IMG/VR virus record: IMGVR_UViG_3300025131_000046 | Span: 1-56,224 of that record | DNA length: 56,224 nt | Origin: a virus | Taxonomy: Duplodnaviria; Caudoviricetes | Strand: one strand, 5' to 3' | Shown: positions 1-56,224 of the stretch, piece by piece | Layout: every line of letters begins with the position of its first letter | Numbering within the stretch: position 1 is the stretch's first letter | The notes under the pieces: generated by a model | The model's database searches: none | Told to the model about the DNA's origin: nothing | The model's input: only the letters and a program-made list of their open reading frames with translations | Made by a program: the position numbers and the translations under genes

Positions 1-389
1 CCAGCACGAATTTTTCAACTGTTATCAAGGGTAACAGGTACTCTTATATAGGCATGTACAACCATTCTTACCGCGCTCTGCCATTCTCTGGGTAAAAATA
101 TACACCTCCCTACAACCATGTAGAGCAGTGTAACTGCTGCCTGCTTTGTGCCTACTTCTTTCTTTTCCCACTATAATTGTACGTGTGGCACAAATGCCGT
201 TCGACAGCCTTTAAATCCAACCCAATCTCCAAACCCAAGCTGTATCATCTGCCCCAGCATTTTTTCTGCCTCTTTTCGACTAGCAGCAAGCTTTGCATCT
301 ACAAGATCAGTAGCCGTCGATTGCTACGACAGTTCTACTTGTGTCTGGTACAGCAACATCAACATTTACCCAATGACTAGATTCAGACA

Positions 390-704
390 TTACTTTTCTC
401 CAGAAGAGGACTTGGGTAACTCAAATACACTCTTAAGATATCCACAAGCTGTTATGTAGATTTGATGTCTTGTAGACTCAGAAAGTGGCGTAGCTCCAAT
501 ATTTTCTCTGATTGTCTGTTCCATAGCCACTACAATAGCTGTTGCAGAGCGTACCTTCTCATCTTCAGATACTGTGTTTTGCGAATGTGTATTCCAGCAG
601 TATGTGGGGTACGCAGGTGGCAGCACGCTGTATGGTGTACTATACTCTGAAGGTGTTATTTCTACATTACCTTCGGAGTCATACGTTGGTTGATAATTTG
701 ACAT
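390..704 (-). CDS. hypothetical protein
   Basis: ATG-started 104-aa ORF following 723-1370 on the same strand; no recognisable motif. Confidence 0.5.
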   Translation of the reverse strand: MSNYQPTYDSEGNVEITPSEYSTPYSVLPPAYPTYCWNTHSQNTVSEDEKVRSATAIVVAMEQTIRENIGATPLSESTRHQIYITACGYLKSVFELPKSSSGEK

Positions 705-722
705 TACTTTTTTCCTATTTTA

Positions 723-1370
723 TTAGCAACTACATGTGAAGTACTTAGGCTTCACAGCACATGGTTTACCCATGACATTCTCAACATGCTTCCAGAATAT
801 ATCTGGTATATCTCCATGTGCGTCTCTTCCTACAAAGAACAAATTCTCGTTATCCATCCGGTATGCACCTATTCCATAATCAGGGTGATTTTTAACATCC
901 TCTTCTGCTATATAACCAAGGAGATTTTCAACATACTCTCCTGCTATAGCAGCCATCACAATGTCATAACCAGGACAGTCGGCAATACGCAGGAAGGTTC
1001 TCAACCATACTTCTGAGTCTTCTTTTGTACAAACAATACCATCTACTACAAGTGGCGGTTCCTGATCAAACGCTGGATGTGTCCAATGATGCTTCATATC
1101 CGTAATTGTACGTGGGTACAAAAGTAGCCAAAACCTTTCTCCCTTTTCTACTGCTCGTTTAAGAAAGGGATCAACAACTCCTACAGCATGTTTAACCTCA
1201 GCTTCGCTATCTATCCCTCGTCCTTGTCCATCTGAAGTTAAGACAACATCTTCTCCGACAGCCATCGTCTCAGCAGCAACCAAAGGATAGCAAGCTACAT
1301 GTACCGCATCCCTCTTCTGATCTACAGTTGGTGCTACACCAAGTACAACTTCATCTTTTGTCATTGTCAT
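723..1370 (-). CDS. hypothetical phage protein
   Basis: 215-aa ORF with a GGAG-type RBS upstream; motifs RDAVHVA, VGVVDPFL, HHWTHPAF and C-terminal FTCSC look like a conserved phage family. Confidence 0.75.
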   Translation of the reverse strand: MTMTKDEVVLGVAPTVDQKRDAVHVACYPLVAAETMAVGEDVVLTSDGQGRGIDSEAEVKHAVGVVDPFLKRAVEKGERFWLLLYPRTITDMKHHWTHPAFDQEPPLVVDGIVCTKEDSEVWLRTFLRIADCPGYDIVMAAIAGEYVENLLGYIAEEDVKNHPDYGIGAYRMDNENLFFVGRDAHGDIPDIFWKHVENVMGKPCAVKPKYFTCSC

Positions 1371-1601
1371 TTACTCTACTCCATCTATTTCAACTTCGGA
1401 GATATCAATCCATCTTCAGATTTATACTTCTCTAGCACTGACCCACAAGATGGTTCAACAGTTTTAAGTTAAGATGACAGGCACTGCTGCTATCATCAGC
1501 ATATAATATAATGTTGTTTGTTGTCCGGTTTTGGTTCATTCATTATCATTCTCCGTGTTCTTCTCTGGAGAAAATAGTTAACTTACTTCTTTTACACTGA
1601 A

Positions 1602-1991
1602 TCATAGATGATCTCCCCAGCCGATGTCGTTTAGCTGGTCTGGGAAGTATTCGTTGATAATTTCCAACGGCAGATCACTTTCGACCATGCCCTCTTCGGG
1701 ATCGTCGCTCTCGCTTTGCCCGATGAAAATAGCTGGACCTTTGATGTAATCGTTGGGAAGCAACGAGCGGTCCAACTTGGCAAGCATACTGACAACAACG
1801 TCAGTGGCTCGCTGATTGCGATGTAAGTTCTTGGAGATACCATCCTCGTCAACATACAGGACGAATTGCTCGCCCACCCGGACGAGTTCAAGCCATCCAT
1901 CATTCAGTTCGGCCTTGATGTCGTTATAACCAGCAAGACTCTTGATTTCGACAGACCCATTGGGCTGCACAACAATTGCTCGGTTATTCAT
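1602..1991 (-). CDS. DUF3846-like phage protein
   Basis: GWLE...LYVDEDG...N.RAT...D.I.GPAIFIG pattern typical of DUF3846; AGGA RBS. Confidence 0.7.
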   Translation of the reverse strand: MNNRAIVVQPNGSVEIKSLAGYNDIKAELNDGWLELVRVGEQFVLYVDEDGISKNLHRNQRATDVVVSMLAKLDRSLLPNDYIKGPAIFIGQSESDDPEEGMVESDLPLEIINEYFPDQLNDIGWGDHL

Positions 1992-2479
1992 GGTTTTCCT
2001 TTCGATTTAGTGTTCGGGCTACGGGTCGTAATCCCGATGTAATATAATCTACTTTGTATTTAGCATGATGTTAGGAAAAAGATTCACCGCCCGTATGATC
2101 CGGGGCAACTTCTTTTGCTTCTTCCTCGTTAGCTGCCTCTACTTCCATGTCTTGACAGGCGTATCCAATTCTTCATTGAACTTTTGTTAATCGACCTTCA
2201 AACTTACAACTGTTCCGATGACATCCCTTTGATGAATCAAAATGGTGGATAGCCCCACATTGTGGGCATTTCCAACGTCCATATTCATCATATATTTTCT
2301 GTCGTGTTGTCTTTGTCTTCTTTAATTCCATCTCAAAACCCTGCTATCAAAAGATCATAGACAGTCTTCTCATACTCTGAAGCAGCTTCATAAGGGGTCA
2401 TCCCCCAAATCCTTTTCATCCCCGCATAATAAAAAGAGTAAAATCAACATCATCTCTTTTTACAGGTTGGCCTAACACT

Positions 2480-2668
2480 TCAATGTCCTGCATCGCTAAA
2501 TTCTTTCTTTGTTAATTCAATTAACAGGTGGTCATGCTTGTGCGTAAGAAATAATCTATACTCCGTCTTGCTACGCAATATTCTAGCAACTTCTTTCACT
2601 GTGCTTGCTACAGAATCAGATGGGTAAGACTGTGTTGACCCCAGAACAAAATCAGCATGCTCGCTCAT
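2480..2668 (-). CDS. small hypothetical protein
   Basis: 62-aa ORF preceded by GGGAG on the minus strand. Confidence 0.5.
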   Translation of the reverse strand: MSEHADFVLGSTQSYPSDSVASTVKEVARILRSKTEYRLFLTHKHDHLLIELTKKEFSDAGH

Positions 2669-2738
2669 TGTTTTCTATTTCTCCCTTCTAAGTAAAAACA
2701 CCCGCTCCTATTTCATACTTCAAACGGGATACTAAAAT

Positions 2739-2946
2739 GCCGGTCTCTCCCGGCTGTCACCTCGTAACGCACAACCAAGCCATCGTTAAGCTCTTGCCGA
2801 GTTGCCGTCTCGTTGCGTAATTGGATTTGCATCCGAGGTTGAGAGTTCCCAAGTCCACCGCAACTGCGGTCCCGTACATGTCCGACATCGGCACGGGCGA
2901 GATTGCTTTGCCCTTTCGGGTAAGGAGGTCGGAAACCTTGCTCGCC
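2739..2946 (-). ncRNA. candidate structured RNA downstream of the tRNA-like gene
   Basis: GC-rich, with stems GGCGAG/CTCGCC, TCCGAC/GTCGGA (crossing, pseudoknot), CCC-GAAA-GGG, ACCGCA/TGCGGT, GGAT-GCAA-ATCC, CCTCG/CGAGG and GCCGG-GAGAGA-CCGGC. Confidence 0.5.
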
Positions 2947-2953
2947 TGAAAAG

Positions 2954-3074
2954 TGGGAGAGGCAGGAATAGAACCTGCAAATAATCAAGCGTGTTGCAAA
3001 CTTGATTGAACTAGCACATGCGGGTTTCAACGTATGTTGTCTTGCTAGCGTGTCTACCATTCCACCACTCTCCC
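2954..3074 (-). tRNA. non-canonical tRNA-like RNA (Leu-type D arm, long variable arm, expanded anticodon arm)
   Basis: Acceptor GGGAGAG/CTCTCCC+A; D region TGGTGGAATGGTAGACAC; CTAGC/GCTAG stem enclosing 28 nt; variable stem AATCAAG/CTTGATT; T arm GCAGG-TTCTATT-CCTGC; no encoded CCA. Confidence 0.7.
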
Positions 3075-3087
3075 AATCTTCTCGCAC

Positions 3088-3116
3088 ACTATAGCAGCAT
3101 ACATAACATGGGGCAA
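3088..3116 (-). promoter_or_regulatory. sigma70-type promoter for the tRNA-like RNA
   Basis: TTGCCC-17 nt-TATAGT with TGn extended -10, ending 13 nt upstream of the RNA 5' end. Confidence 0.65.
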
Positions 3117-3450
3117 CCCCCAGATGGCTCAAATTCCTTGTACACCCCGTGTACACTGTACAAAATATATTCCAGAATAGACCTTGCGTAAGCAATACTT
3201 TTCAATTATACTGGCGTGTACGGATGAGTGTTATTTCTTATATATTTATATATAAGGGATAACAGCAATCTTGTATAACGTTATGAATCACGTTTCTAAA
3301 CGATCAAGATCGTACGCAGCATTCCTCAAACGCTCCAGTTCGTCTGTAGAGCGTCTTTCTCCCCCGGACGATGAAAATACCGTCTGGCCTGCTTTAAGCT
3401 TCATCTGGGCTATCCTGGAACGCGGAACAGCACCTAAAGAGGACTGCTCT

Positions 3451-3529
3451 GAGTAAAAACACTCGAAATGCTGTATTTTAGGTCACTTTTTGCTGAATAT
3501 GGCACTATCGGTTCTGAGTGTTTTTACTC
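3451..3529. repeat. perfect 14-bp inverted repeat in the divergent intergenic region
   Basis: GAGTAAAAACACTC (3451-3464) and GAGTGTTTTTACTC (3516-3529). Confidence 0.8.
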
Positions 3530-3671
3530 CCAGAGGCACTTTTGAAGCTCGGATTGTCCCAAACCCTAGTATTCCACCCTACCCCCACCATATCTGAAGG
3601 CAATTCTGGCTCATTTTTAGCTCAACTCAGAAACCATTTACATCTGTTCAGGAGATTTCTCCTAATTTGGC

Positions 3672-3700
3672 TTGACCAGCACTAGAAGCACATGTATGCT
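3672..3700 (+). promoter_or_regulatory. sigma70-type promoter
   Basis: TTGACC-17 nt-TATGCT upstream of the GNAT gene. Confidence 0.6.
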
Positions 3701-3733
3701 GATCAGCACCAGTATAACAATTCTGGCGTAATC

Positions 3734-4204
3734 ATGAATTTTGACATTGAGCCATACTGCCCGACATCTCATCGAGATGGTGTGCGACTTGTTGAGCGTC
3801 AAGCTCGGGAACATCCCTGGTCGAACGCTCGTTTAATCATGCTGCTGAACCTAAGAGCCACACGCACATTTGTAGCTTGTGACCAAGGCTTTGTTGCTGG
3901 GTTCGCCATCTCACATATTCACACACGCTCAAATACACTTGAACTAATTACAGTCTGCGTATTATCTGAATTCCGTAGACGAGGAATTGGGACACGCTTA
4001 ATCAATGCCGTGCTTGATTGTGCGGGCGACAATGAATTGGATGTGATCTGTGAGATTAAGGAAAGAAACCTTGATGTGCAGATGACGATGAAAGCTGTTG
4101 GGTTGTTATGTACCAAGATCGTTAGCTTTTCCCCAGAAGAAGACTCGCTGTATGTATTTCAGTTGGAACCTAACGCCAGCGTATTTACGCCATATGATTA
4201 TTGA
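3734..4204 (+). CDS. GNAT family N-acetyltransferase (RimI-like)
   Basis: Acetyl-CoA-binding motif VLSEFRRRGIGTRL and E.KERN motif; start placed at the ATG downstream of the promoter. Confidence 0.85.
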   Translation: MNFDIEPYCPTSHRDGVRLVERQAREHPWSNARLIMLLNLRATRTFVACDQGFVAGFAISHIHTRSNTLELITVCVLSEFRRRGIGTRLINAVLDCAGDNELDVICEIKERNLDVQMTMKAVGLLCTKIVSFSPEEDSLYVFQLEPNASVFTPYDY

Positions 4205-4235
4205 TTTTATGGTCAATGAATGAGGCAGTAAAGTA

Positions 4236-5150
4236 ATGGATTTTCCATGTGCGATTGTTGATTGTTTTGCTCAACATCCTAACTTGTGTCGATTGTCGAT
4301 TGCAAAAAAGACTGTGAAAGGAAAGCCAATTGATCAGGTAGCGGTTAAGTTTGTGATGGCAGAGAAAAAACTTCTTGAGTTTGTACCAGTAGATGAACTT
4401 GTGCCTGACATCTTTCTTGAGGCACCGACTGATGTTGTTCAGGGAAAGCCAGCATACACATTTGAGATTAAAGCTAATCAGGCTGTTGCTTTTCGACCAC
4501 AAGGTAAGGGAATCAATTTACCTCTTGGTCATAGACAAGATACTGATCCTCTTATTGGCGGCATTCAAATTACTGCTGACATGGGACAGAAGGCCGGTAC
4601 ACTCGGAGGTTTTATTCAAGACTCTCATGGTCAGTGGGTAATGCTGACATCTCATGCTGTTGTTCAGTCAACAGTTGAGGGAGTGTATCAAGCCGGGCCA
4701 AAAGGAAGAAAGATTGGAGCATATCGTAATTATCCTGCCGAACTTGGTTTTCCAGTTGCGGTACATATGGAGCCAGATTTAAGGTTTCAGCCACGAGCAA
4801 TTATGGGTATTGATGTACCTGTTTTGCTGGATGAATACACTGTGCCAACATTAGGTATGAAAGTAGTAAAATCTGGCAGAACAACAGGTGTTACAACAGG
4901 TGTTGTATCAGAAGTTAATACTTTTGCTTTCTTGTCTCAGGTAAATGGTGATGAGCACTACTCAGAATTTATGGCTGAGTTGTTTGTTGTTGAGTCTGAC
5001 ACCAAGGCTACATTTGCAACTAATGGTGATGCTGGAGCGTTAATCATTCATGATGGCGGGATTATTGGTATGGTTATTGGGGGTACAGAAAAGGAAACAC
5101 TTTGCTGTACATCAGAAGCAATCTCCGATTGCATTGACCAAACTGATTGA
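4236..5150 (+). CDS. trypsin-like (S1-fold) protease homologue, probably inactive
   Basis: GTLGG, LTSHAV, V.KSGRTTG.TTG motifs; GDAGA where GDSGS is expected. Confidence 0.75.
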   Translation: MDFPCAIVDCFAQHPNLCRLSIAKKTVKGKPIDQVAVKFVMAEKKLLEFVPVDELVPDIFLEAPTDVVQGKPAYTFEIKANQAVAFRPQGKGINLPLGHRQDTDPLIGGIQITADMGQKAGTLGGFIQDSHGQWVMLTSHAVVQSTVEGVYQAGPKGRKIGAYRNYPAELGFPVAVHMEPDLRFQPRAIMGIDVPVLLDEYTVPTLGMKVVKSGRTTGVTTGVVSEVNTFAFLSQVNGDEHYSEFMAELFVVESDTKATFATNGDAGALIIHDGGIIGMVIGGTEKETLCCTSEAISDCIDQTD

Positions 5151-5175
5151 CAGACGACAATAATTTAAGTAGTCT
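5147..5175 (+). promoter_or_regulatory. sigma70-type promoter
   Basis: TTGACA-17 nt-TAGTCT. Confidence 0.55.
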
Positions 5176-5250
5176 AATTACTGACAAATCAATTCTTTGC
5201 ATGATTACCATCTCATCTCATCATGCGTAATATTTACTTGTTGGAAAGAC

Positions 5251-5544
5251 ATGATGAGTACAAAACAAAAAGAGAATCTGTGGGAGATGTTTAACACAGT
5301 TATTAAGTGGAGCTATCCTCCTATAAGTGGATTAGTTGTATTTCTAGTTGCGGGACACATTAGCCAAGAAATTCGTTTGTCTGAGCTTGAATCGAACCGC
5401 TGGACCGAACGCGAGCAGGCACAGTTTGAAAAAGAACATACACGGGAATTCAATACGCAGATACGGAAAGTCAGAGACGACTTGCATTTGATTCGTGAAT
5501 CGCAAGCTCGGTTGGAAACCAAACTCGAAAATGTAAACAAGTAG
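5251..5544 (+). CDS. small membrane protein with coiled coil (holin-like candidate)
   Basis: One hydrophobic segment (PPISGLVVFLVAG) followed by a heptad-rich C-terminus. Confidence 0.55.
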   Translation: MMSTKQKENLWEMFNTVIKWSYPPISGLVVFLVAGHISQEIRLSELESNRWTEREQAQFEKEHTREFNTQIRKVRDDLHLIRESQARLETKLENVNK

Positions 5545-5553
5545 GGGTAAGCC

Positions 5554-6180
5554 ATGAAGAAGGATGTGGCAGTGTGGTTATTGGTGTGGCTAGTAGCAAT
5601 GGTTGCTTGCTCAGCAGTAGGCTACGCATACACAACGTACGTAGTGCTGAAAACATCCAAGGGGTACTTTGTTGTGGCAGAAGGACCGGATGGTATGCCT
5701 GTTACTACTGAGGCAGCGTTGCAAGACCTCACTGGAAGAGTTCCGCCTGTTGATCCAGACGATGATAATGATGATGGTGATAATGATGATAATGATGATA
5801 ATGATGATGGTGAGGATGGTGAGGACTTGCCAGATGGACGGTTTGGGCTAGCACCACTTACGAGGCAATTGGCAACAACCCTTGTAGAAGACAAGCACCG
5901 TTCAGCGGCTGCAAAACTTACCGACGCTTACGCCATTGTGGTTGAACAAGCATCCGACGACAGCTTCGAGAACGTTCAGCAGATGGTTACCGTCCAAAAG
6001 GGTGTCAACGCGAATGTGCTAAAAATGGAGAATATACCTACCAAATCATGGAAGCCATTTTTCACAGCACTAGGTAAAGCCTTAAGTGATTTGCAACGCA
6101 GCGGGAAGCTGAAAACAACAATCAAGGATCACATCATCGCATGGGAAGAGATAGCGATGGGATTGGATGCGGTCAAATGA
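5554..6180 (+). CDS. exported/membrane protein with Asp-rich linker
   Basis: N-terminal hydrophobic signal; GAT/AAT-rich acidic tract around 5758-5826. Confidence 0.75.
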   Translation: MKKDVAVWLLVWLVAMVACSAVGYAYTTYVVLKTSKGYFVVAEGPDGMPVTTEAALQDLTGRVPPVDPDDDNDDGDNDDNDDNDDGEDGEDLPDGRFGLAPLTRQLATTLVEDKHRSAAAKLTDAYAIVVEQASDDSFENVQQMVTVQKGVNANVLKMENIPTKSWKPFFTALGKALSDLQRSGKLKTTIKDHIIAWEEIAMGLDAVK

Positions 6181-6956
6181 CAGATTTTCTGGAGCCCCTA
6201 CCAAAGGCTGACGACGCGATCATTCAGAATCGACTAACATCGTTAGGTTATGTTGGTAAACTCGCTGAGACAATCAAGAAGTTCCAGGCGTTCAACGGAC
6301 TCAAGGATGACGGAGACTGTGGACCTATTACCTCTCAACTCCTGTTGTATGCTCCCCGTTGTGGTTGTGATGACGTTCAACGTTCTGGGCTTTGTCGGTT
6401 TCCTCATAAGGATGTGAGGTGGTGGCATGATATGTCTTTCTCAGGACTGTCGTCTGAGGAAGTGCAACGAGCATATAAGGCAGCATGGAAAGTCTGGAAC
6501 AATGTTTGTGGGCTAGCAGCAATTGAAACGGGTTCAAAATCCCTCGCAAACGTGTACGCACACGCAAGAAGAATTGATGGAGGTGGGGGAACGCTTGCTT
6601 GGTCTTACTTGAGTTGCGGTGCTGACGAAGACACACAATTGGAACAGCGGTACGACACGAGCGAGAGTTGGGGGTATCGTTCATTCCGTCGAGTGGCGAT
6701 CCACGAGATCGGTCACGCTCTCGGATTTGATCATAGTCCAAATCGTTCTTCTATCATGTATGCCTACTCCAACGCAGATGTAAATGAGTTGTCAGCGGAA
6801 GACATCCAGGGAGCAATCAAACGTTATGGAGAAAATACTAATCCAACTCCACCTATACCACCAACGCCTCCTGATAATGGGCCTGTTATCACGGGAGAAA
6901 TCGGAATTGACGGTATACCATACTGGCTTGTGAAGAAAATCGACTACAACCCATGA
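6177..6956 (+). CDS. matrixin-like (M10) zinc metalloprotease with peptidoglycan-binding-like N-terminal domain
   Basis: IKKFQAFNGLKDDG.CGP.T (PG-binding_1-like), PRCG cysteine-switch-like motif, HEIGHALGFDH zinc motif, SIMY Met-turn; ATGA overlap with the upstream gene. Confidence 0.85.
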   Translation: MTDFLEPLPKADDAIIQNRLTSLGYVGKLAETIKKFQAFNGLKDDGDCGPITSQLLLYAPRCGCDDVQRSGLCRFPHKDVRWWHDMSFSGLSSEEVQRAYKAAWKVWNNVCGLAAIETGSKSLANVYAHARRIDGGGGTLAWSYLSCGADEDTQLEQRYDTSESWGYRSFRRVAIHEIGHALGFDHSPNRSSIMYAYSNADVNELSAEDIQGAIKRYGENTNPTPPIPPTPPDNGPVITGEIGIDGIPYWLVKKIDYNP

Positions 6957-6963
6957 GGCTATT

Positions 6964-7548
6964 ATGTGGATGATTCTGGTTGCTGTTTTAGCTAATCCTA
7001 TTGACTATGACATGCTTTCTGCACCAATTGATTATGGTCAGAATGGGGATGTTACTTTTCTCCAGGAAGAGACAAAGCCGGTTGTTAGAATTTATACAGC
7101 ATCATGGCATAAACCATGCAGGGTACTGAAAAGGAATCTTACTTCTATTATTGATGTTAAGATTCAATGGATTGATGAAGTAGATACACCTACTTGGGTA
7201 AGAACACTTCCTACAATTCATTGGGAAAAGACTCCTGGTAATTGGCGTCAGTTGAGTGGGGCAGTTTCTAGGGAACAATTTGATTCTATTGTTTTGGGTA
7301 AGCAGCCTTCTTTTTCTAAATATGTAATTCAGTTCTCAGGGCGACAATGGACTTGGCCTGGAAGTATTCGTAATCATTTACTTGGTGAAATCCATCAGTT
7401 TACAGAAGAAGAATTGAAGGGTTTCAGTGATGCTGAGTTGATTCAGATTCATAACTACGAGCATGAGCATAATTTACCTCGCGCAAAATACCCATTAAAA
7501 ATTGTGCTTGACAAACGTTTTCCAATTAGACAGTATTGTCCCACCTGA
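6964..7548 (+). CDS. exported thioredoxin-fold-like protein (degenerate CxxC)
   Basis: Signal-like N-terminus; YTASWHKPC in place of WCxPC; LPTIHW; WTWPG...HL motif. Confidence 0.6.
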   Translation: MWMILVAVLANPIDYDMLSAPIDYGQNGDVTFLQEETKPVVRIYTASWHKPCRVLKRNLTSIIDVKIQWIDEVDTPTWVRTLPTIHWEKTPGNWRQLSGAVSREQFDSIVLGKQPSFSKYVIQFSGRQWTWPGSIRNHLLGEIHQFTEEELKGFSDAELIQIHNYEHEHNLPRAKYPLKIVLDKRFPIRQYCPT

Positions 7549-7585
7549 CCGGCATAATTGTCTAGCAGTTAGCTAGGAGAAACCA

Positions 7586-7972
7586 ATGACACAGTTAGTA
7601 CAGCAGCTTCAAACACAGGTTGATCAGAATCTTATAGAGCAGGACATTCCTCAAGAATTCCTAACTCCAGAACTTGGCGGAATTCTGATTGAAATTCTGA
7701 TTGAGTTTCTTACGTCTTGTATTGGTCGTCTTGGAAAACAGTCTGTTGCTGAAAGGATGCATGATCCTGGACCTTATCAGAAGATGGCACTGAAGAGAGA
7801 AATCAGACGAGCGGTCTATGATGGATCATGGAGAAAGTATCGTATTGGAGGTGGTAATAAGGTCCGAACTGCTCTTTTGCAAGTTTCTACGCAGTCTACT
7901 CCAGAACAATGTATGGCTTTAATTGAAGAGGTTGAAACTGAAGTTCCGGGTATTGACTATGACATGGGATAA
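7586..7972 (+). CDS. hypothetical protein
   Basis: 128-aa ORF with AGGAG RBS. Confidence 0.7.
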   Translation: MTQLVQQLQTQVDQNLIEQDIPQEFLTPELGGILIEILIEFLTSCIGRLGKQSVAERMHDPGPYQKMALKREIRRAVYDGSWRKYRIGGGNKVRTALLQVSTQSTPEQCMALIEEVETEVPGIDYDMG

Positions 7973-7978
7973 ATAGTT

Positions 7979-8482
7979 ATGGCTGATACAATCTCCGCTG
8001 CCTATAATTTGAGTTTGAAGGTTACTGATACTCCAGACTTTAGTCTTGATCTTGGTTCTGGCGGAACTTTAACGCATCAAATTACTGGTGGTGCTGGTAC
8101 ACTGACAGCTAGTAGTGCAGTTCCTGCTACAAAAGCATGGTCTGATCAAGTTCAATTATCTTCAGGGACTCTTACTCTTGATTTAACTGCTTTAAGCCGT
8201 GGTTCAGTATTGTCTGCTGTGGACTTTTCGGGTCTGAAGGTTCAAATTATTAAGTTGAAAGCTCCAACAACCAATACTGCTGATATTACAGTTGATGTTG
8301 GTGCTGCAAATGGTTATGAATTATTTCTTGGTGCTAGCAGTCAACTTGATCTTGGTCCTGGCGATAGTGTTTTGTTTAAACGTACTGACAACTTAGCTGA
8401 TGTTGCTGCTGGTGATAAAGACATTGATCTATCTTCAAGTGATGTAGATGCTTTGTTGGATATTATCTTGGTAGCTGGATAG
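7979..8482 (+). CDS. putative virion structural/decoration protein
   Basis: Small-residue (A/G/S/T/D)-rich beta-type composition. Confidence 0.6.
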   Translation: MADTISAAYNLSLKVTDTPDFSLDLGSGGTLTHQITGGAGTLTASSAVPATKAWSDQVQLSSGTLTLDLTALSRGSVLSAVDFSGLKVQIIKLKAPTTNTADITVDVGAANGYELFLGASSQLDLGPGDSVLFKRTDNLADVAAGDKDIDLSSSDVDALLDIILVAG

Positions 8483-8563
8483 CTGATATAATTCAATTCT
8501 TAACAGTTCGTGTTTTGTTGGAAAAGGTAAGAAAACAACACACACACAAAGTGAGGAACGCAG

Positions 8564-8875
8564 ATGGCAATCACTGATCCGAGGGCGGTGAAGTTTGCGA
8601 ACGAGAATGCCCGTGTAGCGGCGGACTTGTTCGCACAGGGATACTACAGGGCAAAAGCTGCGGTCGACCAAGTCGATGCACAAGGGCTGGAGGCGTTGTT
8701 CCCCGACGCAGAGACTGTCGAGGACAATAGCGACGTTGACGGTCGGTCTCGTATCACCGGCATGCACGTCAAAGGTGTAATCACCGCGATGAGAGCACTG
8801 GTTGCGGACATGGACGCGAACGGTAGTGCAAAATTGAACGCGATTCTTCAAGTTGCCGTGAATACGAGGGTATGA
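8564..8875 (+). CDS. hypothetical protein (start of GC-richer cassette)
   Basis: 103-aa ORF with GAGG RBS. Confidence 0.7.
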   Translation: MAITDPRAVKFANENARVAADLFAQGYYRAKAAVDQVDAQGLEALFPDAETVEDNSDVDGRSRITGMHVKGVITAMRALVADMDANGSAKLNAILQVAVNTRV

Positions 8876-8876
8876 C

Positions 8877-10130
8877 GTGACTGCTCCCAGCGGCCCCATC
8901 CTGTTCAACAACCTGACCGGCAGCGACACGACCGATAGCGGGTTGGGTCCAGCCACCTCCGTTAACGGGGCCGGTGCGAGCACAACAGCAAGCTCGGCGG
9001 TTGTGACTGGCATCGATACGACCGGCGTTAGTGCGGGGGATCTGCTCTATGTGGATTCTACGAGTGGTCGCAAGTTTTCAATCATTGCCAGTGTTGATAG
9101 CGCGACTCAAGCGACGTGTGACGACACGTTCGACAACACCGAAGCAAGCCGCAATTGGGGCATCGGCGGGAAGCGTGCGACGCTCGAATCATCCCAAGCG
9201 ATATTTGACGATCCAAAAGGCGGATGGGTTATCGACATCGAAGAAACCGGCACGGATTACCAATTAACGGGGGCGACAATCACAGCGAGCGGCGACACCA
9301 CGAATGGGTATGTAACCTACAAGTCCTCGTCGGCAACGAAGCCTATCATCAGCCTGGAGAATCCGGGGACTGCTGCCTGGATCCTTGGGATCTCGGCGAA
9401 CGCCGTACGGTTTGAGGGACTGGCATTCTCTCACGAGACGAACAATACCGTTGTCAACGGCCTGGTTGCCGGTGCGACCACCACGATAAGCTTTATGGAT
9501 TGTGATTTTACGCAGGTGAACAGCACGCAAAATGATCACGCATTGTGGTTTAGCGTGAATTCGACAGTCTGTGACGTGCGAGTCCAACGCTGCGTCTTCC
9601 ACGATGTTGGGGGCCTGCGTTTTAACTTTACGCAAGCCATAACCGGGATTTTAGTTGAAAACAATCGGTTCGCAGACATGCGTGTAGGCTACTACAGCAC
9701 CAGTGCAATCTATATTGAAGATGTACGTGGGGCCAAAGTCGTCAATAACATCATAGCTGACGCCTCTGGAAACGGTATAGAAATTGTTGGGAAGTCCGAC
9801 GGGGCTATCATTGAAGGGAATGTCGTTGTCGATTCGGGCGGCGATGGAATCGAGATCGGGTGCCAGGCAACGGTAAAGCGGAACATCCTGCAAGGCAACG
9901 GGGCGTATGGTATTCACAATGCGGATACGCACCACGATGACTATTACGTTGCTGATTGGAACGCATTCCGCAATAACACCTCGGGCGAAACATCGGGCAT
10001 AGCAAGCGGCGACAACGACATCACGCTGACGGCTGACCCGTTCGTTGACGCATCCTCGGACGACTTCAACATCAACGACACTGCCGGGGGCGGCACGGTG
10101 CTGCGTGCTGCAACGGTGACGATGCCATGA
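8877..10130 (+). CDS. right-handed beta-helix (pectin-lyase-like) virion protein
   Basis: Repeated PbH1-like turns (VENNRF, VVNNII, IEGNVV, VKRNIL; GNGIEI/GDGIEI/AYGI) and C-terminal ADPFVD...DFNIN. Confidence 0.75.
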   Translation: MTAPSGPILFNNLTGSDTTDSGLGPATSVNGAGASTTASSAVVTGIDTTGVSAGDLLYVDSTSGRKFSIIASVDSATQATCDDTFDNTEASRNWGIGGKRATLESSQAIFDDPKGGWVIDIEETGTDYQLTGATITASGDTTNGYVTYKSSSATKPIISLENPGTAAWILGISANAVRFEGLAFSHETNNTVVNGLVAGATTTISFMDCDFTQVNSTQNDHALWFSVNSTVCDVRVQRCVFHDVGGLRFNFTQAITGILVENNRFADMRVGYYSTSAIYIEDVRGAKVVNNIIADASGNGIEIVGKSDGAIIEGNVVVDSGGDGIEIGCQATVKRNILQGNGAYGIHNADTHHDDYYVADWNAFRNNTSGETSGIASGDNDITLTADPFVDASSDDFNINDTAGGGTVLRAATVTMP

Positions 10131-10166
10131 CCACGTTCTACGCTTTGCAAAAGGGATGAAACAAAA

Positions 10167-10610
10167 ATGGACCTCGCAGCATTGGCGGCAGAATTGGCTG
10201 TCGGACACCCGGAAACGGGCAGCTATGATGGCAACGACGCGGCGGCAGCGGATCAGATAAACGCAGTCAACCGCACGCAACTGCGGTCGCTGACGATGGC
10301 CGATCTGCGGGAGTGGGCGGCCCAAAATGCACGCGGCCTCAAGGTGTTTCGCGGCATCACGGACGGTGTCAACGATGACGTCAAGAATCTGTGCTATGTC
10401 GCGGACAGGATGCTCGGATCGGACACCACGACACTGCATCCAGGTGACCCGCTACATGCGTCGCTGATCCAGGGCCTCGTGGTAGGCGGCGTCATCGACT
10501 CTGACGACGCGATGGCTCTGGCTGCACAGGCAACTGACACCGTTAGCCGAGCGGATGAGCTTGGGCTGGGTCGCGTTCGCGTGGGTCATGTATCGGAGGC
10601 AAGAGGCTAA
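10167..10610 (+). CDS. hypothetical phage protein
   Basis: 147 aa ending in SRADELGLG.V..GHV..AR; stop overlaps the next start. Confidence 0.75.
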   Translation: MDLAALAAELAVGHPETGSYDGNDAAAADQINAVNRTQLRSLTMADLREWAAQNARGLKVFRGITDGVNDDVKNLCYVADRMLGSDTTTLHPGDPLHASLIQGLVVGGVIDSDDAMALAAQATDTVSRADELGLGRVRVGHVSEARG

Positions 10611-11194
10611 TGGCACTTCCTGATTCGTTGAAATTCGTTGATGGCACAAGTTTCATTTTCGCTTACGACACGGACTGGCCAGCATCCCCGACGCAGGGCT
10701 GGTCGGCGACGGTCGATGCGGAGATCGATATGGGCTCTCTTGCGGATGCTGCCGGAAGGCAGAGCGCGAAGTGTGACCTGACTGCCAATCGGGATATGGA
10801 ATATAAAGTCGAACTGTCGGTGGAAACGGATGCGGATCCAGAGTCTGGGTCATCTGTTGACGTCTATTGTGGGTACTCCGACAGTGCGACAGCGGGTACG
10901 GGAAACCCTGCACAACTCTCAGGGACCGACGCGGCGTACACAGGCGGCACGGCTGGAACGCTTGCCGAGGGACTGTTGCAATTGGAGTACGTTGGGTCGC
11001 TGACTCTTCAGGTTACGAGCGACGGAGACGGCGAGCCGCAAGTGGGTGTGATCGGTCGAATTCGTCCGCATGCTCGCTACATGATGATCGTCGTCGTGAA
11101 CAACTCAGGGGATACATTAGGTTCGGGCGGGACTGGCCTAGCCGATGAACTCGCTGTTCGCGTTACCGGAATCACTCACCAGATCCAGGACTGA
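10610..11194 (+). CDS. putative virion protein
   Basis: 194-aa beta-rich ORF, translationally coupled. Confidence 0.7.
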   Translation: MALPDSLKFVDGTSFIFAYDTDWPASPTQGWSATVDAEIDMGSLADAAGRQSAKCDLTANRDMEYKVELSVETDADPESGSSVDVYCGYSDSATAGTGNPAQLSGTDAAYTGGTAGTLAEGLLQLEYVGSLTLQVTSDGDGEPQVGVIGRIRPHARYMMIVVVNNSGDTLGSGGTGLADELAVRVTGITHQIQD

Positions 11195-11196
11195 CC

Positions 11197-12108
11197 GTGT
11201 CTCTGACTCTGTCACAACTCGCACGACCCTCGTACGCTGGCGGCTACGCCCGCAGTGCAGGGGAGAGTGCGTATCCGGATGACTGGAAGAGCCTACAGGG
11301 ACTGTGGGTGCCGAGTCTTGGGGCAACCGGACAGACACTTCGGGACGTAAGCGGTGAGAAAAACCATGGCACGCTCAACAGTGCGACGTGGGTGGCAGGT
11401 GGACTGAACTTCGACGCCATCGACGACTATGTGAGTCTACCCGCATCGATTTCTACAGGTCTCACGAAATGGACGATGCTGCTGTGGATTTGGTCCGACG
11501 CGACGACGCTGCGGTTCTCTCCGTTTGGCGACGACCTGTCAAGTCTCAGTTGTTGCCCGACAGTTCGATACGACAGTTCGGGGCGGTACGAATTCTACGC
11601 GGGAGATGGGGCGGCGTTCTATGTGTCGGCTCGCACGTCATCGGTTGCCGGAGCCACGGGTCGATGGCAGCAAGTCGCGTTCGTGTACGATGGCTCGGCT
11701 GTTGCGAGTATCTATCTGGACGGCAAAAAAGACCAAGACACGGCGGTGACCGGAGGGGCAGCGAACTCTGCCGGTACTGACGTGCGGCTTGGGGGCGGAG
11801 CAAATACCAGCACTAAATCTTGGGGCGGCACGTACGGTAGTGCAAGACTCTACAGTCGGGCACTCACGGATGTCGAGATCGCTAACGATTGGGCCAACCC
11901 GCTCCGCATGCTTCGCCCGGTTCGGCACATGCCGTACGCGACAGGCGAAGCACCACCGGCTGGCACAACACTCTATGTATTTCACGGCCTGATTGCCGCC
12001 AGCGAGACCGGGGATACGGTGCTGTCGGTGTTTGCTCCGTGGTGGGATGCGGATGAGGATGCGGCTGGCACAATTCTCCCGCAAATGATGCACCATCTTT
12101 CAGGATGA
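11197..12108 (+). CDS. LamG/concanavalin-A-like domain virion protein
   Basis: L.DVSG..NHGTL, GLNFDAIDDYV, WQQVAFVYDG...IYLDG, RLYSRALT..EI motifs. Confidence 0.85.
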   Translation: MSLTLSQLARPSYAGGYARSAGESAYPDDWKSLQGLWVPSLGATGQTLRDVSGEKNHGTLNSATWVAGGLNFDAIDDYVSLPASISTGLTKWTMLLWIWSDATTLRFSPFGDDLSSLSCCPTVRYDSSGRYEFYAGDGAAFYVSARTSSVAGATGRWQQVAFVYDGSAVASIYLDGKKDQDTAVTGGAANSAGTDVRLGGGANTSTKSWGGTYGSARLYSRALTDVEIANDWANPLRMLRPVRHMPYATGEAPPAGTTLYVFHGLIAASETGDTVLSVFAPWWDADEDAAGTILPQMMHHLSG

Positions 12109-12116
12109 TGTGATAT

Positions 12117-13322
12117 ATGGCAGCACTACTCGACATCGTCAAAAAAGGCTCGACAGATCGATCGGTGACGATCCGAATTATCGATAGCTCGGACGGTACG
12201 CCCGAAACGGCGGTTGTTTGGAATACGTCGGGGATTGACCTCTGGTATCGACGAGAAGGATCTGCGGTTGTCAGTATCACCGAGGCCACGTTGTCGGCAC
12301 TGACCGACGCACACTCAGACGGCGGCTTCTTGCATGTGTCGCACGGCGAATACCGCTTCGACATTCCAGACGCAGCATTTGCGACGGGAGAGAATCATGT
12401 TGACATCGGCGGCACAGTGACAGACATGGTCGTAATCGGCGGGCGGGTGCGTCTGGTCGATTACGATCCCGAAGACGCGGTCCGCCTGGGACAGACGGCG
12501 TTGCCGAACGCAGCCGCAGACGCGGCGGGTGGGTTGCCGATCAGCGATGCGGGCGGGCTAGATTTGGATACAATTTCAACCGACATCGCAACCGCCAAGA
12601 CGCAGATCGGCACGGCGGGTGATGGCCTCACTGACTTGGGCGGCATGTCGACCGGCATGAAAGCAGAAGTGCAGGCAGAAGCCGACGCATCACTAGCATC
12701 TTACGACGGGCCAACGAACAGCGAACTAGAGGCCCGCACGATTGCGGCGGCGTCTTACTTCGACCCCGCTGCCGATATTGTGGCGAACGTCACGACAGTT
12801 GCGACGACAACGACGAACAGCGACATGCGGGGCACGGATTCGGCAGCAACGGCAACAGCACTGGCAACCGCACAGACGGATCTAGACACGCTAACGGGAT
12901 CGGACGGGGCAACGCTGGCGACGACACAGGGCAACTATGCACCGCTTAAGCCGACAACGGCGGGCAGGACGCTTGACGTTACCTCGGGTGGGGCAGCGGG
13001 CATTGATTGGAGCAACATCGAAAACCCGACGACGTCTGTTGACCTGAGCGGAACCGATATCCAACTGTGCGACACGGTGACAACGAACACCGACGCAATT
13101 ACGGTAGCAGGCATCCTGACGACGCAGATCACGGAAGCGTACGCAGCAGACGGGGCATCGCCTACAGTGGCACAAGCGTTGTGCATGATCCAGCAGCTAT
13201 TGGGCGAATTCGCAATCAGCGGAACAACGCTCACGGTGAAGAAGATCGACGGAAGCACAACAGCGGGCACGTTCACGCTGGACGACGGAACGAGTCCAAC
13301 ATCGATCACGAGGGCAACGTAA
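12117..13322 (+). CDS. Ala/Thr-rich virion fibre-like protein
   Basis: 401 aa of low-complexity A/T/G/D composition; N-terminal G.YRFDIPDAAFATG motif. Confidence 0.7.
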   Translation: MAALLDIVKKGSTDRSVTIRIIDSSDGTPETAVVWNTSGIDLWYRREGSAVVSITEATLSALTDAHSDGGFLHVSHGEYRFDIPDAAFATGENHVDIGGTVTDMVVIGGRVRLVDYDPEDAVRLGQTALPNAAADAAGGLPISDAGGLDLDTISTDIATAKTQIGTAGDGLTDLGGMSTGMKAEVQAEADASLASYDGPTNSELEARTIAAASYFDPAADIVANVTTVATTTTNSDMRGTDSAATATALATAQTDLDTLTGSDGATLATTQGNYAPLKPTTAGRTLDVTSGGAAGIDWSNIENPTTSVDLSGTDIQLCDTVTTNTDAITVAGILTTQITEAYAADGASPTVAQALCMIQQLLGEFAISGTTLTVKKIDGSTTAGTFTLDDGTSPTSITRAT

Positions 13323-13567
13323 TGGCGATTCGCACTGTCGTCACTCGGGGATTCGGGAACGGGACGTTCAGCGGGACGATCTCATTGGTTGTAGCACGCG
13401 GATATGCGACTGGTGCAGCTATTATATCCCGTACAAAAATGCCTCGGTTACAACAGGCTACTACAAGAATCATTGGTTTAGACACATCCGCAACATCTGT
13501 TATTGGTATGAATACTCTCACAACATCTGTTATTGGTATGAATACTCTGGAACATCAGGAACGATAA
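13322..13567 (+). CDS. small hypothetical protein with internal 10-aa duplication
   Basis: ATG overlaps the upstream TAA; MAIRTVVTRGFGNG...; TSVIGMNTL occurs twice. Confidence 0.6.
   Translation: MAIRTVVTRGFGNGTFSGTISLVVARGYATGAAIISRTKMPRLQQATTRIIGLDTSATSVIGMNTLTTSVIGMNTLEHQER
13491..13548 (+). repeat. 28-bp tandem duplication (period 30)
   Basis: CAACATCTGTTATTGGTATGAATACTCT at 13491 and 13521. Confidence 0.9.
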
Positions 13568-13568
13568 G

Positions 13569-13934
13569 ATGGCACGAGCAACTACATTCTACGGTGAAAT
13601 CTTTGAAGACGGGACTGCTCGTGTCCATGGTCTATTAACCGATGGTGATCTAGATAACACCCCTCTGTTAACCACTGACTTTGGATCAATGGATTACTGG
13701 GTAATCGATTTAGCTACCGACACTACAGTTGTTACTGAAACATCTATAACTGTGGCTAATGTATTGAGTAATACCCTCAATAGCCACGGTAATAACTTTG
13801 ATTTTACTATTCCTAGTACATCATTTGCGGCTGGCACCAGAAAATTTGAACTGCATATCCGTTTTACACTGGGTTCAGGAGACATTGGTCAAGCTTTGAT
13901 TATTCTGGACGCAACTAAAATAACGGCTGCATAA
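13569..13934 (+). CDS. hypothetical (Ig-like) virion protein
   Basis: 121-aa beta-rich ORF, coupled to the HNH gene. Confidence 0.65.
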   Translation: MARATTFYGEIFEDGTARVHGLLTDGDLDNTPLLTTDFGSMDYWVIDLATDTTVVTETSITVANVLSNTLNSHGNNFDFTIPSTSFAAGTRKFELHIRFTLGSGDIGQALIILDATKITAA

Positions 13935-14425
13935 TGCCTAATACGCCCAAGCGGTATTCTCCGTCAAACATGGAAAAACCAACTCGAAAGCCTTGGCAGG
14001 ACAACCATGCTAAGGGTTCTCGACATGAACGTGGGTATGATTATGCTTGGGTTAAATTACGTAACGCATACATAAAGAAGAACCCTCTGTGTGAACCATG
14101 TCAACGATCTGATCATGTCACGCCTGCTACACAGGTAGACCACATTGTTTCCTTCAGAGAAAAACAAGACATACTAAGATTACATCCTTGTAATCTTCAA
14201 TCTATTTGTGACGTGTGTCACACAATAAAAACATCTAATCCTTTTAGGCATTACCAACTAGCCATACCAGAATTTGGTGTAACTAGTTTTCAGCTTTCTC
14301 AGATTCAACAGATTGTAAAGTGTGATCCCTTGATTCGTCGGTATAAATCTAGGGATGTTCGTGACTTGTTAGAGTGGGCAACTCAAATAGCAGGTAGTTT
14401 TGTACTTATACCCGTTGAGAGATAA
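13934..14425 (+). CDS. HNH endonuclease (HK97 gp74-like terminase cofactor)
   Basis: RGYD..W.KLR, PLCEPC, VDHI, NLQSICDVCH motifs; directly upstream of terS. Confidence 0.9.
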   Translation: MPNTPKRYSPSNMEKPTRKPWQDNHAKGSRHERGYDYAWVKLRNAYIKKNPLCEPCQRSDHVTPATQVDHIVSFREKQDILRLHPCNLQSICDVCHTIKTSNPFRHYQLAIPEFGVTSFQLSQIQQIVKCDPLIRRYKSRDVRDLLEWATQIAGSFVLIPVER

Positions 14426-14427
14426 AG

Positions 14428-14913
14428 ATGAAAAAGAATGATGGCTCAAATACTGTAACATCAAACAGAGCTAAACTTGGTGGTTACTACGACAACAAGA
14501 AGCATGATACCGTAGATATTCCTTGTAAGATGCCTTCGATGCCAAAAGGCTTATCGCCTAAGTCTAAAGCAGCTTGGAGAGAAGTATCTGTAGTCTTGGA
14601 AGAGTATAATATTGTTTCTCTGCTCGATGGTGTAGCTTTGAGACTGCTGTGTGATTCAATTGCTCTCTACTTGAAAGCTGAAGAAAGCATTGCGGATAAA
14701 GGCTTGATGATTACCTCAATGTCTACTAAGGGAGATATTACAGAGAAATCAAATCCGGCTATTCGGATTCGAGATAATGCTTGGCAACAAATCTTTACGA
14801 TGAGTAGACAGTTTGGGATGACACCACTAAGTCGTAAGCGTAACTACTCACAAGAGAATACCGAGAACAAGTCTCCGATGGATATGTTGATGAGGACTCT
14901 TAACCTGAATTGA
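14428..14913 (+). CDS. terminase small subunit (P27 family)
   Basis: P..P..LS...AAW, NPAI.IRD.A, FGMTPLSR motifs. Confidence 0.9.
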   Translation: MKKNDGSNTVTSNRAKLGGYYDNKKHDTVDIPCKMPSMPKGLSPKSKAAWREVSVVLEEYNIVSLLDGVALRLLCDSIALYLKAEESIADKGLMITSMSTKGDITEKSNPAIRIRDNAWQQIFTMSRQFGMTPLSRKRNYSQENTENKSPMDMLMRTLNLN

Positions 14914-14920
14914 GCAGGCA

Positions 14921-16675
14921 ATGGTAAGAAAACGTAAAGTACCGTCTGCGATTGATAAACGACTTAAAGCTCTTGACAAGTTACTCAAAGCAGACCGACC
15001 TAAAGGCCAACTTGAAACAAATCAGATACATCGTTGTATGGATGATCTGAAGAACTGTAAAAACAAGGGGTTTGCTTGGGACGAAGATCAGGTAGAGAGA
15101 ACCCTACATCTCTTTACCTTGATGAAGCATTGGAAAGGAAAGTTCGCAAACCAGAAACTAACACTTGCTGATTGGCAGGAGCATTGTATTATTGCTCCGC
15201 TGTTTGGTTGGTATCTAGAAAAAACACGCAGTAAAGGTGGGTATCGCAGATTCCGTACTGCCGGAATTGAGATGCCTAGAAAGAATGGTAAAACTACTTT
15301 AGCTGCTGGTATAGGTCTTCAAGGATTGACAGCAGATGGGGAGCATGGAGCAGAGGTTTATTCAGCAGCTACAAAAAAAGATCAGGCTAACATTGCATTC
15401 AAGGATGCCAAGGGTTTGCTTGGTCCTGAATTAAAGCAGCTTTGCAAGGTCCATAGACATGCAATATCTTTCCTGCCCCTGGCCGGTACTTTTCAATCTT
15501 TATCTTCTGATAGTAATTCGTTGGATGGTCTTAACATCCATCGTTGCATTGTTGATGAACTGCATGCTCATAAGACCCGCGATTTATGGGATGTTCTGTT
15601 AACGGCTACTGGTGCTAGAGATCATCCTTTGATTCTCTGGATTTCTACCGCTGGTTATAACCGCCAATCAATCTGGTATGAACAAAGAGAGTATTGTTGT
15701 AGGATTCTTGACCCAAATGACACATTAACTAATGAATCATATTTTGTTTACATGACAGGTATTGATGATGGGGATGATTGGCTTGATCCTAAAATCTGGT
15801 GGAAGGCCAACCCCAACATGAATATCTCTCTCAATGAAGATTACTTAGTTAATGAGTTTACCAAAGCAGAAGACTCTCCTCAGTATGAGAACAAGGTTCG
15901 TAGGCTACATCTGAATCAGGTTACGGAGCAGGCTGTTAGAGCTATTGTGATGCGTAATTGGGATCGGTGTAATGAAGCTGCTCCTGATACAATCTCAGAT
16001 ACAGAAACTCTTAGGCTGTTTGAGGAACGGCTGAAAGGACAGCCATGCTGGGGTGCGATTGACTTAGCATCTACGAGAGACCTTTGTGCTTGGGCAAGAG
16101 TCTGGAGGCTAGATGGTAAGTTTTATACTCGTGTGCGTTACTATGCTCCTGAAGAAGCATCTAACGTTAGACAAGCCTATGATTTGCAAAGCTATAATAC
16201 TTGGGCACAAAAAGGATTGATTACACTGACTCCTGGGTCAGCTACAGATTACGACAGAATTCTCAGAGATATTGAGAACGACCATCAATTCTCTCCTGTT
16301 TTAACTATTGCTCTAGACCCACATAATTCATCTCAGTTTGCTCAGTCTCTGTTGAAGCTCGGATGGATGGAAGATGATGTTGTGAATTTTCCGCAGTGGG
16401 CAAGATACTATCATGAGCCGTGGACACGATTGGTTGAACTGGTTAACTCTCAGCACCTCCAGCATGGGGGAGATGAAGTTTTAAGATGGATGGCAGCAAA
16501 TACTGTTGCAAAGGAAGACTCAAACGGTTATGTTAAACCCGATAAACAAGCAGGCCAAGATAAAATTGATGGTATAGTTGCTCTAACAATGGCCTTAGCG
16601 ATGTCTCTTAATCAAGATGATGTCTTTGTACCGTTAGGTCGATTCTATGAAGAAAATGATATTGAAGTATTTTAG
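14921..16675 (+). CDS. terL: terminase large subunit
   Basis: L..WQ, PRKNGKTT Walker A, IVDELH Walker B, ISTAG, IDLAST.DL, KIDG nuclease motifs. Confidence 0.97.
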   Translation: MVRKRKVPSAIDKRLKALDKLLKADRPKGQLETNQIHRCMDDLKNCKNKGFAWDEDQVERTLHLFTLMKHWKGKFANQKLTLADWQEHCIIAPLFGWYLEKTRSKGGYRRFRTAGIEMPRKNGKTTLAAGIGLQGLTADGEHGAEVYSAATKKDQANIAFKDAKGLLGPELKQLCKVHRHAISFLPLAGTFQSLSSDSNSLDGLNIHRCIVDELHAHKTRDLWDVLLTATGARDHPLILWISTAGYNRQSIWYEQREYCCRILDPNDTLTNESYFVYMTGIDDGDDWLDPKIWWKANPNMNISLNEDYLVNEFTKAEDSPQYENKVRRLHLNQVTEQAVRAIVMRNWDRCNEAAPDTISDTETLRLFEERLKGQPCWGAIDLASTRDLCAWARVWRLDGKFYTRVRYYAPEEASNVRQAYDLQSYNTWAQKGLITLTPGSATDYDRILRDIENDHQFSPVLTIALDPHNSSQFAQSLLKLGWMEDDVVNFPQWARYYHEPWTRLVELVNSQHLQHGGDEVLRWMAANTVAKEDSNGYVKPDKQAGQDKIDGIVALTMALAMSLNQDDVFVPLGRFYEENDIEVF

Positions 16676-16844
16676 TGAATTCATAACAACTGTTGGGTAT
16701 GTAGTTTTCTGTGCGGGACTTTATCGAATTCATTTGCCCACCATGTTACTTTTTGTTGGTGCTTCATTAACAGTATTCGGTATACATCTGGAACTAAAAA
16801 ATGTTCGCAAACGCAATAGCATCAGTGGTCAACGCAAGTCTTGA
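16647..16844 (+). CDS. small membrane protein between terL and portal
   Basis: Two hydrophobic segments; common position in HK97-like phages. Confidence 0.6.
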   Translation: MKKMILKYFSEFITTVGYVVFCAGLYRIHLPTMLLFVGASLTVFGIHLELKNVRKRNSISGQRKS

Positions 16845-18375
16845 AAATCCAGCAATGTCGTTGACTGACCCCTCAACATGGGATGACATCTTTTCTGGGT
16901 CTGAAGCTGCTTCTGGCGAACGCATCACCCACACATCCTCTTTAAAATCTGCCCCAGTATGGCAAGGTGTGTCTGTTATCAGCGGTGATTTAGCATCTAT
17001 TCCTATTCATATTCGTAGAATAGAGACTGAGGGTGCAAATAAAGGTGATGCTGAGATTGATACTACACATGCTGTAGAGTATCTGATTTCTGTTCAGCCT
17101 AATGACGAGATGTCTGCGGTTGATCTCTGGCGTCGACTCTTTGTCCATGCTCTGTTGTGGAATAACGGCTATTTGTTTATCGAACGTAAAGGTCGTGCTG
17201 CATCAGGTAAGATTCTAAGCTTGGCAAACCTGCTGCCCGACAGAACCTATTCCACCAGAGATGAACATGGTAATCTGTTTTATGTAACAGAAATAGATGG
17301 TCGTCTTGAGCCTCTACTGCCTCATGAAGTGTACCACCTTAAAGGTATCTCTATAGATACATCTGGTGGGCTTGATATGGTAGAGAATGCACGAGATGCT
17401 ATTGGTCTTGCATTAGCTGCTCAGAACTTTGGATCACGATTCTTTGCTAATGGTGCTCAAGCAGGTGGTGTGCTGGAAGTTCCGGCAGACTTCTCAGCTA
17501 AGGCTACACATAACTTGGAAGTAAAATTTGGTAAGCAGTATTCTGGCAGAAACAATTGGTTCAAAACTATTGTGCTACGAGACGGAGCCAAGTTTCATCA
17601 AACCATGCTGGACGCTGAAAAGAGTCAGATGCATGAATTAAGAGAAGATCAAATTAGGGAGATTGCAAGATACTTCAATCTTCCACCTTTCAAGCTTGGT
17701 GCTAAAGAGACAGTTCAGTACAAATCTGTTGAGGATCAACAGCTTGTTTATCATACTGGTACTCTTACTCACTGGTTATCTGCAATTAAAGGTGAGGCCA
17801 CAATCAAGTTCTTGACAAGTCCACAAAAGAAGCGTAGAACACATGGGGTGTGGCATGATGTAAAGACTTTGATTTCTTTGGATGCTAAGACTCAAAACAC
17901 TCTACTTGATACTCAACGTAAAAGTCTTGTAATTACTGGTAACGAGTGGCGTAGAGAGATTGGCAGAAATCGATCTTCTGATCCCTTGGCTGATAAGCTT
18001 ATCAATCCTAATACGCTGTCAAACGATGAGTCTAAACCAGACGATAAAGACGTTCCTGATGACACCAGTGAAGACACAGACGGCACTACTCCTGATCAGG
18101 ATGCTCAGAATATCCGAGAATTGATTATTCAAGATGCTGAATATGCTGCGAATGCTGGTCATGCTGAGTATGGTGGTTGGGTTGATGAACCCTTCTCTCA
18201 GTACTTGATGTTTGAAGATGTTGATTTATCTAGGTACAATCTTCTTAGCGTATATGTAGAAACACTGCATGACCTGTTTCGATCTACACTTGATGCTCCA
18301 TTAGATAGCTTGCTTAGTACAGTAGCGGAAGCTTGCTTAAACGCTCGTAAAATTCCTACCGGATTTGAAGAATAA
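16801..18375 (+). CDS. HK97-family portal protein
   Basis: ALLWNNGY, EVYHLKG, FFANGAQAGGVL, IARYFNLPP..LG, T.NE.R motifs. Confidence 0.95.
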   Translation: MFANAIASVVNASLENPAMSLTDPSTWDDIFSGSEAASGERITHTSSLKSAPVWQGVSVISGDLASIPIHIRRIETEGANKGDAEIDTTHAVEYLISVQPNDEMSAVDLWRRLFVHALLWNNGYLFIERKGRAASGKILSLANLLPDRTYSTRDEHGNLFYVTEIDGRLEPLLPHEVYHLKGISIDTSGGLDMVENARDAIGLALAAQNFGSRFFANGAQAGGVLEVPADFSAKATHNLEVKFGKQYSGRNNWFKTIVLRDGAKFHQTMLDAEKSQMHELREDQIREIARYFNLPPFKLGAKETVQYKSVEDQQLVYHTGTLTHWLSAIKGEATIKFLTSPQKKRRTHGVWHDVKTLISLDAKTQNTLLDTQRKSLVITGNEWRREIGRNRSSDPLADKLINPNTLSNDESKPDDKDVPDDTSEDTDGTTPDQDAQNIRELIIQDAEYAANAGHAEYGGWVDEPFSQYLMFEDVDLSRYNLLSVYVETLHDLFRSTLDAPLDSLLSTVAEACLNARKIPTGFEE

Positions 18376-18403
18376 CCAAGCTTCCGCTTATAAGGATGTA
18401 ACT

Positions 18404-19165
18404 ATGCCTAAGAAACGACTTTTTAACATTAAGCCTCTGAGTAATGATGTCATTGATAAGGCCGCTTCCCAACAAACCTTTTATCAGGTGTCTCTGTCTA
18501 AAAATAAGGAGACGGAACAAGAAATTGTTGACTTGGTAATCTTTGAACAAATTGGTCATGATCCTTGGACTGGAGAAGGTGTTGGGGCTAAAGATGTTGC
18601 TGCTTTCCTTTCTGAGAATAAAGGTAAAGAAGTAAACGTTCGTATCAATAGTCCTGGTGGCCTGGCCTTTGATGGGATTACTATTCATAACTCGCTTATT
18701 CAACATAGTGGTAACGTGAATGTCACTGTTGAAGGTATTGCTGCTTCAGCCGCTGCTATTATCATGTTAGCTGGTGACAACGTTAGAATGTTTGACAACG
18801 CATCCACCATGTTTCATAGGGCTATGGGCTGGGCCTTTGGGAACAGGGATGAGATGGATGCAATGATTGAAATCCTTGACTCACTTGATGAGCAGATTGC
18901 ACTTACTCTTTCCCAGAGATCGACTCTGGATAAGGAAGAGGCTATGAGTCTTCTAGTTGGTAAGCACGATGGAACTACGTTAACAGCAGAAGAAGCACTA
19001 GAAGTAGGTATCATTGATAGTGTAATTACCCGGCCTAAAAAGCAGAAAAAGCAAGAAGCTGAAGATCGCTCTAAGTCGAGTATTAGTAATATGATGAAGC
19101 GTGAATGTAGCATGAGACTTAGAAGTCTCGAATTAGATAATGACAGCATTCGGTTTGACAGCTAA
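18404..19165 (+). CDS. ClpP-type prohead protease
   Basis: VRINSPGG, EGIAASAA (catalytic Ser), MFH, LTAEEALEVGIID. Confidence 0.93.
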   Translation: MPKKRLFNIKPLSNDVIDKAASQQTFYQVSLSKNKETEQEIVDLVIFEQIGHDPWTGEGVGAKDVAAFLSENKGKEVNVRINSPGGLAFDGITIHNSLIQHSGNVNVTVEGIAASAAAIIMLAGDNVRMFDNASTMFHRAMGWAFGNRDEMDAMIEILDSLDEQIALTLSQRSTLDKEEAMSLLVGKHDGTTLTAEEALEVGIIDSVITRPKKQKKQEAEDRSKSSISNMMKRECSMRLRSLELDNDSIRFDS

Positions 19166-19183
19166 GAAAACCCGTGCTATATT
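19155..19183 (+). promoter_or_regulatory. sigma70-type promoter for the capsid gene
   Basis: TTGACA-17 nt-TATATT with TGn extended -10. Confidence 0.7.
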
Positions 19184-19228
19184 GTTGACTTCGATGATTA
19201 CAAACTTCATCCTTTTAGGAAATATGCT

Positions 19229-20611
19229 ATGGATCGTCTGAAAGAACTTCAGGAACTGCGGCTGAAGCTTCACAATGAGATTAAGGCTCACGCCGATAAG
19301 CTTCCGGCTGACGGTACTGAATCTCCTGAATGGAAGGAAACCTGGGATCAACTGAATAAAGCCTATGACGAAAATATGGTTTCGTTGGATGCTGAAACCA
19401 AGAAGATTGCTGAGTCTCAGGCTGTTCAAAACCGGCTGTCTGCAATTGATACGCAGCTTTCCAGCATGCCGAGGTTTGAGCTTCAGAACTTCAACCAGCC
19501 GCCTCAGAATCCTCTGCCTAATAGTAACCAGCCAGTAACGTTTGAGCAGCAACAGTTGCTGGCTCTCCAAGGCTGGATGATGAACTCTTCATCCGAACAC
19601 AGTCATCGGATTGAGGATCGACATCGTCAAGCTGCTCTTGCTACTGGTAACCGTCTTGACAGTAAAGATTTTGTGTTTGAGTTGAGCACTACTCAAGCCT
19701 TTAATCAATATCGTAGGGATCGTCTCCAGAATGCTCTAACAGGTGGTCAAGGTACAAAAGGTGGATTCATCACTGGTGAATCTTTCGTAGCATCTGTTGA
19801 ACGAGCCATGCTTGATTTTTCTGGTGTTGCTCAAGCTGCCGATATTATTCGTACGAATAACGGTGAACCTATTCACTACCCAACTGTGGATGACACTAGC
19901 AATACTGGTCGATTGGTTGGTGACGGTTCTGCTGTTACAGCAACTGCTGAACCTACTTTTGGTGATGCAATTCTGTCGGCATATACCTTTACCTCTGATG
20001 AGATTAAGGTTGCACGGGCATTGCTGGAAGACTCTATGCTCGATCTGGGTAACTTGGTTGGCTCGCTCTTGGGTGAGCGGCTTGGTCGTATCCAGAATAC
20101 CAACTACACTACGGGTACTGGTGCTGGTGTTGCTCCTCGTGGTGTTGTCACGGCTGCAACGGCTGGTGTAACGGCGGCTTCTACATCTGCCATCGTTTTT
20201 GACGAAGTTATTGATCTGGAGCACTCTCTCAATCCTTCTCGTCGTGTTCCTGGTCAGGGAACAGGCTACATGTTCAACGATGCTATTCTGCAAACTCTCC
20301 GTAAGCTCAAGAATGGTATGGGTGACTATCTGTGGCAATCAGGTGCTAACTCTGGTGCTCCAGATACACTCAACACTTGGCCTTACTGGATTAACCAAGC
20401 CATGGCGTCTACGATTGCAACCACCAACATTACGATGTTGTTTGGTGCATTCCGTAACTATAAAATTCGTCAAGTTCGTTCCATTCGTTTCCAACGTCTA
20501 GTTGAGAGGCATGCTGAAAATGATCAGGATGCTTTCTTGGCCTTTGTTCGTGGTGATGGTAATCTCGTAGATGCTGGGGATGGTGTAGTTCGTAAACTGA
20601 CCCAAGCATAA
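19229..20611 (+). CDS. HK97-fold major capsid protein with coiled-coil delta domain
   Basis: N-terminal coiled coil, GGF, LLEDS..DL, GTG...PRG, LRKLK...G.YLWQ, FG.F..Y.I, R.DG motifs. Confidence 0.95.
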   Translation: MDRLKELQELRLKLHNEIKAHADKLPADGTESPEWKETWDQLNKAYDENMVSLDAETKKIAESQAVQNRLSAIDTQLSSMPRFELQNFNQPPQNPLPNSNQPVTFEQQQLLALQGWMMNSSSEHSHRIEDRHRQAALATGNRLDSKDFVFELSTTQAFNQYRRDRLQNALTGGQGTKGGFITGESFVASVERAMLDFSGVAQAADIIRTNNGEPIHYPTVDDTSNTGRLVGDGSAVTATAEPTFGDAILSAYTFTSDEIKVARALLEDSMLDLGNLVGSLLGERLGRIQNTNYTTGTGAGVAPRGVVTAATAGVTAASTSAIVFDEVIDLEHSLNPSRRVPGQGTGYMFNDAILQTLRKLKNGMGDYLWQSGANSGAPDTLNTWPYWINQAMASTIATTNITMLFGAFRNYKIRQVRSIRFQRLVERHAENDQDAFLAFVRGDGNLVDAGDGVVRKLTQA

Positions 20612-20645
20612 GTCATCTTTATAGCTCTTAACAGAAGGTAATGTA

Positions 20646-20843
20646 ATGTCAGAGCAAAAGAAGAAGCCAGAACAGCAAACACTTGTTAAACTTTTGACTT
20701 CTGTGGGATTTCACAAAACGGACACTTGTGGTAGATTGATCGGCATTAGCACTAGACATGCTGGTGACGAGGTTGAATTACCTAAGTCTGAAGCCGAAAC
20801 CTTTGTTGAACGGGGATACGCCGTTTACCCTAAGAAGTCTTAA
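20646..20843 (+). CDS. small capsid-associated protein
   Basis: AGDEVELP..EA..FVERGYA motif common just after capsid genes. Confidence 0.7.
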   Translation: MSEQKKKPEQQTLVKLLTSVGFHKTDTCGRLIGISTRHAGDEVELPKSEAETFVERGYAVYPKKS

Positions 20844-20864
20844 TTACATACTTTAGGAGGTATT

Positions 20865-21317
20865 ATGTTTGGAACGTCTCTGCTTGAATCGGTTCGTATT
20901 GAGCGACTGATGAATGGTGTTGTTGCTGGCACATCAGACCAAAACGGCAGTTCTGTTGATCTGGGGTCTGACTCTGGATTTGACGGCTGCTTGTTTCTTG
21001 CTCTGTTGGGTACGCTGACCGCCTCACAAGTTACTAGCATGAATATTGAAACGTCATCTGATGATTCAACATTCAATGATCTAGAAGGTGGCAGTAGCGG
21101 TGCTTTGGCAGATTCTGATGACGACCTGATGATTGCCATCGATATTTATCGACCTTTGGAACGCTATCTGAGACCAGTCGTTAATCGTGCTACTGCTAAC
21201 GCAGTCATTGATGGTGTGATTGGCATTCTTTACGGCCCCAATAGTCGAGCAATCTCACAGAGTGCTGATGTAGCTCTGTCTGAGACGCATATTAGTCCTG
21301 CTGAGGGCACTGCGTAA
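20865..21317 (+). CDS. putative head decoration/cement protein
   Basis: AGGAGG RBS; beta-sandwich-like sequence, RYLRPV motif. Confidence 0.7.
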   Translation: MFGTSLLESVRIERLMNGVVAGTSDQNGSSVDLGSDSGFDGCLFLALLGTLTASQVTSMNIETSSDDSTFNDLEGGSSGALADSDDDLMIAIDIYRPLERYLRPVVNRATANAVIDGVIGILYGPNSRAISQSADVALSETHISPAEGTA

Positions 21318-21429
21318 TCTGATTTAGTTCTTTTCATCAGAGAAGAACTATAGTACAATTTGCTTGTCCCGGTTGGGTCATTCCTGATATCAACTTGGGA
21401 ATGACCCAATTTACTATAGGAGATTTATT

Positions 21430-21897
21430 ATGGCAACGATTGAAGCTGGTCATCATGCCAGTCGTATCGTTATTGGACAAGATGGTAACCTGTGGGTTAA
21501 CGGGGCTGCTATCTATAACACTAACGGTGACGATGTTTCAAGCATGCTTGGTCAAGTTCCAGTTCTGACTAAAGGTGCTGACTATACACTTACCGCAGCA
21601 GACTCTGGTAAGCTCATCATCTCTACGGCTGTAGACCTGACATTCACTCTGCCTTCAACAGCAGATGGGTTGGTCTATACTGTCCTGGCAGGCATTGCTA
21701 GCACAACAACTGGTCTAAGCCTCTCACCGGCTGCTGCCGATCAGATTATTGGTAATGGGTTTACTGCTGCCGACGACAAAGATGCTATCAATACCGCTGG
21801 TACTGATGTGCTTGGCGACCTGTTTCAGGTTGTTGGTGATGGCAGTGCTGGCTGGTATATTACAAACGTTATTGGTACTTGGGCACGCGAAACGTAA
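21430..21897 (+). CDS. putative head fibre/decoration protein
   Basis: DYTLTAADSGK, TFTLP...DGL, GDG..GWYI...IGTW motifs; AGGAG RBS. Confidence 0.7.
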   Translation: MATIEAGHHASRIVIGQDGNLWVNGAAIYNTNGDDVSSMLGQVPVLTKGADYTLTAADSGKLIISTAVDLTFTLPSTADGLVYTVLAGIASTTTGLSLSPAAADQIIGNGFTAADDKDAINTAGTDVLGDLFQVVGDGSAGWYITNVIGTWARET

Positions 21898-21909
21898 GCC
21901 ATTGGACCG

Positions 21910-21954
21910 GGACACCCCTATTGTTTGCGTGCAGGACATAGGGGTGTCCTTTTT
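21910..21954 (+). terminator. intrinsic terminator
   Basis: GGACACCCCTA / TAGGGGTGTCC stem followed by T5. Confidence 0.75.
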
Positions 21955-21966
21955 GGGAGTAAAAAC

Positions 21967-22338
21967 ATGGGTTACGCTGAAAAGTTCTCCGTTACACCAA
22001 CAACTGATGCCAGTGGAGATGCAACGTCTTACTCTGCTCCGATTACCGGCAGAATTCATTCAATCATCTATACGAAGACTGATTATGCGTCTGGGGTCGA
22101 TTTTGCTATCACTACAGAGAGCACTAATCAAGGATTGTGGACAGAATCTAATGTGGACGCTTCTGCAACTGTTGCTCCTCGACAACCAACTCATGACTTA
22201 GTTGGTGCTGCTAGTCTCTATGCTGCCGCTGGTGAGGGTGTTGAGACCGAAATTGTCTTGGTCAATGAACGGGTAGAAATTGTGATTGCTAGTGGTGGTA
22301 ATACCAAGTCTGGAACCTTCGTCATCAATGTGATTTGA
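21967..22338 (+). CDS. putative virion protein
   Basis: GGGAG RBS before ATG 21967; beta-rich composition. Confidence 0.7.
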   Translation: MGYAEKFSVTPTTDASGDATSYSAPITGRIHSIIYTKTDYASGVDFAITTESTNQGLWTESNVDASATVAPRQPTHDLVGAASLYAAAGEGVETEIVLVNERVEIVIASGGNTKSGTFVINVI

Positions 22339-22339
22339 T

Positions 22340-22936
22340 ATGACTTACGAAATAGTTTCGCAAAACTACACAGTTACATCAGCCGCTGCAACAGATGCAG
22401 TAACTATTGCAGATGTAAAGCGTTATCTACGCCTAGATACATCTGACGAAAATCCGCAGATGCTAGCATTGATTCCAGCAGCTACCAACTTTCTTCAGAA
22501 CTTATTGAGCAGGCAGTTTGTTACTGCTACCTATGCTCAATACTTTAATGCTGTTCCTTCTAACCCTGCTGAATTGTTCTTGGCTGTTGCTCCAGTGTCA
22601 TCTATTACATCAGTTGCATATGTTGATGATGATGGGGATACACAAACATGGTCTTCTTCTAGTTACCAAACTGACCTAGTCAGTGAACCTGCAAAGATCA
22701 AACCAGCTTGGGGTGAATCTTGGCCTACAATTAGACAGCAATACGCTGCCATTACCGTAACCTATGTTGCTGGTTATGGTGCTCAGTCTGCTGTTCCGAA
22801 AGATATTAAACAAACTATTGCTCTGCTTGTCTCGCATTGGTACGAGAACCGTGAACCTGTAGGTAAGGGATCAGAACTGCCCTTCTCGCTCCAAAGCATG
22901 ATTAACAGCTTGCGTTGGAATCCTGTAATCTCCTAG
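22340..22936 (+). CDS. head-tail connector (HK97 gp6-like)
   Basis: VT.ADVK.YLR.D, Y.AGYG...VP.DIK..I.LLVSHWYENRE. Confidence 0.92.
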   Translation: MTYEIVSQNYTVTSAAATDAVTIADVKRYLRLDTSDENPQMLALIPAATNFLQNLLSRQFVTATYAQYFNAVPSNPAELFLAVAPVSSITSVAYVDDDGDTQTWSSSSYQTDLVSEPAKIKPAWGESWPTIRQQYAAITVTYVAGYGAQSAVPKDIKQTIALLVSHWYENREPVGKGSELPFSLQSMINSLRWNPVIS

Positions 22937-22961
22937 TTTTCTCCAGAAAAAGACATGGGCT

Positions 22962-23300
22962 ATGGTTAGTCAGTCTGGCAGTATGCGGTTTGTAGGTACT
23001 GTATTGAGAAGAGATGATTCTCAAAAAGATGCTGGTAATAATCCTATCATCTCTTATGATGAAGTTGCTAATCGACGATGCTCGTTGATTCCAAAAAGAG
23101 GGTTTGAGACAGCAGAAGGCAATCAAACATCTGAGATTACCTTTTATCGTATTGAGATGAGAAATGATTCGATTACTCGGGATATTCGTTCTCGGGACCA
23201 GATCAAAATCAATCGTCGCACATTTGAAATTTCAGTAGCTTTGGATTACGGTCTGTACAACTCTGTATATACTCGTTTTGATTGTGCTGAGATACTATAA
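22962..23300 (+). CDS. head closure/head-tail adaptor
   Basis: Position after gp6; YRI.MR...DI...D.I....R.FEI pattern. Confidence 0.75.
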   Translation: MVSQSGSMRFVGTVLRRDDSQKDAGNNPIISYDEVANRRCSLIPKRGFETAEGNQTSEITFYRIEMRNDSITRDIRSRDQIKINRRTFEISVALDYGLYNSVYTRFDCAEIL

Positions 23301-23887
23301 TGGCACCAAAACAAACACTTGCTGGACTTCGTATTGATGTTTTGGGTGTAAAAGAAACTCGTGATCAATTGCTAAAGCTGCCCCCAAAGGCTTTAGTTAA
23401 TGCTATGAGTGTTGCTGCATTCTTTGCTATGACGCCATTGAAACGAGTTACAGAGTTAAGAATACCTGTTGGTCTTGGGGAAAACAGTAAAGGAAAAAAG
23501 CGTCCTCATCTACGAGATTCCATTACCAAAATTCGCCGTATTTATCGTAAAGATTTAACAGTTTGGGTTTCGGTTGGTGTTGATCGTAAAGTAGCTCCGC
23601 ATATCAACATGATCGAGTTTGGTATGTCAAGTAAAGGCACCCCTATCAAGAAGCCCAGGGCTGCCGAAGCTCAAATCTTACGTAAGAGTAAAATCTGGTT
23701 ACTTGGGAAGTTACGTGTGGGTCAGGTTATGCCTCACCCTGGTTTGAAGCCTCGTGCTCCTTTGCGTACGGCTTTAGCTTCAACTCGGACGCAGATTGAA
23801 AGACGTTTTATATCTAAGTTCAATCTACAGATTCCCAAGGAAGTTGCTAAACTCAACAATCCTAAGAAATCAGCTAAGCGACCATGA
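23300..23887 (+). CDS. HK97 gp10-like neck/tail protein
   Basis: Basic; LRDSI, IEFG, HPG.KPR.PLR.A motifs. Confidence 0.8.
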   Translation: MAPKQTLAGLRIDVLGVKETRDQLLKLPPKALVNAMSVAAFFAMTPLKRVTELRIPVGLGENSKGKKRPHLRDSITKIRRIYRKDLTVWVSVGVDRKVAPHINMIEFGMSSKGTPIKKPRAAEAQILRKSKIWLLGKLRVGQVMPHPGLKPRAPLRTALASTRTQIERRFISKFNLQIPKEVAKLNNPKKSAKRP

Positions 23888-24306
23888 TTATAGATGATGC
23901 TGTTGTAGCTTGGTTAGAGACACAGAAGTCAGTGACAGATTTGCTATCTGATCCTGAAGCTATTTTTACGGATAAGGCCCCAGATGGTACGAGTCGATCA
24001 TTTATTAAGGTTGAACTTGATCGCAATTCAATTGACCATACTATGGCTGGGATGCAGCAACTTAGTGAGGCAGACATCACTCTGCACTGTGAAGGCAGTA
24101 CCAAGGCTGCTGGTTCTGAGATTGCTGAGAAGATTAGGCTGCTGTTTATCGACGGATATCAGGGCTTAATGGGTTTGCTAAACATTCGACATGGAACTAT
24201 AATTGATATCTCAGACCGATATAGCAATACATTTGCAGGCAAAAATGAGGGTCTGCCTGCTCGCTTAGTTTCATTACGGTTACACTACTACATGCCAACC
24301 ACTTAG
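23884..24306 (+). CDS. tail terminator/completion protein
   Basis: Synteny and size (140 aa) before the tail tube. Confidence 0.7.
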   Translation: MIIDDAVVAWLETQKSVTDLLSDPEAIFTDKAPDGTSRSFIKVELDRNSIDHTMAGMQQLSEADITLHCEGSTKAAGSEIAEKIRLLFIDGYQGLMGLLNIRHGTIIDISDRYSNTFAGKNEGLPARLVSLRLHYYMPTT

Positions 24307-24313
24307 TAATGTT

Positions 24314-24535
24314 ATGAATGACCAAGTTGTTGTAGTTAAGGCCAGAACTCAAGCTGGTATGATTCAAGAGTTTCGATGTCTAGAGATTCTTGAAATCAAT
24401 GGTGTTCCTTACACAAGTTCTGATCAGTCAGAACTTGATATGCAGGCTGTTCAGGGCATGTTCATGTCTCTTGAAGGTCGCTTAATTGCTCTAGAAAACA
24501 TCCTGGGAAGGGGTTTGACAGATGACAACGGCTGA
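24314..24535 (+). CDS. small hypothetical protein
   Basis: 73-aa ORF in the tail operon. Confidence 0.55.
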   Translation: MNDQVVVVKARTQAGMIQEFRCLEILEINGVPYTSSDQSELDMQAVQGMFMSLEGRLIALENILGRGLTDDNG

Positions 24536-24935
24536 TACATTTTTTGGGGCTACACTTGCCTTTACCACTCAATCCTCACTTGTGTTTGATATCATTAGTG
24601 GTGGTCGATCTGGTCTCACAATTGAGCGGATTGATACAACGCACGCTGGTACTTCTGGTCAACTTAAAACATCTATGGCTGCTGATCTTGCTGACGCAGG
24701 AACATATGAGTTTGAGGTTGTTCATGATCCTAACTTTGATATTGATACCTATATTGGTGTGTCGGACACAATTACAATTACCTATCCTGTACCAGCCGGA
24801 GGTAGTTCAGGAGCAATTAAAGCATTTACAGGTCATGTATCATCTTATGATGAAACATTACCTATTGATGATCGTATGACTGCATCAATTGTGCTCAGTA
24901 TTGACTCTGCAATTTCTCACACATCATCAACGTAA
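24522..24935 (+). CDS. major tail tube protein
   Basis: IDTTH, L.DAG...F, F.G.VSS....PIDD.MTASI.L.I pattern of siphophage tail tubes. Confidence 0.85.
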   Translation: MTTADTFFGATLAFTTQSSLVFDIISGGRSGLTIERIDTTHAGTSGQLKTSMAADLADAGTYEFEVVHDPNFDIDTYIGVSDTITITYPVPAGGSSGAIKAFTGHVSSYDETLPIDDRMTASIVLSIDSAISHTSST

Positions 24936-24967
24936 TTGAGTAAAAACATCTTTAGTAAGGTAGCATA

Positions 24968-25342
24968 ATGAATCTTAAAGAACAGATGCTGGCTGTTGAT
25001 CCAGACATTGTAAAGGCAGGTATTGAAGGATGGCCCGATGATCTTTACATCCGTCAAATCAAAGCTGATGAGATGGACAAGCATCGTGCTATCCTGCACG
25101 AAGATGAAAATGGTAGCTGGGTAATTCGTGCTGCATATTGGATTGCTCTCACTGCCTGCACTAAGGAAGGTGCTCATGTCTTTGTTCGAGATAACAAAGG
25201 TATGATTTTCCAAAAAGATATTGATAGGCTTATGGATATGCCTATGTATCTTGTGCGTAATCTGTCCGACAGAATCTTAGAGTGTAACAAACTGCTTGGC
25301 TCATCCCTTGAGGATTCGGTAAAAAACTCAGAGGAGACCTGA
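24968..25342 (+). CDS. tail assembly chaperone (gpG-like)
   Basis: Lies between tube and tape measure; ends ...VKNSEET with slippery AAAAAAC at 25321-25327. Confidence 0.85.
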   Translation: MNLKEQMLAVDPDIVKAGIEGWPDDLYIRQIKADEMDKHRAILHEDENGSWVIRAAYWIALTACTKEGAHVFVRDNKGMIFQKDIDRLMDMPMYLVRNLSDRILECNKLLGSSLEDSVKNSEET

Positions 25343-25656
25343 CCGAACAATGGTGGCATAAGATTGCCATTCATGCTTTACAATGTACTGTTGGTGAAGC
25401 GAAACGTCGGGTCTCCCTTGCAGAATTTGTTAACTACCAAGCGTACTACAAAATTGAACCTTGGGGGGATGATTGGGAAAGAACTGGAAGAACAATATCT
25501 CACCAGATCAATTGTAGTGTTGGTAAAGAAGTTGTCTCTCCAGATCATTACATCCCTTACCGTAACCCTGAAGATGTAATTTATGCCCGCAGAAAAGATG
25601 CTGTTCGTCGTTTAGACAAAATGCGAACAGAAGAGAAAGTGCGAAAGGTTAAATAA
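25321..25656 (+). CDS. -1 frameshift extension of the tail chaperone (gpGT-like)
   Basis: The -1 frame after A-AAA-AAC is open to TAA at 25654-25656: LRGDLTEQWWHKIA...EFVNYQAYYKIEPWGDDW... Confidence 0.85.
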   Translation, partial: KKLRGDLTEQWWHKIAIHALQCTVGEAKRRVSLAEFVNYQAYYKIEPWGDDWERTGRTISHQINCSVGKEVVSPDHYIPYRNPEDVIYARRKDAVRRLDKMRTEEKVRKVK

Positions 25657-27198
25657 ATGGCTGCTGGCGGTCCTGTTCATGGAATTCATATTCCGCTTAC
25701 TACAACATCTAAAACTGCTGTTGCAGGTTTAAACAAAACTGCTAGGGCTGTTGGAGGAGTTGGAAAAGCAGGAAAGAAAGCATCTAAAGCTACTGATTTA
25801 CATACTCGTGCTAGCCGTAGAAATACTATGGCTATGCTTGAGCTATCAAGAGGTGCTGAAGACTTTGCATCTCAAATTGGTACTACGGGTATATCTGGTG
25901 CTTTAAGAGCTTCCGCAAACAATATTTCTCAGTTTGCAACTGTTATGAGTCCAATGGCAGGTGTAATTGTTGGTGCGGGTGTTGCAGCAGCAGCAATGGT
26001 ACCAATGATGCTTCGTATGAATGATGGAGTTAAGAAAAACACAGACAACTTTAACAAGTTAATTGCTAAGGTAAAACAGTTTACAGTTGTAGCTAAGGTT
26101 GCAAAAGATGTTAAAGCATTTGATTTTTCTGTTGCTGGTGCTGATGCTGCTACCGTCACACAATCATTGGCTTCATTGAAAGAAGCTAAAGAAATACGAT
26201 CAATTGAAACCAAAGATGTAGCTGGCCGACTGAAGGATTTGCAAGCAATTCAACGCATAAATCTACAATCAAGAGCTAGGATACAAGGTAAGCCGTATGG
26301 TCAACGCTTTGCTGCTCATCGATTGACACAAATAGGGGCTATTGCTCCTGAGCAAGGCTTGATATCTGATAAAGAGCTTGAGAAGGTTGAAGAGAATATA
26401 AACACACTTCAAAACAAACTGTCTGATCTGAGACTTGAGTCGGAAATAAGTGGTATTAAAATAGCTAAGCTAACAGGTGCTGAAGAGGCAGCTAAACAGC
26501 TTGATGCTCTGAAGATGTCTCGACAACAAGATTTGGATGTTGCTAAGCAGTCAGCAGAACTCCAAAAGAATCTAAACTCGGAAACTGTAGAAGGTATAGA
26601 TAAAGTTATTGCTCAGTCTAGAGAGCGGTTGGATATTTTACGGGCTGAACAACAAAGTCTTGAGACATCTCGTAAAGAGATTCAAAAGACTATAAGTCTT
26701 AATGTGCTTAGTAGAACTGGTGAAGCAACTAGGGCGGCATTACGTAAAGAACAAGAAACACTGGGAAAACGTCATAACGTTGTGCTTGCTGAGCAAAAAC
26801 GGTTAACGAGTGATATAAATACTTTATACACTCAACGAGCATTTATTAAACCTCTAGACGATTCAAAGAAAGAGGAAGAGGCAGCAAAAAGAACACTTGA
26901 TCTTGAGAGTAAAAAACTACGCCTTGCTAAACTAACCCTTTCTATTCGTCAGCGAGAACTTCAGTCTCAAACCAAAGCTGCTCAAGCCTTTGCTCAACGT
27001 GGTCAAGTAGGCATTGCTAAACGAGGATCAATTGAAGCATTTTCAGCTATTGAACAAGCTAAGAGACAAACTGTATTGAGTAAAAATCCTCAGCAGCAAG
27101 AGTTGATCAAGATCAACAACGAAATCAAAGAGATTGAGAAAAAACAACTGGAACTACAAAAGAAGCAACTTACTCGTGAAGTTGCTAGTTTTTCTTAG
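25657..27198 (+). CDS. tape measure protein (short, 513 aa)
   Basis: Follows the chaperones; Ala/Gly-rich hydrophobic segment then a long coiled coil. Confidence 0.85.
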   Translation: MAAGGPVHGIHIPLTTTSKTAVAGLNKTARAVGGVGKAGKKASKATDLHTRASRRNTMAMLELSRGAEDFASQIGTTGISGALRASANNISQFATVMSPMAGVIVGAGVAAAAMVPMMLRMNDGVKKNTDNFNKLIAKVKQFTVVAKVAKDVKAFDFSVAGADAATVTQSLASLKEAKEIRSIETKDVAGRLKDLQAIQRINLQSRARIQGKPYGQRFAAHRLTQIGAIAPEQGLISDKELEKVEENINTLQNKLSDLRLESEISGIKIAKLTGAEEAAKQLDALKMSRQQDLDVAKQSAELQKNLNSETVEGIDKVIAQSRERLDILRAEQQSLETSRKEIQKTISLNVLSRTGEATRAALRKEQETLGKRHNVVLAEQKRLTSDINTLYTQRAFIKPLDDSKKEEEAAKRTLDLESKKLRLAKLTLSIRQRELQSQTKAAQAFAQRGQVGIAKRGSIEAFSAIEQAKRQTVLSKNPQQQELIKINNEIKEIEKKQLELQKKQLTREVASFS

Positions 27199-27206
27199 GG
27201 TTATTT

Positions 27207-28118
27207 ATGGCTGTAGTAACTGTTACAGAACGCTGGTATGACCGTAATGGTCTTGCCACGATTGAGGGAGAGAAGGGTGCTGTTCGCACCTTTCAAGTTG
27301 TTACAGACAGTCGTGACGATGATCACTCTGTTGTGTTAGCCAGTGCTCAGTTACCTGCTCCCGGAGCAGCACACCCAAATGACCTCTTACTCTATTGTGA
27401 CAGTGTAGAAGTTGCAGTTGATTCCAGAAATGGTAAAGTCTGGGATGTTGTAGCTACCTACACAAACCGTAATAGTGGCGGTAAAGACCCTGGTGATCCA
27501 ACCAATGATGCTGCTGTTCTAACATGGGGAACTGATTCTTACCAGGAAGTGGTCGAGAAGGCAACTTTTGTAGATCACAACGATAATGATACTCTTGTAC
27601 CAAACAGAGCAGTAGCAAACTCAGCCGGGGATAGATTTGATCCTCCTCTAACAATCAATGCTCCCCGTCCAACTTTGTCGGCGGTTAAGAATGTAACCTC
27701 TGTTGCCTCATTAAGTGCTTGGCTACTTACTTATCGAGGTAGTGTTAATAATTCATCATTTGTTGTAGACGGAATTACTATTGGTCCTCATGTAGCTCTG
27801 TTAGCAAGTGTGGAAATCTCAGGTCATGCTTCCCGTAACTCAGTTTCCTATCGTACAGTCTCTCTGAAATTACAATTCAATCCTGACACATGGGATGAAG
27901 AGATTGCGGATAGGGGTTTTAGGAAGCTTGATGCCAATGACAAGCCGGTCAAAATCACAAGTGATGGGGACAAAGAGCCTATATCAACTCCGGCATTTCT
28001 TGATGGAGAAGGTGGCGTACTAGCTCATCCTGAATGGGCAGCAACACAACATGTGTTTCTCAAATACCGAGCACGAGAAGAAAAGAACTTTAATGTTCTG
28101 CTTCCTCTCTTTCAATAG
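27207..28118 (+). CDS. distal tail/tail tip protein
   Basis: Directly after TMP; LP..G..HP and NSAGD.FDPP motifs. Confidence 0.7.
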   Translation: MAVVTVTERWYDRNGLATIEGEKGAVRTFQVVTDSRDDDHSVVLASAQLPAPGAAHPNDLLLYCDSVEVAVDSRNGKVWDVVATYTNRNSGGKDPGDPTNDAAVLTWGTDSYQEVVEKATFVDHNDNDTLVPNRAVANSAGDRFDPPLTINAPRPTLSAVKNVTSVASLSAWLLTYRGSVNNSSFVVDGITIGPHVALLASVEISGHASRNSVSYRTVSLKLQFNPDTWDEEIADRGFRKLDANDKPVKITSDGDKEPISTPAFLDGEGGVLAHPEWAATQHVFLKYRAREEKNFNVLLPLFQ

Positions 28119-28130
28119 GAGCATATATAG

Positions 28131-28766
28131 ATGACAAATGTAGCCAGATTTGATGGTAATCTTTTTGTAGGCGGCACACTTACTGCTGCTGGTGGTATTG
28201 CCCCCGATATTGCTAGGTCAAACCTTGCTCAGACACCGCTGGCATCAATTGGAATTCCTTTCTACGCTTGGAAAGTATGGAATGCTTGCCATACTAATTT
28301 GTCAGGAACAGCCGCGACTGATGATCTAGAGGTTACTACAGGTGCGTTTGGTACTGCCCCACCATCTATTCAGACAGGCGACGTAAAGGGTGTTAGTCTT
28401 ACCTCTGCTCGGTATGCTCGTACGACTGTACAACTTCCTGAGAACTATGATGATGGAGAAAGTGTAAACTTTCGTTTCAGAGCGGGCATGCTTACAACCA
28501 TCGCAGATGTTTCTGCAACACTTGACCTTGAAGTCTATGAACTTGCAGGGGATAACACTGTTGGTTCTGATCTTTGTACAACTGCTGCTATTGATATTAA
28601 CTCGACTACCTTAGCTAACAGAGATTTTGTGGTGACTGCAACAGGTCTTGTTGCAGGTGATTGGCTTGATATTCGTATTGGTATTATTGCTGATGATGCT
28701 GGAACAGGTACTGCTGTTATTGGTTGTGTGACACAGTCTAGGTTGCTTTGTGATGTTCGGGGCTAG
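28131..28766 (+). CDS. tail-associated protein
   Basis: AGGAG RBS; 211-aa beta-rich ORF. Confidence 0.65.
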   Translation: MTNVARFDGNLFVGGTLTAAGGIAPDIARSNLAQTPLASIGIPFYAWKVWNACHTNLSGTAATDDLEVTTGAFGTAPPSIQTGDVKGVSLTSARYARTTVQLPENYDDGESVNFRFRAGMLTTIADVSATLDLEVYELAGDNTVGSDLCTTAAIDINSTTLANRDFVVTATGLVAGDWLDIRIGIIADDAGTGTAVIGCVTQSRLLCDVRG

Positions 28767-28768
28767 GC

Positions 28769-29434
28769 ATGGGAACCGACAAACCAGCAGTCTTAGGCTC
28801 GGTGGCTATCGAGCAACTAAGAGAGGTTGTGCATAAAGTTCTGAATGAACAACCTCCAAATATTGTAAATCATCCTTCTGAGCATCGCCCCCAACCTAAT
28901 CGTGTAATTCGTGTAAAGTTGGATGCTGCCCTATCTTCTGGTGCTTCTGCAACTGCTAGTCTTTACGAATATGCATCTGATGCTTGGTCTGACACAGATA
29001 TCAATGTTACAGTTAATGAAGTCCTTGGTAGCTGTGGAGACATTGCTTCAGGGACTTTTTGCTTAGCTACTAGGGTAGTAGGAATTGGTTGGTCTGTTAT
29101 AGCTGCTCAATGTAGCTGTAATGAAATTCAACGAATCATCATAACTGGTATGCCTACGGGTGGTACATACACCCTTACCTTTGATGGACAAACAACTGGC
29201 AATATTGATTACGATGCTGCCGCTGGTAATGTTCAAAATGCTCTAGAAGCCTTGTCTAACATTGGTGCTGGTAATGTAGTCTGCTTTGGCGGTCCTCATC
29301 CCGGCTCATACATTGATGTTGAGTTTGTTGGTGACCTAGCTGATACAGATGTTGCAGAAATGACATCTACTGACAGCCTTACTGGTGGTTCATTGCCAGC
29401 CACTGTTATCACCACGCTTAATGATGGTGGATAA
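28769..29434 (+). CDS. tail-associated protein
   Basis: C-terminal GG.YTLTF.GQTT..I.YDA....VQ.ALEAL..IG module. Confidence 0.7.
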   Translation: MGTDKPAVLGSVAIEQLREVVHKVLNEQPPNIVNHPSEHRPQPNRVIRVKLDAALSSGASATASLYEYASDAWSDTDINVTVNEVLGSCGDIASGTFCLATRVVGIGWSVIAAQCSCNEIQRIIITGMPTGGTYTLTFDGQTTGNIDYDAAAGNVQNALEALSNIGAGNVVCFGGPHPGSYIDVEFVGDLADTDVAEMTSTDSLTGGSLPATVITTLNDGG

Positions 29435-30609
29435 TGGGTCATTATCTCTATACCCCAGGATGCAATCTTGGCAGATGTTGCACTTCTCCTCAAACAGCCT
29501 TTGATCCTGGTGTGTTTGGTAATCTTCGTAAGTGGGGGCCGGTTAGTAGCGATCCTGGTTTAGGACAATGGGTTAAAGATTATCGCGGTAATCTTTCTCA
29601 GGTTACGTACCCTATTCATGTACCTGCTGGGCAACCTATTCACACTTTAGCATCTGATAATACAGGCGTGTATGTAGGTCTTCTTGGGGCTAGAGAAGAC
29701 CTTCCTGCAACAGCTAAATATGATTTGAATGGGGTTCAATTATGGATGTCGGATAATGACAATGACATGTCTTATGCCGGCATTGGAATTCTTGATCTGG
29801 AAATCAACAATGCTGGTCAATTGATTGAGCATGGATACCGGGATGGCATTAGCGTTGTCAGGAAGTTAAACATTTCAACAGGTGCGGAAATATGGTCAAA
29901 TGAATCTGATGGTAACTACTATACTATGGGGCTAGCCATAGACAGCAGCGATAACATCTATGTCACACAACAAGATGCTGTTCTGAAACTGAGTGATGCA
30001 GATGGATCAATTACCACAACTTATACGTCTGTACGTAATGGTGGGGCTGTAGATATTGCACACAGTGGTGGTAATTTCTATGTTGTTGGTCCATCTGAAA
30101 ATCATCCTGTTAGTGGTACCCGCTCTCTCCAAAAACTCGATAGCTCGTTTACAGAATTGTGGTATGCTGATCCTGATGGGGTTGGACTTTGGAGTGTTGT
30201 GGCAGATGGTACTGTTGTTGCTGCTCTTGGTGCTCCTGCCACTACATCTGACGGCTTAGTTGTGTACAACGATTCTGGCACATTTCAATGGCGGGGAGAC
30301 GGTATCGCATTCGATTGGTTTGGATCAAGTAATCATCTTGCCTTAGATAATAGTAGCAATATATACACAACTGCTATAACAACTCGTGTATTTCCTGATA
30401 CCATAGACCCAAGCACTATCAACTTCATTAACAAATTCAATAGCTCTGGTACCCTACAGTGGTCTAACAGTGTAGGATATGGTGTTGACATAAACTTACC
30501 TCAATACAGTAATGTGGAAGATGTAGTAACGTGTCTATCTGTAAACAACGGTATTCTTTATTCTGGTCAGCATGGTGGGTACTATTCAACATCCCAAGAT
30601 AACCTGTGA
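29434..30609 (+). CDS. beta-propeller putative receptor-binding protein
   Basis: Repeated blades (KYDLNGVQLW, LAIDSSDNIYV, LALDNSSNIY, KFNSSGTLQW). Confidence 0.75.
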   Translation: MGHYLYTPGCNLGRCCTSPQTAFDPGVFGNLRKWGPVSSDPGLGQWVKDYRGNLSQVTYPIHVPAGQPIHTLASDNTGVYVGLLGAREDLPATAKYDLNGVQLWMSDNDNDMSYAGIGILDLEINNAGQLIEHGYRDGISVVRKLNISTGAEIWSNESDGNYYTMGLAIDSSDNIYVTQQDAVLKLSDADGSITTTYTSVRNGGAVDIAHSGGNFYVVGPSENHPVSGTRSLQKLDSSFTELWYADPDGVGLWSVVADGTVVAALGAPATTSDGLVVYNDSGTFQWRGDGIAFDWFGSSNHLALDNSSNIYTTAITTRVFPDTIDPSTINFINKFNSSGTLQWSNSVGYGVDINLPQYSNVEDVVTCLSVNNGILYSGQHGGYYSTSQDNL

Positions 30610-30799
30610 ACATCGTAGTCCGTCTCGTATAGACATACGCAAGAACAATCTCTGTGGTTGCCCTAAAAAGTTCTTCCTCTACGCCTGCACTCTGTATGGT
30701 CAATGCAGTGAGAAAAAGCATCACAGTGAAGTCATCTCCTGCACAGAATGCAAACTGAAACAACAGCTTGCCAATAAAAACACCCCACTAACCAAATAG
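30572..30799 (+). CDS. small Cys-rich protein
   Basis: Several Cys/His pairs (CEH, CGC, C..YGQC, CTEC) at the end of the tail operon. Confidence 0.55.
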   Translation: MVGTIQHPKITCEHRSPSRIDIRKNNLCGCPKKFFLYACTLYGQCSEKKHHSEVISCTECKLKQQLANKNTPLTK

Positions 30800-30813
30800 G
30801 CTAGTGGGGTGTT
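30779..30813. terminator. bidirectional terminator between convergent operons
   Basis: AACACCCCACTA / TAGTGGGGTGTT inverted repeat. Confidence 0.75.
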
Positions 30814-30835
30814 CTCGTCTCCGCACATCACTCCT

Positions 30836-31864
30836 TTACACTTCGGTTAATCCTTCACCTTCTTCATCCTCTAGCGTGTCCTCATCTGGCTCAAAGACAT
30901 CATCTTCATCAAACTCTTCCTCTACTTCATCAATAATTTCGACATCGTAACCGCCACACCGGGGCACTTCAAGCTTCTTCAGGACAAGCTTAGCTAAGCT
31001 CATCTTTTCACCATCAATGAAAGCATTCCAAGCTTTCACGCACCAACTAATGATCTGATCCCGTGATGGAGGACTGGGTTTTGCTCGTTCACGATTCAGA
31101 CGCTCTCTCAGAGCATAGGCGGGATCGTCTTTCTTGAGTCCCGTACCTTGAGCAAACGCCAAGACAAACTCTTCTGCCTTGTCCCAAATCTTCCCCTCAC
31201 CGTCTGAGAATCCGAATAAAAACAATAGTCCACTCAAGTACCCCCGTGAAATCATAGCTGAGACAGCCTTGTCGTCATCTTGAGCATAAACAAACTCTGT
31301 TGCGTCTCTCAATTGAGGATGCTCCTCAATAAATTCGATCATCTCAGAATGTGGAAACTTAGGTGCATCTGATACTTTTTTGCCACCCATCCGCATCCAG
31401 ACCAGTCGTGCAGAGACCGCCAAATCCTTTGCTAATCTCTTAACCTCTTTGTCGTCATACTTATCTGCATCAAATTCTTGCCGTCTATACAACACATCGC
31501 CAGCAGTTCGCTTTTGTCCAATATCAATCGTATCTGCAAACTTGTGGTCAACACCATGTACCACGACCATGTCTACGGCGATTTGACCCCGCACACCATA
31601 CTTTTCCCTGTAATACTTCGGTTGTGCCTTCCTGGTGGTCTCAGCCATCACAATTGCCTGTAGACGATGCTGACCATCCAGCAATGTTTGGTCTGACGCA
31701 AAGATGATTGGCTCACCATTTACACGCCACTTGTTCCGCAACAACTCGTCCCTGTAGTTTCTCGCCAGAGAAGGACGTAGAGGACGATTATCTGTGTTCC
31801 TCTTCAACCATTCCTCAGCCATCTCTGCGTTGACATGTGCAACTTCGGATTTAATTGTCGCCAT
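30836..31864 (-). CDS. ParB/Sulfiredoxin-like domain protein
   Basis: N..NRPL, W..NGEPI.F, LLDGQHRL.A, D.G..RT.GD motifs; acidic tail. Confidence 0.8.
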   Translation of the reverse strand: MATIKSEVAHVNAEMAEEWLKRNTDNRPLRPSLARNYRDELLRNKWRVNGEPIIFASDQTLLDGQHRLQAIVMAETTRKAQPKYYREKYGVRGQIAVDMVVVHGVDHKFADTIDIGQKRTAGDVLYRRQEFDADKYDDKEVKRLAKDLAVSARLVWMRMGGKKVSDAPKFPHSEMIEFIEEHPQLRDATEFVYAQDDDKAVSAMISRGYLSGLLFLFGFSDGEGKIWDKAEEFVLAFAQGTGLKKDDPAYALRERLNRERAKPSPPSRDQIISWCVKAWNAFIDGEKMSLAKLVLKKLEVPRCGGYDVEIIDEVEEEFDEDDVFEPDEDTLEDEEGEGLTEV

Positions 31865-32032
31865 TACATTACACCTTTCAAAAAGTAGTTACTTTAAACT
31901 CAACACTGTTCGTTCATTCGTCTTTGCTGTGCGTAGTTAAATCAATCCACAGCACAATCATCATTGCTACAACTGCAAACGATGCAAGCATCAATACTGC
32001 TTCCATGCTTCGTATCTCCGTTTTTAGTTCCA

Positions 32033-32245
32033 CTAATTGTCGGGTAACTGCCAAGCCGCCAGATCCTTAGCCCGTATACGCCATTGATTCCGCTTGCCAT
32101 TTCGGTTTGTATCGAACGCTTTCAGTTCGCCTGATCGAATCTTGGCACGTATCACCGAATGATCGACACCGCACATTTCGGCAGCTTGTATAACGGTATA
32201 ACAGACCGTCGATACACCAGCTTTTTGTTGTTGTGCTTTCTCCAC
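32033..32245 (-). CDS. excisionase-like HTH DNA-binding protein
   Basis: YTV.QAAEMCGV...IR..IRSGELKA...WRI (HTH_17-like). Confidence 0.8.
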   Translation of the reverse strand: MEKAQQQKAGVSTVCYTVIQAAEMCGVDHSVIRAKIRSGELKAFDTNRNGKRNQWRIRAKDLAAWQLPDN

Positions 32246-32257
32246 GTCTTTCCCTTT

Positions 32258-33766
32258 CTAAGTTACATAAACCAGTTCATTCTTAGCTCTTGTGATAGCT
32301 ACATATATAAGGTTCTTTTCTTGTTCTTGCTGCCATGCTTTAGTTGCCATTGGATGAGGCATAGGAGCATCCTTGTGCTTGAGAATAAAGACCCTATCTG
32401 ACTCAAGACCTTTTGCCTTATGCACACTGCTGAGAAGCACACCGTTCTTAACAGTGTCGGTAAAAACTTCTTCAATCTCCTTGATTGTGCCTTCGACTGT
32501 CTCCCTGTTGGCAGCAAAGATCAAAATACAGTCGTGACGATCTTGGAGATTAATTAGTCGATTTTCGTTGGGGCTTTTACGGGCACGTTCCTTCGTCTCT
32601 TCTTTCGCTAACCACGTACCAATTTTCTCGACAAGGTCAGTCGTGTCCTCTGCATTAAGTTTTTTGATTGTAGAAATCAGACCTTGTCCGATATCGCGTC
32701 CCTGGATATTTGCTGCTCGACCTTCACGCAGAAACTTAAAGCACTCACTCACAAGTGGAGCGTTCACGCGACACAAAATCATATCGCCAGCTTCAGCGTC
32801 TTCTCTGTAGCTCTTTTGTCCAGAGAAAGGCATGGAGCGTACAAGCCCGTCTGGGTTGTTCTCGTGAGCTTCAAACTCGGGTACATACTTTTGAGCCTCT
32901 TGCACAATAGCCCTACCACAGCGACGTGTAACCGTCAGAGGCAGCACTTGACAACCTCTCGTGGTTTCGGATAGACGATCATACATGTTGTCCATCGATT
33001 CAGCGTCCGCTCCTGCAAAACCATAAATTGCCTGATTCCGATCACCCACCAGAATCAATCGGCTACCTGCTTTCAATGCCAATTCTTGTTGGCACCTATT
33101 TAAGTCCTGGCTCTCGTCAACAATAAGTAATGCATGCTTAAAGACTGGCAAATTTAGAATAATTGGTAACCAAATCATGTCGTTGAAATCAATCTCTCGG
33201 TCTTCCTCAACCTCCTTGCATGCTTCCAATACTTGCGGAACCAATTCAAATACTTCGTCGGAACAACCATTGGTGTCAACGTCATAGTGCGAAGCCATCC
33301 CCGCCAATTCTTCTGTGTCATTTCCGCTGATCAGTGTCATCTTGCATAAACCAACTAACTTTTCTGTAATTCGAGCAATATTTGCTTTGGTCTTGTCTTG
33401 CCGTAATTCTTTAAATTCCATGCCGTACAAGCTACAGATCACATTCATTACTCGCCATTTATTGACTTTGCAGTAACCAACAGATTGCTTAATTGATCGG
33501 AATCCCATCGAGTGCAGCGTCATCGCTTCGCATCCTGCGGGAACCTGTTGCTGTAGTACAGTGGCAATCGATTTATTGAAAGCGACAGCAGCAATCTTCT
33601 TGGCTTTAACTGACAGTGCCATGGTTTCCCAAATCTCAGCCTGTTGAGGAGAGGGAGTAAAAATACTTGCTTTCCCCTTCATGACTTTGAGACCTTCAAC
33701 CATTGACGATGTCTTGCCGGTTCCAGCCAGTGCTTTAACGATCAAATGCTGTGGTTGACTGCTCAT
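32258..33766 (-). CDS. UvrD/Rep-like SF1 helicase
   Basis: ALAGTGKT, VAFNK, TLHS, VDESQD, VGD..QAIYGFAGA, RC, HKAKGLE, YVAITRAK; start placed at MSSQ, downstream of the promoter. Confidence 0.93.
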   Translation of the reverse strand: MSSQPQHLIVKALAGTGKTSSMVEGLKVMKGKASIFTPSPQQAEIWETMALSVKAKKIAAVAFNKSIATVLQQQVPAGCEAMTLHSMGFRSIKQSVGYCKVNKWRVMNVICSLYGMEFKELRQDKTKANIARITEKLVGLCKMTLISGNDTEELAGMASHYDVDTNGCSDEVFELVPQVLEACKEVEEDREIDFNDMIWLPIILNLPVFKHALLIVDESQDLNRCQQELALKAGSRLILVGDRNQAIYGFAGADAESMDNMYDRLSETTRGCQVLPLTVTRRCGRAIVQEAQKYVPEFEAHENNPDGLVRSMPFSGQKSYREDAEAGDMILCRVNAPLVSECFKFLREGRAANIQGRDIGQGLISTIKKLNAEDTTDLVEKIGTWLAKEETKERARKSPNENRLINLQDRHDCILIFAANRETVEGTIKEIEEVFTDTVKNGVLLSSVHKAKGLESDRVFILKHKDAPMPHPMATKAWQQEQEKNLIYVAITRAKNELVYVT

Positions 33767-33824
33767 GCTTTTCGTCTCTCTTCCAAAGTATTTTGTTGTT
33801 TCGTTCCTGCCTGCCATGGCTTCC

Positions 33825-33852
33825 ATTATACCAAACTATACAACGTTGGCAA
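33825..33852 (-). promoter_or_regulatory. sigma70-type promoter (leftward)
   Basis: TTGCCA-16 nt-TATAAT with TGn. Confidence 0.65.
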
Positions 33853-33939
33853 TCGCAAAGTTGTAAAAAAGTGAGAATCGGGTGCTCAAAATCGTCGTAA
33901 ACTATTTCTACCAAAAGACATAAAACTTCATAACTGGCC

Positions 33940-33968
33940 TTGACCCCATCCTCCAAACCTGCTACAAT
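33940..33968 (+). promoter_or_regulatory. sigma70-type promoter driving array 1-csrA-tas-array 2
   Basis: TTGACC-17 nt-TACAAT with TGn extended -10; start site falls just before the first repeat. Confidence 0.8.
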
Positions 33969-33985
33969 GCCCGCCATGAAAGGCA

Positions 33986-34182
33986 GAACGCAGCCATACA
34001 CGCTGATGCAGACAACAACAGGTAGGCAGAACGCAGCCATTGATTTAACCCAAGAACAGCGAACGTAAACGTAGTCTTTCGCTTCGAGCAACCCAAATGG
34101 CAAGAACGCAGCCAATTTTGAAGGTACTTGTACAATCGAAGAACGTAGCCAAGTGAAAAGATAATCCAGAGATTCCAAACGT
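33986..34182 (+). ncRNA. TIGR-like tandem dual-spacer guide RNA array 1 (5 units)
   Basis: Edge repeats (G/A)AACGYAGYCA at 33986, 34029, 34067, 34104, 34141 and 34177 (last degenerate); interiors parse as 8 nt + loop + 8 nt. Confidence 0.8.
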
Positions 34183-34202
34183 TGTTTAATCAGGAGGATT
34201 GT

Positions 34203-34379
34203 ATGCTTGTGCTAACTCGCAAACTAAACGAGGGCATTCTGATCGGGGATGACATTTACATTGTTGTAACAAATCTTTCCTCATCAAAAGTCAACTTAGG
34301 TATCAACGCACCAAATGATGTACCTATTTTACGGGCAGAATTGGTAGAGCAGCAAGAATCTGATAATCACGAAGATTAA
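34203..34379 (+). CDS. csrA: carbon storage regulator CsrA-like RNA-binding protein
   Basis: MLVLTRK..E.I.IGDDI.I.V.......V.LGI.AP.DVPILR.EL; AGGAGG RBS. Confidence 0.93.
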   Translation: MLVLTRKLNEGILIGDDIYIVVTNLSSSKVNLGINAPNDVPILRAELVEQQESDNHED

Positions 34380-34398
34380 CGAAAGGTCCAGTAGTAAT

Positions 34399-35313
34399 AT
34401 GTCCGAGTCCAAAACGCAAACGCTCGAAGCTGTTGATTATGCGGCTGTTAACTGGGAAGTTATTGACAAACTAACCAAAGAAATGATGGCGTCTGCTCTA
34501 ACTCTTACTCAGAGAGAAGCCCGACATTTAGTAGGCATGTATTACTCAGTACAAAACTTCCGTATTCATGCTGGGAACCACACCTCAGTAAAAACAGGGG
34601 CAGATGCTAATCCTGTCCTGGCTTGGGTGTTTTCTAACTGTCGCCTGATTGAGGAGAATATTAAACGGGCACTTGGCAGGTTTGCAGCAGAATTTACAGT
34701 TGGTCAATGGTTACAGAGTATCTGCGGCATCGGTCCTGTTATCTCGGCTGGCTTCATTGCTCACCTTGATGTTCGAGACCGACCTACCTATGGTCACTTT
34801 CACTCGTTTGCTGGTCTCAGTCCCCATATCAAATGGGAGAAAGGACAAAAAAGACCATTCAACGCTGCTCTTAAAGTCCTCTGTTACAAAGTAGGGGAGA
34901 GCTTTGTCAAAGTCCAGAACAACAAAAAGGACTACTACGGTAAGCTGTATGCTGTACACAAGGCTGGCCTAGTTCTGCGTAATGAAAGGGGTGACTTTGC
35001 TGAAGACTCTGCTCGAATTCTAACCGAAAAGAATTGGGGTAAAGACACTGATGCTTACGGGCATTATTCGGGTGGTAGACTACCGCCCGCTCATGTCCAT
35101 GCTCGTGCTCGTAGATATGTAGCCAAGCTACTTTTGTCACATCTTCATACCGTGATGTATGAAGACTATTACAAAACCAAAGCTCCTATTCCTTACCCAT
35201 TTTCTAAACATGCAAAAGAAGCTGCTATGCCTGATCATCGTCACTTGCTAGAAGTCCCTAACTGGCCGATGTTATCCTTTGGAAAAGACTTAGCCTGCCT
35301 GCTTGATTCCTAG
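34399..35313 (+). CDS. TasA-like Nop/IS110-related RNA-binding protein (no nuclease domain)
   Basis: N-terminal helical region, LQSICGIGPVISAG (IS110/Nop helix-hairpin), FHSFAGL.P, H.HARARRY..KL.LSHL; no N-terminal DEDD RuvC; flanked by dual-spacer arrays. Confidence 0.85.
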   Translation: MSESKTQTLEAVDYAAVNWEVIDKLTKEMMASALTLTQREARHLVGMYYSVQNFRIHAGNHTSVKTGADANPVLAWVFSNCRLIEENIKRALGRFAAEFTVGQWLQSICGIGPVISAGFIAHLDVRDRPTYGHFHSFAGLSPHIKWEKGQKRPFNAALKVLCYKVGESFVKVQNNKKDYYGKLYAVHKAGLVLRNERGDFAEDSARILTEKNWGKDTDAYGHYSGGRLPPAHVHARARRYVAKLLLSHLHTVMYEDYYKTKAPIPYPFSKHAKEAAMPDHRHLLEVPNWPMLSFGKDLACLLDS

Positions 35314-35685
35314 CCATGGTCGCAGATGATGATAATCTAAATAAGGCGAACGTAGTCAACAGGAGCAATAACCCAAGTAGAATGAACGTAGTCACACAAC
35401 GCTATAAACCATGCCACACGACCGCAGTTAGTGATTGAGATACTTCGCATACCCCGAGAACGTAGTCAAGGATTACGATACTTCGCACGCCCCGAGAACG
35501 TAGTTGGACTTTACAACAACTCAAATAGTAGGAACGTAGTCAGTGATTACGATACTTCGCATGCCCCGAGAACGTAGTCAATAATCCAGACATACACGTC
35601 TTCAGAACGTAGTCACAACCAGCAATTCCATACGTGTACTTTGAACGTAGTTAAAGACCAACAATAGCCCAGATGCTTTGAACGT
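35311..35685 (+). ncRNA. TIGR-like tandem dual-spacer guide RNA array 2 (10 units)
   Basis: GAACGTAGTCA-type repeats at 35348, 35384, 35420, 35458, 35496, 35532, 35570, 35605, 35643, 35680 (period 35-38), plus a half repeat TAGCCA overlapping the tas stop codon. Confidence 0.88.
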
Positions 35686-35700
35686 CTTATTGGAGTATGT

Positions 35701-36273
35701 ATGACAATCTATCGACGGATTGTGGATAAGTCTATTTCTCCCGAATTCAGAAAGCTACAGCGGCAATACAAAGACTGTAAAAAATGTGCCTTGTGTAAAA
35801 CTCGTAACCTTGTAATACATTATAGGGGCAATATACCCTGTGATATTGTTTTCCTTGGTGAAGCTCCAGGAGAGTCTGAAGACATTCTGGGTATTCCATT
35901 CATCGGACCAGCAGGTAAAAAACTTGATGAGGCATTAACTGAATTGCTGGCGGACATAACATTCCGGTTTGCAATTACCAACATTGTGTCTTGCATCCCT
36001 CTAGACGAGGACAATCGGATCAGATCACCAACAGCAAAAGAAGCAAAGGCGTGCCGCCCTCGACTCAATCGATTCTTAGCTCTTGCAAAGCCTAAGTTGA
36101 TTGTTACAATGGGCAAAATTGCTCAATCCTTTCTTCCAGAACAGTACAAGGATTATGCAGTGGGCGTTAAGCATCCTAGTGCTATTCTGCGTGCTCACAG
36201 TGCTCGTCAGCCACTAGAATTGCAACGTTTTGTACTGACAGTAAAATCAGCAATTGAGAAAAGAGTAGTATGA
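35701..36273 (+). CDS. uracil-DNA glycosylase family 4 (Fe-S)
   Basis: CKKCALC, GEAPG..E...G.PFIGPAG, TN.V.C.P, HPSAILR. Confidence 0.9.
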   Translation: MTIYRRIVDKSISPEFRKLQRQYKDCKKCALCKTRNLVIHYRGNIPCDIVFLGEAPGESEDILGIPFIGPAGKKLDEALTELLADITFRFAITNIVSCIPLDEDNRIRSPTAKEAKACRPRLNRFLALAKPKLIVTMGKIAQSFLPEQYKDYAVGVKHPSAILRAHSARQPLELQRFVLTVKSAIEKRVV

Positions 36274-36743
36274 AAATCCTTGCTCTTGATCCCGCTACAA
36301 AATGTGGCTGGTCTCACACAGACGTAGTAGGTGGCGTCTGGGACTTGTCGGTAAAGCGGGATGAATCATCCGGTATGAGGATGATCAAACTCCGCTCTAA
36401 GCTGTATGACTTGCTAGACGCTGTTGAAATCGATCTGGTGGTGTTTGAAGCTGCTCGTCATGCTGCTCCAAAGATGCAAGGTGCTCTCGTTACTCAAGCC
36501 AAATTACAATCTGTAATTGAGATTTGGGGTGATGACCAAGGAATTCAATACCGTGGTTACTCACCTACCGAAATTAAGAAATTTGCTACTGGTAAAGGTA
36601 ATGCATCCAAAGCGATGATGATAGAAACGGCTCAAGATAAATGGGGAGACATCATCGAGGATGACAATCATGCTGACGCCCTTTGGTTACTGGCGTTAGC
36701 TACCGACCAATATGGTCCTCGAACTAGGAGGTTTGGAAAATGA
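36270..36743 (+). CDS. RuvC-like Holliday junction resolvase
   Basis: ILALDP...GWS, VVFE, IKKFATGKGNASK, DDNHADA. Confidence 0.88.
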   Translation: MKILALDPATKCGWSHTDVVGGVWDLSVKRDESSGMRMIKLRSKLYDLLDAVEIDLVVFEAARHAAPKMQGALVTQAKLQSVIEIWGDDQGIQYRGYSPTEIKKFATGKGNASKAMMIETAQDKWGDIIEDDNHADALWLLALATDQYGPRTRRFGK

Positions 36744-36997
36744 CCGAAATACATTGGTTCTTTCTTGGGATTGGTATGGGCTGGATTTCTCTATCTGTAC
36801 TCGCTCTCTTGTTTCGTGACCCCAGTTGTTCTCCGCAATCTTCATCCCCAACAACTAGTAGTCTTGTTGTTAAAGGAGCTATGAATCATTATATTCATGA
36901 TTGTAGAGATGATGATAATGATGATGATGATGATGATGATGATGATATCTTGTTGGGGACTGATCCGAGTCAGTGGAGAACATGGGAGATGAACTAA
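36740..36997 (+). CDS. small membrane protein with poly-Asp tract
   Basis: N-terminal TM segment; (GAT)n run around 36908-36946. Confidence 0.6.
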   Translation: MTEIHWFFLGIGMGWISLSVLALLFRDPSCSPQSSSPTTSSLVVKGAMNHYIHDCRDDDNDDDDDDDDDILLGTDPSQWRTWEMN

Positions 36998-37948
36998 ATG
37001 ACCTGGAACCTGTATAGTGATGGTATGTCCTACTCTTCGTTATGTAAATTCATGGTTTGTCGAGAACGCTTTCGGCTATACAAAGTTGAAGGTCTCCAGG
37101 AAGAACGAGGATTCCAAGCACCTCTTGAGTATGGCAACTTCTTACATGATGCTCTTGAGATTTATGCTCAGACTCGTAACCTGAAAAAAGCACTTGTTGC
37201 AATCGATGATCAACATTGTAAGCTGTCTGATAAGTATCCTCTGAGTCAAGAAACAATCCGAGACTGGTACATGCTGGCTAGGGGGCAGTTTCCTCTCTAT
37301 GTAGACCACTGGAAAAAGTCAGACAGAAAGCGTGAGTACATCTTTTGGGAAGAAGACTTTCAGTATGCCTATAAACTACCTTCGGGTCGTGTAATTCCGT
37401 TGTTTGGTCGATTTGATGCTGGGTTTAGGGTTGGCAAATCAACGTACCTACAAGAGAACAAGACAAAGGGTAATATTGATCACGAAGGTTTGATGCACTC
37501 AGCACACAAAGACCTTCAAGTCATGTACTACACAATCTGTATGAGACGACTCTACCCCAATGTTCGTGGTACGCTCTACAACATTATTAAGAGACCATTA
37601 TCAGATCGCTTCCCTTTACGCCAGAAAAAGACTGAGTCTCGTAAAGAGTTTCATCAGCGTGTCTTAACTGGTATAGATGAAAATCGAGAGCAGCACTTTA
37701 GTCGGTACACTATTCCAACAACCAACCATGACGTGGAAATCTTTAAGCGGCAAACCTTTATCCCTCTGCTTGAAACAGTTGCTGATTGGTGGGATTCAAT
37801 CAAAGACAATCCTCATGATCCTTGGGGTAGTTCTCACCACTGGGTTCGTCCATACGGCGTTTATGATCCAATGACATTGGGCCGACGAGGAGACCTGTTT
37901 GGCTACTTGACAACAGGCTCTCGACAAGGTATAGTAACGTGTGAATAG
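36998..37948 (+). CDS. PD-(D/E)XK (Cas4/RecB-like) exonuclease
   Basis: SYSSL..F..C, G...H.ALE, G.FD, ENKT, Q...Y motifs. Confidence 0.85.
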   Translation: MTWNLYSDGMSYSSLCKFMVCRERFRLYKVEGLQEERGFQAPLEYGNFLHDALEIYAQTRNLKKALVAIDDQHCKLSDKYPLSQETIRDWYMLARGQFPLYVDHWKKSDRKREYIFWEEDFQYAYKLPSGRVIPLFGRFDAGFRVGKSTYLQENKTKGNIDHEGLMHSAHKDLQVMYYTICMRRLYPNVRGTLYNIIKRPLSDRFPLRQKKTESRKEFHQRVLTGIDENREQHFSRYTIPTTNHDVEIFKRQTFIPLLETVADWWDSIKDNPHDPWGSSHHWVRPYGVYDPMTLGRRGDLFGYLTTGSRQGIVTCE

Positions 37949-37978
37949 CTTTGTATCCTCTTAGAAAGTAGTAATGTA

Positions 37979-38833
37979 ATGACTGTAAAGAAAAAGCGAC
38001 GTACGAAGAAATCTGTTACTCCTGGCCTTAATCTTCCCGCCAAAAAGTCTACGCTCTCCAAAGAAATGACAGACTTTACCATCTTGGTATATGGTGCAAA
38101 AAAGGTTGGTAAAACCTCTCTGATTGCTCAGTTTCCAGATGTATTCTTTCTCTTCTGCGAGAAGAATGACGCTGTAGAGGTTTTCTGTGCTCAAGACGAT
38201 AGCGGTTGTCCTATCACCCTTAGAGACTGGGATGCTATCGACAAGTGGGTACACGCTGTTGTTGAGTCAGGAAACTATTCTGCAATCTGCATCGACACTC
38301 TCAAGCCCTTCTATGAGGCAGCATTTCGCTATGTCTGCGAAGACAAAGAGATTGATCACCCAAACGAACTAGGCTTTGGTCAAGGGTGGGATGCAATTTC
38401 AAAGCTCTGCATCGGTCTTCTACAGTATATTGAAGACTCTCCTTGTGGTCTCATTATGCTTGCTCATGATAAATGGGACACTCGTGAAGATTATGATGGC
38501 AATGAGATTGAAGTGCTGTCTGTCGGTCTCTCTGGGAAGTTTGGTGAGTATGTCAGTGGTAATGCTTCTCTATGGCTTTACTTCGGTCTCAAAGGTGATG
38601 AGCGTCGTCTATTCATCAGGGGATCACAAACCTTAGAAGCAGGCAGTAGACTCTCAGAGAATTTCCTGGACTCTAAAACATCAGTCCCACTTCGAGACAT
38701 CAGTATGGGAGGATCAGCAAAAGAAGCGTATAAAAACTTGTATGCCGCATTTAACAATAACTATCATGAAGCAAAGGAAATCCCTAAGAAGAAGAAACGT
38801 AAGAAAAAAGCAGGCTTTGGAGACGTATCTTAG
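37979..38833 (+). CDS. AAA_24/Sak4-like ATPase (recombination)
   Basis: LVYGAKKVGKT Walker A, ICIDT Walker B, G.GW, LAH. Confidence 0.85.
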   Translation: MTVKKKRRTKKSVTPGLNLPAKKSTLSKEMTDFTILVYGAKKVGKTSLIAQFPDVFFLFCEKNDAVEVFCAQDDSGCPITLRDWDAIDKWVHAVVESGNYSAICIDTLKPFYEAAFRYVCEDKEIDHPNELGFGQGWDAISKLCIGLLQYIEDSPCGLIMLAHDKWDTREDYDGNEIEVLSVGLSGKFGEYVSGNASLWLYFGLKGDERRLFIRGSQTLEAGSRLSENFLDSKTSVPLRDISMGGSAKEAYKNLYAAFNNNYHEAKEIPKKKKRKKKAGFGDVS

Positions 38834-38857
38834 CTCCCTTATTAGGAATTACGATTG

Positions 38858-39634
38858 ATGGCAAAGAAAAAAGCAGCGGACGGTTTTGATTTCCTCAAGA
38901 AGAAGATTCAGAAGCACTGGGACAAGAGTCGGAAGAAGAAAGACCCCTTTAAGTCATTTGAAGCACCTGATGGTGTTTACATCGCTCGTCTTGCATCAGT
39001 AAAAGCTGGTGCGACTAAGAATGATGATGCCTACCTGTCTTTCCAATTCATTATCAACTCTCCCTCAGAGGTTGAAGATGTTCATACTCAAGGTCTTAGA
39101 CCTTCTGTCATGCATGTCTTCAAAGCATCAGCTAAGATGTCTGAGGAGGATAAGGTAGACCGTGCTGTCTTTGATCTACAGAAACTTGGTGTTGAGACTG
39201 ACGAACTTGATCTGGTAGAAATCAAGGAACTGGCAGGCAGTCTCAAAAGCAATCCTGTTTACGTTAGTCTCAAAGTGGTTAACCGAGATGGGTACTGTAA
39301 CGCCAACATTCTTGGTCTAAAAAAAGACTACGATCCTGATGAAGAGGATGACCTGGATGAGGTTGAAGACGAAGATGATGAGGATAACGAAGAGACCGAG
39401 AATGAGTCTGAAGATGAAGATAACGAAGAGACTGAAGATGAGGATGAGGAGTTTGTACCTGAAAAGAAAGAGGAGTACATGTTCTCTCCTGTTACTGGTG
39501 CAAAGCAGAAGCCTTGTCGTGTAGTTAGTGTTAGCACTCGTAAAAAGACTGTCAGTGTTAAACGTCTGCACGACAATAAAATCTTTAAGGACATTACCTG
39601 GAGCAAACTGGGTGATCCTGTAGAAGAAGAGTAG
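38858..39634 (+). CDS. putative ssDNA-binding protein (DUF669-like) with acidic linker
   Basis: PDG.Y.A.L...K.G.TK motif directly after the AAA gene; long D/E tract. Confidence 0.65.
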   Translation: MAKKKAADGFDFLKKKIQKHWDKSRKKKDPFKSFEAPDGVYIARLASVKAGATKNDDAYLSFQFIINSPSEVEDVHTQGLRPSVMHVFKASAKMSEEDKVDRAVFDLQKLGVETDELDLVEIKELAGSLKSNPVYVSLKVVNRDGYCNANILGLKKDYDPDEEDDLDEVEDEDDEDNEETENESEDEDNEETEDEDEEFVPEKKEEYMFSPVTGAKQKPCRVVSVSTRKKTVSVKRLHDNKIFKDITWSKLGDPVEEE

Positions 39635-39652
39635 AAGTAGGTAGTATTTTTC

Positions 39653-39710
39653 ACCAAGAGTAGCCAATGAGGTTTCTGGGGTTGCCTGGGCTACTCTTGG
39701 TTTTCATTTT
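39653..39710 (+). terminator. intrinsic terminator-like hairpin
   Basis: ACCAAGAGTAGCC / GGCTACTCTTGGT followed by a T-rich tail. Confidence 0.7.
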
Positions 39711-39727
39711 GTATTGAGGAGTAAAGT

Positions 39728-40114
39728 ATGCCTCCATCCCTACCAAATTGGACACTAAACCAAACCTGTGCAATTTCTGCTCTCAACAACTGGGCAGAAC
39801 AAGGTGGATTACGAGACTATACAATCGAGAAAAATCATACCTCTGGGACGTATGACATCTATATGCATGAGGCTCGTTCGCTTGAAAACCAAGTAGCTCG
39901 TAAAGCAGAAAGACACGTAGTAATCAGTCAACCGGAAGAAGAAAAATATGGTGTCTCTTGGTTACTGCTCAATGATGTTCTTAACATGATTCATATGTGG
40001 AACAAAGATGCTTATGCATCTCCTGTGCATCGGTCAGAAGAAAAAAATATAAGTAATGCAAAGACTGAAGACTCAGAAGATACTGAAGGTTCAAAAGATA
40101 CTGAAGACGTGTAG
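39728..40114 (+). CDS. hypothetical protein
   Basis: GAGGAG RBS; 128 aa. Confidence 0.65.
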   Translation: MPPSLPNWTLNQTCAISALNNWAEQGGLRDYTIEKNHTSGTYDIYMHEARSLENQVARKAERHVVISQPEEEKYGVSWLLLNDVLNMIHMWNKDAYASPVHRSEEKNISNAKTEDSEDTEGSKDTEDV

Positions 40115-40116
40115 AT

Positions 40117-40252
40117 TGTTCTGTGGCGGAATTGGCAGACGCTGCCCCAACGAAGGGGCTGATCATAGGGGTTAACCTTGGCTGTTCTAGCGAGACCAGA
40201 GTGTACCACTAAATAATTGTATGTTGTGCAGGTTTGAGTCCTGTCAGAACAA
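40117..40252 (+). tRNA. non-canonical tRNA-like RNA with very long variable region
   Basis: Acceptor TGTTCTG/CAGAACA; Leu-type D arm TGGCGGAATTGGCAGACGC; GCCCC-AACGAA-GGGGC; long insert; T arm GCAGG-TTTGAGT-CCTGT. Confidence 0.6.
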
Positions 40253-40413
40253 TCTGCATTTTGTTATAGGCAGGCTTAGCAACAACTAACTATGTGATAC
40301 CTCAAACGGTTTCCTAGTTAAGCATGTAGTGATGCTGTGAGGTTGTTGGCAGTAAGAACTTGTAGTTCCCTGCTTCTCTAAGCCTGCTTTTCTTATTTCT
40401 CAAGGATGTATCA

Positions 40414-40614
40414 ATGTCAGAGACTCGGATTACACCAGATGCTCAGTCACGATTTAATTATCTACTCAGTCAGAATCCTAGTTTTACAGATTATCTAGGC
40501 AGTAACGATATCAGGCTCACAGAATTCACATGTGCTCGATGTGCTATTGTAGCATCGTGTACGTCAGCCTTTGATACGTACAATCTTCATGGTGATTGTT
40601 TGGAGATGAAATGA
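40414..40614 (+). CDS. small Cys-containing protein
   Basis: C..C....C..AFD.YN..GDCL..K pattern; AAGGA RBS. Confidence 0.65.
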   Translation: MSETRITPDAQSRFNYLLSQNPSFTDYLGSNDIRLTEFTCARCAIVASCTSAFDTYNLHGDCLEMK

Positions 40615-40865
40615 TGAAGCGTAGAGATGCAATCAAGAGCGGTATAGCGGCAACACTAGGCTGTCTAGTTCCCTGGAAAACACCTGTTAAAGAAGCTGCA
40701 TCAATTCCATGTGTAGTAGAAGATGCTCCATCCTTAACTTGGATAAACATCGTAGATGGACACTGGAATGTAACTGTACACAATGGTGATGGCACCAGCA
40801 TTACTAAAACATATCCTGTGGATATTTCACAAAGTTGTACATATGGTAGTTGCTCTCGACTGTGA
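40611..40865 (+). CDS. small protein with twin-arginine-like N-terminus
   Basis: MMKRRDAIKSGIAATLG. Confidence 0.55.
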   Translation: MMKRRDAIKSGIAATLGCLVPWKTPVKEAASIPCVVEDAPSLTWINIVDGHWNVTVHNGDGTSITKTYPVDISQSCTYGSCSRL

Positions 40866-42771
40866 AGCGAACGGAGTAGATTTAGTACACGGCTGCAAAC
40901 CTTTCTTTGTAGCCATGTGCAGCGATCAGGGGAACGTCCTATACTGGCAATGGGATGTTGATCCTTTGACTCGTGAGCCTCAAATTTCTAAAGGAGAACT
41001 TGATGAAATCCAAAACGCCATTACGTTATCCTCACCCTCTCAATCCAACGAAAGAATCATCTTCCATAACGCCTTATTTGACATCAGGGCATTGTCTGTT
41101 GTCGGACTTACGCGTCCCGACTGGTTTAACATTCTTGGTGACACACTCCTCAAATCCCATTGCTACAACTCCCTTGAGCCACATGGTCTTAAAGAATTGT
41201 GTATCCGTTACCTCGGAATCCTCGATGACGACCAGCAAAACCTCAGAAACGCAGTCAACCAAGCCAGAACAATAGCATCTAAGAAAGGATGGGACATAGC
41301 AAAGCCCCACCACCCTCACTTTCCTGCTCAGAAAAGAGCACCAAAAGAGGGATGGTGGGTTATGGACATGTGGTTACCGAGAGCAGTAGCTCAAGCTGAG
41401 AACTACGAATCCAATCACCCTTGGTGGTCAATCCTCAAGACTTACGGCATTAGAGATGTTGAACGAACCATACTTCTTAATGAAATGTATGACCAGTTCC
41501 TCTCTGAAGAAAACCTCAAGAATCAATATGAAGAACAAAAAGCACTGCTGGAACCTGTCTACGATATGATGGAGTTTGGAATCTCGTTAGACCTCAGAGC
41601 TATCAAATCTTCTATTGCTGAGTTTAGACAGGAGTCTGAACATCATGCTGCCCAAGCAACTAAGGCTTTGAGAAAAAACATAAATCTCAGTAGCGTACCT
41701 CAGATGCGTAAAGCTCTGTATGAAGACTTGAGAATCCCTTTAGATGGTGTACCGGCTACCAAGACAGGACCATCAACCAAAGCTTCTGTGTTACTCGACT
41801 TGTTAGATAATGACAAGCTTTCCATTAGGCAGCAGAAATTTGTCGGTAATGTCCTCTGCTCTAAAAAGATTGCCAAATCAGGCCAGTATGTTGAGTCCTA
41901 CAATTGGTTCAAGCGTGGTAACAGAGTCCATCCAAACTTTAACATTACTGGTACAGCCACCACCAGACTCTCCAGTTCGGCCCCTAACGGCACCAATATT
42001 GGCAAAGGGGCGGACCCCTTCGCTGATCAATATCCTATTCTGAAGCCTCTGGACGACGTTAACATGTCTCTCCGTAGACTATTTTCCCCAGAAAAAAACA
42101 GGGTTTGGTACGCCATTGATTATGCTCAGCTTCAACTCCGTATTTTTGCTTACGTCTCTGATGAGGTTTCCTTAATAAAAGCATTTGATGATGGTTGGGA
42201 TGCTCATGATTATATGGCTCATAGAATCTTCAAGCTTGCAGACGGCATTACACCAACATCGGGTCAAAGACGCGTTGCAAAAAACGTAAACTTCGGGTTC
42301 ATTTTCGGAGCATCACCATCAAAGATCGAAGCTACTGCTCGTCGTCCTGGCCTTTGGGATGATATTATCAAGATGTTTCCGAACGCTCATGCATTCATCA
42401 GAAAGGTTTCCAAGCAGGTACAAAAGCATGGTTGCGTTTATACCTCATCAGGCTATCGTTTAGAAGTACCCCACAAGGACGGATACAAAGGCGTCAACTA
42501 TATCGTTCAGGGGGATGAAGGAATCATTGTTAAACGGGCTATGGTTACTTGTCATGCCTACCTGAAATCCCTCAAGACAATATCTGCTCACCTCACCCTT
42601 AATGTTCATGATGAGCTTCTGTTCGATTTCCCCAAATACACGCCTCTGAAGTTTGTCCGGTCTCTTAAAATGCGTATGGAAGAGGCAGGAGCATCTATTG
42701 ATATGGATACTCCTGTAGAAGTAAAAAGAATTACAACCAACTGGTCTACAGGAAAGGTCGTCACTTTATGA
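40843..42771 (+). CDS. polA: family A DNA polymerase with 3'-5' exonuclease
   Basis: LDCE, FHNALFD, Y...D (Exo I-III); TATTRLSS..PN; DYAQLQLR (A); RRVAKNVNFG (B); VHDE (C). Confidence 0.95.
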   Translation: MVVALDCEANGVDLVHGCKPFFVAMCSDQGNVLYWQWDVDPLTREPQISKGELDEIQNAITLSSPSQSNERIIFHNALFDIRALSVVGLTRPDWFNILGDTLLKSHCYNSLEPHGLKELCIRYLGILDDDQQNLRNAVNQARTIASKKGWDIAKPHHPHFPAQKRAPKEGWWVMDMWLPRAVAQAENYESNHPWWSILKTYGIRDVERTILLNEMYDQFLSEENLKNQYEEQKALLEPVYDMMEFGISLDLRAIKSSIAEFRQESEHHAAQATKALRKNINLSSVPQMRKALYEDLRIPLDGVPATKTGPSTKASVLLDLLDNDKLSIRQQKFVGNVLCSKKIAKSGQYVESYNWFKRGNRVHPNFNITGTATTRLSSSAPNGTNIGKGADPFADQYPILKPLDDVNMSLRRLFSPEKNRVWYAIDYAQLQLRIFAYVSDEVSLIKAFDDGWDAHDYMAHRIFKLADGITPTSGQRRVAKNVNFGFIFGASPSKIEATARRPGLWDDIIKMFPNAHAFIRKVSKQVQKHGCVYTSSGYRLEVPHKDGYKGVNYIVQGDEGIIVKRAMVTCHAYLKSLKTISAHLTLNVHDELLFDFPKYTPLKFVRSLKMRMEEAGASIDMDTPVEVKRITTNWSTGKVVTL

Positions 42772-43262
42772 ATCAACCAGCTAGCCATCGTCCTGTTAGT
42801 TATAGCGGTATCAAGTTCCAAAATAGGCTATCTGCCAAATATGCAGTCCTGTTTGATAATCTAGATATTGAATGGATCTACCGTCCTATCTTTATTAGGG
42901 ATGGATCAGACTCATTTGGCTTCGATTTCCATATTCAGTTTGCAGATAAAAATAAGCATGCTCTGGTAGTTATCAAGCCATCCAATCCTTTTTCGTCTGA
43001 AATTCAGCATGTGCTATCAGGCATTGGTACTGTTCATGACATGTTTGGTGTTGTAGTAGACCCACATACCCATACCGCCGACATTATGTTTTTGTATGGT
43101 TCGTTCCAAGGTTCTCTTAATGCTAGTCGTATTGAGCACAGTTTGGGTGGGCGAATCAATGAAGTTCAGATGCCCCTAATCAATTTCCTTCAGAGCGGTA
43201 AGCATCTTATGGTGAGTCAATTTGATACTGCGGTAGAATCTGTTAACAACTTTAGGATTTAA
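42768..43262 (+). CDS. PD-(D/E)XK-like protein
   Basis: Y.GI.F...L.A.YA..FD.L.I.W.Y.P and FDF motifs; the usual catalytic E.K position reads VIK. Confidence 0.6.
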   Translation: MNQPASHRPVSYSGIKFQNRLSAKYAVLFDNLDIEWIYRPIFIRDGSDSFGFDFHIQFADKNKHALVVIKPSNPFSSEIQHVLSGIGTVHDMFGVVVDPHTHTADIMFLYGSFQGSLNASRIEHSLGGRINEVQMPLINFLQSGKHLMVSQFDTAVESVNNFRI

Positions 43263-43880
43263 GATGTACAAGATTGCCTACTGGCTTGCTAGGTCAGATA
43301 TCCGGTACACATCAACCATTACCTCTAGCAGTGTTCTAGTTCACGAATCAGAATCTGTTGGTGACTGCCTTTTACGTATCAGCAAAGAACTTGAAGAAGC
43401 TGGCTACACAACTAAAATTATGGATGCTTCACATGCTTAGCTACGTATGTATGTTTGTAAAATTAAATAGCCTGTTGCTGTGTATCTACATTGGGAAGAA
43501 CTATGTAGACTGGGTCATTCCTTGGGCACTAGTGCTGTTCCTGTTTGCAGTTGTTGATGTCTACGCTAGTCGTCTTAACTTAAATAGCTTCATTGCTGAA
43601 CTTAACGCCAAGATTGAAAGTGAGATCAAAAATGACCGGCTGTAAATACTGCTCGTCTTGGGATGATGCTTGTGGCACCTGTAAGGGGTGCGGTAGGAAC
43701 CTACTCTATAAAGCATCTCCTATTGCTGAAGTCATCTACTCAGAATACTCGCCTAGTGATGATCAACACTTTGCTAGCTGTGTTGAGCAAGGTGAAGACA
43801 TTATTAAAGTCCTGTACGATCTGCTAATGCACCTCGGCATGCACAGAACAATTAAGGCCCTCCAGTCAAAGTAAGAATCA

Positions 43881-45998
43881 ATGGCTAAAAAACCAATTGA
43901 CTACGCAAAGACGTTTGACTTCTACGGCGTTCCACTAACAGCAACTCATGGTGATCATACAGGCCAATGTCCCTTTTGTGATAAGGAAGATCACCTAGGA
44001 GTTATCCAATCCACAGGTCAGTGGCAATGCGTAAAATGCGGCGAATCAGGCAATATCTATTCTTTTCTCAGAAAGATACATGAGCAGTGTTTAGAGACTA
44101 CTATAGATGCTGAGAGAGAGCACCTGTCATCACACAGGGGCATCAGTGTTATCACTCTTAAACGTTTTGGTGTGGTCTTCTATCCTCGGTTAGATCGTTG
44201 GCTTGTTCCTGTCTACAACCAGAAAGGAAACATTACCAATCTCTATGTATGGTTTGATGGTTTAATTTCTGGTGCTGGTCTCAAGGCAGGTCTATTCAAT
44301 CTTCAATCTCTAAAGAAACAGAAGACTGTCTATATCTGTGAGGGGGAATGGGACTGCATGGCTTGGGATAAAGTCATACGTGGTTTAAAAATGGCTAAGG
44401 ATGTTGCTGTTCTCGGGGTACACGGTGCTCGTAATTTCAATAAGACCTACACCAAGCTTCTAGCTGGTCGAGATGTTATTCTGCTGTTAGATAATGATGC
44501 TGATGGCATGGAAGGTCAGATACGAGCCAATAGAATTATGGCTGCTGGTCTTAAAAGGCCAGCATCAGTACAAGCAATCGAATGGAATGGTGATTATCCT
44601 GAAGGCTTTGACATTAAAGACCTTGTTGCTGATAAGGGAGTCAAAAAGTCTTACAGCTATGTCAACAAACATCTTATTCTTGGATCAAAGTCCAAGGTCA
44701 AAGTCTTTCATACTGACTACGGTGAGTACGAGGATAACCCCTGTACAACATTTGATGATCTAGAAGAATATTTCTCTTCTAGTCTACATTGGACTGAACC
44801 CCTGCATGACACTTTAGCTGTTATGCTGGCTACTACCCTTGGTGTGCATATGGGTGGAGATGGTCTCTGGCTTTACGTAGTCGGTCCTCCATCATCAGGT
44901 AAGACAACCCTTGCAGAATGCATCTATGCTCACAAGGAGCACACCTACGCTCTCTCATCTCTGACAGGAATTGTTTCTGGGTACAAAGATGAGAATGGTG
45001 AGACTGTCTCTCTGTTGAAAGACTTTCAAGGCAAGACAGTTGTTATCAAAGACCTCACCTTGTTACTGTCTCAAGCTGCAATCATGAAGGATCGTGTTTA
45101 CGGTGAGCTAAGAGATGCTTACGATGGTCACTTCTCGGCACGTTATCGTAACAGCAGTGAAGATCAAGTTTATGAAGGCGTTAATTTTGGTCTGCTAGCA
45201 TGCGTAACAGACGAGATTAGAGCAGAAGGACGTAGCACATTAGGGGAACGTTTTGTAGCTGTTGAAATCTTTGACGAAGAGACAGACACTAACAAACAAA
45301 TTGATGCATCTATGCATAATGTGGTCTCTGAAATTACAGCACGTATATCATCAGCATCAAACAATGATGTCACAGAGTTCAAAGCTGTTGAAGCAGATGA
45401 GGCTAGCCGGTCCTCTGTTAAGAAAGCTCAACGTAAACAAGCCACGGCTTCATTTATTGACCACAAGATCAATCAGGTTATGATTGGTGATGTTACTGTG
45501 CCAGCAATCAATAATCTTGCTCTGGGTAAAATTAACGCTCTGTCACAGATAGCAGCCTTTGCAAGAGCAAATGTAACAAAAAACAAGGATGGCTCGCCTA
45601 CCTACAGACCTCGTGTTGAAGTAGGTAGTCGTCTTGCATCACAGCTAGTAAAGCTAAGCCTTGCACTAGGACTTGTCTTTGACAAGCCTGTTGTTGACAA
45701 AGCCATCCTTAGAATAATCTCTAAGGTAGCCTTTGATACATGTCGTGGTATCAATCTTGAACTACTCCAATGTCTTGCAGATGAGAAGGAGTACTCTATT
45801 GATCAGATAGCGGCCTCTCTGAATATCTCACGATCTGCGACAATCATTAGACTAAAAGACCTCCAACTCCTGAATGCTGTTGAACACGGTAAACGAGCCA
45901 ACAATTCAGGATTTGGAGGTCGAGACCTACATATCTGGAGACTGACTGAACCTTTAGAAGAAGCCTTCAATCTTGTTGAGCATCACGATGAAGATTAA
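43881..45998 (+). CDS. primase-helicase (Zn finger + TOPRIM + AAA+ helicase + C-terminal HTH)
   Basis: CPFC...H...WQCVKC, ICEGEWD, LDNDADG, GPPSSGKT, VVIKD, LRDAYDG, ERF motifs. Confidence 0.9.
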   Translation: MAKKPIDYAKTFDFYGVPLTATHGDHTGQCPFCDKEDHLGVIQSTGQWQCVKCGESGNIYSFLRKIHEQCLETTIDAEREHLSSHRGISVITLKRFGVVFYPRLDRWLVPVYNQKGNITNLYVWFDGLISGAGLKAGLFNLQSLKKQKTVYICEGEWDCMAWDKVIRGLKMAKDVAVLGVHGARNFNKTYTKLLAGRDVILLLDNDADGMEGQIRANRIMAAGLKRPASVQAIEWNGDYPEGFDIKDLVADKGVKKSYSYVNKHLILGSKSKVKVFHTDYGEYEDNPCTTFDDLEEYFSSSLHWTEPLHDTLAVMLATTLGVHMGGDGLWLYVVGPPSSGKTTLAECIYAHKEHTYALSSLTGIVSGYKDENGETVSLLKDFQGKTVVIKDLTLLLSQAAIMKDRVYGELRDAYDGHFSARYRNSSEDQVYEGVNFGLLACVTDEIRAEGRSTLGERFVAVEIFDEETDTNKQIDASMHNVVSEITARISSASNNDVTEFKAVEADEASRSSVKKAQRKQATASFIDHKINQVMIGDVTVPAINNLALGKINALSQIAAFARANVTKNKDGSPTYRPRVEVGSRLASQLVKLSLALGLVFDKPVVDKAILRIISKVAFDTCRGINLELLQCLADEKEYSIDQIAASLNISRSATIIRLKDLQLLNAVEHGKRANNSGFGGRDLHIWRLTEPLEEAFNLVEHHDED

Positions 45999-46243
45999 GT
46001 GATTCATCCCCAGAACCATCCCCACCAAAGAAGCATAATAAACATAAACATTACAAGTGTTGAGACTGCAAGCCCAAACAGAGTCTTACTGTTTGTTGCC
46101 TGTTTCAAGTCTGTCTTGCACCAATCATTCAAGATATCGGAACTGGTGTATGCCTCCCACACTGCCAATGGTCGGAACTGACGTTCTGATTAGATGAGTC
46201 GATAATTTGGTACAACTCGTATTCACATTTAGGAAAAGATCCC

Positions 46244-46636
46244 ATGCAAACACTATCTTTCTTTTTTCTCATCGTGTCCACAACAACTGTCTTCGCTGAT
46301 TATCCCACTGAGATCCAGTGGGAAAAACGCGAGGCTAATTGGTCTCGCTATGTCGATGATATCGAACATGTAGAAGTCAAATTGTGGGATGATACTCGCT
46401 GCGATTATGTCTCTAAGACACATGCCATTGAAATTGATTGGGCATCCAGCAGCAAGGTCTTTGAGGCGGTAGGACAAGCGGAGTATTATTCAATCGTTCT
46501 CGATAAGAAGCCGGGGATTATTTTGCTTGTTAAAGAGACTGAACGAGAAACTTCGAGAAAGTACGTTTTCCGCTGCCAGACAGTATGTGCGAAGCTTGGG
46601 ATCAAGCTCTGGGTGGAGATTGTTAAAGACGAATAG
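46244..46636 (+). CDS. exported-looking protein with restriction-endonuclease-like fold
   Basis: Signal-like N-terminus; E..L.D.TRCD......AIE.DW....EA.GQA..Y.....KKPGI.L. Confidence 0.65.
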   Translation: MQTLSFFFLIVSTTTVFADYPTEIQWEKREANWSRYVDDIEHVEVKLWDDTRCDYVSKTHAIEIDWASSSKVFEAVGQAEYYSIVLDKKPGIILLVKETERETSRKYVFRCQTVCAKLGIKLWVEIVKDE

Positions 46637-46759
46637 AGAAAGGTGGGCCTGGATGTTCGGTGACGAATCAGTCTGCAAACGGGGCACAGCAGCAGTTCGT
46701 CATTCATTGTCTTGCTCCTTCTGCAAACACCTTATTTCCGTGCTCCAACCATACAACCT

Positions 46760-47149
46760 TCATATCTTCTCTCTCCATGCAGAACCTAAATGTTCTAACC
46801 CGTTAATACTTCTGTTCCAAATGTAGCAGTACACATTACATATTTCATACTCCCGTTTTGTAAACATCTCTGCTTCCAATAGCTGCCTGCCAAACATTAG
46901 TCCTCCCCCTTCGTATATGTCAATCTCCTCAAGTCTCTCTTTGGGTACTTCATACACCTCACCAACCACTACATCAGATCCCTCTAAGCCCTCAATTCCT
47001 GCTGATAAGACTGCTACAGGAAACCCACCAGCATCAAACAATGTATGCTCCCGAATGATTGCTTTACCTAAGTATTTATCACCAGAGAGATACTTGTTAT
47101 GCTGTCTACAGCCTCTCATCAGGTAGCCGTAAACAAATAGATACGCCAT
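46760..47149 (-). CDS. gamma-glutamylcyclotransferase (AIG2-like)
   Basis: LFVYG.LMRG, V.GEVYEV, ID.YEG motifs. Confidence 0.85.
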   Translation of the reverse strand: MAYLFVYGYLMRGCRQHNKYLSGDKYLGKAIIREHTLFDAGGFPVAVLSAGIEGLEGSDVVVGEVYEVPKERLEEIDIYEGGGLMFGRQLLEAEMFTKREYEICNVYCYIWNRSINGLEHLGSAWREKI

Positions 47150-47813
47150 GTTTCTTTTCCTACCAAATGCTTCTTTTTGTAAAGCTGGGATGGACTTGTT
47201 TTGATGCTTACCCCAGATGTGCTTTTTTCGTATTCCTCTAAATATAGCAAGAAAACCCTGTAAATATAGGATATTTCTGCGTATATACTTTTTTACGTTT
47301 GGTCTTTTTGATCATCCCTTAATTCAAAATCTCCGCATCCGTCAAATTGATCACCGCTTGTTACACTCTGTCAGCACCCTTTTTCATCTTCTGGCGTCAG
47401 ATAGCATCCTCTTAATATAACTCTCGGGTGTGTAGTACAGGAGCATGTTGTTTGCACGTATTTAGGTACGCAAAAAATCTACATTCTCCACATGATGTGC
47501 TATTCATGAAGTTATTCCCAATTTCCCAATCCACCACAGATACCGCACTCAAGCTTACCGCCCCCACAACATTGATAACACTCTACTAACCCACTTCCTT
47601 TGCATTCTTCGCATTCTTTGTATTTTTCACATTCTTCGCACTCTGAGTCTGTGTTAAATACTAATTCCTAAGCTTCTTCAATTATGCTTTGTAACTTAAT
47701 ACTGCATGTAGCATCCTTCCTAGCCTTACTCAGTAATGTAAATAAGTCTTTCATCACCCACTTCGGAATTTCTATGGTGGCTTTCTTCTGTGCTTTTCTT
47801 TGCTTTGACATCT

Positions 47814-48266
47814 TTACTCCTCATTTAATGTGTGTCGGCACTTTGGATAATTTGTACATCCCCAAAACGTACCAAACTTTCCCTCTACTCGTCGCATGAT
47901 TGCACTGCATGATGGGCATGTGTGTCCGGGAAAAAGCATTGCAAAGTCTCTTAATCTCTTACCTAGATTCTTTTTCCATGTTTTGATCCTGTTGACCCTA
48001 CCACAACCACACACTCTCAATATGGTTCCTTGTTCTGTTCTGGTGAAAAGCATCACCCTAACAGCGTCAGCACCACACTCCCTACTTTCGTCTGTACCGG
48101 CATCAATTCCAGTAAAAACACGTAGGGACAATTGATGTCCTTTTACATCAACTCTCTTGGCAAAGACAATCTCGTACGTCCGCTCTACCTCTATCTGCGT
48201 AAACCCTTTGGGTTCCAAAAAGAACGTCATCTCAGCTAGTGTAATATTGTGGAATTGGTTATTCAT
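47814..48266 (-). CDS. protein with C-terminal topoisomerase-type C4 zinc ribbon
   Basis: CPSC...M....GKFG.FWGC.NYPKCRHT. Confidence 0.8.
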   Translation of the reverse strand: MNNQFHNITLAEMTFFLEPKGFTQIEVERTYEIVFAKRVDVKGHQLSLRVFTGIDAGTDESRECGADAVRVMLFTRTEQGTILRVCGCGRVNRIKTWKKNLGKRLRDFAMLFPGHTCPSCSAIMRRVEGKFGTFWGCTNYPKCRHTLNEE

Positions 48267-48521
48267 TCAGTTTTGCTCTGCTTTTAAGGTTATTGCCAGA
48301 TGCATCAGCTTAGCTTGTAGTTCCATCATTCTTTTGTCTGATCCTTCTGGGAGGCAATGAGTTATTTCTGCTGCTAACGCTGATAACACTTCCGGCCCTA
48401 GATACTTGGTTAACAAAGCTACAACAGTGAAGTCAATTGAATAAAGAAACGCTATATCTTCAGGTGGTGACTTTAGTATAGCTACCTCAATTAGCCGCCT
48501 CTTGTGTTCCCAATCAATCAT
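48267..48521 (-). CDS. hypothetical protein
   Basis: 84-aa ORF tightly packed in a leftward operon. Confidence 0.55.
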   Translation of the reverse strand: MIDWEHKRRLIEVAILKSPPEDIAFLYSIDFTVVALLTKYLGPEVLSALAAEITHCLPEGSDKRMMELQAKLMHLAITLKAEQN

Positions 48522-48753
48522 TCTTATTCCTTTCTTGTTCTGTAATCCTGTCTAGGGTTGTCATGCATTCTCGAATTGTCTGAATCAAGGTTGGCACCCG
48601 AGCATGCCAAGTAACCGTGTTGCTTTTGTTCTGGTTGTCTAACTGCACAAGTTCGTCATACGCTTCATACAGCCTGCCCCTGGCTTGAAGCAGCCTACGC
48701 ACCCTAGTTTCGTTTACCACCACTATTTTTCTCCAGGAAGAAACCCATATCAT
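48514..48753 (-). CDS. hypothetical protein
   Basis: First ORF after the leftward consensus promoter. Confidence 0.55.
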   Translation of the reverse strand: MIWVSSWRKIVVVNETRVRRLLQARGRLYEAYDELVQLDNQNKSNTVTWHARVPTLIQTIRECMTTLDRITEQERNKND

Positions 48754-48761
48754 TTTGTCCC

Positions 48762-48857
48762 ATTATACTAGCCTACATAAACTTGTCAACCCTAGAATCT
48801 AGAAAATATCCAGAATCTTGTATTATCTCTTGACAGACCCACTATAGCTGGTATGAT
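48762..48857. promoter_or_regulatory. divergent sigma70-type promoters
   Basis: Minus strand TTGACA-16-TATAAT (48789-48762); plus strand TTGACA-16-TATGAT (48830-48857). Confidence 0.7.
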
Positions 48858-48918
48858 TATACCTGTAGATGCACAAAACATCGTGCTCGTAACTTTTTTA
48901 GTACAGGAGAGTAGACAG

Positions 48919-49152
48919 ATGGCGAAGAAAAAGAAGGCTGCAAAGAAAACCGCAAAGAGCAGGACTACTACAAAGCTTCAGCATGCTCAGTATCGTCAAG
49001 GCTACCTTGATGATGTAGTAAAGCCATTCCTAACAAAAGAAGCTGTCTCATGGAGTGACCTTGTTCGTATTGGCGTAGCATCTGTAATTAAGAAAGGTAA
49101 GATTACTGTTACAGACCGCAAGCTGAGCACAGAGATTCGGGATTATACATAG
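48919..49152 (+). CDS. small basic protein, possible DNA-binding regulator
   Basis: AGGAG RBS; Lys-rich N-terminus; SWSDLVR.GV (ribbon-helix-helix-like helix). Confidence 0.6.
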   Translation: MAKKKKAAKKTAKSRTTTKLQHAQYRQGYLDDVVKPFLTKEAVSWSDLVRIGVASVIKKGKITVTDRKLSTEIRDYT

Positions 49153-49202
49153 TCAAGTCAACCCTCCGTGCAATTTGGGTATTAACCTCGGCAAGATCGT
49201 TC

Positions 49203-49422
49203 AATCGATTTTGTCGGGGTTTCTTTATGGGTAGAAACCCCGGTAGATTTTGTTATCTGCTGGGGTTTCTTTACGTACCTGCCCCAATCGATTTTGTCGG
49301 GGGTATGTTCAATCGATTTTGTCGAGGATCACCAATCGATTTTCTTGGGGATGCAATCGATTTTGTCGGGGGTATTACCAATCGATTTTGTCGGGGGTAT
49401 TACCAATCGATTTTGTCGGGGG
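49203..49422 (+). repeat. cluster of 7 AATCGATTTT(GTCGGGG) direct repeats
   Basis: Copies at 49203, 49286, 49311, 49334, 49355, 49380, 49405. Confidence 0.9.
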
Positions 49423-49471
49423 CCTTAGTAAACAATATTCACCCCTCTTAATGCTATACGTACACTAGCCT

Positions 49472-49506
49472 CTATATAAGACCTTAGTATACAATGTTCA
49501 GTAGGT
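49472..49506 (+). repeat. 35-bp direct repeat, copy 1 (copy 2 at 52849-52883)
   Basis: CTATATAAGACCTTAGTATACAATGTTCAGTAGGT is identical at both sites. Confidence 0.9.
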
Positions 49507-49533
49507 ATACCCTATATGGTATATTGTATCATC

Positions 49534-49782
49534 GGTGGTCAAAATCTGACATTGGTCAATTCTTGATCACTTGTTATAAGTCTATGTAGCATAACAAGTT
49601 ACGTCTACAAAACAGCATATTCTCGCTTTGGTGGTCAATCCTTGACCGGACGATATATCATATCTTTCTGATTGTTGCATAATGCTACACATCATTGCAT
49701 AACGTAAACCGTTACTACATAACGACTTATAGCAATATCTAAAATTATATCCAGAATCCTAACTTTTGGCATGCAATTTGCT
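49534..49782 (+). promoter_or_regulatory. sigma54-type promoter module A (palindromes + IHF-like sites + -24/-12)
   Basis: TGGCAT-N5-TTGCT at 49767-49782; GGTCAA-N3-TTGAYC palindromes; homologous to 55478-55726 with identical spacing. Confidence 0.7.
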
Positions 49783-49838
49783 AATACTTTTGGTGACGTT
49801 GGTCGATATCCTTAACATTAGATTGGAGAATTGAGTCT

Positions 49839-49997
49839 ATGGAATATACCATTGAAGTTGAGACTGTACAAAATAGTCTAAATATGGATGTTGTAATATA
49901 TCTTGTACGTGGTGATGATATCACGTTTGCAGAAACAAGATATATAGACATTGCTCACATGATTGTTGACGCACTACAAACGAAGGATAAAGCATGA
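49839..49997 (+). CDS. small hypothetical early protein
   Basis: GGAG RBS; 52-aa ORF MEYTIEVETV..., read manually (below the ORF-track cutoff). Confidence 0.5.
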   Translation: MEYTIEVETVQNSLNMDVVIYLVRGDDITFAETRYIDIAHMIVDALQTKDKA

Positions 49998-50056
49998 CAT
50001 ACAGAGTTGAAATTGAAAGCAGATTAAATCGACAACCGTGTAGGAGAGAAAATCCA

Positions 50057-50512
50057 ATGAATGAAACGTACAACGGTATTGACTATGGTATGGGACGGAC
50101 AAACATCGATCAGACAACCGGTATCAGATATGGAGTCATCTCGCAACACGATTTGCCAGAATGGTTTTTCGATGATGTAGAGATGATCTATCCTGAACCA
50201 GAACACGTAGACGATTGCGACAACTATGGTACAGATGATTTTGATCACTGTTTTTGCAACGATTGTCTTGAACCGATTGGATGGCATTATGAGTCTGGTG
50301 GGGTTTGCTTAGCAGATTGTCTTGACTCTGATGCTTTCATCTTTGCATCAACACACACCACAACCGGAACGTACTGTTCGCCATGCGTCCCTGGTGCAGT
50401 CAGTGTAGGCACGGATGGCGATATCGTTTGTTACGGACTGCCGCCAGAATGGTACGATGGAAGCTACGTCAAGCAAAACCACATCTCTATCCCTATCGCA
50501 AAGGAAAGCTAA
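50057..50512 (+). CDS. acidic Cys-rich early protein
   Basis: AGGAG RBS; GIDYG.G.TNID..TGIRYGVISQ and CSPCVPGA motifs. Confidence 0.75.
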   Translation: MNETYNGIDYGMGRTNIDQTTGIRYGVISQHDLPEWFFDDVEMIYPEPEHVDDCDNYGTDDFDHCFCNDCLEPIGWHYESGGVCLADCLDSDAFIFASTHTTTGTYCSPCVPGAVSVGTDGDIVCYGLPPEWYDGSYVKQNHISIPIAKES

Positions 50513-50513
50513 C

Positions 50514-51293
50514 ATGTTGCTCATGCCTACCGAATACCAGAACATCATAGATAATGCTGGTATCTCGCCAGCATATCTATCAGACGATCATAGATACACG
50601 CTGGACGACGTACACAAGCTGATTGAGTATATGATCCAGACCGAACATGACGACGCAATAGAGGAGCTACAGGAGCTCCGTGTAGCGTTGATTGACAAGA
50701 CATTAACCAGCATGATGGAATCTCATGTTGAGTATGAGGAATCACATCAAGATGCTGGTGACAACTATGCTCATATGCCACAAGAGTCTGCAAACCATAT
50801 GTGTTCTACACGTTGTCAAGAATTGATTGACTATTGCGACGATTACATTTCTCGCTTTGACACTGCTGGCTATCGCCCAACAGACAAACGATTTGCATCT
50901 GATGTGTTGAGTGAACTGCTGGAAACATTTAATATGGTTGCTGGCAACAGATTTCTATCATCTGTTTCTGGTTTCGTCTTAGACTCGTACTGCGTCGGAG
51001 AAGTAGAAACTCAAATCGAGTTACAGACAATCGCACATGATTCTGGTATCGACAGAGACGTAGTGGAGTCAATCCTACGCAGTGATCCTAGTATCGGTAA
51101 TCAATTCTGTATCACCTATAGCAAACATGACACTGATTGCTTGCTAGCCTATCAATCATCTGACGTAGTCTGGTATGCAGTATCTGACGATGAACAGATA
51201 CGTGAAGCAATCACCAAAGTCTGTATTGATCGATGTGAACGTCAAGATAAGAATCGAAAGGATAAAATCAATGACACTGATCGTAACAATTGA
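50514..51293 (+). CDS. acidic early protein
   Basis: AAGGA RBS; long D/E-rich ORF. Confidence 0.7.
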   Translation: MLLMPTEYQNIIDNAGISPAYLSDDHRYTLDDVHKLIEYMIQTEHDDAIEELQELRVALIDKTLTSMMESHVEYEESHQDAGDNYAHMPQESANHMCSTRCQELIDYCDDYISRFDTAGYRPTDKRFASDVLSELLETFNMVAGNRFLSSVSGFVLDSYCVGEVETQIELQTIAHDSGIDRDVVESILRSDPSIGNQFCITYSKHDTDCLLAYQSSDVVWYAVSDDEQIREAITKVCIDRCERQDKNRKDKINDTDRNN

Positions 51294-52075
51294 GACCGAT
51301 GATTGTGCTCACATGGACAATCCATGTGATTGGGGCGGATTCATCGGTAGCGACCATGTTGCAGACGCAATCAGAGATGCAGTCAAGGAGTGTAGGGAAT
51401 CACCAGCAGAAGAAGTTATCGTACGTGGAACGTGTTCCTGGATTCTAGAAGACGAGTATGAGAGGACAGAATCATGATCAGAATCGTGAGAGATGCTGTC
51501 GTCGGCACGCTGACTGGAACTATCGTTGTTGTTGCTGTCTGGTTCGCGTTGAACGTCGTTCGTACAATCCTCTATTAAAGGTATCAATTGACACAACAAG
51601 ACAAAGACAATGAGAAAGCTACTGTCGATGCTTTCACTATCCTATTTGTCATAGTGATTGCTGCTGAAGTTGTAGGATCAATGTTAACCATAGGAGACTA
51701 GTCATGTTGAGTTTTGTACACGCTACAGATATTGCTGTTGATGAACTGATTCAATCAATCAAGGAAATCGATGACAGTGTAACACGATATGACATTGCAG
51801 AACGTGTTGCCGAATTGCTGGTGGAGCTAGACGGTACTGATCCTATCGATTTTATCCATCGTTGTGGAGTGAACGCATGAGAATAGGACCAAAAATGAAA
51901 CTTGCAGCATGGTATGTTGCCAGAAATCCCAATTGTGCAATCTTACCTATTGCTCGCTTGGTAGGGCCACATAATAGCACGTTTTACGGATACCAGATTG
52001 TACATCGTGCAATCAATGCTGGTTTAATTCATGCTACGTATGCGTCTGGACGCTACACACTAACCGTACCAACAG

Positions 52076-52387
52076 ATGAGTAAAAATATGATGACTCGAA
52101 AGCATTACAACCAGATTGCCGAAACGATTGCTGGCATGCCAAGGTCAGACCTAGACGATATCGCCAGAAACAAACTAGTAGCTAGGTTGTCTCTCATGCT
52201 GGCGTCTGACAATCCACGATTTGACTACGTCAAGTTTGCAACAGCATGCAAACCAGACGAACCACCAAAACGTCCGTCACACTGTACACGTAAACGTGTG
52301 AAACCATTCATGGATGATTGCGGATGCGAGTACTGCAATTGGCTGGACGATCACATCATGGAATCAATGGGAGCATCAGAACCGTGA
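52076..52387 (+). CDS. conserved-looking early phage protein
   Basis: MTRKHY..IA...DNPRFD..KF..AC motif. Confidence 0.7.
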   Translation: MSKNMMTRKHYNQIAETIAGMPRSDLDDIARNKLVARLSLMLASDNPRFDYVKFATACKPDEPPKRPSHCTRKRVKPFMDDCGCEYCNWLDDHIMESMGASEP

Positions 52388-52580
52388 AACATCTCCTACG
52401 TAGATTGATCATGTGGGCGTTGGATATCAAAGTTGTTGTGGCCAATCATCGCGTAGGCGGATGCGAGACTGAGTACGTGATCATCACAATGTGGAACGCT
52501 GAGATATACGCATCCCAAAGTTGGCGTCCAGGAACATTCAAAGGACCGAGAACCACAGACTGATTGTTAGCTAGGTCTCA

Positions 52581-52617
52581 ATGCCCGCAGTGTCTAATCG
52601 ATGCTGCGGGTATTTTT
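52581..52617 (+). terminator. terminator of the rightward early cassette
   Basis: ATGCCCGCAGT / GCTGCGGGTAT stem plus T tract. Confidence 0.7.
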
Positions 52618-52649
52618 ACGTACTTATCTCTATGTCTTATTAACCTATC

Positions 52650-52800
52650 AATCGATTTTACCGCGGTCGATTTTATTGAGGGTTAGCAATCGATTTTACT
52701 AAGGGTCTATATAAGCTATCAATCGATTTTGCTGGGGTCGATTTTACTAAGGGTTAGTGATCGATTTTATCGAGGGTCTTACTAATCGATTTTGCTGGGG
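52650..52800 (+). repeat. second cluster of 7 TCGATTTT repeats
   Basis: TCGATTTT at 52652, 52667, 52690, 52723, 52738, 52761, 52786, mostly followed by a G-run. Confidence 0.85.
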
Positions 52801-52848
52801 GTCTTAATAAGACCTGAATGCCTCTTACTAAGAGGGTCTGACTAAGAC

Positions 52849-52883
52849 CTATATAAGACCTTAGTATACAATGTTCAGTAGGT
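52849..52883 (+). repeat. 35-bp direct repeat, copy 2
   Basis: Identical to 49472-49506. Confidence 0.9.
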
Positions 52884-53193
52884 CTATATAAGGTATTAGT
52901 CTTGCCTATTAGAACATCGTCATGCTGTCGGTTGCAATCGTCGCAGTGTCGACCACAATCGTCATGCTGTGCGTCTGGACGACAGCTTATCGGCAACGAA
53001 TCAACAGACGCCTCAGATTCACGTCTAACGTGTTCAATTCTGGAATAGGTAGTTTACCACCAGAGAAGAACAACGGACGTTACAGACGATCCTAGAACGT
53101 CTGAGGATAGGATCACATCTGTTCATGCTTTGAGCATGCCTATCGTTAATCGTTAACAATCTATATTAAATGATATATCATTGCATGGTATAC

Positions 53194-53227
53194 AAAGAAA
53201 GCCGGTCACCATTTGGCGACCGGCTTT
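53194..53227 (-). terminator. terminator of the leftward early cassette
   Basis: AAAGCCGGTC / GACCGGCTTT stem; TTTCTTT on the minus strand. Confidence 0.75.
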
Positions 53228-53245
53228 GGTTGTTGCTGTCGGCTG

Positions 53246-53518
53246 TCAGACTAGGCATCCGGTTTGTTCGTTCCACAGTCGCTGAAACGTCTCTGCGTCT
53301 ACTCGCTTACTATGATCGTCATCTATCCAATTAAGATGCTTCCCTGTAGTTTGGCCCCAACTGTTGTAACGAATAACTAACTCATTGCCTAGTACGCGAA
53401 ACGCTACTGGAGTCTGGTAGCTATACCAGACTGTAAGGTCACCGATATCAACACGCAACGTGTTGACTCCGTAGTTGTTTGACCGATAGTGTCCGTAACT
53501 TGAGATTGATGGTAACAT
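53246..53518 (-). CDS. conserved-looking early phage protein
   Basis: YSY.TPVAF...N.WG.TTGKHLNWID motif. Confidence 0.75.
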   Translation of the reverse strand: MLPSISSYGHYRSNNYGVNTLRVDIGDLTVWYSYQTPVAFRVLGNELVIRYNSWGQTTGKHLNWIDDDHSKRVDAETFQRLWNEQTGCLV

Positions 53519-53523
53519 GTTTA

Positions 53524-53937
53524 CTACTCACTTTCATCAATTAGGTTAGGTGTTTCTTCTAACTCATAAGCTAACATTGACAACTCATCTTGATTGTCAG
53601 CACACCACTGTGCGATAGCTTCCGGGAATAGGTCCGCATTCTCTGACTCCCTGCCCGTACGTTCCTGATACTCGTACGACTCTCCACAAGCCGATAGGAA
53701 CGACAGCAGAGACTCCAGTCCCTCTTGTAAGCTTCCGCCTTGGCAACCTGATTGCAAGTCATCTCCGATGTACTCTAAGCCGTCTGGAGACACGAAGCAA
53801 TCAATGTAAAACTTGTAGCGTGTTCGTCCGTTGTTTCCAGGATAGTCAGCATAGGTGATCGATACCATAGCGTGATCACCAACGCGAACGGCGGGAAACA
53901 ATCGAGACGAGATGCAAATGGGGTTTGTAAGTTTCAT
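53524..53937 (-). CDS. acidic early protein
   Basis: GGAG RBS; DDL.SG, SLLSFL.AC.E, LFP..IA.W motifs. Confidence 0.75.
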   Translation of the reverse strand: MKLTNPICISSRLFPAVRVGDHAMVSITYADYPGNNGRTRYKFYIDCFVSPDGLEYIGDDLQSGCQGGSLQEGLESLLSFLSACGESYEYQERTGRESENADLFPEAIAQWCADNQDELSMLAYELEETPNLIDESE

Positions 53938-53951
53938 GGTTCAATCTCCCC

Positions 53952-54296
53952 TCAGAGGTTACGAATTGCTCTGGTTAACCGGTCACCAATTGCTTCACAT
54001 ATATCGTCAATATCATGAGCATCAATGTTATCTAGTCTCTGTTCTAAGTCATCAATAGAAGCTTCTCTCTTATACATACTTGAATCAAGTGTGTCTATAC
54101 TTGAATCTAATGTGTCTATGTTGTCTTGCATATCTTCGATAGCTTGTTGTTGTTTGTTCACTACCTCTGTTAAGTCACTCAATAGATTCTCAAACGTGCC
54201 TACAGTTTGCATTACAACATGCGTATCAGTTAATCCTAGCTTACGCAGAATGTACGATTTGACAGTAGCTTTAATCTTAACAATACTGAGTTTCAT
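53952..54296 (-). CDS. acidic coiled-coil protein
   Basis: GAGG RBS; heptad repeat IDTLDSS twice. Confidence 0.7.
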   Translation of the reverse strand: MKLSIVKIKATVKSYILRKLGLTDTHVVMQTVGTFENLLSDLTEVVNKQQQAIEDMQDNIDTLDSSIDTLDSSMYKREASIDDLEQRLDNIDAHDIDDICEAIGDRLTRAIRNL

Positions 54297-54300
54297 GGTT

Positions 54301-54555
54301 CTAATCCTCTATATAAGGGTATGGTTCAACATCATAATCAAAGTCTGCTGTTGTCGTACTGTGCAATCGTTCACATCGTCTATCAATAGCCTCAATCTTC
54401 CGTTTCGCTCCCAATACTAGGTGAGTTTCGTACCCTGAATTCCATGCACGTAGTCCCCCTACGATGTTAAGGTAATCTGATTCAATACTTTCGATTGCTT
54501 CGTCACAATCATCACATGTGAGTAGTGAACGCAATCGCACATCGGTGTGTTTCAT
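54301..54555 (-). CDS. hypothetical early protein
   Basis: Packed ORF in the leftward cassette. Confidence 0.6.
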   Translation of the reverse strand: MKHTDVRLRSLLTCDDCDEAIESIESDYLNIVGGLRAWNSGYETHLVLGAKRKIEAIDRRCERLHSTTTADFDYDVEPYPYIED

Positions 54556-54558
54556 AGC

Positions 54559-54831
54559 TCAAACCCTTGCGTCAAGAATAATACAATCGTCCCATGGTTT
54601 GATATCGTTTGACACTTCATAAACCTGTATAGCAACATGTACGATTTGACAGTAGTGTCGTTTGACTTTTGATATTGCCCATGCACGATTTTGCACATGA
54701 TGTACAATTCCACACTCAATATCCCAACCCGCTTCACCAGTTTGAGGATTACAAGTGTATACCTCAAAATGATACGTCCGGTTTTGTGGTTTACCGGATA
54801 CTTTTAACGGCCTACTTGCTTTGTCTTTCAT
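54559..54831 (-). CDS. hypothetical early protein
   Basis: AAGGA RBS; packed ORF. Confidence 0.6.
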   Translation of the reverse strand: MKDKASRPLKVSGKPQNRTYHFEVYTCNPQTGEAGWDIECGIVHHVQNRAWAISKVKRHYCQIVHVAIQVYEVSNDIKPWDDCIILDARV

Positions 54832-54834
54832 AGC

Positions 54835-55047
54835 TCAATTCCTTTCTCGTGGTGTCCAGTGTAACCGAACTGACTGCGTCTCCCCAAACGTACCTAATGA
54901 GATACCCAAATAACAGCACACCATACCAGCCGGTAGCCAGACTCCGTTCATCTGGTTAAGCCTGTAAGAATCTGCTGACTTGTTGGTGTACTCGTATCTC
55001 AAGCCGGAGATAACTTCAATCTCAACTGTGCATCCAAATTCTCTCAT
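54835..55047 (-). CDS. hypothetical early protein
   Basis: Packed ORF with AAGGG upstream. Confidence 0.5.
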   Translation of the reverse strand: MREFGCTVEIEVISGLRYEYTNKSADSYRLNQMNGVWLPAGMVCCYLGISLGTFGETQSVRLHWTPRERN

Positions 55048-55284
55048 CGTTCAAACCCTTTCAATCGAGGTACTCAGTAACGTCTAACGGCTTGTCGTCA
55101 AGCCTACGCCACAGTAATAGCCCATTGTTTACTGGCCAGCAGATAAGGCCAACAGACAACGTATCCCATTCGCATTAGTCTAGCTCTGCACGCCCAAGCT
55201 TGTGATTCTGTTGCAAACGTGTAGTCTGTCACTTCAATCTCCCGTTTCGTTGTGTTGTGTTGTCTCCTTTAATTGTGGTTGTGC

Positions 55285-55419
55285 CTATTCCTCCTCCCGT
55301 AGAATCGCCTCCGCCAGCCAGAGAATCGCCTCCGCTTCTTCAATGGCAGCTTCCAAGTCAGACTCAAGAGCGACTCTCGAAGCGTCTAGGTCGGCAATAA
55401 AGTCGTCAACCGATGACAT
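55285..55419 (-). CDS. very acidic 44-aa helical peptide, first gene of the leftward early cassette
   Basis: AAGGAGG RBS before the ATG at 55419; MSSVDDFIADLDASRVALESDLEAAIEEAEAILWLAEAILREEE. Confidence 0.6.
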   Translation of the reverse strand: MSSVDDFIADLDASRVALESDLEAAIEEAEAILWLAEAILREEE

Positions 55420-55477
55420 TGCAGTTTCCTCCTTTAATTGTGGTACAGGATAGTGTCGTTCACTGCTTACTTTTAGT

Positions 55478-55726
55478 TGCGATTTTCGTACCATTCGCTC
55501 CAGAATCCAAAATAAAAGTAGAAATAGTTATAAGTCTATATGCATCAACATGTTACGTTAACGGTATCCCATCAGAGAATTCTGATGTGAAGCATGATAT
55601 GATATACCGCATGGTCAGGTATTGACCACATTTGCGGGATTGTGCCAATATCTTGACGTAACATGTTGCTATATATAACGTTATGGCAAGTGGTCAAGGA
55701 TTGATCAACGTCAAGAATTGACCACC
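55478..55726 (-). promoter_or_regulatory. sigma54-type promoter module B (inverted homologue of module A)
   Basis: TGGTAC-N5-TCGCA at 55493-55478; IHF-like ATCAACATGTTA (55544-55555); same palindromes and spacing as module A. Confidence 0.7.
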
Positions 55727-55729
55727 CAT

Positions 55730-56090
55730 CCATAGCATGACATAATGGCATACCATAAGTGTATGCTGATGTGTTGATATGTCATAATGGCATACCATAA
55801 ACATATGCTGATATCTACATATGCTGATACGTTGTAGCAGTGTAACGTATTAAGATATGTAGATATGATAATATCAAAGCATGATGATATGTTGATGTGT
55901 TGATATGATTGCATCAATGCATGTTGATATTAACATATGATGATGTGTTGATATGTTGGTACAATCATATCAGAATATGTTGATATGTTAATGTGTTGAT
56001 ACGTTGAATTGATATGATATATCAACGTATGCTTATATGATAACATGTTAATGCGTTGATGTGTTACCAATAATGATATATCATCAATGG
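55730..56090. repeat. degenerate TGTTGATAT-type short-repeat tract near the right end
   Basis: Many GTTGAT/GCTGAT/ATGATAT motifs plus duplicated CATAATGGCATACCATAA (55741, 55783). Confidence 0.75.
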
Positions 56091-56224
56091 TATACAATCG
56101 ATTTTATGGTGATCGATTTTATGGTAGGGAATACCCGCTAAATGTACTACGTACACTAAGGCTTGGCTAGGTCTATATAAGAGGGGGGAGGGGCTGTTTT
56201 AGTGAACAGGTGTTATATAGGGAC

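Follow-up and report, generated by a model that had tools for sequence, protein, structure and literature searches.

The locus considered here raises the question of whether a 304-aa gene set between two repeat arrays in a tailed marine phage is part of an RNA-guided system, and what the guides of such a system would recognize. The locus is located in a window of 56,224 bases, the whole stretch of DNA that was analysed, whose source record is a complete 56-kb phage genome, in agreement with an initial reading of the system as phage-encoded. The TIGR-Tas family of RNA-guided systems was described in 2025 (Faure et al., PMC12045711), and 20,096 tas loci along with 4,126 dual-repeat arrays have since been catalogued. 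A preliminary description made from the DNA letters termed the locus TIGR-Tas-like. On the evidence set out below, the locus is assigned with a probability of ~0.88 to the dual-repeat TIGR-TasA systems.

Organization of the locus

The promoter, five-unit array, csrA, 304-aa gene and ten-unit array itemized in the preliminary description were all found at 33940-35700 on the plus strand (Table 1). A scan of 2.8 kb detected eight promoter-like sites compared to 4.1 expected, and the promoter of array 1 therefore is rated as a consensus match only. The csrA product also matches PHROG 9500 'CsrA-like regulator' (6.6e-15), and the gene is preceded by AGGAGG that is positioned 6 nt past the last, truncated edge of array 1. 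The variant in run X4 possesses about 342 extra letters at 34335-34340, toward the 3′ end of csrA. No terminator was found after array 1 or array 2, each of which abuts the ribosome-binding site of the next gene, nor specifically between array 2 and the uracil-DNA-glycosylase-family gene. The latter probably is co-transcribed with array 2 and is not a TIGR component. It shares the downstream operon with genes for a RuvC-like resolvase, an exonuclease, a Sak4-like annealase, a DNA polymerase and a primase. There was no Rfam match at E ≤ 1 within 33700-35900 and no tRNA in the window. An antisense ORF of 147 aa across array 1 (33735-34178) is not considered to be a gene, given that the array units have lengths that are not multiples of three. 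Contigs from four other marine runs hold the locus with arrays that differ by a single base (35342 T>A); in runs X5, X6 and X9 contigs leave parts of the stretch uncovered.

Table 1. Coordinates of the TIGR-TasA locus and flanking features in the 56,224-base window.
Feature	Position	Strand	Basis
Divergent promoter-like site of helicase gene	33852-33825	-	Consensus scan
Sigma-70-like promoter, TTGACC-17-TG-TACAAT	33940..33968	+	10/12 hexamer matches with TG; 5′ of array 1
TIGR array 1, 5 units plus 3′-truncated edge	33986..34186	+	Edge motif, unit parse
csrA, 58 aa	34203..34379	+	Pfam CsrA, 1.4e-20, 73.4 bits, cut-off 27
tasA, 304 aa	34399..35313	+	NF052498, profile search, alignment of 38 members
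TIGR array 2, 10 units	35311..35687	+	Edge motif, unit parse
Near-twin units 35420, 35458 and 35532	35420..35569	+	Family D2, 81-94% identity over 47 nt
Uracil-DNA-glycosylase-family gene	35701..36273	+	Directly 3′ of array 2

The 304-aa protein is assigned by homology to the TIGR-Tas family

Comparison with HMMs had been suggested as a check of the relationship to TIGR-Tas proteins. The 304-aa protein, TasA, matched the NCBIfam model NF052498 'TIGR-Tas system RNA-guided endonuclease' with 157.8 bits (cut-off 100) in an alignment of residues 42-253 with model positions 2-214 of 215, and the model was matched by all 38 aligned family members. As judged by sequence homology, the protein thus belongs to the TIGR-Tas family proper. 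The relationship recognized in the preliminary description stands, but the qualifier 'like' does not, and full membership therefore removes most of the novelty that had been assumed: TIGR-Tas systems are a known kind and this TasA is an ordinary member of the family. Pfam, PHROGs and automatic cluster names instead read 'transposase IS116/IS110/IS902', as would be anticipated if the gene were a fragment of an IS110-family transposase to which the repeats are unconnected. However, the score with the IS110 transposase model NF033542 was 26.8 bits, for which the cut-off is 140, in an alignment across model positions 203-262 of 343 only, compared to the score with NF052498 noted above. Moreover, the protein has no DEDD domain and periodic arrays adjoin the gene in 72 of 80 related viral loci. 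The probability of a transposase fragment is next to negligible.

A profile built from TasA and 37 relatives was searched against solved structures and found four distinct sequences: TasR (9mty_A, 1.6e-21), TasH (21kl_A, 2.4e-9), IS621 (8wt6_A, 2e-6) and ISCro4 (8.8e-6). These matches point to the Nop/IS110-type homology that had been proposed. The alignments with TasR and TasH span Nop and C-terminal parts only (residues 117-264 and 270-323 of 9mty, and 112-240 of TasH), and the N-terminal nuclease domains of the two solved proteins have no counterpart in the TasA profile alignments. About 41 residues stand before the shared domain in TasA, and no HNH, RuvC or DEDD family was matched at E ≤ 1 when all 38 members were scanned, in keeping with the earlier view of the protein as nuclease-less and devoid of a DEDD RuvC domain. 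The GIGP and FAGL.P motifs remarked on previously are present at residues 110-113 and 137-142 (FAGLSP), respectively, and Nop-type RNA-binding homology appears to extend to about residue 253. The RNA-binding domain is shared with archaeal and eukaryotic Nop5 and Nop56/58 of box C/D RNPs. The link between TasA and Nop5 is structural and is drawn from the literature; the Pfam Nop family had no sequence-level match in any of the 38 members.

In dual-repeat systems, tigRNA processing is carried out by a Tyr/His dyad in a loop near the C terminus, namely Y289 and H296 in SpTasH. Residue Y266 of TasA is tyrosine in 35 of the 38 members and H280 is histidine in 37. Both are located in a loop which the alignment pairs with the C-terminal loop of TaTasR, and the two residues are a candidate Tyr/His pair of a guide-processing loop.

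Modeling of TasA as a homodimer gave a score of 0.62, compared to 0.34 for the best of three controls, with an interface at residues 25-91, at least 76% of contacts shared between runs and pLDDT values of at least 76. Among proteins solved as one-chain pairs, 20 of 30 attained the mark applied, as did one of 23 solved as single chains. TasA is predicted to be a symmetric dimer formed via predicted helices in residues 25-91. As Tas dimers have been solved, the result may reflect likeness to these structures.

The arrays comprise dual-spacer units with variable loops

The window contains 13 copies of the motif GAACGYAGYYR, with 12 at 33986-35653 that are all on the plus strand. Chance expectation is 0.38 copies, the largest number in shuffled sequences was three, and 13 copies were reached in none of 100 shuffles. 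Matches to the edge motif with up to two mismatches number 52 against 39.9 expected; 14 are within the two arrays and the others revealed no further array. Each unit is parsed as an 11-nt edge (GAACGYAGYCA), eight variable nucleotides, a loop of the form RA...CA, and eight more variable nucleotides. Information content across the 15 units upholds this parse, which had been put forward in the preliminary description: each of the 11 edge positions carries 1.1-2.0 bits compared to 0.08-0.57 bits for the eight positions of the first spacer and 0.01-0.71 bits for those of the second. The loop starts with G or A in 13 of the 15 units followed by A in 13, and ends with C in 13 followed by A in 14. 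The edge itself begins with GA and finishes with CA, and the loops share these start and end motifs, which are the box D and box C equivalents, respectively. Five loops begin with a base other than G and open with AA, TA or CA.

Loops are 5-16 nt and units 35-43 nt long. The period of mostly 35-38 nt given previously applies to most units, but not to one unit of 43 nt in array 1. The spacings in array 1 are 43, 38, 37, 37 and 36 nt, with units that start at 33986, 34029, 34067, 34104 and 34141, and the five full edges are followed by a 3′-truncated edge at 34177-34186. Unit 34029 is irregular: its loop is short and partly lost, and the edge that follows carries an internal duplication of 6 nt. 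Array 2 opens with a 5′-truncated edge (TAGCCA, 35311-35316) that overlaps the tasA stop codon, continues with nine full edges at 35348, 35384, 35420, 35458, 35496, 35532, 35570, 35605 and 35643 (spacings 36, 36, 38, 38, 36, 38, 35 and 38 nt), and closes with a 3′-truncated edge at 35680-35687, 13 nt upstream of the ATG of the next gene. The near-twin units 35420, 35458 and 35532 have the 11-nt loop GATACTTCGCA in common and differ at one to three positions in each spacer, and unit 35496 that lies between them is unrelated. This set is rare and looks like the outcome of unit duplication followed by point change.

Only five of the 15 units have the modal length. In 59 related arrays, by comparison, the fraction of units with the modal length had a median of 1.0 and was above 0.33 in every case, although the k-mer method used for the related arrays is biased toward regular units. 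The units classed as irregular are 33986, 34029, 34104, 35570 and 35605. Some of the units may be dead in view of their irregular lengths, non-GA loops and the damage to unit 34029.

Comparison with related TIGR-Tas loci

An alignment-based scan of viral contigs identified at least 586 relatives, unlike a scan with the single TasA protein which gave no match. Arrays of ~36 nt periodicity adjoin tas downstream in 50, on both sides in 15 and upstream in seven of the 72 related loci that have them. Units in two relatives (L007 and L003) consist of the edge GAGCGAGCCA, 8 nt, the loop GAGAGTACCA and 8 nt, for a total of 36 nt, and two others (L055 and L005) have 11-nt edges as in the phage locus. 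No spacers are common to the phage locus and the 80 related loci, and neighboring genes are not shared save for a helicase in one relative (L036). Among 50,697 GenBank phage records searched with blastn and tblastn there was no relative at 1e-5; at E ≤ 10 there were 13 weak partial matches, for example to IS110-type transposases, that covered ≤37% of the query.

The closest described systems are those of FpTasA of Flavonifractor plautii and of MbTasA (PMC12045711; Xu et al., 2026, 10.64898/2026.09.09.750476) which, like the phage protein, are solo Nop-type Tas proteins without a nuclease. TasA binds 36-nt tigRNAs (PMC12045711) and MbTasA exerts guide-dependent repression of reporters and of one chromosomal gene (10.64898/2026.09.09.750476). 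The phage locus has in common with dual-repeat TIGR-TasA systems the edge, spacer A, loop, spacer B arrays by the gene, here on both sides, as well as short motifs with which both repeats start and end, and truncated edges (5′ in the first edge of array 2 and 3′ in the last edge of both arrays). The conserved C-terminal Tyr/His pair is a candidate for a further likeness. In contrast, the 11-nt edge is combined with spacers of 8+8 nt instead of the commoner 9+9, GA/AA replaces UG as the box D equivalent, the arrays have no terminator, and csrA occupies the interval between array 1 and tasA. Furthermore, the unit of published dual-repeat arrays is reported to be fixed at 36 nt, a length that brings the cut site close enough to the Tyr/His dyad, whereas the units and loops here vary in length as detailed above.

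TaTasR (9mty) is the best solved relative, and the alignment reaches its PPxW motif via the C-terminal loop. TaTasR dimerizes by a coiled coil, and the modeled TasA dimer uses residues 25-91. The RuvC domain of TaTasR (residues 1-116) has no counterpart in TasA, and TaTasR combines UG and CCA boxes with 9+9 spacers in place of 8+8 spacers. SpTasH of Salicola phage CGphi29 (solved as 9w03, 21kl and others) also is phage-borne and has a homologous Nop part. The variable sequence of its tigRNA likewise totals 16 nt, and its guides are processed by a Tyr/His loop of which Y266 and H280 are the candidate counterparts. However, SpTasH cuts DNA with an N-terminal HNH nuclease. The bridge-RNA recombinases IS110 and IS621 share the RNA-binding domain (Pfam Transposase_20) and a tandem-guide logic with the phage system, which lacks their DEDD catalytic domain, single bridge RNA and transposon ends. 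CRISPR-Cas arrays have one repeat of 25-36 nt and single spacers of similar size, in contrast to the two repeats of 11 and 5-16 nt and 8-nt spacers here, and there was no Cas annotation among 59 long ORFs of the window compared with PHROGs.

Candidate targets of the guides

The target rule suggested previously, spacer A plus the reverse complement of spacer B, appears to fit that derived from published Tas cut sites, which have 8-nt 3′ overhangs and follow the C-5 rule. The phage genome was searched with the arrays masked for both spacer arrangements, gaps of 0-2 nt and up to three mismatches alongside shuffled controls. No adjacent spacer pair matched at ≤1 mismatch, and there was no excess over the controls; with gaps of 0-2 nt and ≤2 mismatches, counts were no higher than in 20 letter-shuffled controls. 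The sole match with one mismatch (20528-20544, major head gene) requires an unexplained 1-nt gap at a base that fits neither spacer. These results weigh against a working TIGR-TasA system with guides directed at the phage's own DNA, as a timing switch or an aid to replication or recombination. The position of the locus at the head of an operon of replication and recombination genes and the possible role of TasA in DNA bending during recombination (PMC12045711) would suit such a system, whose probability is judged to be very small. As there is no target in the phage genome, we infer that the TIGR-TasA system is directed at DNA of the host or of competing elements rather than of the phage.

The target of unit 35420 matched 16 of 16 positions in flgL (codons V-I-D-R-G) of a marine Rhodopirellula genome, G002. 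This match was equalled in 57 of 200,000 shuffles and the G+C content of G002 is 10 points above that of the phage. The flgL site is a statistically unusual, testable candidate target, found for a system that has csrA next to it. A flagellar gene was matched by one of the 15 guides, in flgL of this one genome, with no corroboration elsewhere. Across 23 Rhodopirellula genomes the unit 35420 target gave the one exact match and five with one mismatch: two radical-SAM genes, two ORFs without a Pfam match, and one site outside ORFs of ≥100 aa. No flagellar family was among the four ORFs. The unit 35532 target had no exact and two one-mismatch matches, in unrelated genes, in the same 23 genomes. An exact match for unit 35420 was found nowhere but in G002 in a phylum sample of 401 genomes. 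When the 15 guides were compared with flgL orthologues at 30 family-level loci, there was no match with ≤3 mismatches at the homologous site in gene orientation, and 14 of 18 genus-level loci aligned at the target site had 2-9 differences. No other guide matched at ≤1 mismatch in 248 kb of G002, including three contigs of the flagellin family, and 764 kb of other loci provided only two-mismatch matches at about chance level. In viral contigs there were no matches for the unit 35532 target and three for the unit 35384 target, in two distinct sequences with 56-65% G+C that are unrelated to the window. In metagenome contigs the unit 35532 target had 66 matches, none in a flgL-like gene. Five parsed guides of 33-40 nt from L063, a second tas locus with csrA beside it, had no match in 533 kb.

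The absence of a target in the phage genome and of a second spacer match in sampled candidate host DNA, together with heterogeneous unit lengths, non-canonical loops and damaged unit 34029, would be compatible with a decaying relic in which the protein or most units are nonfunctional and the repeats linger only as a leader or spacer within the operon. However, TasA retains all 27 columns that are invariant across the 38-sequence alignment and its reading frame is undisrupted; edges, 8-nt spacing and RA...CA loop ends are maintained in nearly all units; and the locus is almost identical in the four other runs. A relic is accorded a small probability.

Association with csrA

The csrA gene adjoins tas in two of 81 tas loci, the phage locus and L063 in which csrA is directly after tas. 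The 17 other viral csrA loci have no tas or periodic array within 3 kb. Thus, the linkage of csrA and tas is no general association, and joint mention of TIGR-Tas and CsrA was not found in the literature searched. The presence of csrA inside the locus and its placement in L063 nevertheless raise the prospect that the arrays are a decoy or cis-regulatory RNA for CsrA in the manner of CsrB. The GGA core of CsrA sites is absent from the 216 nt of array 1 and occurs four times in the 377 nt of array 2, equivalent to 10.6 per kb against 12.4 per kb across the window, and arrays occur without csrA in 79 of 80 tas loci. The probability of a CsrA sponge is slighter still than that of a self-directed system.

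According to PMC13418256, a guide of the csrA-associated TldR, a nuclease-dead TnpB, represses fliC transcription and CsrA binds the fliC 5′ UTR. TldR there likewise is a nuclease-free, RNA-guided DNA binder encoded beside csrA, although its protein family and guide type are unrelated to TasA and tigRNA. One phage guide matches a flagellar gene, flgL, exactly, although this is a single uncorroborated match. It is conceivable, but rather unlikely, that csrA and tasA form a host-takeover module that silences flagellar genes, with TasA-tigRNA acting on DNA and CsrA on mRNA, in which the near-twin units are guides for flgL alleles and tigRNA processing frees the messages.

Proposed action and implications

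By analogy, TasA most likely is an RNA-guided repressor of 16-bp targets. We infer RNA processing, DNA binding and repression from relatives. One promoter would transcribe the locus as the opening part of the replication and recombination operon of the phage, generating a transcript which, as relatives suggest, would contain 15 guide units. A TasA dimer would grip each unit at the short motifs common to edge and loop, with the starting RA as the box D and the ending CA as the box C equivalent, and the C-terminal loop with Y266 and H280 would cleave inside the edges to yield tigRNAs of about 35-43 nt. The ribonucleoprotein then would open a 16-bp DNA site composed of spacer A and then the reverse complement of spacer B, at which the two 8-nt spacers would pair with opposite strands. 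As it is without a nuclease domain, the complex would remain on the DNA and block transcription, or replication.

If the csrA-tasA module were real, it would be a convergence on the csrA-TldR arrangement of gut bacteria, the near-twin units would be guides against allelic variants of one flgL site, and the match between unit 35420 and flgL would represent the first case of a natural TIGR target deduced from sequence. Processing of tigRNAs also would liberate the csrA and tasA messages and those of the replication genes from a single transcript. As a TIGR-TasA locus, the phage system adds little to the known family. Instead, it is of use for two open questions, namely which targets natural spacers have and in what way arrays change: the complete 56-kb genome allows self-targeting to be assessed, with no self-target found, the embedding of the arrays in a terminator-free operon makes the locus informative, and the variable loop lengths bear on how strict the 36-nt rule is.

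Organization of the locus and its repeat arrays

The record was rated complete, its 56,224 bases representing a whole virus. PHROG scans of 59 long open reading frames revealed the genes of a tailed phage, namely those for small and large terminase, portal, head protease, major head protein, head-tail adaptor and tail proteins, along with phage-encoded helicase, RuvC-like resolvase, exonuclease, Sak4-like annealase, DNA polymerase and primase; no integrase was detected among these 59 frames. An HNH endonuclease gene (13934-14425) is positioned directly 5' of the small terminase gene (PHROG 144, 2.6e-23), a common packaging arrangement that is unrelated to the TIGR locus. The latter is situated between a helicase gene on the minus strand and replication and recombination genes on the plus strand.

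Features of the TIGR locus and flanking genes
Feature	Coordinates	Strand	Remarks
Helicase gene	32258-33826	-	Left neighbour of TIGR locus
Promoter-like site (TTGACC, 17 nt, TG-TACAAT)	33940-33968	+	10/12 hexamer matches
Array 1	33986-34186	+	Repeat units
csrA	34203-34379	+	Pfam CsrA 1.4e-20
tasA (304 aa)	34399-35313	+	
Array 2	35311-35687	+	Repeat units
Uracil-DNA-glycosylase-family gene	Starts 13 nt past array 2	+	

The repeats reported in the preliminary description are real. The window contains 13 copies of the edge motif GAACGYAGYYR, of which 12 are in the arrays, all on the plus strand; 0.38 copies are expected, and none of 100 shuffles attained 13. When up to two mismatches were permitted, 52 matches were recovered in the window against 39.9 expected, with 14 located in the arrays; the remaining matches disclosed no further array in the window. 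Across the 15 units each of the 11 edge positions carries 1.1-2.0 bits, the eight positions of the first variable block 0.08-0.57 bits, and the eight of the last block 0.01-0.71 bits. Loops start with G or A followed by A in 13 of 15 units, and end with C (13/15) and then A (14/15). Array 2 begins with the final six letters of an edge that overlap the tasA stop codon, and both arrays are closed by a truncated edge. Truncated ends are described as typical of TIGR arrays (PMC12045711, section 4). Unusually long loops are present in the first units of the arrays, at 33986-34028 (16 nt) and 35311-35347 (15 nt), and both open with GATG.

The protein is of the TasA type

The 215 positions of the NCBI curated TIGR-Tas model NF052498, which represent solely the shared Nop-type domain under the name 'RNA-guided endonuclease', were matched in their entirety by residues 42-253 of TasA with a score of 157.8 bits (cut-off 100). 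The protein does not qualify as an IS110 transposase, scoring 26.8 bits on the corresponding model when 140 are needed. The only Pfam match was a short Transposase_20 segment (24.5 bits, residues 104-144), and the PHROGs label for the family is 'transposase'. The family is large: a word-indexed search retained 2,895 of 3,794 candidates at E ≤ 0.001, an exhaustive search returned 2,130 cluster representatives at this threshold and 1,150 at E ≤ 1e-30, and viral contigs harbor members at 586 or more places. The atlas neighbours of TasA are 94-95% viral.

In an alignment with 37 relatives that are 43-55% identical, TasA retains all 27 invariant columns, including GIGP at residues 110-113. The profile of these 38 proteins matched four solved sequences: the RuvC-bearing TaTasR (9mty_A; 1.6e-21), the HNH-bearing TasH of a Salicola phage (2.4e-9), IS621 (2e-6) and ISCro4 (8.8e-6). 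The TasR alignment spans its residues 117-264 and 270-323 only, with the N-terminal RuvC domain outside, and that with TasH spans its residues 112-240, with the HNH domain outside. None of the 38 proteins matched nuclease families or Pfam Nop at E ≤ 1. As all 38 match the TIGR-Tas model and none matches a nuclease family, the protein is, as judged from sequence, of the TasA type, and the earlier proposal that it has no nuclease is upheld.

Residues Y266 and H280 are in the C-terminal loop and are conserved in 35 and 37 of the 38 proteins, respectively; this loop in dual-repeat Tas systems is reported to bear a Tyr/His dyad that cuts the precursor. A homodimer model of TasA passed controls, scoring 0.62 where the best control scored 0.34; 20 of 30 solved one-chain pairs attained the score mark, compared with one of 23 single chains. 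Model runs had at least 76% of contacts in common and pLDDT values of at least 76, and the predicted interface is symmetric and involves residues 25-91. Because Tas dimers have been solved already, this outcome denotes likeness rather than an independent result.

Comparison with related loci

In a basic k-mer screen, 72 of 80 related viral loci have periodic arrays of 34-39 nt next to tas, situated downstream in 50, upstream in seven and on both sides in 15; the screen detected none in the other eight. The common unit, exemplified by loci L007 and L003, comprises the edge GAGCGAGCCA, 8 nt, the loop GAGAGTACCA and 8 nt, totaling 36 nt. Edges of 11 nt that are close to those of the window are present in loci L055, L005 and L063. 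The genes that flank tas vary between related loci, as was noted also for tasParB-tasA operons (2025; PMC12045711). Every defining feature of a dual-repeat TIGR-TasA system that can be assessed from sequence is present in the locus, with Y266 and H280 as the putative dyad, which bears out the original interpretation as a TIGR-Tas-type system. The newness assumed for it does not hold, as TIGR-TasA has been described already. The locus does not qualify as CRISPR.

The locus departs from the described TIGR-TasA kind in four respects. First, neither array is followed by a terminator-like site, and on the plus strand the nearest such sites are inside tasA and the glycosylase gene; the last truncated edge is separated from the next ribosome-binding site by 6 nt after array 1 and by 6-7 nt after array 2. 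Second, the units range from 35 to 43 nt because the loops vary from 5 to 16 nt, and only five of 15 have the modal length, whereas the arrays of relatives are mostly regular: the modal share in 59 related arrays has a median of 1.0 and none is ≤ 0.33, in counts restricted to units bounded by an exact 7-mer and therefore biased toward regular arrays. A fixed 36-nt unit is reported to place the cut site at the dyad (10.64898/2026.09.09.750476), and the variable units thus make the locus a test of the fixed-36-nt rule. Third, units 35420, 35458 and 35532, named by start coordinate, are near twins that have a loop of their own in common and differ in few spacer letters. Near twins with ≤ 4 differences per unit account for 18 of 706 units in relatives, in seven of 59 arrays.

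csrA in the tas locus

The fourth departure, the presence of csrA within a tas locus, is rare: the gene adjoins tas in one of 80 other tas loci (L063), and tas was absent within 3 kb from all 17 other viral csrA loci. In L063 (2651-2975; 3876-4205; 56.6% G+C) an array and tasA are followed by an open reading frame of 109 aa with a CsrA domain. Its 11-nt edge GAGCGTAGCCG agrees with the window edge at nine of 11 positions, the loop is 9 nt and the spacers are 8 and 8 nt. A role for the arrays as a CsrA decoy was rejected because GGA is not enriched in them. Phage CsrA shares 44-64% identity with chromosomal CsrA across many phyla, and planctomycetes are named in the titles of ~37 of the 80 best matches.

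The habitat is marine, as nine runs from eight studies, a count that leaves out three possible source runs, are all labelled marine metagenome and contain 26-88% of the words sampled from the locus. Contigs of four of the nine carry the locus nearly unchanged. A 3,934-letter contig of run X4 matches in two pieces that abut at 34335-34340, in the 3' part of csrA, yet are 342 record letters apart, and two contigs of run X6 turn to unlike sequence at 34335-34340. A population variant seems to exist in which ~340 bases are added or substituted at the csrA end. In run X4, GTA is also inserted after 34200, in the stretch that separates the csrA ribosome-binding site from the ATG.

Candidate targets

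Published Tas cut sites have 8-nt 3' overhangs, with cleavage 5' of the base that pairs with spacer position five. The sole arrangement that fits both properties, and the one advanced in the preliminary description, is a target that on one strand would read as spacer A followed by the reverse complement of spacer B. With the arrays masked, no target in adjacent arrangement was found within one mismatch in the phage genome, and looser searches of that genome did not exceed shuffled controls.

As csrA-linked TldR regulators are reported to act on flagellin (PMC13418256), the 15 guides were compared in a pre-set test with nine Flagellin_N loci (30,675 bases) from three Pirellulaceae genomes reached via csrA matches. 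The target of unit 35420 in the inferred arrangement matched at 16 of 16 positions in the marine Rhodopirellula genome G002 (C132:32062-32077). Matches to TIGR02550 (152 bits, cut-off 127.2) and to Pfam Flagellin_N and Flagellin_IN identify the gene as flgL, in which the site covers residues 386-391 with codons V-I-D-R-G. An exact match arose in 57 of 200,000 letter-shuffles and in none of 210 mis-paired spacer combinations. Local searches covered ~1.7 Mb on both strands in total, over which ~0.01 exact matches are expected, which brings the corrected figure closer to 1 in 100. No other guide had a target within one mismatch either in 248 kb of G002 or in any fetched flgL locus, and the twin guides had no flgL match in the genus or in 66 metagenome matches. 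The homologous sites in 14 genus-level orthologues differ at 2-9 positions, and among 401 sampled genomes of the phylum the site is present only in G002. The G+C content of G002 is 54.3% compared to 44.2% for the phage. The flgL match is a lead and not a finding, and is unlikely to denote a genuine target.

The near twins at 35420-35569 differ at codon positions of the flgL site: a GGT/GGC difference is at a third position, and a GAT/ACT difference falls on a residue that is variable (D/Q) among orthologues. Guides directed at different alleles of a single coding site could account for this pattern, as could plain duplication followed by drift.

Implications for function and annotation

By homology with described systems, TasA dimers would bind the units on the transcript and the Tyr/His loop would cut within the edges, after which the ribonucleoprotein would bind a 16-bp site, each of the two spacers pairing with a different strand. 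Guide processing would also split the messages of the operon. A block to transcription would be expected of a TasA protein that lacks a nuclease, and such a block has been demonstrated for MbTasA in reporter assays, at a chromosomal gene and in gel shifts (10.64898/2026.09.09.750476, section 12). TasA proteins that are free of a nuclease would receive an endonuclease annotation from NF052498.

Follow-up and report, generated by a model that had tools for sequence, protein, structure and literature searches.

A TIGR-TasA guide-RNA array with irregular loops in a marine phage genome

The region analysed in this study is a guide-RNA array of TIGR-TasA, a known RNA-guided DNA-binding system, carried by a marine phage. 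In the window, that is, the whole stretch of 56,224 nucleotides taken from the IMG/VR record IMGVR_UViG_3300025131_000046, the downstream guide array of this system occupies positions 35314-35690, and it probably belongs to the dual-repeat (SpTasH-like) lineage, with a loop repeat that has degenerated and has left the linker free in both sequence and length. Its 8-nt spacers, preceded by CA and followed by GA/AA, conform to a grammar that is standard both in SpTasH and in a very large lineage of phage TasA systems, and do not announce a new subfamily; the main value of our results lies in correcting the record on this 8-nt grammar. What is unusual in the window is the irregular loop only, and it recurs sporadically in relatives.

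The locus is arranged in the order promoter-like site, array 1 (five units), csrA, tasA and array 2 (ten units), and both arrays flank tasA on the strand of that gene, the forward one. The promoter-like site at 33940-33968 (TTGACC, 17 nt, TACAAT with TG), located just 5' of array 1, is the best forward-strand site of its kind within 33600-36400 and agrees with 10 of 12 hexamer positions, which is a consensus match only. Array 1 (33974-34187) opens with a leader CCA and a 9-nt partial interior ahead of its five full units, and between it and tasA lies a csrA-like gene of 58 aa (34203-34379; Pfam CsrA PF02599, E 1.4e-20; phrog_9500, CsrA-like regulator). The tasA gene (34399-35313, protein P0001) encodes 304 aa with a Nop domain only; its stop codon occupies 35311-35313, and the CCA that opens array 2 comes directly after it. 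Array 2 (35314-35690) is composed of this 5'-truncated edge, ten units and a 3'-truncated edge at 35680-35690, and the start codon of the next gene follows at 35701; the interval contains no terminator-like site. No Rfam match was found within 33500-36000. A ParB-like gene was detected neither at the window locus nor beside the 10 relatives checked (Pfam, E <= 0.01, 10 upstream ORFs), the window ORF at 30836-31864 giving a sub-threshold ddrB-ParB match only (Pfam E 0.097); in the window, the place of such a gene is occupied by csrA. A CRISPR array was considered and rejected, given that the repeat measures 11 nt rather than ~25-36 nt and that the interiors carry conserved internal anchors at fixed offsets; no cas-like gene was present among the scanned neighbours.

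Each unit of array 2 follows the same plan: an 11-nt edge (GAACGTAGTCA), an 8-nt spacer A, a loop of 8-15 nt and an 8-nt spacer B. The ten edge copies start at 35348, 35384, 35420, 35458, 35496, 35532, 35570, 35605, 35643 and 35680, and the edges are truncated at both ends of the array, the first being reduced to CCA and the last reading GAACGT before it passes into divergent sequence, so that a conserved edge repeat with truncated end copies is found here as in dual-repeat TIGR arrays. The loops measure 15, 9, 9, 11, 11, 9, 11, 8, 11 and 10 nt, and the units 42, 36, 36, 38, 38, 36, 38, 35, 38 and 37 nt; the ten interiors and their loop lengths agree letter for letter with the original prediction. 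In array 1, the edges (GAACGCAGCCA or variants of it) start at 33986, 34029, 34067, 34104, 34141 and 34177, the 3' edge at 34177-34187 being degenerate, and the loops of 16, 11, 10, 10 and 9 nt give units of 43, 38, 37, 37 and 36 nt. With up to one mismatch, GAACGTAGT matches the window 24 times, a number reached by none of 100 shuffles (mean 9.61), and its eight exact matches all fall within 35348-35651; the exact 9-mer is carried by eight of the ten array 2 edges. Over the 15 full units, the 11-nt edge holds 1.1-2.0 bit per position. The loop repeat, by comparison with the conserved 10-nt loop repeat and uniform units of SpTIGR, is conserved neither in sequence nor in length: the loops range from 8 to 16 nt, show 13 distinct sequences in 15 units and retain only a 5' RA(T)(A) and a 3' CA, and the units range from 35 to 43 nt, with 36 nt in 4/15 and the modal length in 5/15. 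No hairpins were found in the long loops. The unit at 34115-34140 in array 1 is the one of the 15 that fits neither loop motif, and two degenerate edges, at 34067 and 35420, carry 2-3 substitutions; some units may therefore be dead.

The alignment of the 15 full units from both arrays with per-position conservation, a check that the original prediction had put forward, shows that, to either side of the linker, the conserved CA and GA/AA are separated by exactly 8 nt. Positions +1 to +7 after the edge are variable (<= 0.33 bit), and they are followed by A or C at +8 (14/15), G or A at +9 (13/15) and A at +10 (13/15). On the other side of the loop, C at -10 before the next edge (13/15) and A at -9 (14/15) precede eight variable positions from -8 to -1, seven of them at <= 0.36 bit and the remaining one, -7, being G or A in 14/15 units (0.71 bit). 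Taken against the base composition of the window, the binomial tails are 3e-6 for A at +10 (3e-5 when three near-duplicate units are counted once), 1.5e-7 for C at -10 and 1.7e-7 for A at -9, with only 0.004 for R at +9. The per-position table and these tails lead us to conclude that the grammar is CA-N8-RA on both sides and that variation in length is confined to the loop. The A-or-C bias at position 8 of spacer A is absent in relatives and was treated as small-sample noise. Several elements of the original prediction are upheld: this is a TIGR array; the spacers measure 8 nt; CA precedes and GA/AA follows them; and the variation in length sits in the loop. As in TIGR-Tas systems, the tandem array adjoins the gene of a Tas-homologous protein and has two short variable spacers per unit, each bordered by motifs that resemble box C and box D (CA-N8-RA and CA-N8-GA, in 13-14/15 units).

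The protein encoded next to the array belongs to the TasA family; of 3794 candidates, 2895 proved homologous to it at E <= 0.001. A profile built from 33 homologues matches TaTasR (9mty) with E 1e-20 over chain residues 117-323, the RuvC part lying outside the match, and the same profile matches SpTasH at 2.8e-9 and IS621 at 2e-6. The AlphaFold model (pLDDT 86.6, pTM 0.83) retrieves from the PDB with Foldseek ten top matches that are all TIGR-TasR or TasH chains (probability 1.00), with IS110-family recombinases next; the protein thus carries a Nop-type RNA-binding domain homologous to that of characterised Tas proteins. No HNH or RuvC nuclease domain is fused to it, Pfam giving only PF02371 at residues 104-144. 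In the model, the N-terminal residues 14-97 adopt long helices, which make up the predicted dimer interface, and the homodimer model scores 0.62, against 0.00 for the best of three controls, with an interface at residues 25-91, at least 77% of contacts common to the runs and a partner pLDDT of at least 77. It is important to consider that 20 of 30 proteins solved as one-chain pairs attain this dimer mark, compared with 1 of 23 among those known as single chains, and that Tas dimers are already solved, so the pass may mirror likeness only. By alignment, Y266 and H280 fall in invariant columns with Y289 and H296 of SpTasH, whose catalytic role is described in PMC13421893, and they form a putative C-terminal Tyr/His processing pair; because the two residues are 14 positions apart in the window protein versus 7 in SpTasH, in a loop of pLDDT < 50, competence in processing is not assured. 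The gene is intact, and its product matches the 33-sequence alignment in all columns that are invariant there.

One of the closest known systems is SpTIGR-TasH from Salicola phage CGphi29 (NC_020844; PDB 9w03 and others). Read directly, its array has two 10-nt repeats that start with AA and end with CCA, and 8-nt spacers; Faure 2025 (PMC12045711) gives 16 variable nt for this array, and Guan 2026 (bioRxiv 10.64898/2026.08.11.744272) states an '8 nt Spacer A' for SpTasH, with 8 nt paired in the structure. As in the window, the system is phage-borne, has 8-nt spacers A and B with a purine-A right after the spacer and CCA/YCA right before it, and its edge AAGCGAGCCA is very similar to the window's GAACGCAGCCA; SpTasH also shares the homologous Nop domain and the aligned Y/H pair. 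The differences are that SpTasH cuts DNA and carries an HNH nuclease at its N terminus, whereas the window TasA lacks a nuclease domain, and that SpTIGR has uniform 36-nt units with a conserved 10-nt loop repeat and a terminator, in contrast to loops of 8-16 nt that are mostly unique, units of 35-43 nt and no terminator in the window; the arrays described in Faure 2025 likewise have a terminator, unlike array 2. According to the same source, TaTasR and FpTasA share with the window the plan of edge, spacer A, loop and spacer B, and their Nop-domain dimer and tandem-spacer targeting are predicted for the window system too, but they have 9-nt spacers and a UG box D, and TaTasR has an active RuvC. 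The 9-nt spacers bounded by CCA and UG that the original prediction gave for characterised tigRNAs hold for TaTasR and FpTasA, as described in PMC12045711, and not for SpTIGR. The stem-loop TIGR-TasA systems (PlTasA, BlTasA, MbTasA) resemble the window in having a nuclease-free TasA and two short spacers per unit (8-12 nt in their case), and their loops may also vary in size and sequence; they have been shown to bind DNA and repress transcription (Faure 2025, Xu 2026, Guan 2026). Their variable palindromic stems, lack of a Y/H loop and CUU-motif processing are features of which none applies to the window.

Relatives were found in IMG/VR by an alignment-based search, a locus search with the single protein having returned none, and their arrays were counted with a heuristic parser written by us. 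Their TasA proteins are 40-56% identical to that of the window, and their arrays lie upstream and/or downstream of tasA in the same orientation, with the CA-N8-GA grammar and an edge repeat of the type GAxCGxAGCCA. Arrays of at least four units were present at 117 of the 160 loci fetched. In 89 distinct arrays, the variable runs measure 8 nt in 134/181 cases and 7-9 nt in 165/181, with CA before them in 137/181 and GA after them in 155/181; in 73/89 arrays, 36 nt is the commonest unit length, and all eight spacer positions are near-uniform in base composition (1801 segments). These results, together with the SpTIGR array, provide evidence that the grammar which the original prediction called atypical is in fact the norm. 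Most relatives keep to one unit length, versus 5/15 units at the modal length in the window: in 67 of 83 non-redundant arrays, at least 75% of the units have one length, mostly 36 nt, and a recognisable second repeat. Loops as irregular as those of the window occur in 5/83 arrays, and the relatives L148, L129, L109 and L136 have diverged loops of 6-26 nt that retain the anchor dinucleotides. The TasA clade is absent from the isolate-phage collection, distant SpTasH excepted; there, neither a tblastn search with TasA nor a megablast search with 10 kb produced a match. A scan of IMG/VR for the edge repeat of the window gave six loci with 2-3 copies only and no arrays, and no close relative of the array was found.

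The original prediction also raised the possibility of a distinct TIGR subfamily; on such a reading, 8-nt spacers, a GA/AA box D and long loops would define a separate lineage, in which TasA has co-evolved with the grammar. The window TasA does lie on a long branch (0.75), with at most 56% identity to the others found, its own 99% cluster excepted; the 11-nt edge is common only to the nearest rows, L092 and L005-like arrays; and the TasR logos in PMC12045711 show CCA, UG and 9-nt spacers. However, 8-nt spacers with CA and GA characterise the 89 relatives' arrays, SpTIGR has them too, with CCA before and AA after, and the nearest rows, L092 and L014, have loops of fixed length (10 and 7 nt). 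When the protein was placed in a Tas phylogeny, the variable-loop arrays did not cluster: variable unit length requires 9 changes for 10 rows on the 89-row TasA tree, a number matched or undercut in 164 of 500 shuffles of the labels (mean 9.6), which suggests that these arrays are scattered among fixed-loop ones. Because of this scatter, the irregular-loop trait marks no subfamily, and we consider the proposal improbable. It is still harder to maintain that the spacers are of the standard 9-nt kind, with one flanking conserved base per side belonging to the spacer. Published dual-repeat arrays mostly have 9-nt spacers (PMC12045711), and a 9-nt loop brings a unit of the window to 36 nt, the length seen in canonical arrays, but the flanking bases are conserved both on the edge side (A at edge -1 and G at edge +1, each 13/15) and on the loop side (A at +10 in 13/15 and at -9 in 14/15), relatives have eight uniformly variable positions, and the structure of SpTasH pairs 8 nt according to Guan 2026.

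An array of the stem-loop type, whose edges would serve as stems like those of PlTasA or BlTasA systems, would accommodate variable intervening sequences of differing size, such as PMC12045711 and Xu 2026 describe; yet the edges of the window are one conserved 11-nt repeat rather than palindromes that vary, shuffled versions of the 15 units fold just as well (z -0.5 to +1.4) with an MFE of 0 in 14/15 loops, and the window TasA has the Y/H loop that Xu 2026 reports as absent from all stem-loop clades, all of which makes this type very unlikely. Decay of the array, with the loop repeat eroding after selection was lost, deserves somewhat more weight, given the 13 distinct loops of 8-16 nt in 15 units, the unit without loop anchors, the several degenerate edges, the lack of a terminator after array 2 and the fact that, among public runs on record as RNA, none was found to contain the stretch. 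Nevertheless, tasA is intact, with its invariant columns and its Y/H pair retained, the exact 9-mer persists in 8/10 array 2 edges, and the anchor dinucleotides stand at fixed 8-nt offsets in 13-14/15 units although the loops have diverged; since neutral decay would not spare anchors in otherwise diverged loops, we judge a non-functional array unlikely. Four marine runs, each from a different study, have contigs with an identity of at least 99% to the stretch, which speaks weakly against decay, the divergence being too low to show selection; their sole difference in the arrays is T>A at 35342, within a spacer and in one run, and this is too little for comparing the turnover of spacers and repeats.

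In the working that we propose for a dual-repeat array with a degenerated loop, the promoter-like site at ~33940-33968 would drive a single transcript of array 1, csrA, tasA and array 2. Judging from homology, fold and dimer model, a TasA dimer would bind each unit through two pairs of anchors, box C (CA, often CCA/TCA) and box D (GA/AA), the 11-nt edge contributing one pair and the two loop ends the other. The alignment with SpTasH Y289/H296 suggests that Y266/H280 may cut within the edge repeat and release guides of ~35-43 nt rather than a uniform 36. As in the solved relatives, the two 8-nt spacers of each guide would pair with opposite strands of adjacent DNA, and, because this TasA has no nuclease domain, the expected outcome is binding and blockage, for example transcriptional repression as reported for other TasA proteins in Xu 2026; RNA-guided transcriptional repression by TasA and dead TasR proteins is described in bioRxiv 10.64898/2026.09.09.750476. 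The function is thus likely to be RNA-guided DNA binding without cleavage, and three biological roles are conceivable, namely silencing of the host, competition against other mobile elements, and phage regulation. A search for self-targets in the 56-kb phage genome (four geometries, gaps of 0-12 nt) gave 38 matches with up to two mismatches, none perfect and no geometry enriched, which is the chance level; in ~600 Gb of public collections, 16 split bases would yield hundreds of chance matches per unit, an expectation with which Xu 2026 agrees.

A tentative reading, to which we give slightly less than an even chance, is that the tigRNA loop is a free linker, that TasA needs only the two dinucleotide anchors and that a Tas of the Y/H dual-repeat type makes and uses guides of mixed length, 35-43 nt in the window, the loops measuring 6-26 nt in the relatives L148 and L109. 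If this reading is true, the published generalisation of a uniform 36-nt guide in dual-repeat systems, whose fixed length is argued to position the cut site (Xu 2026), would be contradicted, and natural tigRNAs would tolerate internal insertions. The range of loops, 8-16 nt in the window and 6-26 nt in a few relatives, bears on guide design, where such insertions were avoided for fear of disturbing the tigRNA, in a 2026 preprint (10.64898/2026.07.30.739400). Linked to the free-linker reading, an array would gain members when entire units are copied and their spacers then acquire point changes, as the ~35-fold enrichment of near-duplicate units within arrays suggests, and this excess is a testable lead on how TIGR arrays gain spacers. 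In the window, the three near-duplicate units are units 4, 5 and 7 of array 2 (35431-35569, forward strand), which have an identical 11-nt loop and whose spacers show 3 to 6 differences over 16 positions.

Array 2 (35314-35690, plus strand) is built on an 11-nt repeat, GAACGTAGTCA and its variants, which is present in 10 copies with a spacing of 35-38 nt in the complete virus record of 56,224 bases. The 9-mer GAACGTAGT has eight exact copies in the window, every one inside this array; with up to one mismatch it has 24 matches, against a shuffle mean of 9.61, and none of 100 shuffles reached that number. Divided into 8-nt spacers on either side of a loop, the interiors of array 2 give ten triplets identical to those of the original prediction, with loops of 15, 9, 9, 11, 11, 9, 11, 8, 11, and 10 nt. 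Array 1 (33974-34187), with the edge GAACGCAGCCA, contributes five more complete units, whose loops measure 16, 11, 10, 10, and 9 nt, which brings the two arrays to the 15 units previously counted.

A per-position table of these 15 units defines the limits of the spacers. On the 3' side of the edge there are seven fully variable positions and an eighth that is A or C in 14 units; spacer A is then followed by a purine at +9 in 13 units and by A in 13. On the 5' side of the next edge, eight variable positions are preceded by A in 14 units, and this A is preceded by C in 13. The binomial tails are 3e-6 for the A after spacer A, 1.7e-7 for the A before spacer B, and 1.5e-7 for the C before spacer B, and all three remain below 4e-5 when three near-duplicate units are counted once; the tail of the purine at +9 is weaker (0.004). 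The table confirms the predicted 8-nt spacers, with CA before them and GA or AA after them, and shows that only the loop varies in length. In the array 1 unit at 34115-34140, the purine-A after spacer A and the CA before spacer B are both missing, and a shifted parse would leave a spacer B of just 6 nt; this unit is possibly dead.

The protein encoded between the two arrays by tasA (34399-35313), P0001, has 304 amino acids, and its sole Pfam hit is PF02371, the IS110-type RNA-binding segment. Of 3794 candidates, 2895 are homologues at E <= 0.001, and a profile of 33 of these homologues matches TaTasR (PDB 9mty; E 1e-20) over chain residues 117-323, C-terminal to the RuvC part, as well as SpTasH, the Tas protein of Salicola phage CGphi29 (E 2.8e-9), and IS621 (2e-6). 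The ten best PDB matches of its AlphaFold model (pLDDT 86.6, pTM 0.83) are TIGR-TasR and TasH chains with a probability of 1.00, and IS110-family recombinases come next. We identify P0001 as a nuclease-free Tas protein (TasA). Its family in PHROG, phrog_4285 (E 4.7e-37), is annotated as "transposase, integration and excision", and one JGI relative is named IS110-family transposase; these annotations are misleading, their members being Tas proteins. Residues Y289 and H296 of SpTasH, to which text in PMC13421893 assigns a processing role, align with Y266 and H280 of P0001 in invariant columns; where Xu 2026 treats this Tyr/His pair, it is reported solely in dual-repeat systems. Modeled as a homodimer, P0001 scores 0.62 (best of three controls, 0.00), with an interface formed by helices 25-91, at least 77% of contacts common to the runs, and a partner pLDDT of at least 77. 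Among proteins solved as one-chain pairs, 20 of 30 attain the mark applied, vs 1 of 23 among single-chain structures; the score may reflect only likeness to solved Tas dimers.

The locus lies in a replication and recombination module, where its neighbors encode a helicase, a UDG-family protein, a RuvC-like resolvase, an exonuclease, and a Sak4-like protein. Upstream of array 1 is a promoter-like site, TTGACC-17-TACAAT, whose 3' end is six bases from the array; no terminator-like site was found 3' of array 2, and the following gene begins at 35701. The gene that separates array 1 from tasA (34203-34379) is csrA-like (Pfam CsrA, E 1.4e-20). A csrA gene is also found directly upstream of tasA in the relative L103 (1724-1906; Pfam 3e-23) and just downstream of it in L024 (3484-3615; tblastn 1e-11), so that this neighborhood occurs in 3 of 161 loci, the window included. 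It could be a coincidence within phage early regions, or the guide transcript could be functionally linked to an RNA-binding regulator.

The original prediction had regarded the array grammar as atypical and perhaps indicative of a distinct subfamily. According to passages in Faure 2025 (PMC12045711), dual-repeat arrays have repeats of 8-12 nt and spacers of 9 nt, with exceptions; the TasR arrays carry box C (CCA) and box D (UG), motifs that "could diverge"; and the TasH array of Salicola phage CGphi29 has just 16 variable nt, an array for which Guan 2026 (bioRxiv 10.64898/2026.08.11.744272) mentions an "8 nt Spacer A". Read directly, this SpTIGR array (NC_020844, about 15360-15760) has 36-nt units, 8-nt spacers, and two 10-nt repeats that start with AA and end with CCA; a single-base insertion and two substitutions distinguish its edge-type repeat from the edge of array 1. 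We also fetched 80 loci from IMG/VR, where 455 of 478 candidate stretches encode TasA relatives, and a further 80 metagenome loci (408 of 598 candidates), dropping the duplicates between the two overlapping collections by shared units. An array of at least four units is present in 117 of the 160 loci, many of the remainder being short contigs. Our own k-mer and anchor parser yielded 89 distinct arrays with at least five units of modal length and 181 variable runs, of which 134 are exactly 8 nt and 165 are 7-9 nt, some 7- and 9-nt runs being produced by the parser thresholds (70% consensus, 1-2 anchor mismatches). The runs are preceded by CA in 137 cases and followed by GA in 155; 36 nt is the modal unit length of 73 of the 89 arrays, and among 1801 distinct CA-N8-GA segments each of the eight spacer positions has a near-uniform base composition. 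Since the relatives and SpTIGR present the same grammar, the features thought atypical are in fact typical; the spacers are not of the standard 9 nt, and the array simply follows the grammar of the SpTasH-like lineage.

The loop is where the window departs from its relatives. Their second repeat is recognizable and keeps a constant length, in most cases 10 nt (GAxxxxxCCA); the window loops keep only the purine-A start and the CA end, often beginning with RATA (10 of 15 units have T at +11, and 9 have A at +12), and 13 of the 15 are distinct, with lengths of 8-16 nt. Units therefore vary from 35 to 43 nt, with only four at 36 nt. Among 83 non-redundant relatives' arrays of at least six units, 67 have at least 75% of their units at one length, and only five (L016, L109, L129, L136, and L148) have fewer than half, L016 being perhaps a parser artefact. 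The other four, on inspection, have constant anchors with inserts between them, as in the window; loops are 9-26 nt in L148 (most 13-22, mostly GAGAG...TCCA) and 6-24 nt in L109. In L109 (3997 onward), it is the edge-like repeat that varies in length (6-24 nt, GAGC...GCCR) and the loop-like repeat that is constant, and in L014 (4552 onward) the second repeat has just 7 nt (GAACACA), barely beyond the two anchors.

The array is not of the stem-loop type: the minimum free energy is 0 in 14 of the 15 loops, whole units show no more structure than their shuffled versions (z between -0.5 and +1.4), and P0001 retains the Tyr/His pair, so that the features defining stem-loop arrays are absent from the window. 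Compared with dual-repeat arrays, the window has neither a conserved loop repeat nor a uniform 36-nt unit; forms between the two types are mentioned in Faure 2025 (PMC12045711), and Xu 2026 annotates extended loops (>12 nt) on its Tas tree. Simple decay of the array would account for loops that have drifted, but the anchors survive within them, which argues for selection on function. As for a distinct subfamily, on a quick FastTree tree of 89 TasA proteins the variable-length label, some of whose 10 rows are probably parser artefacts, requires nine changes (shuffled labels, mean 9.6; 164 of 500 shuffles as low as 9), and the window protein, on a long branch, joins two fixed-length rows, L092 (11-nt edge, 10-nt loops) and L014 (12-nt repeat, 7-nt loop repeat). 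Both the scatter of the label and the fixed-length nearest rows indicate that the irregular loop arises sporadically and marks no subfamily. The system is a member of the TIGR-Tas family, with a TasA of the SpTasH-like dual-repeat lineage: a known family, in which this array is mildly unusual.

Building on the observed anatomy, positional conservation, protein family and fold, and lineage-wide grammar, we propose that the promoter-like site would drive a single transcript, that a TasA dimer would bind both anchor pairs of each unit, and that Y266 and H280 would cleave within the edge to release guides of 35-43 nt. The two 8-nt spacers would pair with opposite DNA strands, and the outcome may be binding without cleavage, such as the transcriptional repression demonstrated in Xu 2026 for other TasA proteins. 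A split-spacer search of the phage genome (four arrangements, two of them mirror images; gaps of 0-12 nt) gave 38 hits at up to two mismatches, two of them with one mismatch, with no perfect match and no arrangement enriched.

At least part of the stretch is present in 18 public runs, 17 labeled as marine metagenome and one as seawater metagenome, none on record as RNA. Contigs from four runs of four studies are at least 99% identical to it, and their sole difference within the arrays is T>A at 35342, in a spacer. Near the csrA 3' end (about 34335-34340), one contig of run X4 matches the stretch in two pieces, with about 342 extra letters of the contig between them, and in run X6 a loose end of 70 letters precedes 34335; in some variants of this phage, the interval from csrA to tasA seems to contain additional or different sequence. 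Units 4, 5, and 7 of array 2 (35431-35569) have a common loop and spacers that differ at 3-6 of 16 positions, and near-duplicate units are likewise found in L092, L148, L160, and L005. Among the relatives, pairs with up to four differences are 22 of 8441 within arrays vs 15 of 200000 sampled between arrays, and 19 of 95 arrays contain one, which suggests that arrays grow via unit duplication and point change.

Elsewhere in the window, ATCGATTTT has 15 exact copies, all on the plus strand, in three clusters (49204-49414, 52651-52793, and 56097-56120), against 0.92 expected and with none of 100 shuffles as high; the copies sit within tandem repeats of 23-25 nt and may serve as iterons, operators, or phage promoters. 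Thirteen consecutive GAT codons (36908-36946) within the ORF at 36740-36997 would encode poly-Asp.

Follow-up and report, generated by a model that had tools for sequence, protein, structure and literature searches.

What are the short directional repeats that lie between early gene blocks near one end of a marine phage genome, and why do all of them point the same way? The window analysed here is an IMG/VR record of 56,224 nucleotides from a virulent-type marine siphophage, with the repeat arrays on its early (right) arm. An earlier note on this sequence had reported the motif TCGATTTT, usually followed by a G-run, in + strand clusters of seven, seven and two copies, about 3.4 kb apart and each followed by related sequence. 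A motif search reproduced these counts exactly (seven copies at 49205–49414, seven at 52652–52793 and two at 56098/56113, every one on the + strand), and the cluster starts were separated by 3447 bp (first to second) and 3446 bp (second to third). Both strands together contained 21 exact matches compared to 2.27 ± 1.45 expected from 100 dinucleotide-preserving shuffles, none of which reached 21 (largest count, 8), confirming that the motif is enriched. The strand bias claimed for it held within the clusters (16/16 on +) but not genome-wide: 19 of the 21 copies in the window are on the + strand, yet the five non-clustered copies are divided between + (22097, 32558 and 51846) and − (6936–6943 and 37680–37687), so that the clusters themselves constitute the bias. 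Since the copies inside an array are tandem duplicates, the one-strand claim rests on three independent modules, whose orientations would agree by chance in 1 case in 4.

The repeat unit proved to be longer than the motif in the note. It is an asymmetric, bipartite site of ~20 bp, CAATCGATTTT-N3-G-N-GG, in which the eight core bases are invariant in all 16 clustered copies, A occupies position −1 in 14 copies and CAA precedes the core in 12, and G is present at +11 in 14 copies and at +13 and +14 in 15 copies each. The reported G-run is borne out by this second block: TCGATTTT-N3-G-N-GG fits 12 of the 16 copies in the clusters, and neither strand has a match anywhere else. The two conserved blocks, ~10.5 bp apart, would lie on one face of the helix. 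A comparison of assembled contigs (Logan; not raw reads) between samples revealed a co-existing allele of the second array in run X2, with 18 substitutions in 181 bp and no indels. The 56 core positions were free of all 18 substitutions (hypergeometric P = 8.5e-4), as were +13 and +14 of every unit, and the changes at +11 were both A to G, towards the consensus; the 8-bp cores thus stayed invariant against 10% divergence in the spacers. This pattern of allelic change indicates that selection acts on the cores and, together with the position of the arrays in non-coding gaps, upholds the view of the repeats as selected DNA-level signals rather than products of chance or coding.

Each array is part of a non-coding module, and the three modules are paralogous; the first two come after intrinsic terminators. 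Module 1 opens with two tandem strong hairpins (49184–49221 and 49233–49270, +; −57.8 kcal/mol, z −8.3), which we read as the terminators of an upstream gene for a basic protein, followed by TTTACGTAC (49270–49278) and by array 1 (49286–49422, +), consisting of six tandem units with start-to-start distances of 25, 23, 21, 25 and 25 bp. The first copy of TCGATTTT in this cluster (49205) is part of the 3′ arm of the first hairpin, 83 bp before the six units. The module tail (49457–49509, +) carries TACGTACACTA at 49457, TCTATATAAG at 49471 and a 38-mer (49472–49509) in common with module 2. There, the intrinsic terminator of early cassette 1 (52580–52614, +; a 15-bp stem and then a U-run; −25.5 kcal/mol, z −6.1) is directly followed by a second TTTACGTAC (52615–52623) and then by array 2 (52650–52805, +), whose seven units, 15, 23, 33, 15, 23 and 25 bp apart from start to start, form two super-units of 71 bp and one single unit. 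Its tail (52800–52892, +) contains three 15-bp palindromes read from the sequence (52800–52814, 52821–52835 and 52835–52849), the 38-mer (52849–52886) and TCTATATAAG (52883). The two 38-mers are identical at 37 of 38 positions and therefore in their first 35 bases; this identical 35-mer, together with TCTATATAAG (49471, 52706, 52883, 54308 and 56172, all +) and TACGTACACTA (49457 and 56148), makes up the related sequence that follows the clusters. Array 3 (56096–56127, +) has two units, 15 bp apart, which match the first two units of the 71-bp super-unit in array 2, and the module 3 tail, which runs to the record end (56148–56224, +), comprises TACGTACACTA (56148), TCTATATAAG (56172), a G-run and CTGTT-N-AACAGGT-N-TTATATAGG (56194–56221), the last of which recurs at 19–52. 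A + oriented AGGTCTATATAAG-type element with a −10-like TATAAG and no −35 is found 60–65 bp 3′ of every array, the distance from the last core to CTATATAAG being 65, 63 and 60 bp in modules 1, 2 and 3, respectively. AT makes up 67% of the sequence following array 1 and 64% of that following array 2; array 3 borders directly on the 300 bp with the highest AT content in the genome, within a stretch (55740–56090) of 70–74% AT that has 8-bp-period repeats and six copies of TATCAACA, all on the − strand.

All genes adjoining the arrays are ORFans. Directly 5′ of array 1 lies the gene for a 77-aa basic protein (48919–49152, +; pI 10.3, Lys-rich N-terminal tail), preceded by a sigma-70-type promoter (48830–48857, +; TTGACA-16-TATGAT with TG) and by a divergent − strand promoter (48789–48762) with a 12/12 consensus match. 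The predicted fold of the protein is of low confidence, and its assignment to the ribbon-helix-helix class is only an Atlas lead, of rather high score. Early cassette 1 (49839–52563, +) contains about nine small ORFan genes, including one for a 68-aa basic protein (51877–52083) whose secondary-structure order resembles a winged helix, and early cassette 2 (53246–55419, −) contains about eight small genes; the coding DNA of the two cassettes is unrelated. An ORF of 57 aa (52922–53095, +; one hydrophobic helix, a basic tail and no Shine-Dalgarno sequence), uncertain as a gene, is separated from cassette 2 by a bidirectional terminator hairpin (53198–53227). The control region of cassette 1 (49531–49669, +), with TGGTCAA-N-TTGACC(A) palindromes and sigma-70-like hexamers, is an inverted copy (139 nt, 71%) of that of cassette 2 (55591–55729, −). 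The promoter/operator regions are thus mutually inverted, whereas the arrays are direct, leaving only three independent orientations.

Most likely, the arrays are docking sites for a DNA-binding protein. Transcription of arrays 1 and 2 is unlikely given their position directly behind strong terminator hairpins, and the protein would bind double-stranded DNA, in gaps of the early arm that are not transcribed. A sequence-specific binder, probably phage-encoded and early, would read the asymmetric site as CAATCGATTTT, three free bases and then G-N-GG about one helical turn on, and would coat each array to form a large nucleoprotein complex; the 77-aa basic protein is a possible candidate for this role. 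Our preferred reading, a tentative one, is that the protein-binding sites form iteron-type arrays that work at the DNA level, the most likely role being control of a replication origin. In its leading form, the complexes would be origin or origin-control elements, with iterons placed next to AT-rich DNA that melts easily, and the additional arrays would function in pairing (handcuffing) or act as barriers to forks, as at SPP1 oriL/oriR. The common polarity would then stem from the asymmetry of the site, combined with duplication of one module, both tandem and segmental, rather than from a reading of the genome end.

The iteron suggestion of the earlier note gives the best structural description of the arrays, as tandem same-sense units of ~20 bp, and the 21–25 bp spacing of array 1, which falls within the usual iteron spacing, was counted in its favour. 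We searched Pfam or PHROGs with 70 protein queries from 60 different ORFs of the window, a subset of its ORFs. The phage-encoded replisome (PolA, a DnaG-type primase with P-loop, helicase, Sak4, RuvC and UDG) and the lack of an integrase among the 60 ORFs scanned were counted for an origin, and the AT-richness beside the arrays gave weak support, because promoters need AT-richness too. Counted against an origin were the lack of a Rep/initiator family in any ORF scanned, with ORFans as neighbours of the arrays, and another array, nine copies of GAACGTAGT (35348–35652), which heads the replication module 70 bp from the only perfect TTATCCACA of the genome and is a rival origin candidate. None of the seven matches to the DnaA box TTWTNCACA falls at the TCGATTTT arrays, which also argues against an origin, and the irregular spacing of array 2 (15, 23 and 33 bp) and the two-unit array 3 count against this reading. 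The arrays are absent from the relatives found, which share only the head module, and comparative support for an origin is therefore absent.

Transcription of the + strand explains the polarity equally well, and so does segmental duplication, because arrays 1 and 2 follow + terminators and every array has a AGGTCTATATAAG-type element on its 3′ side. A phage protein bound to the asymmetric sites might stop rightward read-through from one early unit to the next, as an orientation-dependent roadblock or insulator akin to mycobacteriophage stoperators, or it might activate or repress a + promoter in the module tail; the polarity would follow + strand transcription in either version. We regard such transcription control as rather unlikely. 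In its favour are that arrays 1 and 2 stand directly after the terminators of + units (the basic-protein gene and cassette 1), that unblocked read-through from cassette 1 would enter the convergent cassette 2 antisense, that an element with a −10-like hexamer recurs at a near-constant distance after every array, and that a small basic protein is encoded just upstream under a near-consensus sigma-70 promoter. Stoperators are likewise asymmetric, with one working orientation that correlates with transcription, according to the cited portion of PMC9283540; seven tandem sites behind a strong terminator, however, far exceed the single dispersed sites described there. The sites here are also confined to the right end rather than spread genome-wide, array 3 lacks an evident + strand gene on either side, the promoter scan called none of the TCTATATAAG elements, and the constant distance of 60–65 bp is explicable by module paralogy.

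The earlier note had tied the orientation to the genome end rather than to transcription. The single polarity stands, but with only three independent modules it does not compel that conclusion, and we consider it improbable that the arrays are genome-end or translocation signals. A machine that moves DNA would read them, either as sites for terminase recognition or braking before the terminal cut or as pause sites for DNA entry. In the entry version, stops ~0.1, 3.5 and 7.0 kb behind the putative leading end would lead to stepwise expression, cassette 2 coming before cassette 1. The one polarity of three arrays, their regular 3.45-kb steps from a record end and the early sigma-70-driven genes at the right end favour this explanation. 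The IMG/VR record has its right end at 56224, Logan contigs of runs X1 and X2 stop at exactly this position, no loose end being listed for them, and an IMG metagenome contig collinear to 229 bases from its own end apparently ends there too. This fits a physical DNA end; nevertheless, the shared end is not independent, because the record itself may derive from the samples behind X1 and X2. According to the part of bioRxiv 10.1101/866236 cited here, the segment of T5 that enters first holds three untranslated repeat regions, of which one contains nine direct repeats. The proposed analogy with T5 stepwise injection nonetheless gained no support from any defining feature looked for: no terminal repeat was found by IMG/VR, no DnaA boxes, single or paired, at the arrays and no large inverted-repeat pairs involving them. 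In addition, the terminase genes are located 14 kb into the record, the intergenic tandem repeat just 5′ of the packaging genes (13472–13548) offers an alternative packaging site, and a shared polarity of three modules is no rare coincidence.

It is highly improbable that the modules are mainly homology patches for swaps of early cassettes between related phages, with protein binding secondary. Paralogous modules do flank unrelated coding DNA, and the early region varies from sample to sample: contigs of X1, X2 and X3 have 11 bases in place of a 116-bp segment (51341–51456), and X6 contigs, all of low depth, diverge at 51833, 53240 and 55475. Homology patches, however, leave unexplained both the invariant 8-bp cores amid diverged spacers and the bipartite consensus. 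Marginally less probable still is that the arrays are a minisatellite, neutral or selfish, or act at the RNA level. Slippage can expand tandem repeats, the super-unit of array 2 shows recent duplication, and both terminator hairpins are covered by a weak sub-threshold Rfam match (49185–49271; 34.8 bits, gathering score 60), no family reaching its gathering score; against this stand the invariance of the cores, the retention of three separate modules and the location of arrays 1 and 2 behind terminators. The least probable explanation is a Chi-like, anti-nuclease or other host-enzyme signal, a strand-specific octamer near an entry end for a RecBCD/AddAB-type enzyme that would attenuate degradation of the injected linear DNA: Chi acts on an enzyme entering from the 3′ side of the motif, so a + motif near the right end is in the active orientation, and multiple copies would raise the chance of recognition, but familiar Chi sequences are G-rich and this motif is AT-rich, Chi would need neither the second block (G-N-GG) nor a regular 21–25 bp spacing, and relatives of the major capsid protein occur in MAGs of several phyla.

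Several known systems resemble the arrays in part. T7 SRL and SRR are same-sense arrays of a short motif beside the genome ends, implicated in concatemer processing; they flank a 160-bp terminal repeat at both ends, whereas here three arrays occupy one arm and no terminal repeat was found. Plasmid pSM19035 carries short-repeat arrays, of the ribbon-helix-helix centromere/operator kind, at several locations on the replicon and has an omega protein with a flexible basic N-terminus, to which the small 77-aa protein with its Lys-rich N-terminus is similar. In the cited part of PMC9499535, omega/ParB is a small ribbon-helix-helix protein that needs at least four repeats for function. The omega heptads are contiguous 7-mers of mixed orientation working with ParA; the units here are spaced at 15–33 bp and all repeat in the same direction, and the phage yielded no ParA.

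Among phages, T1-like TLS has 21-nt intergenic direct repeats of unknown function, proposed as stoperators or enhancers (PMC11447400). These are also phage-specific, located between genes and bipartite in consensus, and they follow the direction of transcription; unlike our tandem arrays, they are single and dispersed (21 sites), ~76 bases 5′ of start codons. The stoperators of cluster A mycobacteriophages (L5 repressor sites) are, in the portion of PMC9283540 cited, asymmetric sites in short intergenic spaces whose orientation matters, bound by a monomer via two domains, and a two-domain monomer of that kind would suit the bipartite site here. They are single dispersed 13-mers of temperate phages with an immunity repressor, as opposed to 2–7 tandem 20-bp units in three places, in a phage where no repressor was found and no integrase occurs among the scanned ORFs. 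T5 shares the presence of several non-coding repeat regions between genes (pre-early in T5) in a segment beside the genome end, and the function of these regions of the first-step-transfer DNA is still debated in the cited part of bioRxiv 10.1101/866236. The candidate injection stop signal of that unrelated phage is a 131-bp inverted-repeat pair with paired DnaA boxes in a 10-kb terminal repeat, and the arrays described here have no counterpart to any of these features.

For the preferred reading as iteron-type arrays, the relevant comparison is with replication origins. Second iteron clusters also accompany other origins, as in P4 (ori/crr), F (incB/incC), P1 (incC/incA) and R6K. Unlike iteron origins, the phage has no recognisable initiator gene among the ORFs scanned and no DnaA boxes at the arrays. 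Its clusters number three, spaced evenly at 3.45 kb, and what they bracket is not a rep gene but early cassettes made up of ORFans. [quoted passage not shown] As at SPP1 oriL/oriR in that account, the phage combines tandem same-sense repeats of ~20 bp beside AT-rich DNA with more than one cluster, kilobases apart, on a single replicon.

Strand-specific counting across the genome found 21 copies of TCGATTTT compared to 2.27 ± 1.45 in shuffled sequences, with 0 of 100 shuffles reaching 21, which confirmed the enrichment of the motif. Three clusters held 16 of the 21 copies, every one on the + strand as the earlier note had listed them: array 1 at 49205-49414 (7 copies), array 2 at 52652-52793 (7 copies), and array 3 at 56098/56113 (2 copies). 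The strand bias was a property of the clusters and not of the genome, since the other five copies were split between the strands (3 on +, 2 on −). The accompanying elements were also recovered as described, namely five + strand copies of TCTATATAAG, two copies of TACGTACACTA, and an identical 35-mer at two sites, which sits within a 38-mer matching at 37 of 38 positions between them. The array starts were 3447 and 3446 bp apart.

Placing the 16 clustered copies in register revealed that the site is a longer, asymmetric, bipartite unit. The eight core bases were invariant and were preceded by CAA in 12/16 copies, with A at −1 in 14/16; three variable bases followed the core, and then G at +11 (14/16) and at +13 and +14 (15/16 each), usually with T next. 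The consensus unit spanned ~20 bp, its two conserved blocks lying about one helical turn apart, and although AATCGATT is an 8-bp palindrome, the complete unit is polar. The extended motif TCGATTTT-N3-G-N-GG fitted 12 of the 16 clustered copies, all 12 within 49.2-52.8 kb, and zero other sites in the genome on either strand. Array 1 consisted of one copy inside a terminator hairpin and six tandem units with spacings of 25, 23, 21, 25, and 25 bp, and array 2 of seven units 15-33 bp apart, arranged as two 71-bp super-units (spacings 15, 23, and 33 bp) plus one further unit. Array 3 represented only the 15-bp-spaced opening pair of the array 2 super-unit.

The best evidence for a function of the cores, G block, and spacing came from a natural pair of alleles. 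Comparison of contigs of four sequencing runs with 47000-56224 identified in one of them (X2) two 181-base alleles of array 2 with flanks in common, one identical to the window and the other carrying 18 substitutions and zero indels. All 18 substitutions lay outside the 56 positions that make up the cores (hypergeometric test, P = 8.5e-4), +13 and +14 were also free of them, and the two changes at +11 were from A to G, i.e., toward the consensus. With its invariant cores and diverged spacers, the natural allele offers a ready-made mutational map for binding assays.

Alignment showed each array to be part of a bigger paralogous module. Strong intrinsic terminator hairpins, folding far better than shuffles, were located at 49184-49221 and 49233-49270 in module 1 and at 52580-52614 in module 2, and were followed in both modules by TTTACGTAC. 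On the 3′ side of each array, a spacer led to a AGGTCTATATAAG-type element, the distance from the final core being 65, 63, and 60 bp. TACGTACACTA was common to modules 1 and 3 and the 38-mer to modules 1 and 2, and three 15-bp palindromes were additionally read from the sequence of module 2. A divergent pair of near-perfect σ70 promoters at 48762-48857 (12/12 consensus on the − strand; 11/12 with an extended −10 on the + strand) drives the early operon leftward and a 77-aa basic ORFan, ending just before array 1, rightward; the pair suggests a host with canonical σ70 recognition. About five intergenic tandem copies of CTTCGCATT (47598-47644) lie inside the leftward early region.

Cassette 1 (49839-52563, + strand) and cassette 2 (53246-55419, − strand), the blocks of early genes near the right genome end, consist of small, mostly acidic ORFans and have unrelated coding DNA. 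The control region of cassette 1 (49531-49669) recurs as an inverted copy in that of cassette 2 (55591-55729; 139 nt, 71%). Both regions contain σ70-like hexamers and palindromes of the form TGGTCAA-N3-5-TTGACC(A), which resemble the operators of a dimeric regulator and differ from the TCGATTTT sites. Within cassette 1, contigs of runs X1, X2, and X3 had 11 other bases in place of 116 (51341-51456), at a depth similar to that of the window form. The contrast drawn by the earlier note was correct in that the promoters are inverted and the arrays direct. Its claim that the polarity goes with the genome end and not with transcription does not follow from the evidence, because arrays 1 and 2 are located where + strand units end, and each of the three arrays precedes a tail element of + orientation. 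Moreover, the copies within an array are tandem duplicates, so that just three orientations are independent, and the chance that these agree is 1 in 4.

[quoted passage not shown] The 77-aa basic protein had been suggested as the binder. It is an ORFan with no Pfam or PHROG match, no PDB relative, and itself as the sole homologue; its AF2 model is all-helical at low confidence (pLDDT 64), and a weak lead to MetJ/ribbon-helix-helix in the language-model Atlas had a score (0.82) that a third of shuffled proteins reach. For the 68-aa basic protein of cassette 1, which has no PDB relative, a helix-helix-helix-strand-strand order was predicted (pLDDT 51), and a 259-aa protein gave no usable Atlas lead. 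We do not take the predictions for the 77-aa or the 68-aa protein as evidence of binding.

The record (56,224 bases, linear class with no end repeats in IMG/VR, 100% complete by CheckV) originates from marine metagenomes. It encodes an HK97-fold capsid protein, portal, and large terminase, and a complete replication set of family A polymerase, DnaG-type primase with P-loop, helicase, Sak4-like annealase, RuvC, and UDG; 70 protein queries against Pfam or PHROGs, covering a subset of 60 different window ORFs, gave no integrase or repressor family. A GC-rich island at 8800-13500 (56-60% GC vs ~43% elsewhere) encodes a matrixin-type peptidase with a peptidoglycan-binding domain, as well as beta-helix and concanavalin/laminin-G-like (lectin-like) proteins, which are probably receptor-binding or depolymerase tail proteins. 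There appears to be a break at about 13.3 kb in L014, a contig that covers part of this phage. A DNA search with 49100-56224 returned zero matches to cultured phages, the terminase (TerL) was at most about 36-37% identical to that of the nearest cultured phages, and capsid identity to metagenomic relatives was ≤54%. The primase query found no relatives in viral_contigs, and in metagenome_contigs only the same phage (contig L215, 4 SNPs) and one weak match. Five IMG/VR MCP relatives (46-49% identity) had 0-5 scattered TCGATTTT copies each and no cluster, and the G001 genome and two MAG contigs had head-module genes alone in common with the window and no comparable array; MCP relatives were found in MAGs labelled Pirellulaceae, Flavobacteriaceae, and others. 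Because no relative found carries the arrays, they appear to be lineage-specific, as far as the collections searched show. A distant capsid relative, contig C14 of G007 (a MAG contig labelled Flavobacteriaceae, 64% GC), carries a different, palindromic motif, with GCGCAAT x6 and ATTGCGC x6 within ~300 bp (28217-28538).

Scans of the collections returned five single matches to a 17-mer, at least 117 stretches with a paired-core pattern, and one viral and 18 genome stretches with the bipartite pair. Among the paired-core matches listed, three loci carried at least five copies, and blastn showed no relationship between them and the window. Ten of the 18 genome stretches fell within one conserved coding motif, two were single matches that look coding, and five, together with the viral one, belonged to unrelated tandem arrays. 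Tandem arrays with units that also read TCGATTTT-N3-GGGG were present in unrelated bacterial and viral contigs (L305 4529-4700; L310 935-990; L312 7532-7640; L317 2162-2250; L318 19-100; L300 10400-10790). The neighbouring genes share no Pfam family, as found for 10 proteins next to matched stretches, and we treat this likeness and the other bipartite-pair matches as chance. A literature search for the motif yielded unrelated papers only.

As a specific role, an iteron-type origin or origin control leads, a tentative reading that we place somewhat short of even. It is supported by the AT-rich neighbours, the phage's own replisome, and the precedent of SPP1, which, according to PMC6316719, has two origins of repeats and AT-rich DNA, one of them proposed as a fork barrier. 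The AT content reached 67% after array 1, 64% after array 2, and the genome maximum of 72-74% beside array 3, in DNA that also holds promoters. The most AT-rich DNA of the genome, at 55740-56090 (up to 74% AT), contains 8-bp-period TGTTGATA-type repeats and six copies of TATCAACA, all on the − strand (genome total 9 vs 3.0 expected). The iteron idea of the earlier note held for the repeats, as arrays 1 and 2 have same-sense repeats of the iteron-origin type (at least 3, ~17-22 bp, at about two-turn spacing). Iteron origins also adjoin an AT-rich unwinding element and have a cognate initiator gene (Rep/O/alpha type), usually next to them. Counting against the origin reading, no Rep/initiator family was found among the 60 window ORFs scanned (Pfam or PHROGs, a subset), and 0 of 7 TTWTNCACA matches to DnaA boxes fell at the arrays. 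The array-adjacent genes are ORFans, and GC skew tracked gene orientation and gave no origin signal.

A second polar array counts against the origin reading of the TCGATTTT arrays. It comprises nine + strand copies of GAACGTAGT at 35348-35652 (steps of ~37 bp, three 38-bp super-units) that lie between an IS110-like gene and the start of the replication module, and the only perfect TTATCCACA of the genome (35721-35729, − strand) lies 70 bp from it and counts likewise. This region is plausibly an origin of replication, and at least as good a candidate as the TCGATTTT arrays. Directly upstream, 34399-35313 encodes a 304-aa protein assigned to PHROG "transposase" (E 5e-37) and weakly to Pfam Transposase_20 (IS110 family). 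If the TCGATTTT arrays do serve as an origin or in its control, they would show where replication is started or limited in an uncultured lineage of marine phages, and the 20-bp site would be a bait for the initiator among the ORFan early proteins.

A role in transcription, in which the arrays act as a polar roadblock or insulator behind terminators or as activator sites for the tail element, is rather unlikely. It fits the positions of the arrays and has a precedent in the orientation-dependent stoperators, as described in PMC9283540, but it disagrees with the copy number and with array 3. If the arrays were polar roadblocks, a mechanism described in only a handful of model phages (L5 stoperators) would gain a new lineage.

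A role of the arrays at the genome end, in the entry or packaging of DNA, is improbable. Logan contigs of X1 and X2 both had their last base at 56224, and no loose end was listed for them; the IMG metagenome contig L215 (56,282 bases) was collinear with the window until 229 bases before its end, exactly the number left in the window. The shared stop fits a physical end ~100 bp beyond array 3, with the reservations that X1 and X2 may be source samples, that L215 has 58 bases more than the window, and that the packaging genes are found 14 kb into the record, after an intergenic tandem repeat at 13472-13548. This repeat, a 30-bp unit x2.6 just upstream of the packaging genes, could itself be a packaging site. 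CTGTT-N-AACAGGT-N-TTATATAGG is present at both ends of the record (19-52 and 56194-56221) in the same orientation, and these copies may represent terminase or end-recognition sites; the CTATATAA of the module tails reads TTATATAG on the opposite strand.

The first-step transfer of T5, to which the arrays had been likened, lent no support to a genome-end role, as every T5 feature tested was absent. A T5 study (bioRxiv 10.1101/866236) describes three repeat regions as well as 131-bp inverted repeats with paired DnaA boxes in the terminal repeat. DNA transfer in T5 takes place in two steps and relies on pre-early proteins. The T5 injection stop lies in a long direct terminal repeat, whereas the window ends share only a ~30-bp motif, and the paired DnaA boxes of T5 are in large inverted repeats, whereas the arrays are direct and have no DnaA boxes; on these grounds the arrays do not qualify as a T5-type iss. 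Very unlikely are polar checkpoints for DNA translocation, i.e., protein- or machine-read stops. These would be located ~0.1, 3.5, and 7.0 kb from the first-entering genome end and would meter DNA entry (or terminase travel), exposing cassette 2 and then cassette 1. The two-step transfer of T5 would then have a multi-step counterpart in a marine siphophage that is unrelated and uses neither terminal repeats nor DnaA boxes. As entry checkpoints, the arrays would carry over to a new lineage a mechanism that few model phages are known to use (T5 two-step transfer).

Minor alternatives are recombination boundaries, a Chi-like signal, an RNA element (no Rfam family reached the gathering score, and no RNA runs were listed among the sequencing runs containing the phage), and a neutral minisatellite, against which the X2 allele pattern argues in that cores, G block, and spacing were kept. 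A Chi-type signal would be an oligomer with excess copies and strand skew in the host chromosome.

Among known systems, stoperators resemble the window sites in being asymmetric, and the latter are + oriented behind + strand units. However, stoperators are dispersed genome-wide in intergenic gaps and belong with a temperate-phage immunity repressor, whereas the 12 extended-motif sites are all confined to 49.2-52.8 kb and no integrase or repressor was found in the ORFs scanned. The RHH ParB/omega-parS system has at least four contiguous heptad sub-sites, whereas the window cores are 15-33 bp apart; the arrays thus do not qualify as stoperators or as omega-type parS. That system also has a ribbon-helix-helix binder with a ParA partner, for which the window offers the weak lead of the 77-aa protein and no ParA among the ORFs scanned. 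The observation itself is solid: the arrays appear to be a clear, well-delimited regulatory DNA element of ordinary type, which seems to work in the manner of iterons or operators and, of the features of iteron origins, clearly shares only the repeats.
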